Shown: piece by piece, positions 1 through 64,000 of the stretch
How the letters are laid out: each line of letters opens with the position of its first letter
Numbering within the stretch: the first letter of the stretch is position 1
From: Botryllus schlosseri
Lineage: Eukaryota
Assembly (NCBI GenBank): GCA_051294905.1
Contig: CM119372.1
Coordinates: 28,150,001-28,214,000 of the forward strand
Reading direction: 5' to 3'
Length of the DNA stretch: 64,000 bases
Made by a program: the position numbers and the translations under genes
The notes under the pieces: model-generated
What the model saw: only the letters and a program-made list of their open reading frames with translations
The model's database searches: none
Told to the model about the DNA's origin: nothing

Positions 1-1075
1 CTAAAATCATACACCAAGCGAAGACAAGCACACCCAGCAACGATATGATAGCAACTCTAAACAAACTATTCTTCAACTTTGTGTGGCAGCCTGAAAAAAT
101 TGAAATAGTAGCAATACAGAAACTAACCAAACATAAAAAGAAGGAGGGGGGAAATACCGCATTTAGAGGCAAAAACTAAAACACGAAAACTCGAAAAAAA
201 TGGAATACTGGCGAAATTAGACGAACCAGCAGAATTTTGGCACCACCACGAACTAAACCTATTAGGACCGACTATCAGGAAATGGAACAAAAATCTTCTC
301 ACAAATAATATGCCACACAATACAGAATTAACAGAAGAATGGAGAAGCATGATGGGAATCTATGAAGACCAGGAATGGGAAATCGAAGAATGGTTAAGAA
401 TGCTTAAGCAACGCATAAAGAAATATGCCTTGCGACCAAAAAACTCTTCGAGGTGAAGAACACCAAAGCCGCAAATTGGAGGCAAATACACCATCCATGA
501 ACCTAAAAGATTTACTAAGTAATAGAGAAAAAGTAACTACAACTACCGAATCGCAAATGAATGCTACCTCTTCGGAGCAAAGAGTAAAGAAAAATCTTTA
601 TTAAACACAAGATCAGGGGACATAGCAATCGCCTAGTGCAGGAAATGCGGAAACCATCTGGAAACAGTGAAACACATTGTATACGATTGCTTCACAGCGA
701 CAAAGATACTCGAAAAGCTGAGTCGCATCACTGATGGGAATCAAATTGAACTAAAAGAAGAAACTATCATAAAGAACGAAGAAACCAAAAGAGAGCAAGC
801 TAGAATAATACTCGAAATATATAAACAAAAAATGATACAACATAGGAAAAAATTAGATCAAGGAAATCAGATGGAACAAAATAAAGAAGTAGTCAAGGAG
901 ATCTACAATCAAACACGTAGAACTCTGAAAAGTAGACTAGAAATACCAAATGAGCTAACAAAAGAACTAAATGAACTTAAACTTGCGTTGAACTCACCTT
1001 GAATACTTTACGTTTCTTTCACAAAAAGAAATAGAACTGAAATAAACACAAAAAAGAAAACTATGAAAACTATGA
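1..1075 (+). mobile_element. 3' end of a decayed L1/Tx1-clade non-LTR retrotransposon (ORF2 post-RT region with CCHC zinc knuckle), cut by the window edge
   Basis: Manual translation gives 'LNKLFFNFVWQPEKIEIVAIQKLTKHKKK(fs)GGGEIPHLEAK', typical of the post-RT region. 'CRKCGNHLETVKHIVYDC' (CX2CX8HX4C) lies at ~637-690. There are frameshifts and stops, a strongly A-rich sense strand, a stop at 1002 and an A-rich tail. Confidence 0.75.
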
Positions 1076-1099
1076 AAACGCCATACAAACAACTGTGGT

Positions 1100-1830
1100 G
1101 CGTGCGGTGTACGGAAATCCGCAAAAATTATTAAATTTAATATGGGGTCCACCGCCTTCGCAAAGAATACGATCAAAAATAAATAAAAATAACCATCATT
1201 CACTGAAATAAGTTTAATTGTATTCGCAATTATAAGATAACGGTATATTCCCTGAGTCGATTGAGGCCGTTTGGATGCTTCAGTCAAGGTCAGTGGTTCT
1301 AAACCTGGCCGTCGTTTGCCTTTATTCTGGCGACCGGGAAGATGTCGAACGTAGCAAGCTTCTAAATTAGGCCGTGAGTAAATCTGAACAAAGGTGCTGA
1401 CCTACTATAGCAATCAGCTCTTCAAGTTTTGAGCTGAGCCACGGAACATTTTCAATCTGGCACGGGAGTCGCAACCATAAAAGGTTGGAAACCACCGGAT
1501 ATGCAACTAGCTGGTGCGAATTGTCATTTCGGCTCAGAAATAGACTTCTCCGGGAGAAAAGAACATGACTTGACGATGTACAATTAACTCCCTTTATTTC
1601 GATTTCACCATCCTCCACCAACTCTGCCGCTTACTCCGAACACTTAGGTGAAGAGAGGATTAAGATTTCATACTAATATATGGAAGAACCGATATTTGTT
1701 ACAGATTTCATTCACAAACTTTAACAACCAGATGCCTATAGTAAGCTCCCAGATGATCCATCGATTACCCTATGATTGGGGCCCCAGATTAGTGTTCGTT
1801 TTGGGCGGGAGGGGGCTGCAGAACACACAA
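1100..1830 (+). mobile_element. Internal fragment of the MITE family seen intact at 25291-28566 and 44515-45785
   Basis: 1185-1800 aligns by eye with 25570-26200 and 44790-45240 (aaataaccatcatt..ctgaaataag..gatgttgaacgta..aaaggttggaaaccac). Confidence 0.75.
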
Positions 1831-2358
1831 CAACATTAATGCATCGACTTAAAATTATATCAGACCTGTCAAATATACGACCGGCGGGCCGGATACGGCC
1901 CGTCACGCGACTGCATACGGCCCGTGAAGAATTCTGATGCAGGCCAAATAAGAATACAATAGAACAGGGCTCTTCAATCGGGTGTATCGTACTCCCCAGG
2001 GTGTACTAAAATTTTGAAAGGGTGTACCACTCAGATGGGGTGTACTTGGGCGTACCAAAAATTTTAAAGGCTTTACCACTCAGATTGGGGAGGGGACGGG
2101 GGTGTACCAGATCCGCATTAAAATGTACCAAATGACTAACAATCATCATAAACAGTCAAGTTTGTGCAATACCGTGCGAAGTACAATGTTCGTATCAGCT
2201 GTACGTAGCTTGTACGTTACATTCCTTTTGCGATATCATAAGTAAATGCTTCTCGCCATTTAAACTGTGGTAATGGACTTTTATTGGTTCCTTTTGGAGT
2301 AGAACTGAAACAGGACGGAGTTGACATGAGTTTCGCTTGCGATATCTGTCGAAAATTA

Positions 2359-3300
2359 CACTGGTCAACAAAAAAAATGAAAAATTTTTGACAGAACATA
2401 TGAGAGCCGTTTCTGGGGTTTAGGGGTTGCTGATTACGAATATCACATTAGTTTTGTCAGATTGGCTCTTGTTCAGAAGATATTTGTACCCCTAAAAAAG
2501 CCTAAAATTACTGTATTCACCGTTGAATATTTCACTTGGTCGGAAGAAAATCGTAGATTTTTCTAATTTTATACTGCGTACATGTAGTTCTCAGTAATTC
2601 TATCCATATTAACATGACGTGATGCGAAGTATTTGTTTGTCAAGCCTAAAAATTGTTCTTTGCGCAACGGAAATACATATTCTCCTTTATCAATTGGTGA
2701 TTCTACGAAGATTAACGAGGAGTATAAAGCTATAACAATTTGTGCTTGAAAAGCTTACCTACAATACTCATATGCGTGCAATTTCTTTTGACTTGTAAAT
2801 GGATAATTTTCCGCTGAGTCAACAAGGTGGGTATACCTAGTAAACCTATCAAACGAGACGCTTAAATCTTTGATCGATTTCAGATTCGAATACCGATGAA
2901 AGATTCCAATTTCATAGGAGGAGTTCACTGCATGGAATTTCTCCTAAAACTTTTGAGATGATTACAAAGCACCCAACTACAAGCAATTGGTCCGAAAGTT
3001 CGTATCTGCCTATGGAAAACTTGTCACAAACATGAGCATAAAAGTTCACTTCCTGTTCAGTCATCTTGGTATATTTCCTGATCATTTTGATGATTAGCGA
3101 GGGGAGAGGTACCACCAAGACATCAAAACAACAAAAGAAAGATACAAGGGCAGATGAGATGAACATATTATGACAGACCATTGCTGTAACCTTTCGAGAA
3201 ACTGCACAAAATTGCTGACAGGCGAAAATCGTACAAAAAATGATTGGACTTTAAAATAAATTTATAATATTATATTCCAACTCATTATTTCAAACCTGCA
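2359..3300 (+). mobile_element. Decayed Chapaev3-like (CMC) DNA transposon with C-terminal transposase remnant
   Basis: The left end CACTGGTCAACAAAA is preceded by TTA. ~2930-3200 translates to 'YKAPNYKQLVRKFVSAYGKLVTNMSIKVHFLFSHLGIFPDHFDD*RGERYHQDIKTTKERYKGR*DEHIMTDHC', matching the MSxKxHFLxSHL...GERFHQDI motif; it carries in-frame stops. The right end was not found. Confidence 0.7.
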
Positions 3301-3357
3301 ATAGGTGGTTGACGTAAAACTGATTGAATGAATGCCACGTTATTTGATTATCTAGGT

Positions 3358-4900
3358 CAGTGGTTCTTAACCTTTTTTCTTACAGCGCCCCCTTTCAAAA
3401 ATTATTGTGCTCCAGCGCCCCCCCCAACTTCATATTGTCAGGAATGTAATAAAGACAATGAGTAAGAGGGAGGGCCGTAACAGCACTTCTTCAACCCCCG
3501 TAAAAACGATTGCCTTGCGCACCCATAGCGTTATAAACCAAACTTCTGAGGGCTTCGCCCCCACGAATCCCATGGCGTGACTTCGATGGTCAGCAAAGTT
3601 TGTGTGGCCTGGTCGCCCTAGGTACCAGAATTTTCTATAATGGATGAATGAATAGGTGGTAATCACATCGCTATAAACTTCTTATCCTCTCAGCCCACGT
3701 AATCAGATTTACCAGTAGCTCTGAGTGAGCTGTTGTATAGGAAAATAAAGGGCACGTAATTAATAATTAAACATATTCGGGCGTGCCTGCAGATACAATT
3801 ATTCGTTACCAGGGCCGTAACAGCACTTCGTCAGCCCCCCCCCCCCCCCCCAAACAAAAAAAGTTGGTCCTGGGCCCCCATCGGGTGATAAACCAAACTT
3901 CCGGGGGACTTCACTCCCAGACCCCCATTAGGCAGTCCGCTATTTGCTGATAGCCTATTAGGTATCTACATTGGGTGTCCATTTACGCAGGCAGCTATTC
4001 TCGCCTAGTCGCATGAAGTGCGAAAAATTTCACTAATTAATGATTGAATTGGTCAATATCATCGGGAATTGCATGTAAGTTGAGATCAATTTTTATCCTC
4101 TCTCTGCTCACGTAAACACATTTACCGGTAGAGCTGAGTGAGGTGCAATGTGCCCTCTAAGCTACGCACGTGCGCAGTGCTGACACGGTCTCTGCGCACA
4201 GAAAATCTACGTTGCGCACAATAAATCCGGAGTTATTACCTTTTTTTAATCGTTACGCCCTGTTGTCCAAGGGTCAGGGCAGTGAGTTGTTGAGTGTGCG
4301 CAGACTCATCAAAACTTGAAGCGAACATTGTGAGGTTTCTTGGAAACTGTAGGGCCCGTTATTAATAATTAAACATATTCGGGCGAGCGAACCCGTTGGT
4401 ATGACTTCGTTGCATGATGTTATTTCGTGACCCCCTGTCTGCAATATCAAAAAATATAGAATAGCTCAACGGGGATATCGCCCAACAGGAATATCCCTGT
4501 CGCCCAATCGTACTAAACTAAAAGACGCACACGATTTCAGATTGGTATTTTTTCACTGACATATAATTTTTCCCTGCCAGATGGAATTCGTCTTCCGGTT
4601 GTTTGGATTGCCAAGACAGGAACATTCGGTGTCAGTCATTTAGGCGCCCATGGACAATTAAACCTATATGTATTTTGAAGGCTATATGTAACGAAGTTTT
4701 CATTGTTAATTTGCTCTGAATACTCATGAAGGATATGTCCCATCACCACATCATCTACTGCGAAGCCATTTTTCTCCAGCGCCCCCCATACCGCCCCCCT
4801 GAGCCCAGCGCCCCCCATTTCGCCCCCTGAGCGTTTCCGCCCCCTTTCAAAATCGCCAGCGCCCCCTGGGGGGCGCTGGTGGCAAGGTTAAGAACCACTG
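3358..4900. mobile_element. Non-autonomous hAT element with an internal duplication and a nested small MITE
   Basis: TIR cagtggttcttaacctt / aaggttaagaaccactg; perfect 8-bp TSD ATCTAGGT; internal repeat ~3470-3790 vs ~3812-4390. Confidence 0.9.
4146..4330. mobile_element. Small MITE (caatgt...acattg termini) nested in 3358-4900
   Basis: Ends caatgtgccctctaag / cttgaagcgaacattg; flanking tgaggt duplicated; absent from the paralogous internal repeat at ~3725. Related ends occur at ~10730-10810 and ~42078-42160. Confidence 0.6.
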
Positions 4901-4914
4901 ATCTAGGTAAATAC

Positions 4915-5891
4915 TAGGGATGGTGTGAACGTAAGGTTCACGTTCGCGTTCTGTGTGTGAACCTCGGAAATTTAGAGGTTCGCGTTCACAACAGAACCTT
5001 GGAAGGTTCTGCACTGTGAACCTTTTGGTAAATTACAATTTTCACTCCATTATAAGATTTTTGACTCAAATTTATTGCATTTCAACTACGGGCCACTCCA
5101 TGCATGGTGATGGCAGCATAGAAAATCAACACTAAACGAGCATGCACCATGTACCTCGACAACCTTAAAAGTTTTACTTGCTTTGTTGCAAAAATTTTCT
5201 CGAAATATCCAGCTTTCCGTTTGTGAATATTTAGTGACTCTCTGCTGTGAGCTTGACCCGCAATCTATATACGTAGCCAGCGAATGATGCTTATTCAACC
5301 AATCAATGACATTGATATCGTCTTCTGATGTAAAAAATCGAACGGTCGTACTGGGTCAATCTTGACTTCATATCTTTATTGTATCATTAAATCCAAATCC
5401 GTGCGAATAACGTGCTTGCTACTGCTGCATAACTTGTTGTTTGTGGTATCGGTAGCGAGTATAGAAACCAGTTGTACACTCTGCTCAATATCAATGTAGC
5501 AATACTCAGACTCCGGTCTGACTAGGACCGTTTAGGCGTAAGCTTATATTCCTTGGTAAGCCCTCGTCGAAATTGTTGGCAAAGCGACGGACTGTACTGA
5601 TTTTATGCAATTATTATATCATTTGATTACCGCAGTTGATACTTTTAGCGATGTTTAAAACGCCTATATGTACTTCAGCATTGTGACATTGCGTGGGCCG
5701 AATCTTCGCTAGCTATCGTGTATACATTAATATAGGGCACATAGTCTATCACTTCATTGAAAGAAAGGGTTGGAATTGGCAATATCACGTCACGTGACGT
5801 CACGAGGTTCACGTTCGTGTTCACACAGAACCTTTCAAATAGGTTCGAGTTCACACGAACCTGAACCTTTCAGAGGTTCACACCATCCCTA
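4915..5891. mobile_element. Non-autonomous hAT-type MITE (tagggatggtgtgaac TIR)
   Basis: TIR tagggatggtgtgaac / gttcacaccatcccta; perfect 8-bp TSD GTAAATAC; subterminal aggttcac/gaacct repeats; sister copy at 14655-18170. Confidence 0.9.
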
Positions 5892-7344
5892 GTAAATACG
5901 CATATATATGACTGTGCAATCTCACAATCTCACAGCGCGGTCCCTCCCAGTCAACAAAATGGGAAGCGATCGCCCGGCGTATTATGCGCATTCGATATCA
6001 AAATGATGCTTCAAAAGATACAATTTTCGCACTTCGACTGCAGACTCATTAAACCTTTTGTTGCCGTTCATTAACCCTCTCGCTACTGCAGCTTACAACC
6101 GCTAGTAACCCTATAGCTACCTGAATCGTTGTTGCTTTCTGGCAAATATATCAACCTGTTTCAAGACATCACAATTTGGCAATATGTTTTCATTATTGTG
6201 TTAGTTATAATAAAATCCAGCACGAGCATACATTCAAAATACCGGTCAAATACAGACAGACAGTCATTTAAAATCCAAAAAAAATCACATTGATTTCAAT
6301 CGAGATACAGAAAGATTTTCTTGTCGGGACAAGTTTGATACAACTATTCCTGCTCTTGAATTGAAATACAGACCAGATCTGGTTTATCAAACCAGTTTGT
6401 GCCTTGGCGGAAATAATAGGATTAAGGCAACGCGGAGCTACCATCAGCAGCCAGCTCACTGTGGGGCACGCTATCTTCATTCAGAATCCAATTGTGAATG
6501 ATTTATCCCAAGTTTAGGCTTGGCGTGGTCTCTGATATCTGGGTTATTCCACTGATCTCATATTCGAGCGATTTACTGTCAGCCAGATATCACGAGTAGT
6601 CGAGTAGTGATAATCGGCTGATCATGGACAGTCGCTGCAGGTTGAACCAATGCTTGGAGGACGATATTTTATAAACTGTTGCCTTCGCCAACGCTGCATT
6701 CTTTTCAATTCACCATCAGACTTATACGGATATTTGGGCATATCGCAATCACTTCGTGGCTTCAGTCTCCATCTTAAAATAAAGGCTAACTATAGCAACA
6801 AAATAACTGGTAGATTAATTGAACTGAATATCACAAATTTTAATCAGAAATTATTGCCAGACATAGTATTTGGCTGAACAGTTGAAATGCTAACCGTTGT
6901 AACGAACATCAACGATTGTACATTCAGTCACAGATATTGCAGACAGAGACAATAGATGGTTTGAGCATATCCCATGTTTCGTTAATATACATAGCATGCA
7001 CCAGGGATCACCAATCTTTTGCAACCAAGAGCTACTTCTTGGTACTGGTAGGAGCAACGGGCTACCATTTACACCCGCCGTTTACCCGTGTCAGACTGAA
7101 TTTCCGCTTTGATATTCATAGCGCTAGGCAGGAATCACATTGCGGTAAGACTTCGAACAGAGTCTTTTAAATCAAAACATCTCGTCTCAACTAGCTATAG
7201 ATAGCCACTAAGATTTTTTTAAGGAAATCATGAATTACTGGGCACTATGTTTTGTATAAATTATACACAACAGTCAACTCAAATTTTAATATAAATCATG
7301 TCACACTTTTGACTTGACATCATGTTATCTGTTTTTGTATTAGC

Positions 7345-7700
7345 CAGTGGGAAGCCTGGCACTGCATGCTATTAACTGGTGCGCTGTACTCTGGTATGTA
7401 AATTGACACTGCAACTTTGAGTGTGTGTTCCAGATGTGCATTAGTGAGGCGTGTTCTGTTTTTTATTTTGATGCAGTTCATGTACGCACCCCGTACAGGC
7501 TGATTCACAACGATACGTTGAAGCAATCACGGTTTCAACCTTCGTAGCCGCTGCGCATGCACCACTGTAGGCTAATTTTCCGTGTCAACAAGGCACCAAA
7601 TGTTTGCTGCAGCCTGGTGGGCTTTGAGGTCGAGGTCATTTTGCAGCGTTACAATTTCAATCTCCAACTGCTCAGCATTCAGACATGGCAAATTTCATTA
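7345..7700 (-). mobile_element. hAT (Buster/Charlie, GTF2IRD2/EPM2AIP1-like) transposase C-terminal remnant
   Basis: Minus-strand translation across frameshifts: 'LEIEIVTLQNDLDLK..NIWCLVD...ASTYRCESA..MNCIKIKNRTRLTNAHLEHTLKVAVSIYIPEYSAPVNSMQCQASH', the hAT dimerisation-domain signature. Confidence 0.75.
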
Positions 7701-7817
7701 TATCGGACAACAGCAACGATTACAGAAAGTTGGAGACATGGTACTAAACTGCGTTGACTGAAAGAGAAACAAGCTGTCTCATAAGATGCAATAGGTAATG
7801 GGCAATGGGCATACAGA

Positions 7818-9230
7818 CAGGCGCGTATCCAGAGCGCGAAAAAGGGCGGGGTTTTGCGTTACGAAATAGGCTATTATGACGTCATCATTACAATTACTCG
7901 TCTCCACGCCATGGCGAATATTTACGATATTGTATAGTTTAATAATAAAAAGAGATTTGCGGTGAGTGGGAGATGTACGAATACGATACAGACATGCCTG
8001 AAAATCGCGTTTCTTTTACGGTATGATTGAAAGAAATTCGTAATTGCTCACATTTAGTCATGAGCCAGCAAACGCCGCCCGTCTCCAAGCGCCTAGTTCC
8101 GGCCAGAGATGCGCGATTTTGTTGGGTTTTGACGATATTATGCGCACGGTCGGTAGTATCGCAGCGGACGAACAAGCGCGGAATAAGGCGGTAGCATAAA
8201 CGAGGGCGATCGCAATCGCCACAGAGAGGTGGGGAGAGGTGTGAACAGTGTACGTCGTACACGAATGTGTGCTTTTCGATGGCTTTACTAGCCTTACGGC
8301 TGAGCGTGTAGTACGCGCGAAGGTAATTCGACTTTAATTGCAAATACGCAAGTCAGTCAGTTAATAAGGGCCGAAAACTCATTATCTTGATGTTCGTTTG
8401 TTTCCCGTTTATTTAATTGAAAGACGATATATATATATAATTAATACAGAGTACACACTGGGATAATAATAAATTGATCGACAGAGAAACTAGTCAGCCG
8501 ATATAATTAGGTTGACTTTACTACTAGGCCTACTCAATTCTCCCGTTCAGCGACAACACAGGCCTGTATTTGGACGCCAGCAAGCCACCTAATAATCGGG
8601 AACGTGGATTGCTAGGCTTGTATTTTGAAATGTGAATGTCAATCGTAGACCATTTCTCGCCAATAATCGCGAAGAAAATGTGGATTTGAGAATAGCATTG
8701 TCGTACCGGTGCCGCCGTGTCTGCGTCTCGCTGATCAATCAACACGCCGTGCAATTCTTAATTAGGATTTCGAGGCGAGCAGGCGCAGCGCCCAGCGAAT
8801 TCGCGGGCGATGTTGATTGCCGTCAACTTCGTCTTTGCAATTACGTATCGCGTCGGCCAATTAGATTAGATTTTCCTAAAATGCGTCTCTCGTTTTAGCA
8901 AGGCGAGAGAGAAATCGAGGGAAGAAAGTTGAGAACGTCAGCAACTACTGCTGAAATGTAGCTTAACAAGCGCAGAATTCGTATGGAATTAGCGAAATAT
9001 AACGACCTATTTTATCCTTTCGACTAATTCGGCGCATGATTCCAAGATTTGCTAGGGGTTTTAGTCCCCTTAAATAACATTAACACGCCATATTCGCCTT
9101 CTCATACGTAAAAACGAATATGTTAAACTAATAAATTAGCAAATACTAGAGGCTATATTTTACATCAATTTTTAGGATTTTGAAAAGGGGGGGGTTCCGA
9201 ACCCCTAACCCCCCCCTGGATACGCCACTG
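7818..9230. mobile_element. Non-autonomous hAT element
   Basis: TIR caggcgcgtatccag / ctggatacgccactg; perfect 8-bp TSD CATACAGA. Confidence 0.85.
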
Positions 9231-10814
9231 CATACAGACATTGAAAATTTGCTAGTACTTCACGGCTACCTGCTACCTAAGTAGGCCTAATGTTGTTTAC
9301 TACTTTGGCATTGTCCTGAACGTCGAGCTACCACAAAGGAATCCCCGCCATTTCAAGAAGACCGTGGATGGTATTCCGTCATGTCGCCTGTATAGGCAGT
9401 GCGCCGTATCTTACGTCTTCGAATTCCTTGCTTGTTGGTATATTACTAATTGTAATTGAGGATATTTGATGTCATCATTTCAAGTGTTTATTTGTATGTA
9501 TTGTCATTTGCAAGTAACATGTTAGTGCGATTCAAACTTAATCAATCAATATACATATTTAAAATCTCACTGGTAATAATCCGACGCATATTGGTAAATG
9601 CTGCTATTCGATCTATTTTTAGAACAGGCTGGCGGGCTACTCATCTGGTCCTCGCGGACTACCTAGGGCCAGCGGGCACCGCATTGGTGACCCCTGTCCT
9701 ACACTAATGAATGCACTAACAAATGATGTCAACGCCATAACCACAACACGAGGGGCGAGGGGTAACGACACTCTTCCGAGGTTTAGCATTAAAATATCAA
9801 CGGACTGGTAGTACGCATTACGTTCAGAGCACTTGACGTTAACTGCCGCCAACCTGACATTTCAGGCTACTGAAAAGTCAAAGTCAGCATTTTCTATTTT
9901 ACAAGCCAACCGCAAACAAGCAATTAATGACTAATCTCCTATTCGAAACACCATTTGACTACCAATACACATATAAGCAAGCATGTACAAAATTTCAATA
10001 AAAACCCGAACTATTATTTGCTCAACTTATCTCAACGAAGAACTTAATTCATATTCCCTTCCAACGCTATAGTCTCGGAAATAAAATTCGCCGGTACGGA
10101 CGATAATTCAAACTTCAAGAGTGCAGCCGTTGGTAAACAACATCCGATGACTTATGACATCACAATGACTCCACGCTGAAGTGCTCACGAACCTGGCAAA
10201 GCGGTGAAGCCGCGTGATAATCATGCGCAATTTGATTGGTTAATAACGCTGACACCACTCTGCCCGCCGATCGATGGAAAGGAGAAGAATCGATCTTTTG
10301 AATTCGAGATCGATCAGTTACTATACATCAAGGTGCCGCTTCACTGTAGTGTCAAAACGTGTGCGTTCACCTCTCCTGTCTTCGCCTGGTTCGGCATTGA
10401 ATATACACACTTTTGTCGACTGGGATTGGACAAGAGTGCGTAACATGGGGGTCACCACCGCTGGCCTTACCCGCATTTTCCTGTAATGTGTGGCGTTGAC
10501 TAAAAAAAGGTCATCAGTGTGACTGGAATCCCTTATTTTACGAAACTCTGACGTTCGCTGAATCGGACTCAAGTTTTTTATGATGTCGCTTCGCCTGATT
10601 ACGAATTACTGATTACAAATTAGTGATGTACATTTGTACATCTGAAATGGTCGTCACATTGGTTTGATGATCATCTGTGCCTTCTGCGAAAGATATATTG
10701 ATACTTTCTTTTCGAACCAGAGTAGGTTTTCTTTGTGCGCGGCAAAGATTTTTGTGTGCGCGCAGACTTTGTCAGCAGTGCGCGCACGCGCACAGCTTAG
10801 ATGGAACATTCGTC

Positions 10815-10976
10815 ATATGACTTGGTCCAAGTCATGCACAATGACTCGAGTAGAAATCGATTCAATAGACAAATTGATTCCAGTCGAGTCGAGTCATATT
10901 CCGTACTTTGATAAATTGACTCGAGTCAAGTCGAGTCAGCAAAAAATCGTCATGACTCGAGTCATTACAACCCTGC
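10815..10976. mobile_element. Right end of a gactcgagtc-rich MITE
   Basis: Repeated tgactcgagtc units ending in ..cattacaaccctg; similar to 40960-41129. Confidence 0.6.
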
Positions 10977-12989
10977 CAAAAACTGTTTATGTGATGACGC
11001 GGATGGCTAGATAGCAGAGTGGTACGGTCCACAGCTGCGATGCCAGGATCCGTAACTTCGAGTTGGACCGACGTAGATCCCATAGTGGTTACGTCAGTGC
11101 TGGAGATTTCTCCAGTTTCCCCTTAGTCATGTGATCCACGTAAGTAAAGTGCGTGTAACGATATTTGGCCATACTAAAATTCGGACAGCCTGTCATGGCT
11201 CATAATATAAAATATCTGTCTGGTGCCAAAAGGCCAACAATATTGTTGAAATATCATGAATGCTGAAGCAACATCGTCGGCCTACATACATTGAGTGGGG
11301 ATAATATCAGCTGACAACTACCCGAAATTCCTCCTCTGCCTGACTGCTGAGAGTGCCAGAAATATCGCGAAAGTCAAGCATCGATGACGCATCAGTAACT
11401 TCGATATCGCAACGATGGAATGGGATGGTGCGAATCGTGAAAATCTGCTTTCTACGATTCTAATACACTGACTTCCTGAGGTAAACACCCGCTGACAAAA
11501 AATGTTTCGCATATTCCTCTTTCAATATCAGACTTTATCAAATTTAAAACGTAGTTGCAGCTTCAAGTGTAACACCCTATTTCCTTTTCAGTCCTCCACC
11601 GTAAGCATTCGTTGAAAGTCCCATCACTCATCAAATATCCGACAAAGAAAACAGGCCGTAAATGGCGATAATGAATAGCCTGTAACTTCTATACTGGTTG
11701 TTTGTTTTGAACTACTGTGGAATGAATGTAACATTGCAAGCAGATATTCTCCGCTCACGTGAAAGCATGGACGGAAAAGTACGTTGACACTTGTTAGCGC
11801 GACTCGCAACCACCTCGCACAGTAGAACTATTGATTTGTTTGTTCCTTTATACATCCCTGTGCATTACGATAATTGCAGCAACGACAGTTGCGCCTGTCG
11901 CCAATTAAGGACTCGTGCACCACGACCATGAGTTCATGGTAGCTTCGTTTGCTTGATATGACTGTTTACTTTACGCTATGTCGCGATTTCCGAAGTGATG
12001 GTGGACAGGGAGAGGATGTTTTGAATCATGACAAATTAATTGATTTTCAACCAAACTTTTACTAACGCCGGACGAAATATGTTCTGGGATGCATTATGAA
12101 ATGTCATGCAATGGAGATATTTTAAGAAATGATATTTTAATAAATACAAATACAATAAAAAGTATCAGGATCGTCATTTTTATTTTAAACTATGAGCTGC
12201 GCACGATACCTGACAATGACAACGCCTGTCAGCGACTAAAGAATCGGTATTTGGGCTAGCGAAACACGGTACGAGCTGAATGACTATCACCTCACAATGT
12301 ATGTTCTTGTGGTGAAGCCTAAACGTCTCTGTCTTTGGCAGTGTCTGGGCCATTGCACGACAAGGTAATATCCCCATTCATATAATATGATTCTCTCTCC
12401 ATTGACTGTTTATATCATCGCAGAAGCGGTTTCAGCTATTGAGCAATAGTGATAGTGATGTGTGGCACAGAAGAATAGTTAACTCTGAACAGCAACAGCT
12501 ATTTTTTGAAACGGGAATTAATTACCGTTGTCAGAATGCTTTACTAAGCCCTCTTCCGAAAGCTCAAATCACATCGCGGGCCGCAAAATATAACCTCACG
12601 GGCCGCATCATTTTGGCGAACCCTGCATCAAAGTAATCTACATGACGTCAGGACCGCCAGAAGAATGATATAGCCTACGCAACGTGACTTTCTATAGTCA
12701 GATTACACGTCAATGCTGTCAAATTAAAATTAGCTCAGCGTTGTAACTGGCATGGCTTTGTCCTATTTCCAAACACATGAAGACAAGTCAGCTATCACCA
12801 TATTATAATTTATGATCGCATATCTCTAGTGCTTGATGATTTACTACAATTCCCACATATACATAAAACTATATACAGCCATAAATGATCATAATCACTG
12901 TAAAGACACAAGCATTTTTTAAGAGAGGCATACCCATATAAGAGTAGCCTTATACGTCATATATATATGTTGTTTGAATAAATAATTAG

Positions 12990-14534
12990 TTACAATTTTT
13001 CGACTAGTATATGGATCCCAGTCGTTGAGCGCAATATAACAGTATCCTCTATTTTCGGAGGAGGATAATTTGTGTCAACGGTGAACTTGAATTTCGTCAA
13101 TGCAATCGCCAGCAGTACTTTCATCTCGTTCATTGCGAAATTCTGTCCAATGCAATTCCTCGGACCTGATGAGAACGGGACATATGCATGAGGGGATCTC
13201 CCTGTCATGTTTTCGGGATCAAATCGCTCAGGATCAAAAACCTCCGGATTATTCCATAATTGAGGATTGCGGTGAAGTGCAAATATCCGTACAAGTAACC
13301 TCGTGTCCTTTGGAAAGACCTTTTGACTTGCAACATCAGTTTCAGTACTGAAGTCGCTCAAGCCAAATCCGCGGGGCATTATTGTAGATTGATTTGTCTC
13401 CCTTATCACTCCAGCAACGGGTGGGAAAAGACGCATGCTTTCTTTGATGAACTTGGTGAGATGAGTGAACTTCGGCAAATGGGACCAATCCACGCGCTCT
13501 GCGCCACTTAATACGCGGACTACTTCGTCCCGGCACCTCTCCTGTTGGTCTGGGTATAAAGCTAGATTGTAAAATGCCCACGATATCCCACTTGTCACGG
13601 TGTCATGCCCTTCGAATACAAATGTATCAAGCTCGTCTCGAATCTCTTTGTGAGATAATCCCCTGCTCTCGTCGTCTTTCGCCATCAATAATACGTCGAG
13701 GAAGTCATATTCTTTCGATGGTTTGTAATCGGTGTTCAGATTTATTTCACTGACTCTTTCGCTGATGACTTTCTCGGTAAAATCGTGAGCAATTTTCAGC
13801 TCTCTTCGGTAGTGTCTTCCTGCAGAGCTGAGGAAATATAGGATGTCCATGTGGTGGAAAGGGTTGTGATATCTTTTTACTATTGCCCGGGTGATATGCT
13901 TCACAGCTTTCAAATACCTTTTCACCTCATCAGTTTGACAGCCCGATGTTTTTGAGAACAGACATCGCAATAAATTATCAAGCGTCGCTGAACTGACTTC
14001 TTCAAACATTTCGATGCTCCTGGATGTAGAGCTTCCCATATCTGATATCCATCTATCCGTCATATCCATCGCTACATCGTTAGTGCAAGGCAGATATCTT
14101 TTTAGATATTCGAAGTGAAATACAGGTGTTAGTAATCTCCTGTTGCGCCTCCACTTTTCTCCGTTAGCGCTGAGTAAGCCATCGCCTATCCACGAGCGAA
14201 AAAACTTGAAGTTCATCTTCGGTGTGTTAGTACTTAAAAGTGCCTTTGCGCTGTCGGAATGATGCCCGGCTACGGACAATCTAAAGGGTCCAAACCTTCT
14301 TTGATAACATGTTGAGTACTTGTTGACGGTATCGATCTCATTCTTTAATCCCTGCTCGTCTGCAGAAAAATATTTTGCGTTCCCATAAAACCAGTGACGA
14401 TGTTCACACGGAATATCCCGAACTGCATCACTTCTTTGGCGGTGTAACACAACTTCTTCAAAAATTCGACCACTAAGACGATGGAAAATCGCGAAAACTA
14501 AACCCAATGAGGCAATGACTAAAAACATATACAT
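12990..14534 (-). CDS. Cytochrome P450, CYP4 family (CYP4F/4B-like), intronless, 514 aa, intact
   Basis: Single open frame with an N-terminal membrane anchor, WxxxR (WRRNRR), I-helix FEGHDT (CYP4 signature), ExxR (KESMR), PERF and heme motif [10 protein letters not shown]. Confidence 0.96.
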   Translation of the reverse strand: MYMFLVIASLGLVFAIFHRLSGRIFEEVVLHRQRSDAVRDIPCEHRHWFYGNAKYFSADEQGLKNEIDTVNKYSTCYQRRFGPFRLSVAGHHSDSAKALLSTNTPKMNFKFFRSWIGDGLLSANGEKWRRNRRLLTPVFHFEYLKRYLPCTNDVAMDMTDRWISDMGSSTSRSIEMFEEVSSATLDNLLRCLFSKTSGCQTDEVKRYLKAVKHITRAIVKRYHNPFHHMDILYFLSSAGRHYRRELKIAHDFTEKVISERVSEINLNTDYKPSKEYDFLDVLLMAKDDESRGLSHKEIRDELDTFVFEGHDTVTSGISWAFYNLALYPDQQERCRDEVVRVLSGAERVDWSHLPKFTHLTKFIKESMRLFPPVAGVIRETNQSTIMPRGFGLSDFSTETDVASQKVFPKDTRLLVRIFALHRNPQLWNNPEVFDPERFDPENMTGRSPHAYVPFSSGPRNCIGQNFAMNEMKVLLAIALTKFKFTVDTNYPPPKIEDTVILRSTTGIHILVEKL

Positions 14535-14654
14535 ATCTGCACATGCTGCATATAAACTGATATTACAGCTTCAGCCTCTCTATATGTTTGTGTGGCTCAG
14601 GGGTCAGTTAAGTAAATTGTGGTAAATTATTAACCATAGGAATATGCTGCCTAT

Positions 14655-17600
14655 TAGGGATGGTGTAAACGTGAGGTTCAAGTTCGCATTCTGTGTGTGA
14701 ACCTCAGAAATTCAGAAGTCCAAATTCATAAACGAGACTTGGTAGGTTCTGCACAGTAAACCTTTTACATATATTACAATTTACACGTCATTATACCATA
14801 CACCAATGGTTCCCAACCCTTTTCGTCTCTTGGACTCCTTTGGCGGTTGGGAACCACTGCCATACACCATCTTTGGTTGAAATTCCCTGCATTTAAACTT
14901 CGGGCCACTCTATAGTCCAGCGAGGTCTCAAACACGCGGCCCTCGAGAGCATTTTGTGCGGCCCGCGACGGCATTTTGGAATTTCAAGTCGTCAACAATA
15001 TATTTAAGAGCCATATATCTTTTTTAGGTATAAGAACTTGAAGTTCACGCAAAAATTACTATAAAAATTACTGAAATCCCAACAAACATCACTATCACAT
15101 CACTTTCAAAAGCTACCATGCGGTAGAAGATCAGCTATTACGTCACATTTCTAGTTCATGATGATAAAACATGACCCGTTGATGATTCGCGACTAAAAAT
15201 TGTGATTTGGTTTGGTGCGACCTTCTCGTAAAATTACTTGATTTCGGATTGACTCGGTGATTAAATAAAAATGACTCGAGTTGAGTCGGGTCAAACGCTG
15301 AAATCGGAGAAGGACTTGCGACTCGGAATGGGGACTTGGTAATTTTACGGACGCATCAATCTATGCAACTTTCATGGGGAATAGTAATATATCAAATGGT
15401 TGTAGCTTTCGTTGCGTAGGGTATATAGATATTTAATCAGGTCAGTATGGCAACCATGGATATTCTGTTATCCCCGTGACGTATATAGTTTGTAACATGT
15501 TGTATGTTGTTTTTCTCTTCATCCATGTTATTATCGGAGGCGAGTAAGGTGGTAGACGCTGTACAGCGGTAACACCAACGAATTCTTCGCCGATTGGACA
15601 TTTCTATTCCAGGGGCTCTTAACCAGGGTCCGTAGACCCCATCGGGGTACAAAGCACCACGTCAGAGAGTAGGAGATGCATTGTAGAATTTGTAGGCCCA
15701 TGTGATATGGAATATTTTTTGGCCAATTTATTCAACTGGAAAACAATCTTCGCGCTGCGCGCGATTTTGTGAGTGGGCTTTCTGATTTAAATAGGTACCA
15801 TCAGAAATAGTGTTGAAAATGGTTAGGGGCTACGAGAAATCCTATTGCAAGCACAAGGGGTACGATCACTAAAAGGTTAAGAAGCAATGCTATGGCTCAA
15901 TAATGAGTGTATTTAAGTTGTTATTGATATATTGAAGGCAAAATCTTACGCTGATTTAATTTGTGTTTGGCAATGACAGTAACAATAGCTTATACTTACC
16001 ACGACGATATCAAAACCATAGGATTAGGCTAAACCGCTCAAATGCTCTGATATCAGATCAATCTTCAGTATATTTTAAAATAGTCTGCATAAAGTTGTTG
16101 CTCGTCATAGGTCCACTAGTTGCAATATTATAACCCGACAGTTTTACGAGGTCATGATGCATCCTCTCACATGATGTCTATAACTCGTTAATTAAAAAAA
16201 TTCTGCCCGGCACAAAAACAATTTTATTCAAATATTGGAAAATGGGATTTTTTATTCGTGTCAAGCGTTAGTAGTACAATAGTAAATTACATTTCCACGA
16301 TGTTTGTGCAATGCCTGTCTGCAAAGTCCCGTCAAATAAGGCCATTAAATATCACTATCATGGATGCTGCGGCCCGCGGCGACATCAAAACTAGGAAATT
16401 GGCCCGCGAGCACATTTGAGTTTGAGACCTCTGCTATAGTCTATACATGGCTTTGTTACAAAAGTTTGCTCGAAATTTCCAGCTTTCCGTTGGTGAATGT
16501 TTAGTGACTATCTGCTGTGGGCTATAGCCAAAGTTACACAATTTCAAGAGAGAAATAGGCCACATGTAGGCAGTCAGACAATAATGCTTATTCAATCAAT
16601 CAATGCAATTGACATAAAGAATACATCGTTGTCTAATATAAAATATCTAGCAGGCGCACGGGATCAATCTTGATTTTATTTGTATCCTAAAAAGACAAAC
16701 CCGTGCTATCGGGGGGTTGGCTACAATATAACTTGTTAATGGGGTGATATCGGAAGCAAGTATAGAAATCCATTTTACACACTGCTCAATATCAATGTAG
16801 CTATAGTCAGACACCGAATACATTGTCCGGTCTGGCATGGACCGTTAAGGCGTAAGCTTGCAAGACCTCGTCGAAATTGTTGGAAAAGCGACGGAAGATA
16901 TTGATTTTATGGGAATATTATATCATTTGATTTCTCTAGTTCAGGGGTGTCAAACTCAACTTGCGTCGCGGGCCGGATTCAAACCTTCAGATCTCTCGCG
17001 GGCCGGACCAGTCAAATTATTTCAAATTGATACCTCAAAATCTGTGCCCATGTTTTCATATGAATACTTTATCATCAAGACCGTGTACCTGATAGTAGAT
17101 TATGTTATGTTACGGATCATAGGGATTCGTTTCTTGTAAGACCTTTATTGGGAAACAATCGATTTAGCAAAAGTACGGTGATTGACCGCTGGAATTGCAG
17201 TGTGAACCTTTAAAACAGTGGCTCTATCGACGATTCACGCTGTCATATCTCTATGCTACCTTTGTTTTGGCTGTAATCTGGCGTTAGCCCTGGGTTGGGT
17301 GTATATGCGCTGTGAGTAACACAATAGAGATTTATCTCTAGTATACCCGCACGTTGGAATTTGGTTCATCAGTATTAATTCGCGATTCGGGTTTATGTGG
17401 AGGCCGGGGAACTTTCGTGTCCAAACTAATACAGACGTGACTATTTTGTTTTCACTGTAGCCTGCATATAACTGTTTCGCATTGCCGGTTTCGCTTCTAA
17501 GAAGAACTCCCTTTCGGAATCGGGTGTCAATATCAGCGACTTGGTTCCTAATGATGACTGGAATGAAACCATATTACCGCTGTCGGATGGTTATACTATG

Positions 17601-18170
17601 AACATTAAACATAAATCAACATTTGCTGCCACGAAGTTTTTCGATGATAATTCTTGGATTATCCACCAATCAAGGATAATCACAGAATCATCGAATAAAA
17701 ACTGAAATAACTCCGCTTCTACGGCTTGGAATTGAGTCAAATTTGTTTCGCATGGTTTTTGAAGACAGCCCAACAATTTCATGGGGTTGGCAGAAAAATT
17801 TGGAAAAAAAAATTGTTTGCGTTTTTGGGCAAATTCAAAATTTTCAAACTCTACGTAACCCGCGAATATTGGTTGGAATGAATTCAAATTTGGTGTGCGT
17901 CGTTTTTAAGGCAACCTAACGATTTAATCACGTAGCCAGAAAGATTCATGAAAAAAGGTTATTTTTGAACAGCCCTAGTGTACATAAATATATCACTTCA
18001 CGGAAATGTAGGGTTGGAATTAGCGATATGGCGTCATGTGACTTCATAGGTTCACGTTCGCGTTCACGCAGAACCTTTCAAAGAGGTTGGGATCACAATA
18101 ACCTAAACCGGGGCCTACGATAAGTATCGTAGGCCCCACCTGAACCTTTCACGGGTTGTCACCATCCCTA
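14655..18170. mobile_element. tagggatgg-TIR MITE expanded to 3.5 kb by nested insertions, just upstream of the intact CYP4
   Basis: TIR tagggatggtgtaaac / gtcaccatcccta; TSD CTGCCTAT/CTGCCTAC; internal pieces collinear with 4915-5891. Confidence 0.85.
14918..16433. mobile_element. Non-autonomous hAT element nested in 14655-18170
   Basis: Ends cagcgaggtctcaaac / gtttgagacctctg; perfect 8-bp TSD CTATAGTC; ggcccgcg subterminal motifs; contains a further MITE at ~15610-15889. Confidence 0.85.
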
Positions 18171-18371
18171 CTGCCTACCACCAGAAAGGCACCGTAAGGC
18201 AAACATTCGCGCGATTGAAGTAAATTCTATGGAGGGTGTGAACGTGAGAGGTTCACGTTCACATTCTGTGTGTGAACCTCTGGAATTTGGAGGTTCACGT
18301 TCACAAACGAACCTTTGTAGGTTGTGCCCTATGAACCCTTTCCATGTAGTACAATTTTCACGTCGCTATAA

Positions 18372-18575
18372 CGTCTGTTGTTTGTTTTACTCATGGTGTT
18401 TGTCGAATACTATGGCCATTCACATCAGGACGATAATCTTCATTTTTATTCCGTATCTGCCGACTTGTAGCACGGCCCACTTCTAGGCTTTTATAAGACC
18501 ACCGCTTACACGGATGAGATGGTGAGGAGGAGCCTAGATAAACCATCAACACTTAGGAAGGAATTCTGTAGTCTT
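18372..18575 (-). mobile_element. tRNA-derived SINE family A, 5'-truncated copy
   Basis: Reverse complement of the 3' two-thirds of 42385-42667 and 52710-53013 (tagaagtgggccgtgctacaag..gacaaacaccatga, caa tail). Confidence 0.8.
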
Positions 18576-18742
18576 CTGTTGTGGGTCTGTCCTATAATTA
18601 CACACACAGATAGACAATTCATCATGTTATAATTTAGTATCGAACATATTGATGGTGCTTGATGATTTATTGCGATTTCCACAAGTCTACGACTACAGCC
18701 ATGAAATGATCATATCAATGTCATATCGATCACGAGTATAGT

Positions 18743-19327
18743 CATAGTGTCCTATATGGTGTCGACACAAGCAAATCTCACGGCTCAGTGAAATTGTATC
18801 ACGTCACAATTTGCATTTGGCTACAGGCAATTTGACGGTCTATTTTGACCGGCTTGCCGAGCATTAAATTTGATAAAACGGGTATCAATCGAAAGCTGAC
18901 TCTGCACTGATTACGAAAATATAAATTTTATTCTGCTCGCGGCCCTGGGACCCCCACAATCAGCCTCGAATTTTTCATTGTTATGGAGATTGGCATTGGG
19001 ACGCAACAATGCTGACCGCTCTTTTTCTCTTGAGCTACTCTCTCGTTTCACCAGACAGCATTGTTGCGTCCCAATGCCAATCTCCATAACAATGAAAAAT
19101 TTGAGGCTGATTGTGGGGGTCCCAGGGCCGCGAGCAGAATAAAATTTATATTTTCGTAATCAGTGCAGAGTCAGCTTTCGATTGATACCCGTTTTATCAA
19201 ATTTAATGCTCGGCAAGCCGGTCAAAAATGACCGTCAAATTGCCTGTAGCCAAATGCAAATTGTGACGTGATACAATTTCACTGAGCCGTGAGATTTGCT
19301 TGTGTCGACACCATATAGGACACTATG
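18743..19327. mobile_element. Fold-back (palindromic) MITE, P-superfamily-like
   Basis: 272-bp arms (18743-19014 and 19056-19327) with about 3 mismatches and a 41-nt spacer; termini CATAG...CTATG; 7-bp flanks GTATAGT/GTATAGC. Confidence 0.85.
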
Positions 19328-19374
19328 GTATAGCCTTATACGTAATCTATATGTAGTTTCAATATATAATGAAG

Positions 19375-20028
19375 TTATAATATTCCACTAGTATATGGAT
19401 CCCCGTCTTTGAGCGCAATATTACAGAATGCTTCATTTTCGGAGGAGGATAACTTGTATCAACGGTGAGCTTGAACTTCGTCAATGCAATCGCCAGCAGT
19501 TCTTTCATCTCGTTCATTGCGAAATTCTGTCCGATGCAATTCCTCGGGCCTGATGAGAACGGGACAAACGCATGAGGTGATCTCCCTTTCCTATTCTCCG
19601 GGTCAAATCGCTCAGGATCAAAAACTTCTGGATTCTTCCATAATTCAGGATGGCGGTGCAATGCAAAAATCCGTACAGTAGGCGAAAAAACGGAAAGTCC
19701 ATCTTCGGTGTGTTAGTGCTTAAAAGTGCTTTTGCGCTGTCTGAATGATGCCCGGTTACTGATAATCTAAAAAGTCCAAACCATTCTTGATAGCAGTTTG
19801 AGTAGCTACTTGTTGACTGTATTGATCTCGTTCTTTATTTCCTGCTCGTCTTCAGAAAAATATGTTCCGTTTCCATCAAACCAGGGGCGATGTTCACAAG
19901 GAATATCTCGAACCACATCATTTCTTTGGCGGTGTAATACAACTTCTTCATAAATTTTACCAATCATACGAAGGAAAAACGCGAAATGTAAACCCACCCA
20001 GTGATGCAATGACTAAAAACATATACAT
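19375..20028 (-). pseudogene. CYP4 paralogue 2 pseudogene with ~0.9 kb internal deletion
   Basis: The N-terminal part (20028-19681) is fused directly to the C-terminal [14 protein letters not shown] part (19680-19375); I and K helices are missing; frameshifts and stops are present. Confidence 0.9.
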
Positions 20029-21050
20029 ATCTCCACCTGTAACATGTAAACTGGTATTATATAGCTTTTGCCTCTTTATGTTCATATAGTGTCAGTTCAG
20101 TAAATTTTGTAATTTATGAACTGAAAGTCGACGGGAGCATGCTGCATACCACCAGAAGACTATATTATCCTCTCGTACTATAAACATTCGCGCTATTGCT
20201 GTATATGCCATTAGTCGTTTAATGAACACTTTTATTGTTGAATGCGTCGATATGTTAGATTTGACAGGCTTCACAGCTTCCGTATCGCGATGTTATGCTA
20301 CCTAACGCATATTTAATGTTCACACCACCGACTGCATGTGCTATTCAACAAATACAAGAAGTTTTTACTTCCCTCCATTATATTTTTGGATCGTCCGTAA
20401 TATTGTAACTTGACTCCCTAATTGTTCAACAGGTACCAAAACTCTGTGGAGTAGGGGTTTGGAATGCTTACGTGCCATATAAGGATCTTTTAATGATATG
20501 ACATGCCTCTATGATATATATGTAATTTTATAGTTAATTCGCATGTTAAATATTAGTCTTGCCGCCACTTTGTGGTAAATTTTGATTGCGGACGGAATCA
20601 TCATTCGCATCGCATCGCACGCCTATATTGAAATCTTGTATTGCAGGATGCGTTGATTGTTTAATGATTGTTCAGAGAGCAAAGCCGACATGGCGACGCC
20701 GGTATAGGACAATTCATTTTTATCAAATTCAAATTGTCTTCCTGGTCATCGACCAGAAATGAACTCCCTTGGAAATGACGTACCCAATTACAAATGCAAC
20801 CCGCAGACATAGCCATCCGCATTCAAGATTGCTGGATAGCTTGCTGCTACAACGTTATGTAAGAACCGAAGGATTTGCAAATTGGGTAACCTAGTAAAGT
20901 TAACCAAGTCAGTCATTCACTAATTGTACGTTTCACTGATCCTCCATTGTTACATCACAAATATATTGACTACAAACGAAATGATCACAGCTTACCTGGT
21001 CGTTAGTGGTAAGTAGATTAATCTGATAGCAACATATCTGCTTCTTAGAC

Positions 21051-22126
21051 CAGTGGTTCTCAACCGCCGGTCCGCGACGACATTCCTGCCGGTCCGCCAG
21101 GTATATTACAATTTTATACTTTAATTTCAAGATGCAATGTCGAAGGCTTGTCCATTGATAAAGTAAATGAAACATCAAATTTGAAACTTTTTCCAACATT
21201 TTTCACTTTCCTTTCGCGCTTTGCACGATTTAGTGTCCCTAAATGTCTTGCTGATTAGGTGCCCTTCTCCGAGAAATACGCATGATTTATATGCATTTCG
21301 GCGTCAGCCATTACCGCGCCATGACGTACCAACACATAATGAAGTTTAGGTTAACATGGGACTCCGAACGGTGGGCCAAAAATTCGGCCGCGAGAAAACC
21401 GCTTCAGTCATGAATGATCGAAAATTTTCGCTATTGGCGCGATTAAGCTACGTGAACTCTCTGCCTACGCTGAGTAGAATCGATGTGCTCATGAGTACAG
21501 GTGAAAACATCCACCCAACTGTAGGGTCTGGGGGCGAAGCCTCCGGAATTTTGGCTTATCGACCTGTGGGGGCCCCAATACCAATGTTTTCGGGGGTGGG
21601 CTGACGAAGTGTTTTTTCGGTCCGGAATTGCGGATGGCGGGTATAGCTGCTGTAATGTGTTTTCTTGCGGCAAGCATTGCATACGTAGTTGCCAGAGTAG
21701 CCCGCGTCTGGTGGCAGTGGACAATGAGCAAGGTAGCTTGACAAGGTGCTTGGTTCGACTCCGATTCGTTTCTTCTCTCGATATTGTCAAAGAGAAGAAT
21801 ATTATTAGTGTTGGCGTGGTCGGTTAAATCCACGGCCTTCGGCGCGAAAGACTGTAAATGACTCTCGGCGGAAGCACGTTTATCTGAACAGGGCAATTTT
21901 ACCTCGACTCGGCAGACTCACCACCATAAAAGCACATAGATGCAATCATGAATCTAATTAAATACGATCAAAACCCTCTAAATGTCACTCTCTAGCACCA
22001 TATAATGCAAAAAACGGTTGCATACTTTACATTTTGGCTTCATTTCAATTTTGAAAGTTCACCGGTCCGCCAGACATTTTTTTAAATTTTACCGGTCCGC
22101 GAGGTGAAAAAGGTTGAGAACCACTG
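21051..22126. mobile_element. Non-autonomous hAT (Buster-like) element
   Basis: TIR cagtggttctcaacc / ggttgagaaccactg; perfect 8-bp TSD TCTTAGAC. Confidence 0.9.
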
Positions 22127-22436
22127 TCTTAGACGGCTCAGTTCTTACATTGCGCAGTGCTCACCTTTACGGACTCTCTCTCTTATGATTTCAATCGAAC
22201 GAATACAGTTTATGACTTTATCTTAACACGGATGTGTAGATGCGGGTATAGTGTATTTTACCATATCAATTTATTTCAACTTCTCCACTCTCGAGGCTTC
22301 GTATTCGATCCTGTGTTTTGGCTGATAATAACAGACTATAGCGTTGGAGCTAGAGAAGCGGCCAACCTGTGGTCCGTGGGCCACATGTTGCCCGCAAAGT
22401 AATTTTCAAAATTAGTCATAGTATCAAAAAAAAAAT

Positions 22437-22585
22437 AGGACACGGCTAACACGGATGAGATGGCGAGGAGGAGCCTAGATAAACATCCAACATTTAGGTA
22501 GGAATTCTGGAGTCGACCTCGGTCGGACTCGAGCCCGCAACCCATTGATGTTGCAGCTGTGGAATATACCACAACACTACGTTGT
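22437..22585 (-). mobile_element. tRNA-derived SINE family A, 5' half
   Basis: Reverse complement of the head of 42385-42667 (cagctgcaaca..atgggttgcggg..cgagtccga..gaattcctacc). Confidence 0.75.
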
Positions 22586-22679
22586 GAAGTTCTTTATCAT
22601 AAGTTCGTTTAGGTAACTGAAGACAGACGAATGAACAGCAAAAATGACATATATTACACAGCTTATATCGAAAATGGCA

Positions 22680-24458
22680 TTATATTTTCTCCGCCAACAA
22701 ATGAACCCCTATTGCTGAGCGCGCAATATAATAAAAAGATCCAATCTCGTTTCCGGATAACGCGTGTCGACGGTGAACTTGAACTTCGTCAAGGCAATAG
22801 CCAGATAGTACTTTCATCTTGTTGATTGCGAAATTCTGTCGGACGCAATTCCTTGAACCTGAGAAGGGCCCATATGCATGGGGTGACCTCCATGCAATAT
22901 TTTCTGGATCGAATCGCTCTGAATCAAAAACTGCTCGATTCCCCAATAATTGAGGATTGCGATGCAATGATAATAGCCGTACTGTTAGCCTCGTACCTCG
23001 TACTCACGTCATTTTCTGCACTTAAGTCGTTAGAGTCGAATCCACGAGGCAATACGTAGATTGACTTGCCATTCTTGTGACTCCAACAACGGGTGATAAA
23101 AGACGCACACTCTCTTTGAGGAACTTGGTGAGATGACTCAACTTGGGCAAATGGGACCAGTTCACGCGCTCTGCTCCACTCAATACACTGACTACTTCTT
23201 CCCGATACCTCTCCTGGCGGTCTGGGTATGGAGCTAGATTGTAAAATGCCCACGATATCCCTCTTGTCACGGTGTCATGCCCTTCGAATACAAATGTATC
23301 AAGCTCGTCACGAATCTCTTTGTGAGACAATCCCCTGCTCTCGTCGTCTTTCGCCATCAATAGTAGGGCTAGGCCTACGTCAAGGAAGTCGTATTCAGTC
23401 GGTGGTTTGTAATCGGGGAACAGATTTATTACACTGACTCTTTCGTGAATGGTTTTCTCATGAGCGATTTTCAGCTCTCTTTGGTATTGTCTTCTCGGCA
23501 GAGCTGAGAAAATATAGGAAGTCAGTGTGGTACGTGGAATGGATTAAGAACTCTGTCTACTATTGATCGAATAATAAGTTCCACGGGTTTCAAATAACTT
23601 TTCGCCGCACCAGTTTGACATCCCGACGTTTACGAGAACACGCATCGCAATAAATTGTCAAGCGTCGCTCTTCAAACATTTCAATGCTTCTGGATCTAAA
23701 ACTTCCAATATCTGACATCCATCAATCCATCATATCCACCGCTTTGTGCAAGGAAAATATCTTTTTTAATATCCGAAATGAATTACGGGTGTTAGCAATC
23801 GCCTGTTCCGCCTCCACTTTTCTCCATTACTGCTTAGCAAGCCATCGCGAGTGTCACAAAATAACGTAGTTGTATAAGCAGCGGCTACGACGCCAATGGG
23901 TTGTGACTTCGAGTCCGACCCGGCTCCAAAATTCCTACCCAAGTGTTAGAGGTTTATCTTGGCCCCTCCTCGCCATACCATCCGTGTGAGCGGTGTCTTA
24001 TAAAAACTCGGCGGCTTCGGAATAAGAGTAAAGAAAATTGGACTGGTGTAAAGACCATAGCAGTTGATAAACACCATGAATACCACAAACAAATAAAGCA
24101 ACCCGTCGCCTATCCACGGACGCATAAACCGGAAGTCAGTCTTCGGTGTGTTAATGCTTAAAACTTCCTTTGCGCTGTTTGAATGAGGCACGGTTACAGA
24201 TAATCGTAAATGTCCGAACCATCTTCGATAACAATTTTAGTACTTGTTGACTGTAGCGATCCCGTTCTATAATCCCTGCTCGTCTGCAGAAAAATATCTT
24301 CAGTTTCCATAAAAGCAGTGGCGATGTTCACACGGAATGTCACTGACTCCATCTCTTATTTTGCGATTTAATACAACATCTTCGGCAATTTTACTGGTAG
24401 TATGATGCAAAATCGCAAAAACTAGATCCCGTAATGCGATGACTAAAAACATATACAA
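22680..24458 (-). pseudogene. CYP4 paralogue 3 pseudogene, multiply frameshifted and interrupted by a SINE
   Basis: Collinear with 12990-14534 over its whole length (FEGHDT, KESVR, DSERF, decayed FSG-SRNC); many indels; SINE at 23849-24096. Confidence 0.92.
23849..24096 (+). mobile_element. tRNA-derived SINE family A inserted in CYP4 pseudogene 3
   Basis: Homologous to 42385-42667; degenerate 13-bp TSD AGCAAGCCATCGC/AGCAACCCGTCGC derived from the CYP 'GDGLL' codons. Confidence 0.85.
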
Positions 24459-26394
24459 TTATACATATATCCGCCGGTAACTGTATAGACTTGTATTTGT
24501 GTTCTCTTTGCATTCATATACAGCAGCTCAGTAAATTTTATATAGCCGACTCGATGAAATATGAGTTCATGTGCATGCTACATACCATCAGAAAAGCAAG
24601 TATCTTCGCGTAAAGTAAACATTCGTGCCATACAAAGCATATTCTATTATATATATTATTGATTTTATGAAAAGTTTCACTGCTGAATACATCGTTATGT
24701 TATATTCGATAGTCGTCTCTGCTTCTGTACGGCGACTTCATGCTACTTAATACGTACTTATTGTTGACCGATCAAATGTTGCATTCAACAATCACAATAC
24801 TTCTCATGCTCACCTTATATTTTCCAGTCCACCCGTAATATTGGAGCTTGCTTTCTAGTCAAAGAGTGTATCAAAACATGATCGTTAAGAATTATTTCCT
24901 GACCCTGCATTGAGGTCAGGTCTACCTGACTAGGGATAATACCACTACAGACTACATCATGGGGACGGTGCTGCACACCGTCCAGAACTAACATGATGAA
25001 AAGTAGATAGCAGCTCTATTGTGACTCTATCGAATAGCCTACCCTACCTATCGGCAATACCATTATTGGTGTCCTGTCATTTGTGCTCCTTTATCAGCGG
25101 TTGAAGCTGCTGGGGATTTTACGTCATATAGGCTATGCGTGTCTGCATGCCCCCTGAATATTTGCACAGTTCATATCCAAAATTCCAAAAAGATCCGATA
25201 AGCTCCTGACAATTCCGGGCAGCGCCCGATTTTGGAATCACTGGTTCGTGTACTTGAAATCGAATTTCAGTTGAAGAATGGAAACTACTATAGGGTTGCC
25301 ATACGTCCGGAATTTCCCGGATATGTCCGGAATTTCACTGTTAAAACTGCGTCCCGGAGGAATTTCTAAAATAAGCCTCAATGTCCGGAATTTTGAAGGT
25401 TTGAAATAGGATCAAAATGCTTTCGTAAATCAACAGTAACGATATTATTCTTGGGCAGATTTATGCCACTTAAAATTTTTTATCGCACTGCGCGCGACTT
25501 AGTGTCGCAATCATGGATTTTGATGTGCGAACCACCACCCTCGCAAAACATGCAATCAAAAATTATTTAAAATAACCATCATTTACTGAAATAAGTCTTA
25601 TTGTAATTGCAATTACAGGAAAACGGTGTATTACTAGAGTCGGGTAACGCCATTTAGATGCTTTAGTCAAAGATATTGGCTCTAAACCTGGGGGCCGTTT
25701 GTCTTTATTCTGGGGTTCGCGAAGATGTTGAACGTAATCAGTTTCCAAAATAGGCCGTGAGTAAGCCTGGGCAAATGTGCTGACCGTTTTTCAGTAATAA
25801 TAAGCTTATGGAATTCTGAGCTGGGTCACAAAACATTTTCAAATTAGAAACGGAGTCGCGACGATGAATGGTTGAAACCCACAGGATCTGCACTTAGGTT
25901 CATAAATAGTCTTATCTTCGTGACATGACTTTACGATGTATAATTCCGTTCCCTGTATTTTCGAAGTCATCATCCTCCACCAGCTCCACCGCTAATTATG
26001 ATCATGATCATGTATGGGCAGAGAAAGGATTAAAATATTATAGTAATACAGGGAAGAAGCAATATATTATAGACTGATTTCATTCACAAAATTTACGACC
26101 AGATGCATATAGAAACCAGATGTATATAGTGAGACCCCGGAATTTACATCGATTACCCTATGGTGAGCTCAAGATTAGTGTTTATGTGGACAGGAGGTGG
26201 CTGAAAAATGTTGGTTCGAGCCTGGCCACAAGACACAGCTGTTATGTTCTTGATCATGTTTGAACAATGACTTATACGACGAGGTTGCAATATAAAATCA
26301 GTATATTACCAACAGAATAACTTCAAGAGATGCTACACGATCCAGAGTGCAGTTAAACGAAAGACTCGTAGACAACAGAACACAGGGTATAAAT

Positions 26395-28264
26395 CAGTGT
26401 TGGGATGACTCGAGTCATGACTTGACTCGAGTCATGACTTGACTCGAGTCACTTTTTCGTATGACTTGACTTGACTCGAGTCCCTTTGCTAAAATGACTT
26501 GACTTGACTTGACTCGGCGTATCAGAAATGTGGATTGACTCGTGACTCGGAGCAAAATTCACGAGTCAATTTCAAGTCATCAAGTAATCGGTGTCGATAA
26601 AATTAACTGTATCTTGCATATGTTCGGATTGTTCGCGCAATGCTGGTGTGACCCGTGAGAGCGACCAGTCATTCAATGATCGTGCGTTGTACGGAGTCTC
26701 CATTGTTTTCTCACAAATATATTGATCGCAAACGAAGTTATCGAAGCTTACAGCCTACGTTGTCGTAAACTATAGTATAGTTCAGTGTTGGGATGACTCG
26801 AGTCAGACTCGAGTCACCTTTTTCATATGACTTGACTTGACTCGAGTCACTTTGCAAAAATGACTTGACTTGACTTGACTCGACGCTTCAGAAATGCGGA
26901 TTGACTCGTGACTCGGAGCAAAATTTTTCGAGTCAATTTCAAGTCATCAAGCAATCGCTGTCGATAAAAATCGCTGTATCTTGCTTATGGTCGGATTGTT
27001 CGCGAAACGCTGGTGTAAACCGTGCGTTTTATTGGGCCTCCGTTGTTTTCTAAAAAATATATTGACCGCAAACGAAGTGATCGAAGCTTACAGCCTACGC
27101 TGTCGTAAACTAGTATAGTAATGTAATTGTACAGCAAAAATTCTATTTCTGTTCTCTGTTCATACCTCAACCAAACCTCTTGTCTTTGGGAAATTGAATT
27201 CGAATATAGTTTATATAGTCATCAACCATTAGCGCAGGCTCGAATTGTATCATATCAATTTGTAAATGGGTAATGTATTGCATCTTATCAATTCGTTTCT
27301 CTATTCTCTGTATTAGCTGGTAACTATAAACTGATGCTATGTATAATTACTTACGTAGATTAGCATTTCTACGTATATGTGAGCGATACAACGCTTTCTT
27401 GCGTATATTTCACTTTATTTTCGTTCATCGGTTCAGAATCTATGACAGCTAGCAAAATGCCATGACGTAAGCATTGCCTCATACTTTCAAAAGACAGCTT
27501 GACTTGAATTGTGACTTGACTCGTGACTTGACTTGACTTGACTCGACTTGACTCGAGTCACCTTCGAAAATCGATTGACTTGACTTGACTCGAGTCAAAA
27601 TGTGCATTGACTCGAAATGACTCCTGACTCGAAGGTAGTGACTTGATCCCAACACTGGTATAGTTAAGTAATTTAATAGCAAAATGTCTATTTTTGTTGT
27701 GTTCTCAACTTAACCAAACCACTCGTTTCATTGAAATTGAATTCGAAAATAGTTTATATAGTCCTCAACCATTGGAGCAGGCTCGAATTGTATCATATCA
27801 ATTTGCAAAAGGGTCATGTATTGCATCTTATCAATTCGTTTCTCTATATTCTCTATTTTGGCTGGTAACTATAAACTGAGGCTGTGCATTACTTACGTAG
27901 TTTATTAGTTCTACTTCTATGTGAGCGATACAGCGCCTTAATTGCGTGTATATTTAACTCTATATCCCTTCATCGGTTCAAATTTAAAGACCACTCAATC
28001 TGTATTTCAGACAGCTGGCAAAGTACAATGACGTAATCACGCCTCATACCTCGAAAAGACAATTTGACTTGAATTGTGACTTGACTTGTGACTTGACTTG
28101 ACTTGACTTGACTCGACTTGACTCGAGTCACCTCCAAAAATCGACTGACTTGACTTGACTCGAGTCACCTTCGAAAATCGATTGACTTGACTTGACTCGA
28201 GTCAAAATGTGCAATGACTCGAAATGACTCGTGACTCGAAGGTAGTGACTTGATTCCAACACTG
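26395..28264. mobile_element. gacttgactcgagtc-rich hAT-type MITE (outer copy)
   Basis: TIR cagtgttggga / ttccaacactg; perfect TSD GTATAAAT. Confidence 0.9.
26783..27657. mobile_element. Same-family MITE inserted into its own sister copy
   Basis: TIR cagtgttggga / tcccaacactg; perfect TSD GTATAGTT; collinear with the two halves of 26395-28264. Confidence 0.9.
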
Positions 28265-28707
28265 GTATAAATACGAAGAACGACACACGAGGAAGTAATG
28301 ATTGGCGGTAATTACTAATCCTAGACAAATTAGAGACTATAAACGATACCAACGTAAAATGCACGAACATAACAACAACCACGTAAATGCACCGACTTAA
28401 CGTTATAGCGGCTCCTGATCCGGATCGTGACCACCAATGGTCGATAGGCAGAGCTTTGGTAGTGTGCCGTCATATTGATAGACAATGTGTCATACCTCAT
28501 TTTAAAATCCGCTAGTGGGCGCAAAAGAGTGTCCGGAGTTTGCTACGCAAAAATATGGTAACCCTAAACTACTAGAACAGTGCGACTCCTATAACCAATG
28601 TAGAACTTCAGCAATACCTATAACGCTTGCTTCGCCGACTGCAACACATTAATGAATTCACTGATTCACCCGCTTTACTCAAGAAGCATCCAAGACAGTG
28701 CCACGTA

Positions 28708-29128
28708 TAAGGTTGCATTTAAAACAAAAATCAATTTAAAAGAAACATGTTTAAAACAAATCCCTTGTTTAAAACATGTTTTTTAAGCCATGACGTCACG
28801 AATATTCAATTGTGACATCTTATTGGATTGACACTGACAATTGATAATATAGGGTAAATAATGCTCCTTTGACGAACTATCTACGTATTATAGCTGTTGA
28901 ACCGGCTATTTTGAGGGTTCCAACCATCCCATATCGTATACGTCGGATATATCGGGTGGTAATTATCAGCAGGGCATACAACATGTCTTTGGAACGTATT
29001 TACACAATTATGGCATAATTTTACAACCTGAAAAAAACATATTTTTTAAGGTTATTGTTTAAAACACTCTTTAAAACATGTTTTAATCAAAGTGTTTTAA
29101 ACAACCATTTGTTTTAAATGCAACCCTA
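28708..29128. mobile_element. hAT-type MITE with gtttaaaac subterminal repeats
   Basis: TIR taaggttgcatttaaaac / gttttaaatgcaacccta; perfect TSD GCCACGTA; relatives at ~48680-49124 and ~53585-53985. Confidence 0.85.
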
Positions 29129-29439
29129 GCCACGTATCTTATTATTTGTACATTGTACAGTCATATCACAATTTGGAACAACCTGACCCCTGAGGAAAAT
29201 GTAGAGATTAAAGTAAACTTTTAATTTCAGTAGTATAGTGAAATTGTTATTCTTATGCAATACGTGAAGATGTGAGATTTCGAAATTGTGGTAGATGAGG
29301 AATTGGCAACTTTGCTGACGATAGAGAGAATGAAACTGAAGAATCGAAATTACAGAAGTTACGCTATCCTTTTCGACTACAAGTGTAAATTAGTTCAGTG
29401 TTTCATTCAAGGTTTCCCTGAAGAATATCTACACCTTCC

Positions 29440-29800
29440 AATTAAGTGATCTTTGGGATCATGTCGAATCGGGTGTTTCTCGGAATCTCATGTTTTTTTT
29501 GCTGGCCATGCCTTGTACCGCCAATGACTACCGACGTACCGCCGATACAATGTGTATCTTGCATCGCGAAGTTTTCTCACATTCCATTTTGAGCTCGGCG
29601 TATTTTTATTTGTTTTCCGCTTTCTTTATGTGCACGATTTGGTCAGTTTGGGACGGCAAGTTCAATGAATATTCATTCCTTTTGATTTTTTAGTTTCAAT
29701 ATTTTCATATCTGGGTGGTTACTCCTGATTTCGCGATCAGGTATGACTGGTACATTGCACAGGATTTTTACTTCGTCGTTTTCTGTTACTGGTGCTGGTC
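29440..29800 (-). mobile_element. Decayed non-LTR retrotransposon with a restriction-like endonuclease domain (R2/R4/NeSL group)
   Basis: Minus strand reads 'PAPVTENDEVKILCNVPVIPDREIRSNHPDMKIL..(fs)IFIELAVP..KKAENK*KYAELKMECEK', matching EN..KILWD..I.TD..I..NRPD...ID.AVP...E.EK..KY..L. Confidence 0.7.
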
Positions 29801-30455
29801 TGCAATTATTATCATTGTTATTTGAGGTGAGCTGGGAGTGGCGTTTGTCCCCGTATACGGCCGTGTAAACCACGGACCATAATCTTTTTTCCAGTATTTG
29901 CTTTCTATGACGTCGACCAGTGACGATAATTAATGGAACATGAAATGATGAACTCGGCGGCCGGAGTAGAGCATAAGAAGGCCTACATGAATTAATGCAA
30001 TCGGAATTTTAAGTTTCACGCATGCATCGGTATGAAACGAACGGAATAAGTCGGATTTTCTGTACCAGTATTGTATGACTATCGATCGCTTCACAGAGAG
30101 AAAATAATCTCAACCACTCTGGAATGGGTGTGCCGCTAGTCTGCAATGTCCGGTTTGTAGACGAGAAACAAAAACGCTATTTGGATAGCTTCTGACATCG
30201 CTGCCGTCTGGAAGGTCGGAATATGCCGTAGTGGGATCCTCTCTACTCGTCAGCACTGAACTTCACAAGCCAGTGGTATCTGCTGAGCTGGTGAATGAGA
30301 GTAATGGTAAGACTATTCAAAGCAAAGGCTCAAAAACTTAACGATGACGTATCCGGCCAAAAAAACGATCCACAATGTACGATTATAACTAATCGGAAAT
30401 TGAATGTATCCATGATGTTTCGGGCGCGACCCACAGACTGTGAAGTGCTGCATTA

Positions 30456-32086
<1,631 letters not shown>

Positions 32087-32518
32087 ATCGGGCAAGCAGA
32101 TTGTAAACTGGTATTCCAGCTTATGTGTATACATATGTGCCCAATGCAATATGTACTGTCAGTTCAGTAAATTGTATCATTTACAGATATGGGTCGACAT
32201 TAGCATGCTCGATACCATAAAAAGTAATGTATTTCCGTAAAGTATACATTTGCGTTTGAAGTATATTCCATTAGTCGTTTTATTGACTGTTTTATTGCTG
32301 AGTGCATCGATATATGTTAGATTTGCCAAGTTTTACTGTTTTGATATACTGTATCATGCCCACCGCTGCGTATTTATTGCTTGCATTGACCATCTAGTCT
32401 AGACACAAGCAGGTACAAAGCCATCACAAGACGTAACAAAATCAGATAAAATCATTTTGACTGACCTTTTAAAAATCTTGGAATAATTGGTGGGCTCTGA
32501 TTCCGAAATGTTATTATT

Positions 32519-33310
32519 CGGGCGATTTTTTACCTAAAACGGAAGATTTTGACATAAAGAAATCGCAATTTTGACATTTTGTGACCTTAAAAAACTTAAT
32601 TTGACCGAATTCCCACATAATGTTAGGATTATACTACTTACCTTCATTTCTGTTTGGAACTGTCTGCCCTTACGAGGGCTTGAAAAAACTTTTTTGACTT
32701 CAAAACTGACAAATTTTTACATGAAAAAACTCTATTTTAACTAAATCTGGACCTATGAAGAATTCCGGTATAGTTGCATCACGCCTTATCGTAGAAATAA
32801 TTAAAACTTGTTGGAGTACAACGAAAGACACTTTTCTACATTCTCGGGTAGAAAGTGTCCGTCATCAGTAAGTAGCTTGCCAAGAATGGAGAAAGAGCGT
32901 TCTCAGCAGCAGCGATTGTTGGCTGGCAACATTGAAGTTGTGCGTACACTGCTGGTGATGCACCGTGTTGCTTCATTTCGACGATGTTGTCTACATCACA
33001 ATTTTTCATCGTGCGCTTCTTGATCTAAGAACCAATGTCCACGCAGTCTTGCTTCAGTGAGGATATTGCGGTACGTTGAGCATAACACCATATCAACCTC
33101 TTTGTTTCATTTGACTGTCTATGATTCACAATGAGCAGACAATGGGTTGTCTACAACGATAGGCCTACAGAGAACATACTCCAACAAATTTCAAACGAAA
33201 TGCAGGTTGCAAAAAATTTTTGACTTTGTAAATAATTTTGACAATTTTTTGACCCAACGCTACAATAATGACAACATTTTGACTTATTCCGGCATGTCAA
33301 AAAAATCTCT
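32519..33310. mobile_element. Older copy of the tagggcgatttt-TIR MITE (sister of 52259-53460)
   Basis: Collinear with 52259-53460 but lacks that copy's SINE and 36-bp hairpin insertions; ttttgac subterminal repeats. Confidence 0.75.
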
Positions 33311-33442
33311 CCAGTCATTATATTCCGTTATCATTAATAATTAGCCATCTGTGGGGCAGAGGTGGGGTGACTAATACGCACGACATAATGAATAGCGAAA
33401 ATTCCAGTTATAGTATTATCATATCCCTTATAAAGGCTAGAG

Positions 33443-34281
33443 CAGCGGTTCTCAACCGATGGTCCGCGAAGCATTTTCAGGGGGTCCGCGAAGCCTCAAA
33501 ATAGTTGATAACCTAATTTGTATTTTTTTAATTAGGAAAATCACGAGACAGTTTCGCTTTATTACTAGTAAAACTCCAGAGCTCACATCAACAGAACGGC
33601 CGTCTGAGATGAAATATCCTACTCTGCAGACTCATTTTCATTCCTAAATTGCCAATTGATACAAACATTTTGCTGATTAGAGATGGTTTGTTGAGGATTG
33701 TGGAAAATACAAAAATTTGGATGAGTAAGGTCAGTCACAGTGACTTCGAAATGTTTACAAAAATCCATTTTCTCCTGTGATATACATAACCATTTTTTCA
33801 TAATAACTTCAAGATAAGCTGCTGGATAGAAATGACCAGGCTTGACGTTATATGTTCATTGAAAAATTTGTTTGTCAATTTGGTGCCATGTTGCGATCAT
33901 ACCCAAATGTGTCGTCGGAAGCGTTACGCTTTATTATTACATTCGCCACCGCCTATATTTGTGAAAATGGGTTTTCGGCACTCGTTCATATCAAATCAAA
34001 GACGCGGATTTTCAAGACACGACCACGTATTTCAACAAATACTGTTAAAGAATTCGCTTTCAAATAATAGAACCCAATTTCTACATGAATTGTATGATCT
34101 TATTTTCAAGAAAAGTCATTTTGTAGCTGTTTATCACTATGCCTACAGTTATCATTTGCACAAAACCGATGACGATTGCACGATAATTGAGCTAAATTTG
34201 AGCTAAAACTTCGTGGGGGTCCGCGGGGGTCTGTGAAGGTCCAAAAGGGGTCCGCGATAACAAAAAGGTTGAGAACCACTG
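33443..34281 (+). mobile_element. Buster/Charlie hAT deletion derivative with a transposase C-terminal remnant
   Basis: TIR cagcggttctcaacc / ggttgagaaccactg; perfect TSD GGCTAGAG; encodes 'YPNVSSEALRFIITFATAYICENGFSALVHIKSKTR'. Confidence 0.9.
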
Positions 34282-34384
34282 GGCTAGAGGGTATTATGCC
34301 AGCATTGTTGAGCTGTGGGTTCAGGTCTGCCATACATAGATTTGAAGAACTAAATGAAGTATAAAGTTCAGTTAACTGATATAT

Positions 34385-35471
34385 CAGTGGTTCTCAACCG
34401 GGGGTCCCCGAAGCATTTTCAGGGGGTCCGCGAAGCCTCAAAATAGTTGATAACCGAATTTGGATTTTTTTTTCGGAAAATCACGAAGCACAGTTCCGCT
34501 TCATTACTAGTAAAACTCCAGAGCTCACATCAACAGTATGGTCGTCTGAGATGAAATATCCTACTGTGCAGGCAGACTCATTTTAATTACTAAATTGCCA
34601 ATAGCGTAATGATACAAACTTTTTGCTGTTTAAAGATGTTTTGCAGGGGATTGTGGAAAAAAGTTGGATGAGTAAGGTCAATCACGGTGACTTCGAAATA
34701 TTTACAAAAATCCAATTTCTCCGGTGATATACGTAACCATTTTTCCATGATAACTTCAAGATAAGTTGCTAGATAGAAATGACCAGGCTTTACGTTATAT
34801 GTGCATTAAAAAAATCTTTGTCAATTTTGGTCCCATATTTGTTGCGATCATACCCAAATGTGTCGTCGGAAGCGTTACGCGGTATTATTACATTCGCCAC
34901 AACCTACATTTGTGGAAATGGATTTTCGGCACTGGTTCATATCAAATCAAAGGCGCGGATTTTTAAGACACTGTTGTTTGTTTGTTTTTATTGAACAATT
35001 TTTGGCACTTATCACCGGTAAGGTCATTTGCGCCCGATCATGAATATTTTTCTTTGCTTGGTCTTTTGCTTGTGGTACGATTTTTGCGGACGACTTCCAA
35101 TCCCACTCCAGGTATTTCACTCTCTCTCGCACTCGCACGCGTCCTTGTAAGAGTCTGTAGTAGCCGATTTTCGTAAGCTCGACTTTACTTCATCTGGGCT
35201 TTTCGTACGACACTGCATTTGCGTATTTCAAGAAATGCAGTTGCAGAATTCGCTTTGAAATATTAAAAGTTAACACAATTTTTATATACATAGTATGATA
35301 TTACTTTCAAGAAAAGTCATTTTGTTGCTATTTATCACTAAGCCTACGGTTATCATTTGCACAAGACAAAAGACCATTGCACGATATTTTAGCTAAAACT
35401 TCGTGGGGGTCCGCGGGGGTCCGTGACGGTCCGGAAAGGATCCGCGAAAACAGAAAGGTTGAGAACCACTG
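34385..35471 (+). mobile_element. Second copy of the same Buster/Charlie derivative
   Basis: TIR cagtggttctcaacc / ggttgagaaccactg; flanks TGATATAT/CCATATAT; encodes 'YPNVSSEALRGIITFATTYICGNGFSALVHIKSKAR'; has ~240 bp extra internal sequence. Confidence 0.85.
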
Positions 35472-35619
35472 CCATATATGATTTGATGCTGTGGTGATCT
35501 AGGTCCGAATAGCTGTTTTGGCGAGCATCACAAAACTCTAATTGCAAGTTATTTCGTCCTCCAGTAAGGGTTTAATAAACTAGTAGATGTTATAAAGTTT
35601 CTCTTTGTAGAGTGATAAC

Positions 35620-36902
35620 TAGGGCAAGTATTGGTTGTACTTAAATCGTGGGAAAGCTGGACTTAAATTTAATAAAAGTTGCAGTAAAAAGTTGCATTTA
35701 TAATTCTTTTAAATATATTAGGGTATGAGATACTAGGGAAGTTTAAGATTTGCAGGGTATCTGCTTGCTTCGTTTCTTTCTCCGTTATAATCGATGTTGA
35801 ATGCATTTTTTTATGTTCTTTTGATTTGAAACCAACATGACACCATTTCCCTGTCAGTTCCTGAAGACTTGTCATATTTGGTACTTTCCCATTTCTCGAC
35901 GCGAGACCGCCGAAAATTAAATGTTTTGCCGGTATGCAGCAAGAAATTAACGCAATGCGGGAATAACTTTCCGAAAAAAGTCAAACAGCAAAGAGATAAC
36001 CCATAGAACAAGTCCCAATACCCCACCCCAAAGCCACTAGGTTTGCAAACTTGACCCAAGGCATTGCAGCAAAAGTCCGTGTTAGCGACTTTACCAAAAT
36101 CAAAAGCCTGAAAAGGTGACCCAGAGAAAATGTAATTACCAGCGGTCTCGCCTGGCAGTTCATCAAAGGGGAAAGGACCTCAAATTGTAACGTTAGTGTA
36201 TCAATCAAGCGATATATAGTTGAGGCACAGTCATGCTAAGGTTACCATACGTCCTCTTTTTGACTTTCTTGAAAGCGTCCTCGGAGGACGCGCAAATGTC
36301 CTCTTTTTTGAGATTTTGTCCTCTTTTTGAGAATTAGGTTAATATAGGTCAAGATTCGACTGACATTCATTAAATCAGCACTGAAGTAACGCTCACGTGA
36401 CTATTTCGAGAGCTGAGCCGGAGAGTTGACTTTTTTTTAGTCAACCGACCACGAAGTGCAAAAAATTTACCATTTTTTCAGGATTTCCCTCCGGTATTGC
36501 AAGTCTGACAATTTTGAAAAAGTGTCCTCTTTTCAGATTTCAAAAATATGGTAACCCTGTGTCAGGCTTGGCTGTGCCGCTGTGGTATTTCAACTTCTAG
36601 CTTGCTAACCATTGCGTCATAGCTAACATTAAGATGAAGCTAATCCATCACATAGCTCTTTGTTGAGCAAATCAAAGAGAGCACAATACTAGAAATAGTT
36701 TTACAGCATGTTCTTTGAATCACACCTTTACATTTCGAGCAATAGTTGATAAAAGTTGCCTGAAAAAGTAGTAAAAGTTGCAAAATGTTGCAATGTAAGA
36801 CTTCTTCTAACAGTTTAAAACACCACACTGCATTCATTCTGCGTATTTAGGAAGATCCCGGAACTGTAAAAAAAGTTGCAAAAGTTGCAAAAACTTGCCC
36901 CT
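35620..36902. mobile_element. Decayed MITE with aaaagttgca subterminal repeats
   Basis: Ends tagggcaagt / acttgcccct; flanks GTGATAAC/GTGTTGAC (6/8). Confidence 0.55.
36237..36559. mobile_element. Small MITE (gggttaccata TIR, tgtcctc repeats); inverted sister at 47288-47645
   Basis: Ends taaggttaccatac / atatggtaaccctg; flanks AGTCATGC/TGTCAGGC. Confidence 0.7.
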
Positions 36903-38361
36903 GTGTTGACTTGTCATTATGTAATCGAATCAACTCTTCTTTTCGACATAGAAGTCGCACATGGCAACAGTCAATACAAAATTCATCAGATTTATTTCAC
37001 TATGTTTGTCGAAATTTCGCAGGTGTAAAGCAGGGGCGTCGAACATACGGCCCGCGGGCCGCATCCAGCCTATACCAGTCGATTTCATCTGGCCCGCGAA
37101 GCAATCCTGATTAGATTGAACATTTTTTATACTAACCAGCATATTTGTAAGAAATGTTGCGATTTTTGCAAGAAATACCTTCATTATAAATATTCCTCAA
37201 AGACAGCTACTGTCGGGCTTGTTCATAGGCCACTATATACCCACCAGACTACGGCGTTGTGGTTTCCGCTCTCTCTCTAATTCGAGAAGGCAAAAAGTAC
37301 ACACCGAGTTCAGAGTTTTATGGAAAAATGGACAAAAAGTACCTATTCCCAGAAGCGAAAACGCCATTGCGCAACCGTTATATGCAGTTTACATGGAAAA
37401 TATATAAGTTACACAAATATATAATTCAAATATATATAATCACATCTGCTTACGCCCGATTGCGACTACAGCAAAGGGAGCATAGAAATATGCCAACTTA
37501 TATCACCGTTAGTACAACTGTTTTATCGGTTCATCTTAATTGTATTCAACCGGACAATCATCGTATTTTTGCCAATTCCATTGTTCGCTTATAAAGGGGT
37601 TGCGACTTGCTTGAATGAAACCTTATATCAGTGGTTCCCAACCAGGGAGGAATTCCCCCCTTAGGGGGAATTTTGCGATTTTTAGGGAGGAATTCCACTT
37701 TAGAATTGTAACGAATTTCCCAAATTGTTCATGTCCGAACCACTGGCGTAGCAGCATGTGCTGCCGCTCCTGGCTCTCTTGAAAATGCCGCCCCCTAGGT
37801 AGACCTCATCAAATTTCGACATAGATTGATGTTCAAGTAATCTTGTCAATAGGAATAATTACAAATAATATGCCGCTTCTCAGCTTCACCGTCTCGACGT
37901 TAATGACGCCAAAAATAATAAAAACAAGAAATAGCGAACGAATGTATTGTACAAGTAGAAAATCAATGGCCGCCTCAAAGCAAAAGCAGCGATAATATCC
38001 TCAAATTCAAGTTTTTGAACATAGTCTCTTTCTATAGACAGAATGGATGGAGCTGATAGCCGATCATTATTCATGAATCATGATAGAACTAAATATATAA
38101 GACTTAATCAGTTTGAGCTTTGAGAAGCTCCTCACACAGCTCGCAGTTGAAACACCAATGTCCAGATAAAGTTTCAGACACGAGCATAAATACGGTGTCG
38201 AATCAAGTAGCTTTGCATTAAACAACCACTGTAAAACATCAGACGTTGTTGCACTACGATCAAACGTGGTTTCACTGCTCCGCACCAGCCTCTTAACCCT
38301 TTTAAAATCTCAAGTTGAACAACTTCATATGATTATAACTTAATTTGTGTTCGTCCTAGAG

Positions 38362-38688
38362 CAGTGGTTCGCAACTTTTTTTTAGACACGCCCCTCTTTA
38401 GGATAGTGAAAAATTCCGCGCCCTCGTATCGTCATATTACAAGATCCAACAGGGATGCTAGCAACCCTAACAGATTGTTTGATGGCATGGAAGGTTCTGA
38501 CTGTTGATGAGAGAATTCAAAAATAAGAAACTGGGTCTATATATAGAGAAACACGCGCGAATTGGAGGTAAATCGCGCATAGCGCGAAAAAAATTCATTT
38601 GACCGGTTCTTCGCGCCCCCGCTTAAGATGCTTTCACGCCCCCCCCCCCCAACCAACGGGGGCGCGCCCCCCAGGTTCAGAACCCCTG
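38362..38688. mobile_element. Small hAT MITE, level 4 of the nest
   Basis: Ends cagtggttcgcaac / gttcagaacccctg; perfect TSD TCCTAGAG. Confidence 0.85.
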
Positions 38689-39227
38689 TCCTAGAGGCCT
38701 CATATTGGTTTGTACGAAAAGCTAGCAATCTTCTGCTTTATATGATCCCTAATTCGAGGTATACGGCATGACAATTTTCGCAGCTAACACCAAAAAGTCC
38801 ACCTCGTCGCCATAAGTGCTTCTAAAAGCGCTGGTGAATAAATTGTGACTTTCGCTTTGCAGCAGCGCGTGGGAATTCAAAAATCCAAATATATCATTTA
38901 AGTGGTGAATGCCGGTAAACCTAGTTTCAGCTTCAAGTTTAAATCTGTCCTATGCTTGAAACATGCATCGTCTAAATTCTTCAACAACACTGAGGCCAGC
39001 ATCTTCTGTTTGTTCGCCAGACATTCTCCTTTTTCTGCGAACTCTCCGAACAATCGGCCGTGACGGCTATTTCGGAGTGATTCCATCGCCATGTTAACAT
39101 ATTAATTCGTGTTTTCGGAATCAGCGCGACACTAGCTTTCGATTGAGACCTGTTTGATTAAATTTCAGCTGACGGGACGCCAGCTAAAGGACTACCAAGC
39201 ACTCTTCTTTTAGCCGGCTGTCTACAC

Positions 39228-39440
39228 GCCGCGCGAGATAGTGTAATGGTGATGCGTCCGGCTTCTTGATCGGTAGGTTGTGGGCCCGATCCCCGGCCGG
39301 GTCAGACCGAAGACTCGAAAACTGGTATCCGCGGTTATCCCGCTAGACGCCCAGCAATCACGGAGGAGAAAAAAACGGGGTGCAGACTAGATGACCTCAC
39401 TATAAAGTCCTTATCGCATCTCCGTCTTCAAACCATCACG
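39228..39440 (+). mobile_element. tRNA-derived SINE, second family (possible Meta-domain SINE)
   Basis: A-box-like tagtgtaatggtg and a degenerate B box, followed by 'gggtcagaccgaagactcgaaaactggtatccgcggttatcccgctagacgcccagca', which resembles the conserved MetaSINE core as I recall it. Confidence 0.5.
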
Positions 39441-40025
39441 ATGATGCAGGCATCTCTCTCACTGTGCAGCCTCATTTTGCCGCCCCCTTGGAGCCTGCCG
39501 CCCCTGGCGCAGAGCCAGAACCGCCAGGTGGCTGCTACGCCACTGGTCCGAACTGTCATGAAGTCAACCAGTTATATCCGAACGTATGCTCCTTTATGGC
39601 TGTTTTTATGCTGGAAGTATGCTCAAATTCAATTTGAAATCTCTTTTTCACATATAAATTCCCTCTTGTTTTTTTTTTAACTAGTTCAGATGTGTTGCAG
39701 TTCGCAAGACAATTTTGTAGTCCAGCGACGGCCTCTCAATCAAATATATCCTAAGCGAGCAAATGTTGTACTGAATCCGTCACAACAAGGCCTCTAGTGA
39801 ATGTATTTTTCCTAAATTTTCAAGTCAACATTTCCAGACAGTGACAAAATATTCCAACGACATCGATTCAAGTCAAAGAGATCGCTAGCCTTGCTTTATT
39901 TTTAGTGAACAGCTGCCTGATCGAAAAAAGACATGTTAAACTTGATGCAATGCTACCGAAACGTAATGGATGTCCTAAATTTCAATAAGCTCCAGCAGGG
40001 AATCTGATCACGTGTATGTTATATA

Positions 40026-40554
40026 TAGGGCTGGGCAAAATCGAGTACCTGAGTGATTCGATTCTGAATCACGTAAAATGCTTCGAGTCGAATCGAGTAA
40101 TCGAGTATCACTCATTATGACGTCATAGCAGAATATTATTTGTCAAGGTTCAGATATGTACCTTTCAAGCGACCACAAAGAATATAATGCCTGTTATCCA
40201 TCATGTTAAGGATACTTTGTTATTTTTTTCGACCATACCGATTTCATTGCACTTGGTGACAATATTGTGGGATGATCATGACTTCGGAAATGTGCTATTT
40301 CCAGTTACGTTCGTAGCTTTGTACTTCATGTTTCGTATGCTACGATACGGCCAATCAAGGTTTCAAGGCTTCAACAGTGAAATTAGCATGAACTCGTTGA
40401 TCGTTGATAAACTCCTCGTTGATAAATTAACTTTCGGTGGTGAGGAGCGTATAATTTCAGTACTCGAAAAAATCGTCTTTTACTACTCGACTCGAATCAT
40501 TGAAATTAATACTCGATTCAGATTCGAGTACTCGAATCATTGTGCCCAGCCCTA
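40026..40554. mobile_element. hAT-type MITE with tcgagt/actcga subterminal repeats
   Basis: TIR tagggctgggca / tgcccagcccta; perfect TSD GTTATATA. Confidence 0.88.
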
Positions 40555-40563
40555 GTTATATAT

Positions 40564-41129
40564 CAGGGCTGTAAACAAGTCACGAGGCTCCGAGTCACAA
40601 GTCAATCTCACTTTCTCGAGTCAAGTCGAGTCATTTTCAATTCACCATTGAGTCAAATCCGAGTCCAAGTCACCGAACAGAGGGTCGAGTGCGAGTCATG
40701 GTATTATAACTCGAGTCCGTCCGAGTCCAAGTCATTGTGTTGACTGCTCAGTTTCCAGTTGAGTCTTGTTAAACCCATTTTTATAACTCTGTATGGTGAT
40801 ATTGAATGATTTGGATTTATGATATACTAATTTTCCTCACTTTGAGCAGTTTCTTGTCGCATTTTCAAGTACCAAGACCAATAGACGAAATTCCAATAGG
40901 GTGATCACTTTACTGTACTTCGGAATTACAATAAAATGTCGGTCTTGGCCGTCTTATAGTATCGAGTCATATGGCATGGTTCGAGTCATGCACAATGACT
41001 CGAGTCCAAGTCGAGTCAATACACAGATTATCTCGAGTCGAGTCGTTTCCGTATTTTGAGAAAATGACTCGAGTCAAATCGAGTCATCAGAAAATGGTTA
41101 CTCGAGTCTGGTCATAGTGGTCAACCCTG
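40564..41129. mobile_element. cgagtc-rich MITE adjacent to 40026-40554
   Basis: Ends cagggctg / caaccctg; TSD TTATATAT/CTATATAT. Confidence 0.75.
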
Positions 41130-42384
41130 CTATATATGAAAGTACCAATAATATTGACCAAATGCATACGCAAACTTGAGAAAAGAATCTCGAGACCAGC
41201 AGTTATATTAGCAATTTGTACATGGTAAGCCGAAAACACAAATGGAAGTGTTGTGGGGGTCTGTTGAGTCAAGCCTTCCAGAATTTGTTTGATTGAGACC
41301 AAGACCATTGTTTTTGGAGGTCTACAAAGTGTTATTACACCACTGCTAGAAACAAACAATCGGTACCGCCCGTCTTATTCTCTCAGTCAAGAGGTGTTTG
41401 AGCGGTAAAAACGACATTTTTTAATCATCGGGCGGATTTCTCCTAAGGGGGGAATTTTGGCTTAAATTTCGGCCAAGGGAGGCACGAGATGAAAAAGGTT
41501 GGGAACCACTGCCTTATATGATCAGTTAATTATGCTTGATAATAAAGTATGCAATTGAAAAGCAAGGGCACGAGGTAACATTTTGGAATCAGTTGACTGG
41601 TCCGGACCGCGGGCTATTTGAAGGCTTAAATCCGGCCCACGGCGCAATTTGAGTTTGACACCCCTGGTGTAAAGTAAACGCATATGAATTAAAATAGTGA
41701 AAGAATCCAAGTAGTGGGTAGGATATAGATATACTGCATAGAGTGATGTCTAGAGAGTACCACAATGATCTGGACTCCTGACGTACGATGTGCCAGCTGG
41801 CAATGTTATCACATCAATCACATCAACACGCAGTCATCCGCTGGGTCTCAACTATGCATGTACCATTAGGGATAGGTTTAATATCTAATTCTAAATGCAG
41901 CAAAATTACTTTTGTCAAAATTGAACTCCCTATCTCAAAGTTATCGCAATTTGAAAATGGATATTTTGTGCTCACCCAATCATGAAATATGATTATTTTG
42001 ACATTACATGCGATATTAGCGGCGATGGAATAAAGTAGCTATGTTGTTATATTTCCCCAATCAAATGGGGTCATGGGCACTGTTCCTGCTATGCTGCGCG
42101 CGCGCGCAATTGCGCACTTCTGACACAGCATGCGCGCACTGAAAACCTGTGCTGCGCACAAGAAAAAAATCAACCCGTGGTTCGAAAAAACTAACGAATA
42201 TTATTTGTTTCGCAGAACGTACTGATGCTTATCAGAGCAAATTGACGACCCATTTAGATGTACAAATGTACATCACTAATTTGTATTCGGAAAATAGCAA
42301 TCAGACGAAGCGACGCGATCTCGTCACAGACGTCGATTTCGGCGCGAGTGCGCTGACAAAAAACATCTCACTCGATCAGGTGAG

Positions 42385-42667
42385 ATGGTGGCGAGATAGC
42401 GTAGTGGTATAATCCACAGCTGCAACACCAATGGGTTGCGGGTTCGAGTCCGAGGTCGACTCCTGAATTCCTACCTTCGTCTTGGAGTTTACCTATGCTC
42501 CTCCTCGTCATCTCATCCGTGTAAGGGTAAGCAATGTCTTATAAAAGCCTAGTGGGCCGTGCTACAAGTTGGCAGTTAGGGAATAAAAATGAAGAAAATT
42601 GACCTGGTGTAAATGACCATAGTAGTCGACAAACACCATGAATACGGCAAACAACAACAACAACAAC
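42385..42667 (+). mobile_element. tRNA-derived SINE family A, full length (~290 bp)
   Basis: A box tagcgtagtggt (~42396), B box ggttcgagtcc (42441), (caa)n tail; at least six copies in the window. Confidence 0.85.
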
Positions 42668-42708
42668 CCCCCGACAAGATATACGTCTTAAAACTAAATA
42701 CTGGAGTA

Positions 42709-43670
42709 GGGGAGATGTGGTACCGATGGATCAAAAATTGGAAAATGATCGCTGGCCCCAAAATGTTCAGCCGAAATCAGCAGATCTTTTGCTGGCTCAG
42801 CACTTTGATACAAGCTCTACCTATCGCGCACATATACATGAATATCCGTCTTTTCAAAAAATATTTATTGACGTTCAAAATTTGTTGCTCGAACGTATCA
42901 TTGGTCCCCACCCGGTGGGTCCAATGGCACACGACCCGGGGACCTATGAGACATATACTCTAAAAAACTCAGATGTGACAACATTTCTTGCTCAGTATTT
43001 TAATCTAAGCCACAGCAAGCAAAAGAAGAATGTTTGGTCGCAACCGTCAAAAAATAGAATAAATATTAACTCAAATGTTGTCATAAAATCACGTTTCGAT
43101 TCAGGCACGAACTTAAAAATTTGAGGGTACATACATTTTGCCCCAAAATCGACAGTGTGACTTCCAAATACCTCGTTATAGCGATAAAACATCATATGCA
43201 ATTATTACATAAAGATTTTCTGTACGTAGGCATGTTTTATTTGTTTCATGATTAGTATGCTTGATTATTTCGCTTGATTTGGCTATTGTATCATCGGTCC
43301 CCACCCTACGAATTTTATACATGAATAGAAAAAAATTCCACGCAACGAAGGTACCGAAAAAAATAATAGGTGCCATTATATAGCCTGATACAAGCCGTAC
43401 ACTACACAATGAAAATGATTGCTGGTTTGTTCGTGTTGAAGGTTACAAAGAAAAATGTATATGTCGATCTAAATTTAGTTTACACCCCCCAAAACAGAAA
43501 ACATCTGTCAAAGACTTCATAGCTCGCGCACGTCGTGATTTTTTGTATGTGAAGAAAGATTCTGCCAGCATGCAATTGTAGAGAAGTCCACGGAGTGTAA
43601 TCATGGAATTATCATAGAGAATTTTCAAAGTATTTTCGGTCCCAGTGATCCATCGGTACCACATCTCCCC
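42709..43670. mobile_element. Non-autonomous DNA transposon with perfect 25-bp TIR and TA flanks (Tc1/mariner/pogo-like)
   Basis: ggggagatgtggtaccgatggatca ... tgatccatcggtaccacatctcccc, flanked by TA on both sides. Confidence 0.8.
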
Positions 43671-44391
43671 TACATTACAGATCTTCATTTGTCACTTACC
43701 TTCGAAGTAGTCTGACATGCCTAGGGAGCTAATACTTTAACTACTACTGCTAATACTTGCGTAGCGATATGCTGACTGATTTGAACACACTTGTAGCTTA
43801 GGTGCAGAGTGTAAACATTATTATCCAACTGATTGAAACTAATAAAGGTAACGTTTCTGTACTTAACAGGTAGTACGGTAGCTGTGTCACTAATATTTAT
43901 ATTTTGTGATCAAGATCAAGTGGAGATTAAGACGCTATTAGATGCTGACTCACGATGGCTTCAGAAACTAAGTCTGCTATTACATTGACCTGATGACAGA
44001 CGTAAATCATAAACGTTAATTGACAGTAAACCTAAATTGACGTAAATTCCCAGCAAATTAGGAATTGGTTGCGATACTGTGAAAAACAAGAAATTACGTT
44101 TTAATCCTATACATGTATAATCTGTGCTTTTAAAGATCCACAGTCACCCACTCATTTATCCGTTTATTTATATTTGCATCAGTTCAAAACGACACAAGAT
44201 TGCGATTCAGTGAAAAAGAAGGAATCGATGTAAAGTGGAAAAGTCTTTCAAACAAACACCCACCCTGGCCAACAAAAAATATTAAAATGATAATAACAGG
44301 TAAACCATCCATCATTAACGTACATACTGAATAAAAAATAACAAAAGAAAGCATAAAATAGTCAAGCAGCAAAAGTTGGCACGATATAGCG

Positions 44392-46387
44392 CAGTGATTC
44401 CCAACCTTTTCGGATGTTGGAGCCGCATTTCAAACTTCAGAGTACGTATGAAGCCGCATGAAAACACTCGAGTATGTAGTGGATGACGAAAATTTAATGG
44501 TAGCTAGTCTAGACTAGGGTTGCCATACGTCCGGAATTTCCCGGACATGTCCGGAATTTCACTGTTCAAACTAGCGTCCGAGAGGAATTTCTAAAATATG
44601 CCAAATGTCCGTAATTTTGAAGACTTGACGTAGGCTCATAATTTTTTCGTAAATCAGCATAAAAACAATACTTTTTGAGAATATTTATGCTGATGCATGA
44701 TATTTTTCTTCGCGCTGCGCGCGATTTACTGTCGCATTTATTGATTTTCATATGGAGACTACCAACCGCGCAAAAACTGCAATAAAATATAAATAAAAAC
44801 AACCTTCATTTACTGGAATAAGCCTAATTGTAATCGCAATTATAGGAGAACGGTATATTCCTAGAGATCGTTAAGGCCGTTTAAATGCTTTATTCAAAGA
44901 TAGTGGTTCCAAACGGGGGGTCGTTTGCCTTGATTCTGGGGTTTGCGAATATGTTGAACGTAATCAGCTTCCAAAATAGCCGTTGAGTAAGTCTGAACAA
45001 AGGTGCTGACTTCTTTTAGTTATAAGCTCGTCAAATTTTGATCTGGGCCACGGAACATTTTCAAATTGGAGATGGAGTCGCGACCATAAAAGGTTGGAAA
45101 CCACAGGATGTGGGGTGTTTATAAAGCTCCGTGGTGCGCACCGGCATAAGGCTGATAAGCAATCTTATCGGTAGGACATGAACATGACTTAACGATGTGC
45201 AATTACGCTACCTGTATTTTTGAACTCATTATCCTCCACCAGATCATGTGGGCGGAGAGTAGTATCTAATCGTTGGGTTATAATTTTTATCTGAACAAGT
45301 CACACACAACATACAATGCGATAAGACAGAATGCGATGTAATGAACAGATAGGAGGAAGGATATCAAACGACACGTAGATGCGATCCTTTTTAGACTGAC
45401 ATCCACCTCGGCCTAGAGTGCCCGATGTAACAGTTATTTTCGATGTTGATCTTTTAAAGCCGCGGCCCGTTCTAGTTCTTTCCATTCCTTGTGAGTGCTT
45501 TCTTTGGTCGGGTCTTTTTCTGGGCTTTTTTATCGCCGTAAAAACGGCGACGGCGGGGAAAGAGGGGCCCAGATGAGCCTCCGACGGGAATCGAACCGGT
45601 GCCGTACGATTCGTGGGCGCTTATCGTTAAGACACACAGCCACATACTCCTGAACCGGATCGTGACCACCTCTATATGGTCTATAAGCAACGCTTTGCTA
45701 GTGTGACGTCATAACTCATTTTGAAATTCACCAGTGGGCGCTAAAGAGTGTCCGGAATTTGGGTTGCTGAAATATGGTAACCCTAGTCTAGACTACCTCT
45801 GGATCTCACCATCCAGCTAATTCAAAAGCATGCACATAGACTTGTGTAGATTCTTTATCGGTTATTTTAACATTGATAGACGCAGATTGGCGGGTGCTAT
45901 ACATTAAAATAAACTGAAAATGCATATCGTCGCTACAACATACTATATATGTCGTTATATGGTAGCTCTTATACATTCCAGCACTTAATGTACAAGTTTG
46001 AGGGCGATTATACGCTGAGTATTATTGGTAATATTGCAATTTATACTTGACTATGAGCCGTTACTTGAGTCAAAATTTACTCTTCACATAGACGATCTAT
46101 AAAGTTCTATGACCAGCAGAACTCAGGATAGGCCAACATCATTGTCTGGCAGGTATTCATCCATGCGTTTGAAGCTAGCTTGCAAGAATTCTCTTTCCCC
46201 GTTTTCAGAAGCAGCCTTGGGCGGCCTTAGATATAACTAATATCCCATTTTTAGAATTCATGTACGGAAATTGACTATCACCATTCACAGACACGACCAA
46301 CAACTGTCTATTATATGTTGGTGGCATCTTCCGAGGTCAATCAGAGCCGCAAGGACGGTAGTTTGGAGCCGCGGTAGGGAATCACTG
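44392..46387. mobile_element. hAT MITE hosting 44515-45785
   Basis: TIR cagtgattccc / gggaatcactg; flanks ATATAGCG/ATGTAGAG (6/8); gagccgc subterminal motifs. Confidence 0.75.
44515..45785. mobile_element. tagggttgccata-TIR MITE (sister of 25291-28566)
   Basis: TIR tagggttgccata / tatggtaacccta; perfect TSD GTCTAGAC. Confidence 0.9.
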
Positions 46388-46784
46388 ATGTAGAGTCTTG
46401 ATCACGCAATTCTGTTTTCGTAATTGTAAATCAATTGGACTTCATGGCGTTTAAAAGCGGGCTAAGAAGGTTTTTTCGAAAGAAGAGCTGAATAATTTCA
46501 CAAATGAAACTAAATATTTGCGGTTTGCTGGATCTGTGAGGACAGTCTGGTACACAGCACTACACGCATATGAGCAGTTCACGAATGCGAAATTGCTCCA
46601 AGGCTGGGAATGCTATACGTGACACAATGCGTTACAAGATGATGCGAGGTTCTTTATATCAGCGGAAGCCTGCAAAACTAGTCGTATGCAGATCGGTCGT
46701 TGCTACCCTTCAAACATTCGGTCGGCATTCGGGTGCTGCATTCATAGCAATTTCGTTGGTTCAGTAAATCCATTTCTACTTCTA

Positions 46785-46945
46785 TATAAAATTGATTAGT
46801 ATATTCATATTGAAATGAACCCGAATATTTTCGGCTGACACTCGTCACGGGTAATCGTCAGCGACTAGTAAAAAATTGGAAAGAACATTGTCATCCGAAC
46901 ATATTCGGGTTCATTTCAGTGTGAATATACTATTATATTTTATAT
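46785..46945. repeat. Imperfect inverted repeat (~55-bp arms), probably a small fold-back MITE
   Basis: tagtatattcatattgaaatgaacccgaatattttcggctgaca ... tgtcatccgaacatattcgggttcatttcagtgtgaatatacta. Confidence 0.7.
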
Positions 46946-47287
46946 TGAGGTAATATACCTCCAAGAAGCTCTTCAAATATTTCTATTTCCACTTATTGCA
47001 GTTGTATTCGGCCATTCCTCCGACGATTTGTCGCGGGTATTTGATTGATCAAAAGCAGTGATTCTCAACCGCGGCTCCAATTGACGTTTGAAAATCTCTC
47101 AAAAATATTAAAAAATGGAATTATAACAAAAAATATTCAAAAATTACCCTTGCTTGGCTTGGACACTGGAGTTTATAATTAAGGATGGAGCCCAATTCCT
47201 CTGCTGTCGAGTAGTGATTCTCCAGTCAGCACCTTCTTCGTTACTTAACTCACGCCAACTACTACTACTACTACTACAACAACAACT

Positions 47288-47645
47288 TAGGATTACTATA
47301 TTTTGGAAGCGGGAAAGGAGGACACTTTTTCAAAATTTTTAAACTTAAAACAAAATTCAACTTCCTCGCTCAGCGCACAAAATACAGTTTTTTCCTCCAC
47401 ATTAAGAGGTAGTTGACTGAAAAAAAAGTCAACTTTCCGGCTCAGCTCCCGAAATACCCGCCTGAGCGTTAGTTCAGTGCTGCTTTAAGATATCTCAGTA
47501 GAATTTGGAGCTATGTTTAACCAAAATTCTCAAAAAAGAGGACAAAATCTCAAAAATAAGGACATTTAGGCGTCCTCGGAGGAAATTTTTAAAAACGCGA
47601 AAAATGAGGACAAATTCTACTAAAGGAGTACGTATGGTAACCCTA
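47288..47645. mobile_element. Inverted sister of MITE 36237-36559, inserted in a (cta/caa)n microsatellite
   Basis: Reverse-complement homology to 36237-36559; ends taggattactata / tatggtaacccta. Confidence 0.7.
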
Positions 47646-48107
47646 CTACTACTACTTTTCGGGGCAATGTGATAAATGAAACTGTTTCCAATATCTCAGG
47701 TGTTTTTCCAATATTAATAAACCCTCAGATCGTATGTAAAGTACTGGTATATTTATCATCGTTTTGGTAAAGCATAGTATACCTACTTATTATACGATAC
47801 TCCCAAACCACGTTTTCAAAGGCAGAGAAGTCGGGGAAACGATGGTGTGAACCCGTAAAGAAGGGATATCAAACTCAATTTGTGCCGCAAGCTTGATTCA
47901 CAGATGACGTGCCAGATCAGTCAATTCATGCGAAATTGTTACCTCCAAATCCATACCTTCGTTTTTCACTGGAATGCTTCATTATCAAGCCTATGTATAA
48001 TAAATAATATCACGGATAATCGAGGCTTCATTCTTACGACACATTTATTCGCAAATAATGGAATTGGCAAAAATACGTTGCTTGTCCGATTGAATACAGT
48101 TCAAAAA

Positions 48108-48615
48108 CAGGGGCGGGCAACATACGGCCCGCGAAGGGATTTTAGGCTGCCCGCAGATACTTTCCGGTCTCGCATGATAATGTGGCCCGCTGCCGGAGAA
48201 AGGTGGCCAAGAAACTACTTGTTCTGTTCGGATCCATACACATTTGCGAGCAAATATTTTCGACCATGACAATGAACAGACAAAGTTGCGTTTCAATCTA
48301 ACTGATGCTCACGTGCAGTCTTTACCGAGGGTTTCTGCGTCCAGCGTTCAAAGATCTTGACGACAACTTTGTTCGACCACAGATCTCATTGACTTCAACA
48401 GGCATTGAAGTATATTACGTTAATAAATTATTTAAATTACTGTTTTTGACCTCTATGCTTTCAACTTAAAATTCCCATTATACACGATTTATTCCTTGTA
48501 TAGGTGGATAAATAGCCTACCTACACGATTACTGTATCGATTTAGAAGTCCGGCCCGCAAGTAGCTCATTTTTTTCTATATCCGGCCCGCCGACTGGAGA
48601 AGTTGCTCGCCTCCG
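48108..48615. mobile_element. hAT MITE (caggggcgggcaac TIR), relative of 55549-57082
   Basis: Ends caggggcgggcaac / gttgctcgcctccg; the right part matches the reverse complement of 55549-55680. Confidence 0.7.
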
Positions 48616-50844
48616 GTTTAAAGCCACTAAAACGTGAAAGTATTTCTTATTAAAATTTCAACTTTTGATATGACGTTGTCTAATTATGCCATAATTGTGT
48701 AAATTCACCCGAAAAACCATGGACTACCGGCAATTTGCACCCAAAATAGTCGACCTATACGATGTGGGGTGGCTGGAACCCTCGAAATCGTCGTCGGTTC
48801 AACAGTTTTTGCGCGTAAATATAGATCATTGGTACGGTATGGGTTTTCTGCTAATGATGACCGACGACCGTAAAAATGCTGCATAACGATGCAGTCCTGG
48901 TTAAAGATATTTGTGGTCTGTTTATGACAGTGATCGGAAGCCGTTTTCGACGAAGGAGCCATATTCACCGTACATTTTCAATTGTCAATGCCAATCCGCT
49001 GTGACGTCACAATAAAATATTCGTGACGTCATGGCTACAAAAAAATTAAAAAACATGTTTATAAAAGGGCCTTGTTTTAAACATGTTTGTTTTAAATTGA
49101 TTTTTGTTTTAAATGCAACCCTAGGCATGATGCAAATGAACATTATAGGCTAGTCGACAAACACCACGAATACCACAAACAAACAACCGAAAACTCCCTT
49201 CGAGAGACGCACTTGATTCCGAATTCACATTTCATTGCGGGGTGGATTTGTACCGTGGGGCTCCTATTACAGGGAGAGGACTATTAGTCGCCGGCCATTT
49301 CGGCACCTGGACTTATAAATAGTAAATACCGACGATTTCGGCCAACATGTGGCGGCCGTTTGAGCCAAGATTGTATCGCCACTAAACTTTTGGCAGTGCT
49401 CCCTACCCCTTTGAGGGTGATACCTGCTGTTTGGGTGCGGCAGTTACGGCACTGATAAATAGTGTTGACAGGATACTGTATTGAGAGAACATTGGTTTCA
49501 TACGAAAGGTGTCAATCATGACGATATGAAGAATTGGTGGAATTTCGCATCATGATGTTGTAATCAAATTCGAAAGGATCTGGGGTAATGTTGGGCTGCT
49601 CATGGAATCTTCTGGGCCCGGGAACAACTAGGAAACGCGGGCCCCCAACAGTCCCATATTTTTTAGGAATTACCAACTCTGCTACTGTGTGGGAAGATAT
49701 TCTCATGATCTCGCTTAGATATATTTATAACTGTAACCCCAATGTTTCTCTTGTTCCAAATATTTTTGCGTGCGTTTTTGTTTCAGTCTACGTCGGTATT
49801 CTGGTCGGGATAAGCGATCTTGAAAATGGGTGAAGCGGTCTCAATCAGATTGACAAAGAAAGGGGCATGGATGCGGGAAGGCGTATCCTACAAGCCCCAA
49901 TACATACATTGGAAATGAAGTCAGCCTGATAGTAGCAGAGAGAATTAAGACTGAGCAATCCTAGAGGTTTACCGTACCAGTTACAACGAAACACCCAAAT
50001 ACGAAACTATTATCTTGTTTTCCAAAGCGTCGCAACCAATTTGTTATTTGTTGCTGATTTTCGGTTATTAACGGTAACACGGGTTCACGTTTAAGATTTA
50101 CGTCTGGTAACGCAGGATCATACAACAGCTAGAGGACTTTGTTTTCTGTAGCTATCGTGAGTCAGTATCGAATGTTGTAATCTCGACTTGATCTTGATTG
50201 CAATATAAATATTACTGACTTAATTACCTCAATTACATATGTAAAGTACAGCAACATCATTTCTTTAGTTTCTATCCGTTGGATATTATTTATGCTTTGC
50301 AGGTCAGCTATATATATATATATATATAGCCTATATATGGACCTAATCACCACAAGAAGACAGCGTCCTTAAGGAGCCTAAATCAATAGAGGGCTGTGCT
50401 ATAATTGGTCGGTCAAAATAGATCCAGCCCGAAACGTATGAGGCTGGTGAAATTCATCGTAGATAATGAACATGGTGAAATTGAGACAGTCATAGAATGA
50501 CATTGAATTTCGAAAATGATTTCATCATACGCGAAATTGATTAGCGCTGATCACTGATCAGTCAATAAAATTACTCAGGGGCCGACTCTCGTTCATCGTT
50601 GCATCGTTCGTGATATAATTTGGCCTTCTCTAAGGAAGCAAAATACAAATGGCACCTTTATTGTGAAAATCTTCCACGTTAGACCGATACTACCGAATAT
50701 CCATGAATTTCAGCAAGTCTACGAGATTGCATTTATCAAGAAAGGATAGATGTATAGCATTACTTTTAGGCGGTATGCGTTGTGATAATTTAATATTCGA
50801 AAAGAGGTAAAATAATGAAATTCGTAACAGTTTAGAAAATAAAA

Positions 50845-51987
50845 ATGTTCTGCATTGTGTTAGTTGCAATTGCGTTGTTGTTTCCATGTACGCAAGGACA
50901 GCTGATTGGACACTCTTGCACGGTTTCATGTCCTGGAAAACCTGTCTCAGGGGGGACGAAGGAGTGTAATTGCAACGGGCTTGCAGACGAACTCGGCAGC
51001 GTCCGGTTTTCGCTACATAAACTGACAAGTAAACTTTTGCGTTGTGTAATATTGGTTTAGCGTGAAATCCGAAGCAATATAATCGATTAAATATCACTGA
51101 ATTAACATATCTAAATCTATACTCTACGCAGGCATTGTACTCGCTGAATGGTCAAAGGCTAACAACGGTCGCTGGTACAGAATGTTCCGGAAGCCGGAGA
51201 CGTTTCAGAAGGCAAGGGAGATCTGCAAGCAACATGGTGCTCATCTGGCTTCTGCTGGAATGAAGAACCTCGCCGACATCAGGTAGGACTCTATTTACTA
51301 ACCCAGCAACCGCATGTTATTATTACCATCCGGCTACCACCTCAGTTTTATAAAAAAAAGTTCCAAAATGGTGGTGCCATTTCGAAACTTGCGTTTACTC
51401 ATTCCCAATTTTCTTCTTTTTTATCAGCGCTATCGATTTATCACTTGCATTCTGCGTCGAATTTTGACACATTTTAAGCAGTATATCAATGCGTTTCGGT
51501 AATGTTTTCCCGCTAGGCGTCAGGCACTCCATTATTATCATCGTAACACAACATTAGCGTTTATTGCCCATCGAAGCTATGTACACCAATAGTGTAAGTT
51601 TATAGTCTCCCTGTCTTTGAGTTCGTAATGTAGAAGTATATTTGAAATTTCACAACCTCTATATGCTATTTACTCCCGAGGCATATTTCGCCACGGTAAT
51701 TCCTGTCACCGAATACTTTAATAATACACTCCTGTTTCAGAAAAATCATACGCTTGGTTGGCATAAGAAATAATGAACAAACGTGGATCGGTCTTAGTGA
51801 CTTGGAAAGAGAAGGAACATGGGCGTGGGAAGACGGCTCCTCCGGGCCCGTTGTCAATTGGACGCCCGCTCAACCTGACAATCACCTCGGGAAGGAGCAT
51901 TGCGTTCATTTTTGGAGCAATTTCCAATTCAATGATTCAGTGTGTGACGCTGAAAAGAATTTCCTGTGCGAAACTGACGTATTTTGA
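50845..51987 (+). CDS. Secreted C-type lectin, 193 aa, 3 exons (50845-51028, 51132-51282, 51741-51987), QPD (galactose-type) motif
   Basis: Signal peptide MFCIVLVAIALLFPCTQG. GT-AG introns have compatible phases (1 and 2), giving one frame. CTLD motifs: 'WYRMF...TFQKAREICKQHGAHLAS', 'TWIGLSD..REGTWAWEDG', 'NW.PAQPDN..EHCV..FND..C..NFLCE'. AATAAA lies at 51999. Confidence 0.92.
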
Positions 51988-52258
51988 TTGGTTGTATTAA
52001 TAAATTGCATGACGCTGTAACGTTAATGCATGTGTGTCTTAGTGCGTCGGTTAAATACGCATAGGGGAACTCAATATTTATGAAGGTGCAAAAACTATAT
52101 GCGGTGACAGCTAGACATGTGAAATTGCAAAACCAGGCGAATCATACTCTGTTATGTGACGTCACAATTAGGTACTGCTCGTGATGGTGCTTCGACCTAA
52201 CATAACCCTAAAAAATATCCCATGCAAGAAACGGGGTCAAAGTCAGATAACTCATAAC

Positions 52259-53460
52259 TAGGGCGATTTTTTTTTGACCTAAAAAACGTAAGATTTTGAC
52301 CTAAAAAATCTAAATTTTGACATTTTTTGACCTTAAAAAACTAAATTTTGACCAAATTTTGACCTAACGTATGCAAATTAGGTGTTTTCCCAAAAAATGT
52401 TAGAATTTTACTACTTATCCTCATTTTTGGTTTGAATTGTCTGTCCTTTACGAAGTAGTTTTCCCTGAAAAACTTGTTTGACTCAAAAATTGACAAGTTT
52501 TTACATGACGAAATATTATTTTAACAAAATTTAGCCCTATGATGAATTCCAGTACATGATGTACTATGGTGAAAATAATTAAAAATTGTTGTAGTACAAC
52601 GAAATATACTTTCCGGCATTCTCGGCAGGGATATCTAGATATCTAGTTCTAGATATCCCTGATTCACGGGTAAAAAGTGTCTGTCTTTACCAAGCTTGCC
52701 AAGGATGAAGATGTGGCGAGATAACGTAGTGGGATAATTCACAGCTACAACACCAATGGGTTTTAGGTTCTCGTCCGACCCAGGTCGACTCCAGAATTCC
52801 TACCCAAGTGCTCCAGAATTCCACCCAGGTTTTGAAGGTTTATCTAGGTTCCTCCTCGCCATCTCATCCGCGTAAGCGGTGTCTTACAAAAAGCATAGAA
52901 GTGGGCCGTGCTACAAATCGGCAGATACGGAATCGAAAATAAGGAATATCGGCCTGGTGTAAATGACCATTGTAGTCGACAAACACCATGAATATACAAA
53001 CAACAACAGCAAGAAGAATGGAGAAAGAACGTTCAACTGTAGTAGCTATTGGCTGGCAACACTGAAGTTGTGCGTGCGTACACTGGTGACACACCGTGTT
53101 GCTTCATTCTGACAATGGTGTACATCTCAATTTTTGTAAGAACCATGCAATGCCCACGCAGTCTTGCTTCACTTAGAATATTGCGGTAAGCTTAGCATAA
53201 CACCGTGTCAACGTATTTGTTTCATTTGACTGTTTATGATTCACAATGAGCAGACAATGCGCCGTCTGCCACGGTAGGCCTATAAAGTAGGCTACAAACT
53301 GTAAAATATCAAACGATAAGTTCACCGATTGTGCAAAATCTACGATACAAATAAAATGCAGGTTGCGAAAAATTCTGTCAATTTTGACATTTTTTGACCT
53401 AACGCTAAAATTTTGACCTTATTTTGACTTTTTTTGACATGTCAAAAAAAAATCGCCCTA
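52259..53460. mobile_element. hAT-type MITE with a nested SINE and mini-hairpin
   Basis: TIR tagggcgattttttttt / aaaaaaaatcgcccta; perfect TSD CTCATAAC. Confidence 0.9.
52710..53013 (+). mobile_element. tRNA-derived SINE family A, full length
   Basis: Homologous to 42385-42667; flanks AAGGATGAAGA/AAGAATGGAGA; empty site 'ccaagaatggagaaag' in the sister MITE at ~32880. Confidence 0.85.
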
Positions 53461-54671
53461 CTCATAACTCTCGAATTTTATTTCATCTCAACAAGCAAAT
53501 GTTGTGTACGATACTGAATATGCCATACGACTCCCACATTTGTCTCGGTATTTCTTGGAGATCGCTCCGATTATAGACAAAAATCCGTTTCAAAACAAAT
53601 TCAAAACATGGCCCTTGTTTAAAACATGTTTTTTTATAGTTTTTTAGCCATGGCGTCACGAATCTTTTATCTTTTGGCTTGGCTATTGTAAATATAGGGT
53701 GAATATGGCTCCTTCGACGAAAAAGCTTCCCACCATCTGTCATAAATAGTGGACCAGGACTATCGTACCAATGATATTTAAGTAGCCTACATGCTATGCC
53801 TGTTGAATCGACGACTATTTCGAGAGTTCCAGCAACTCCATAACGTATACATTGACTATATATTGGATGTAAATAATCCGGCTCATACCACATGTTTTTC
53901 GACACAATTATGTTATAATTAAACGATGTTTGAAATTTTTTTAAGTGTTTTTTTCAAAGGCATTTGTTCCAAACAAAAACTGTTTTACGGTGAGAATCAC
54001 GTGATCGGTAGTCGATATGTCGAGACCTGCGTAATTTCCTGAGCAGCCAAACGAATAAGCCGATGCACAACACGGCAACGCTAGTTTATATCCTATATGT
54101 TGGTGAAGCTATAACACCCAGAACCGAAGTATCACTTCGTCAGCCCCCCCCCCCCCCCCCTCTGATCATCTTCGGGCGGACGGAACCGTTGGTATATTGA
54201 CTTCGTTACATGCTGTTATTTCGTGACCTCCTGTCTGCTATATCAGGAGATATTGAAATCTCCCAAATGTACTAAACTAAAAGACGAGCACGATTCAAAA
54301 TTGGTATTTTTTCACTGGCAAATAATTTGTCCCTTCGGATGGCATTTGTCTTGTGGGGTTAAGCAGATTGTCAGGACAGCAACATTCGGCGCCAGCCATT
54401 TAGGCGCCTATATGGACTATTAAACATGTATGTAGGCCTATATATATCGAAGTTTATGGTCAGCATAAGTGCAGTCCTTCTCGGCCAAGGTTTTCTAGCC
54501 AGGGCTTTGGAGCAGCCGTAAAATTGCATTGCTCCAGCTCCGGCTCCGGAGCTGCCTTCTGTCATAGATTAGCTCCGGATCTAGCTCCGGAGCCACAATA
54601 TTACCACTGCTCCGGCTCCAGCTCCGGCTCCGGCTCCGGCTCTGAAAACTATCGAATGGGCCTGTATACAT

Positions 54672-55377
54672 CAGGGGTGGCCAACCCGCTGCCCGGGAGC
54701 CATATGTCGCCCGCGAGAAGGTTTTGAGTGGCCCGCGAGGTAATTTCCTAAATTTGTTATATTATAGAAAATGAATTGCTCATATTGTGAACTTGCATGG
54801 CCAACCAAAAATTTGATGAGTATGGCCGCGACAATTCAGATGTTGATGACTAAAATATCTGTTCCGACGCATTGGCAGATCCAGGGTCCAGTCACACTTT
54901 TAGTAAATCGTCTTACATTACAATAAACTAAAATAGTAGTTAAGTTTTTCTTCACGCTTCGCGTGTTTAATAGTCACACGATTTTTTGCTTGGTAGCCTA
55001 TCCCTTCCAGAAAATGAATAAAAGCCTAAATTACCCGATTGAGTCTAACTATATATTCGCAATTACGAGGGAAAGTCTTTTCGCGTTTGCTCTCGCAGAA
55101 AGATCGTCGACGCTGAAATGTAGGCACAAAATAATTGCCCGTCGCATGTTAGCGGAAACCTTCGATATCGATATGTCCAGATGCCGAGTAGTCTTGTCCT
55201 TGCAAACTGAGTCCAGCGGGCGGTATACAGTAGACCCGCAATATACTCAAGTAATAATATTATTGACCTAGTTCATTTATAAACTTTGAAAATTCTACGC
55301 GCTTGGTGCGGCTAGGGACCGCGCACTCGTTCGTCAATTGCATGTGGCCCTTTAGCCGAATAGGTTGGCCACTCCTG
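54672..55377. mobile_element. hAT MITE nested in 54500-59709
   Basis: TIR caggggtggccaacc / ggttggccactcctg; flanks GTATACAT/GTCTATAT. Confidence 0.8.
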
Positions 55378-55824
55378 GTCTATATAGATTACTAATCTAC
55401 ATGTAGGTTAGTTATATCTAGTAATCTAGTGTCCGTTAGCTGTCGGTAACATCGGATGCAGCAACGAAGACATAGGTGTCGCAGTGCAGGCTTGTGACGC
55501 CACAATGAATACTTGTCAATTGTCGATAACAGCATTGTTGCACTAGAACAGGGGCGGGCAACTTCTCCAGTCGGCGGGCCGGATGTAGGAAAATTAAGTA
55601 GGCCTACTTGGCGGGCCGGATAGCTAAATCGATGCATTATTCGCGCATTTATTAACATATACAAGGAATAAATGGCATTTAATGAATATATTGTAACGAC
55701 AGCAATGTCATTTCACAGCCATTTCTCGCCGATAATGACGAAGACAATGTGGATTTGGGAACACCATTGTCATACAGGCGCCGTCATGTCTGCTTCTCTC
55801 TGATCAATCAACACATGGTGCAAT

Positions 55825-56415
55825 TATAGAAATTAAACATGGAACGACAACGACCGATTTTGCAGCTTCGTTCCGCTTCGCCGGGGCTGGAGTGGAGAAT
55901 TGTTTTGCGTAAGCGCCTGTAGGATTTCTGGCAATCCAAAAGCTATCTTCCCGAACGCAGAAATTATTGAATCTGGTCTTGATCGAAAGCTACTGTTGCA
56001 CGGATTCCGAAAATATACATTAAAATATTGATCAGGCACTGATCCATCTAGAATCTGTCCTCCAAGTCTGAAATATCGTCATTGTTTAGAACAATCGGGT
56101 AACCGCAACACAATGACCATAACAATGACCCGTTGCGACTCTCCGATTGTTCGAACAATGCCGATATTTCAGACTTGGAGGACGGATTCTAGGTGGATCA
56201 GTGCCTGATAATTATTTTACTTTATATTTTCGGAATCAGTGCAACAGTAGCTTTCGATCAAAACCAGATTAAATAATTTCTGCGCTCGGGAAGATAGCTT
56301 TTGGATTGCCAGAAATCCTACAGTCGCTTACGCAAAACAATTCTCCACTCCAGCCCCGGCGAAGCGGAACGAAGCTGCAAAATCGGTCGGTGCCGTTCCA
56401 TGTTTAATTTCTATA
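55825..56415. mobile_element. Fold-back MITE, P-superfamily-like (TATAGAAATTAAACATGG termini)
   Basis: ~285-bp inverted arms with a ~22-nt spacer; perfect 7-bp TSD GTGCAAT; an empty-site homologue is at ~8730-8780. Confidence 0.9.
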
Positions 56416-56489
56416 GTGCAATCCTTAATTAAGATTTCAAGGCGCTCGATAAGCCCGGTACCCAAATTTACCAAGATATCAATTAATTA

Positions 56490-56720
56490 GGGTTGTTGTT
56501 GTATTTGTGGTATTCATGGTGTTTGTCGACTACTATGGTCATTTACACAAGGCCAATATTCTTCATTTTTATTCCGCAACTGCCGACCTATAGCACGGCC
56601 CACTTCTAGGCTTTTTTGTAAGACAACGCTTACGCGGATGAGGTGGCGAGGAGGAGCCTAGATAAACCTCCAACACTTACGTATAGGAATTCTGAAGTCG
56701 ACCTCGGTCGGACTCGAATT
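56490..56720 (-). mobile_element. tRNA-derived SINE family A, lacking the extreme 5' head
   Basis: Reverse complement of 42440-42667, including the B-box region and the (caa)n tail. Confidence 0.82.
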
Positions 56721-57689
56721 CATTAGGGTTGAGTACATCGCAAATGCCAAGAGGACTTACATTATCGGCATTTACGGTTCTATACCAATACCGAGAAAAC
56801 CGTTACCGATAATCGACATTACCGAGAACGGCCAATGCCAAGAATCTAACTTACTGAGAAGGCGTTGTCGAGAAATTTACATCTGAGAATTGACACCGAA
56901 TGGGGCAAAGTCACATACATTGCATTCTCGGTAATAGCTTTCTCGGTAGTGGTTTTCTCGGTATTGACCGGACACCGGCCGGCGGGCCACATTATCAACT
57001 AAGACGGGAAACTCTCCGCGAGCCGGACAAAATCCCTTCGCGGGCCGGATCCGGCTCGAGGGCCGTATGTTGCCCGCCCCTGCACTAGAACGCACTTTGC
57101 TCCATGCCATTGCTGTGTACAGCATTAAAATTCTGATGCGGCGTTTTTTCACACTGTCACTGTACTCGTTAACATTAAGCCATGTACACTGTACACTGTG
57201 CCATGTACATTGCGCCGTGCCCGTAACGAATTAAACTATGCACATTTACTAGTCACAGTGCACGATAGTTCGGGAATAACAGAATATCAAGCAGACATCA
57301 AGAATGAATACACGAAACAGATGATTACAAATTGGTAGCTCGTACCAGAGTTGGATCAATTGTAATTTGTAATTGTAATTGAATGTAATATATTACATTT
57401 TTCTATGTAATTGTAATGTAATTATAATTGAAGCATTTTTATTTTGTGTAATTGTAATTGTAATTGTAATTTGACAAAAATTTTGCTCAATTACAATTTC
57501 AATTACATTAAATTGCTATTGAGACCTGACAAGCACAACATAAAACAATTGACTTATAATGCATTCTCTTTAAATGTCGACAAGGAATTTGGTGGATCCA
57601 TTCCTGGAAGCCCTTGACTGCGCCCTTGCGGGCGAAGTGTTTTATTTATTTTTACCGCTATGCTGACCTCGGCTGCCATAGTATACAAT

Positions 57690-58250
57690 TTTTAGATTAC
57701 TAACCAACGGATGGATTCGCAACACGTGACTCACGATTGAATACGCCGAGAAGCGAACTGCTGAGCCGGCTAAAAGCAGCAGAATTGATATTCCCATACC
57801 TGGCGATCCAAGCGTCGAAATTTGATATGTATGGTCCTAATCGAATGCTAGTGTCGCACTGATTCCACAATAAAAGTATATTTCCAGGCAATGATACCAT
57901 CCCAAAATAGTCGTGAAAGTCTGGGAATCGGCATTGTTCTGAACAATCGCTGGGCGTAATTGGTAATTGTTGTGGTCATGCTGCTGCAGCGCTCTCACTT
58001 TTCAGAAGAGTCGGCCTTAAACGGCTATTTTGGAGCAGTTACATTGTCCTGACGAGATTTTATTTTGTATTTTCGGAATTAGTACATCAATAGCTTACGA
58101 TAAAGACCAGATGCATCAAATTTGGACGAATGGATCGCCAGCACTAGGACTACAAAGTTTGCTGCTTTTAGCCGGCTCTGCAGTATGTTTGTCGGTGCAT
58201 TCATCCGTGACTCACATCTTGCGCATCTATCCGTGGGTTGGCAATCTACA
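57690..58250. mobile_element. Old, diverged fold-back MITE (TATAGATTACTAACC-type termini)
   Basis: Degenerate ~200-bp inverted arms (e.g. gagccggctaaaagcagca / tgctgcttttagccggctc); flanks ATACAAT/ATACGAT. Confidence 0.7.
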
Positions 58251-58616
58251 ATACGATTTCAGATCACGATGCTGCATCGTTATTTCGTCTGGCTAACTAA
58301 CCAGACCACTGGATATTATATAACGTCTTATCTGACAAAGCACGGTTTTGTTTTCACTCCTCATCCTAATTCCTACGTCCCTCGATAAAAATAATATTAT
58401 TTCTTTAATTATATAGCCTACTATAGACGCAAATCCAACACGTGCATATATTATAATAGTTTTTCAACGACATACTGCACCCTATCCTTAATCCTAACCC
58501 ATAGGAAATTAGGTAAATAACATTTTACATTTCCAATCATGTGAGCCATAATTACCGAGCATTCAAAACACGCTTATATTACGCCACAATGACATCTCAC
58601 ACAGCATACTATGTAC

Positions 58617-58662
58617 TATAGATTACTAACCTACGTACCGTACCGTAGGTTAGTAATCTATA
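58617..58662. repeat. 46-bp TSD-flanked mini-palindrome (putative excision footprint)
   Basis: 19-bp perfect arms TATAGATTACTAACCTACG, filler TACCGTAC, perfect 8-bp direct repeat CTATGTAC. Confidence 0.8.
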
Positions 58663-61574
58663 CTATGTACGCACATAAACGCTTTTATTACTACACAATC
58701 TGAACTAGACTTGAATTGTTGTTAAATACGACGCTACGGTTGTCAAGGAGCACGGTTGAATTTATGATTATTAAATTACATGTTCAACAGCAGCAATTGT
58801 AATTGTAATTGTAATGTAATTGAAGCATGCAAGGAGTAATTGTAATTGTAATTGTAATTTGATATTTTTAGCATGGAGTAATTGTAATTGTAATGTAATT
58901 GAAACATTAATGAAAGTAATTGTAATTGTAATTGTAATTGAACTGAAATAATGTAATTGATCCAACTCTGGCTCGCACCGCGACAATTGTTTGCTCAGCG
59001 TTCTGGCGTTCTGGGATACTCTTCTGCCATCCCCTATTCACGCTCGAAAATCCTTGCTGGAGTGAATGACGATCATTCGCAGTAATCAACTCCAATTCGC
59101 AAGCGCATACAAAATAGCACTGTCCAATTTCGCGCCCCGATTAAAAACAACTATCACGAAAGAACGAGTGTTGGCTCATCCGATTCATAGCAGCGATGAG
59201 ATGGAATTTCACGGCGCGTGCTCATCATATCGACATGAGCAATGAAATCACGTTTTTATCCTCTGTACCATTTCGCGTAATACATAGTGATCATTATTTT
59301 CGAACCGTACGATTGGCCAACAAGGTTGAGCTGATGATGGAATTGCGGGTATGATGAATACCCACAATATTCACAGGCATATATCGCATACCGAGGCTCG
59401 GCGCTCATGTTAGGAAATTGAACATTGAATATATGACTGCTCTGCTGTAAAATCCCCAGGAAAAGGTAGCGCCAAAGAGGCAAAGATTATTAATTTCGCC
59501 AAGGCCTGCTGTTGAATTATGTGAAATCAGCAGATATGGTTGTTGCTTATATAATATCATCTTATGAAATACGTCGGAGCCGGAGCTATTCCTCAAATAA
59601 CTGGCTCCTGCTCCTGCTCCGGCTCCGACTGGATTTTATGCAAAGTTCCGGCTCCGGCTCCGATGAAAATGCACGGCTCCGGAGCTCCGGCTCCGGCTCA
59701 AAAGTCCTGTTTCTAGCTGCCGATCGTTCTGGCACACTTCTTGCAGTCGCATGTTACATGGTCTACTAAAACTTTATGTCTTGGTGCGTCGTGGCGCGAT
59801 AATGACCGACGCCGAAATTCCCATTTCTATAAATCATGCGTATTTTTTTTCTTGGAGAAACAGTACCCAAAAACCAAGATATTTGGAAATATTAAATCGC
59901 ATGCCGCGCGAAAAAAGTTTGAAAAAGTCGTCAAAATTTCAAAAAAATACTCTATAATTTATGCTAATTCACGAAATAATTTTTGGCCCCCTTCGGGCTC
60001 GACACATTATGGATGCATGTTGTTATTTCGTGACTTCCGGACAAGATTGTCGCTACTCACTTGATATAGGTATCGTTCACACGTACTTTACGAAACTAGA
60101 AAAACTCTTTTTCTGAGACGGACTCGATTCTAAATTCGCATTTCCCCAAAGGCCGCAATATTTTACTCTCAAAGTCGCATTTATATCGCTCGCCTCAGAT
60201 TGCAGCGACAGGGCTATTTAGCGCCAGCCCCATTTCTTTTTGGCCTTATATTGAATCGCATCTCGTACCCCCTACAATAGTGCTTCTCACCACCAAGGGG
60301 TCAATGTACCCTTGAGCAAGAACAGCTGAATTACGATCTAGGCACGCAGGCGAAAGATTGCTGTAATTTAGATAGGGGTGAACTGGTGAAGATAATGCCA
60401 TTTGTACAATGACATTGTATTATCACGCCGTGTATCTTAACGATGATTCATCTGTTTTTACCTATAACAGACTCATATCAGTACCAGACTCCTATGAGTT
60501 TGATAGGTGCCTAAGCACAGCAACTATTGAAACCGAAAAAAACTCAGTATTGAAGAATAAATGTCGCTCTATAGTGAGAGCACAAGAAGTATTTACTTAA
60601 TTGTACAAATTCCAAGTTTCTTTTGCATGGTTCATTGTGCTGTCATCGAATTGTATTATCTTCAATCTCCCATTACTTCAAATACTATGATCTAAGAAAG
60701 TTCATATCTTGACATTTCTATACCAAGTCTTTACGTCTTAAATCAGATATTTCGAAGTCACTACGAAGTCAATATTGTTTTTTGTAGTTCCCGGCAAAGT
60801 CAGTTCATGCAGTAGCGCAAACGTACGGGCCCATTGAAGCATTGTGTTTTGTGGATTTAGCCTTCAGTCAGCGTTGTTAGTTTTTTCCATAAATGATTTT
60901 CTGCCCAGCTAAAAACTTTTAGTTTTTGATTTCTGCTGTTTTGTGGTGTACTTTTATGAAGTGGGAATGTACAGTTTCGGCCCTTCATGTATTTGGAGAA
61001 TTGCTTTAATATTTTAACCCTATATGTGTGACTGTGTGTGTTAGATATTAATACAGTGTCGTCGGAATATGGTACATTATAACTAACCGGAAGGTTATAT
61101 GCGTTCTATGTGATCAGTACCAATTGCTGCAGCATAGCACATCTGCAAATACTTAAGTACACAAAAGTACAGTGTTTTTAATGCGTTGTCTGCCTTTACA
61201 CATGACTATGAATGAACAATATATTTTCCGCTTTATTCGGACAAAATCGTGTCACCGCTCTATTGGTCAAGATTGGGTGAATTCACAGTGTCCGAATTAT
61301 GCGAAGTCGTCTGTATTCGGTGTATCATACCCCTGCAGGCATCATGATGTAAATATTTGGTTCCCGGGATATATTTACACCTAACACAAGACTATAGGTA
61401 ACTTGCTTGACTGCTACATATATTGCTCGATTCAGTACATATGTATCCTCGGCTTGACGGTTACTTTCCCAATTCCCATCGTCAAGCTAACGAGTAACCA
61501 ATATAATACATCCTAACCTAAGCCGTCGTTATTGTGAGACTACTTGCTGTAATATGTCTATGCAACAAGTAGCC

Positions 61575-62200
61575 TGTGGGATGTTCCTCACTTGTGCGGA
61601 TGAAAAAAATTGCAGTGCTGATGACAAACTTGGTGCGGATGAGTGCGGATAAAAATTCGGATGGGTGCGGATGGAATTCGTAAATAATAATTGTTGCCGG
61701 ATCCGGCCCGCGACGGGATTTTGTCCGGCCCGCGGACAGTTTCCCGTCTTAGTTGATAATGTGGCCCGCCGGCCGGTGTCCGGTCAATACCGAGAAAGCC
61801 ATTACCGATAATGGACCCCACCGAGAAGGGACATTACCGAGAATGCAATGCAGGCATGTTATGCATATATACAGGTCGTGTGTTTATGCATGAAGGCTTT
61901 GCTGCATTCGGTGTCGATTCTCAGCTATAAGTTTCTCGACAACGCATTCTCAGTAAGTTAGATTCTTGGCATTGGCCGTTCTCGGTAATGTCCATTCTCG
62001 GTAATGGTTTTTTCGGTGTTGGTATAGAACAGACATGGGGTAATCGTGATTAGTAATCGTAATCGATTACGGCGATTACAGCATTTTCAAGTAATCGTAA
62101 TCGCAATCGATTACATTCGAAAAAATTCCGAAGTAATCGTAATCGTAATCTACTACTTCCCATATCTAATCGATTTCTCTGTGAAAGAACGATTACTTTT
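61575..62200. mobile_element. Cluster of MITE ends (gcggat repeats; taccgagaa family; gtaatc repeats)
   Basis: 61695-62030 is the reverse complement of 56775-57055; a new end starts at 62030 (cagacatggggg followed by gtaatc repeats). Confidence 0.65.
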
Positions 62201-63634
62201 TATTTGTACAAGGATTATGACATAAACTGAACATTCGTGAACAAGGAAAGATGTTATACCAGGCTCGTGACAGCACAAACGTCTGGTTTTCAAACGCCAC
62301 CGCTCATTATCATCATCATCATCATTGGTTCATTATTACGTCAGAAGCAGCCTATTAGCTTTGCGCGTCATTGTGTAAGAAGTATCCACAGTAAATAGAT
62401 ATTCGATGTACCTACGTCGTCCATTAGTATGATTATAAGAACACCCGCCGTGCTGTATATCAGGTTATCAACGCGTTCCACACGCCTACCTTGCAGCAGT
62501 ATAATTTATCTCCGCTCTGCCTATAGTTTAAAATAGTAACTTATGTGTTGATGTTTGGTTATGCTTATGCTTAGTTAAACGCAGTTTGACCGTTGCTGCT
62601 TGGCGAGCAGTAGGCCTATCCAGTACGTACGTACACCGGACAAAGATTTGAAATTTTCTACTCGTCAAATAAAACATTGCGGTTTCCACAACGAAGCAGT
62701 AAAAATCAACAGCTGGTGATATATACACTGTAAAAAATCTGGTAGATATACTGGGAAATCTCTGTAAATTTTACAACGAATTACCGGTCGCAGCCAATAA
62801 CTGTGCGTATAGCTTGTAATTTTATATTTTGATATGTAATATTACCTTAGTTTAGCTGTGAAGTCAAGTTACCAGAATTTCTTCGCAAAATTACTGACAG
62901 TTACTCGTAACTGCAGTTTACCAGGCTATTGGGAAGATTGATTAGCTTCATAATCGCTGCAGCCAATATATACGTGGAAATGAATGTTACTGATATATCA
63001 TTCTCGTGGTGATTTGACTTGATTCAACCTCGTTCGCGAAACTGGGGTCTGTCGTACGGAAATTGTTGGCCCTAATAGCAATTTCAGTATAGTACATAGT
63101 AGGGTACAAGAAACAACTGACAATCGTAGCTAATGTGGTTACGCCATAGCCATTATATTATATTATAATGCTATATGGCTATACGGCCGTTCTCGCTGGT
63201 TACATTCGTTGTTACGGATAGGGCTGATAAGTTAGGAAATCAGTTAACGTTATATAATATTGTTCGGGAAACTAGAAATATCAGCACCGCATGCTCAGTT
63301 GACCATTTGCTAATGGCGGACAAGGCGACCTGTAATAGGTTACAATAGGTTACCGTTACGCGTTACTGGTTTTCTGAGATTCGTAGTAAACAGCCAACGC
63401 ACAACTGTGACATCACAAGCAGCGTCTCGTTTAGTAAGTACAGTAAGTAGTGAACAACACTTGGGATAAATATCTATTTATACGAAATTAGATGGAAAAG
63501 AAAGAAACTGTATGTAATGATAAATGTTTCTGCATGAAAGAGAAATAACCCAAGTCAAACATTATAACGTGGCCAGTAAATATTATTGGTGGTATGTCAG
63601 CGGATGAATACGACTTATTTCGAAATCCTTCGAG

Positions 63635-63654
63635 TATAGAAATTAATTTCTATA
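63635..63654. repeat. 20-bp TSD-flanked palindrome made of the termini of the 55825-56415 family (putative excision footprint)
   Basis: CTTCGAG-TATAGAAATTAATTTCTATA-CTTCGAG. Confidence 0.8.
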
Positions 63655-64000
63655 CTTCGAGTGTCGTATCGTTGTCTGGCCATTATTGAGATTTGAGCAA
63701 AGGGTGGGGCGAAGCTTGTTGTACTTGAAGAAAGTGGACACGATCGTGGAAGATTCCTAGGAACGCTGAATGGGATACGCATCGTAAAAGGTACAGTACT
63801 ATATAGTATTTGCTACCGTGAATATCCGCGACTGTGCAATGTGCACACCACTTTGATTTCATTCTCCGCATTCTCTGTTCTATTTTGGGATATTAGTCGA
63901 CTTATATAGTGACCTGTGACACCACATACTCCGTCGCGGAGGAATTTAAACTGTTGGCTTGTTTATGTCATTTTCGGGCCATAGCATAGAGATGTTTTCA

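Follow-up and report, generated by a model that had tools for sequence, protein, structure and literature searches.

The 34-base site at positions 63628-63661 of the window (the whole 64,000-nucleotide stretch of DNA analyzed here) is almost certainly a real transposon remnant, and it was probably produced by a P-type staggered excision followed by end joining. This remnant, referred to as scar 1, carries the tips of a fold-back element (family A) that is present in the same window, and it is now inert. A second clean remnant (scar 2) was found in the sister family C, thus the motif of scar 1 is not a one-off. We infer which enzyme acted at the scar sites, that its cut was staggered, and how the ends were repaired.

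The 34-base site and its parent family

By direct reading, scar 1 consists of CTTCGAG / TATAGAAATTAATTTCTATA / CTTCGAG, and its core is a 20-bp perfect palindrome (Table 1). The end of element A matches this core over exactly 12 nt from each side, the two matches overlapping in TTAA. The join point is not fixable: the splits 8+12 through 12+8 yield identical letters. The letters, the 7-bp duplications and the 12-nt tip match to element A given by the first-pass annotation were found to be exact, and its description of the site as a family A remnant at a former insertion site is borne out by the tips and the 7-bp duplication. The same annotation took element 55825-56415 for the full-length form of the transposon; as this element is non-coding, it is one member of the family rather than the autonomous full-length form. 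Other boundaries (a TAG end with a TA duplication, or a 9-bp repeat) were tried and rejected, as the perfect 7-bp repeat fits both family A sites.

The agreement between scar 1 and element A is far beyond random expectation. The 20-mer is expected in 7.9e-7 copies by chance in the window, and together with the 7-bp flanking repeat in ~6e-11. In 15 shuffled windows, the cores flanked by 7-bp repeats pair over 6 bp at most, against 10 in scar 1. The terminus of element A, searched in the 64 kb as an exact 10-nt or a near-exact 12-nt string, was found only at the two ends of A and of scar 1. In viral contigs, the two 10-nt tips gave 61 matches (some redundant), of which six, also with some redundancy, are the very 20-mer of scar 1; a flanking 7- or 8-bp repeat (at most one mismatch) was present around none of the 61. 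Family A tips can thus occur by chance in AT-rich DNA, but not with the duplication. The 18-nt end of family A has two viral matches, which were set aside as they show no further likeness.

Four of the 24 read runs were mapped onto 58300-64000. Coverage is deep at both scars, which lie in repeated DNA. The summed contig depth over scar 1 (run X1) is 37,000-54,000, compared with 10-36 in nearby low-depth bins, hence the host sequence is repeated; no paralogues of the scar flanks were found within the window. Among the contigs listed for these four of 24 runs none spans scar 1 or scar 2, and the reads resolved neither an empty nor a full nor any alternative allele; one contig (run X20) has a joint over scar 1, at 63592-63677, for which the letters between are not given. 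A full fold-back collapsed during assembly or library preparation would agree with scar 1 being unspanned among those contigs, but the fold-backs with 95% and 99% complementary arms were assembled whole in the same window and the other remnants carry filler or age-related changes. Such an artefact, or the chance origin weighed above, is therefore very improbable. The repeated host sequence could also suit a 20-mer formed once and then spread, either as a tiny mobile unit carrying its own duplication or by being copied along with a host repeat. To this we give hardly any credence, since 20 bp is far under the ends required by the P element in D. melanogaster (138 and 216 bp; PMC1562414), and the two remnants of family C differ in both their centres and their flanks.

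Table 1. Positions of the scars, the fold-back elements and the hAT-type remnant within the window.
Feature	Positions	Strand	Remarks
Left copy of the 7-bp target-site duplication, scar 1	63628-63634	.	CTTCGAG
Core of scar 1	63635-63654	.	12-nt family A tips fused on the shared palindromic TTAA
Right copy of the 7-bp target-site duplication, scar 1	63655-63661	.	CTTCGAG
Scar 2 with duplication, family C	58609-58670	.	core 58617-58662
Third remnant, family C, degraded	55383-55430 (end approximate)	.	
Fold-back element A with duplication	55818-56422	.	nested in hAT-type element 55549-57082
Fold-back element B with duplication	18736-19334	.	related internally to A and C
Fold-back element C with duplication, degraded	57683-58258	.	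tip family is that of scar 2
Further member of the fold-back group, fragmentary	39045-39219	.	without ends
56-bp remnant with hAT-type ends	14796-14867	.	core 14804-14859; outside the fold-back family

Fold-back elements and sister remnants

Element A (55825-56415) is 591 bp long, has arms of 262 nt that are 95% complementary, and is flanked by a perfect 7-bp duplication, GTGCAAT. It folds as one hairpin, with -308 kcal/mol and a z value of -48.5 against 100 shuffles, and no Pfam match was obtained in the seven of its 23 short frames that were scanned. Element B (18743-19327, 585 bp) has arms of 272 nt, 99% complementary, and a 7-bp duplication with one mismatch, while element C (57691-58250, 560 bp) has arms of 177 nt and an 8-bp duplication with one mismatch. 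Elements A and C start with TATAG and element B has CATAG ends; the zebrafish element Pdre2 starts with CATAC (PMC10983969).

The between-family pairwise identity of A, B and C is 48-55% over the aligned arms, and A and C are 74.5% identical over 165 nt. A block of ~60 bp (~55965-56035 in A) is conserved in the arms of all three elements and in the fragment 39045-39219, whereas the tips differ. This internal block, common to A, B, C and the fragment, places them in one group, with duplications of both 7 and 8 bp. The block is possibly a protein-binding site. A coding remnant was considered for it and rejected, as stops occur at one position in four of the seven rows and no Pfam match was found; the block shows a weak 3-base periodicity (2.7, 1.9 and 3.9 differences per column over 46 columns).

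In scar 2 the core of 46 bp is composed of a 19-nt stub, a 7-nt filler and a 20-nt stub; the stub lengths come from a comparison with one degraded parent, in which positions 2 and 16 differ. The filler copies letters of the adjoining stub, i.e. it is templated, and the duplication is perfect and 8 bp long, as in family C. The third remnant has stubs of ~18 nt on both sides, with 10 extra letters on the right, and no duplication was found at it; a microhomology join or CpG decay could each explain its centre.

A census of the A, B and C termini in the window gave three elements of 560-591 bp and three remnants of 20-48 bp, with no copy between 48 and 560 bp. A preferential loss of long perfect palindromes may, however, have hidden intermediates, since it too would spare short remnants alone. 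Tiny remnants make up three of the six members of the fold-back group and one of the 14 hAT-type elements, with the two classes told apart by their end letters (Fisher p 0.06); without the degraded third remnant the fold-back count is two of five and p rises to 0.15, so the excess is a trend only and not significant.

A tolerant scan of the window for scars returned nine matches, compared with 0-3 in eight shuffles. The nine comprise the two scars (one counted twice), four matches in short tandem arrays, the hAT-type remnant 14804-14859, and 52626-52661. The last is a 36-bp near-palindrome with CAGGGATATCTAGA (CAGGG) ends and an 8-bp duplication with one mismatch; it is possibly the scar of another family, and no parent for it was found in the window. 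A 28-bp near-palindrome with GGGGCC ends lies at 18110-18137 between 9-bp repeats (one mismatch), and may be a remnant of a family with 9-bp duplications or a product of chance. The scar pattern of family C had no match in the genome and viral contig collections, which hold no DNA of the host organism. One metagenome match (L062) was dismissed as chance, since it is a 32-bp palindrome without duplication and matches nothing in the window.

Overall, the window resembles animal DNA, is rich in repeats, and contains a cytochrome P450 cluster. An intron-less P450 frame of 526 aa lies on the minus strand at 12990-14570 (Pfam p450, E 2e-96), and three partial, frame-broken tandem copies are located near 19345-19996, 22683-24430 and 30456-32158. 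Positions 48955-53712 are occupied by a 4.8-kb element that has long inverted ends and is flanked by a perfect 9-bp duplication; by the length of the latter it is Mutator-like. A fragment of a C-type lectin (Pfam E 1.6e-14) lies inside it, at 51700-51984. A repeat of 280-335 bp is present twice in inverted orientation, at 56777-57055 and 61696-62030; the two copies are 4.6 kb apart, and no duplication was found at their outer ends.

Origin of the scars

In the proposed sequence of events, a non-autonomous fold-back of family A would have inserted at 63628 and created the 7-bp duplication, the tips and the duplication being what is seen of this step. A P-superfamily transposase encoded elsewhere would have excised the copy with a long stagger, and each flank would have kept a 3' single-stranded tail with the first ~17-20 nt of the element, both steps being modeled on the Drosophila mechanism. 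Such tails would be identical in sequence, so that pairing would be possible only at self-complementary words. They may have paired at TTAA, and trimming of the flaps and joining of the ends would then give the 20-bp palindrome that is observed. Scar 2 may be the outcome of the same event in family C, mended with the short templated filler in the manner of polymerase-theta end joining, for which the filler is seen and the enzyme is putative.

The P reading agrees with the architecture of the sites. P-superfamily elements carry terminal inverted repeats and duplications of 7 or 8 bp; here, the arms measure 262, 272 and 177 nt, and the duplications are 7 bp in A, scar 1 and B, and 8 bp in C and scar 2. 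The combination of 7, 7 and 8 bp in the related elements A, B and C supports the P superfamily, since the latter mixes both lengths. Scars 1 and 2 both retain two copies of the duplication and stubs of both ends, as a P footprint does. Joining of the A arms at microhomologies of at least 4 bp is possible in 235 ways, and in only four of these, scar 1 included, does neither stub exceed 17 nt; when the near-symmetric joins are considered, the fraction is 4 of 21, again with scar 1 among them. Scar 2 has filler rather than a microhomology join, and therefore points to free DNA ends 19-20 nt inside both tips, which slippage alone does not predict. The stubs of scar 1 (12 nt at most) are within the 17-nt Drosophila value, while those of scar 2 (19 and 20 nt, against the degraded parent) are above it, so the cap near 17 nt per side that the first-pass annotation had expected appears not to hold for family C.

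Against the P reading, no transposase is tied to the ends of A, B or C, family A contributes one remnant (n=1), and a deletion between the two TTAA words would account for scar 1 alone equally well. No match to a P or THAP family was obtained in 157 of the 158 frames of at least 72 aa in the window. The earlier identification of a P-type excision footprint is supported by its shape, which is that of the Drosophila P junctions, and by the 7- and 8-bp duplications, and falls short in the linked transposase.

Between 3358 and 58970 there are 13 elements of hAT type; they are 0.5-4.6 kb long, have 8-bp duplications, and several are nested. In the 56-bp remnant at 14804-14859, ~40 nt of one hAT-type end are joined to ~18 nt of the other, between copies of a perfect 8-bp duplication, hence tips and a duplication can arise without P. 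The earlier statement that hAT and Tc1 excision leave no such stubs is correct for direct end joining and overstated with regard to abortive gap repair. In the latter process, the transposon would be excised cleanly by an enzyme of any cut-and-paste superfamily, the copying back from the sister chromatid would stop within a few bases on either side, and the ends would be joined. An example of a candidate enzyme is presumably found in hATw, a hAT subgroup with 7-bp duplications; the excerpt of PMC12905397 contains nothing on the hATw duplication length. With the hAT duplication of 8 bp (PMC4423477 table), an ordinary hAT parent of family A disagrees with the 7 bp at both family A sites.

Abortive gap repair, leaving microhomology or filler junctions, is an explanation put forward for Ac, P, Tc1 and Mutator alike (PMC3814204), and would account for stubs longer than 17 nt. 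In the window it is supported by the hAT-type remnant, which shares its ends with element 37629-41511, in which a hAT dimerisation remnant is found (38070-38309, E 2.7e-05). As an origin of the fold-back scars we nevertheless regard it as rather unlikely: it predicts unequal and widely varying stubs, such as the ~40 and ~18 nt of the hAT-type remnant, and the fold-back remnants are near-symmetric, with at most 20 nt per side and no intermediates among six copies. The first-pass annotation had also named continuously distributed stub lengths as a refutation of P. These would not be sufficient by themselves, because wild-type flies mostly repair P excisions by partial copying and subsequent end joining (PMC2895639).

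The hairpin of element A is very stable, and slippage between TTAA words, or nuclease opening followed by chew-back of the stem, could therefore yield scar 1 independently of any transposase. The microhomology at TTAA is symmetric and belongs to the 21 near-symmetric joins; the geometry of a stem makes its chew-back symmetric as well, with short remnants as the stable end state. A precedent would be the nearly precise excision of Tn10, a phrase absent from the literature matches listed. We hold such a collapse to be unlikely, since stubs of 40-252 nt, of which none is seen, are expected from 17 of the 21 near-symmetric joins, scar 2 carries filler without a microhomology join, and three long fold-backs survive in the window.

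If P-type staggered excision is retained, the remnants might further be read as a fossil record of the cut depth of a P-like transposase in a non-insect invertebrate. We put this forward as a doubtful extension. The cut depth would then be at most 17 nt for the 7-bp family and ~19-20 nt for the 8-bp family, i.e. the long stagger would be conserved across the P superfamily yet family-specific. A stagger of 17 nt is documented for the Drosophila enzyme (PMC7776569). A sharp, family-specific edge of scar lengths, if true, would make the long stagger general to P-like transposases, would help to place gene-less fold-back MITEs in a superfamily, and would render past excisions countable; scar lengths would in that case give the cleavage geometry of uncharacterized P transposases without biochemistry. 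The single 34-bp site is ordinary, and its worth is that of one data point in a scar survey.

Comparison with known systems

Palindromic remnants of another kind are known from bacteria. Nearly precise excision of Tn10 likewise reduces a long inverted-repeat element to a short palindrome between its target duplications; it differs in being bacterial and transposase-independent, with one fixed join and no filler expected. The derivatives attributed to abortive gap repair, Ds-like elements and Ozma MITEs, resemble the scars in keeping the ends and the duplication around a microhomology or filler junction, but they are usually much longer, asymmetric, and extend beyond the outer 20 nt (PMC3814204).

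Within the P superfamily, the duplication is 8 bp for P and 7 bp for 1360 and Galileo (PMC3698922). Galileo (with Kepler and Newton) and 1360/Hoppel, likened here by description, share the 7-bp duplication with family A. Galileo is a fold-back of the P superfamily, with long arms and many copies made of the two arms only (PMC2775673, PMC3573991). The two-arm copies of Galileo average 1.7-2.2 kb, compared with 560-591 bp here, one of its subfamilies has internal tandem repeats, and the accounts excerpted from the same two papers describe no remnants of 20-50 bp. In the case of zebrafish THAP9, excision and deletions are reported, and the excerpted text of PMC10983969 gives no cut position, which its figures or supplement may contain. 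A literature search, mostly outside subscription papers, found no paper on naturally occurring P-type footprints from tunicates or from other marine invertebrates.

The closest likeness is to Drosophila P. Its transposase cuts one strand at the end of the element and the other 17 bp inside (PMC7776569), and excision leaves 17-nt 3' tails on the donor (PMC2895639). The published junction tables, which come from Rad51/pol-theta mutant flies, list the order duplication, stub, microhomology or filler, stub, duplication (PMC2895639). The scars described here have both copies of the duplication, short stubs of both ends, and a join at a self-complementary word or a templated filler, as the fly footprints do. 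Unlike these, they are natural genomic fossils and not products of an assay, the duplication of family A is 7 bp, and the stubs of family C reach 19-20 nt. The form of the scar is thus already known from flies, and scar 1 is one more example of it.
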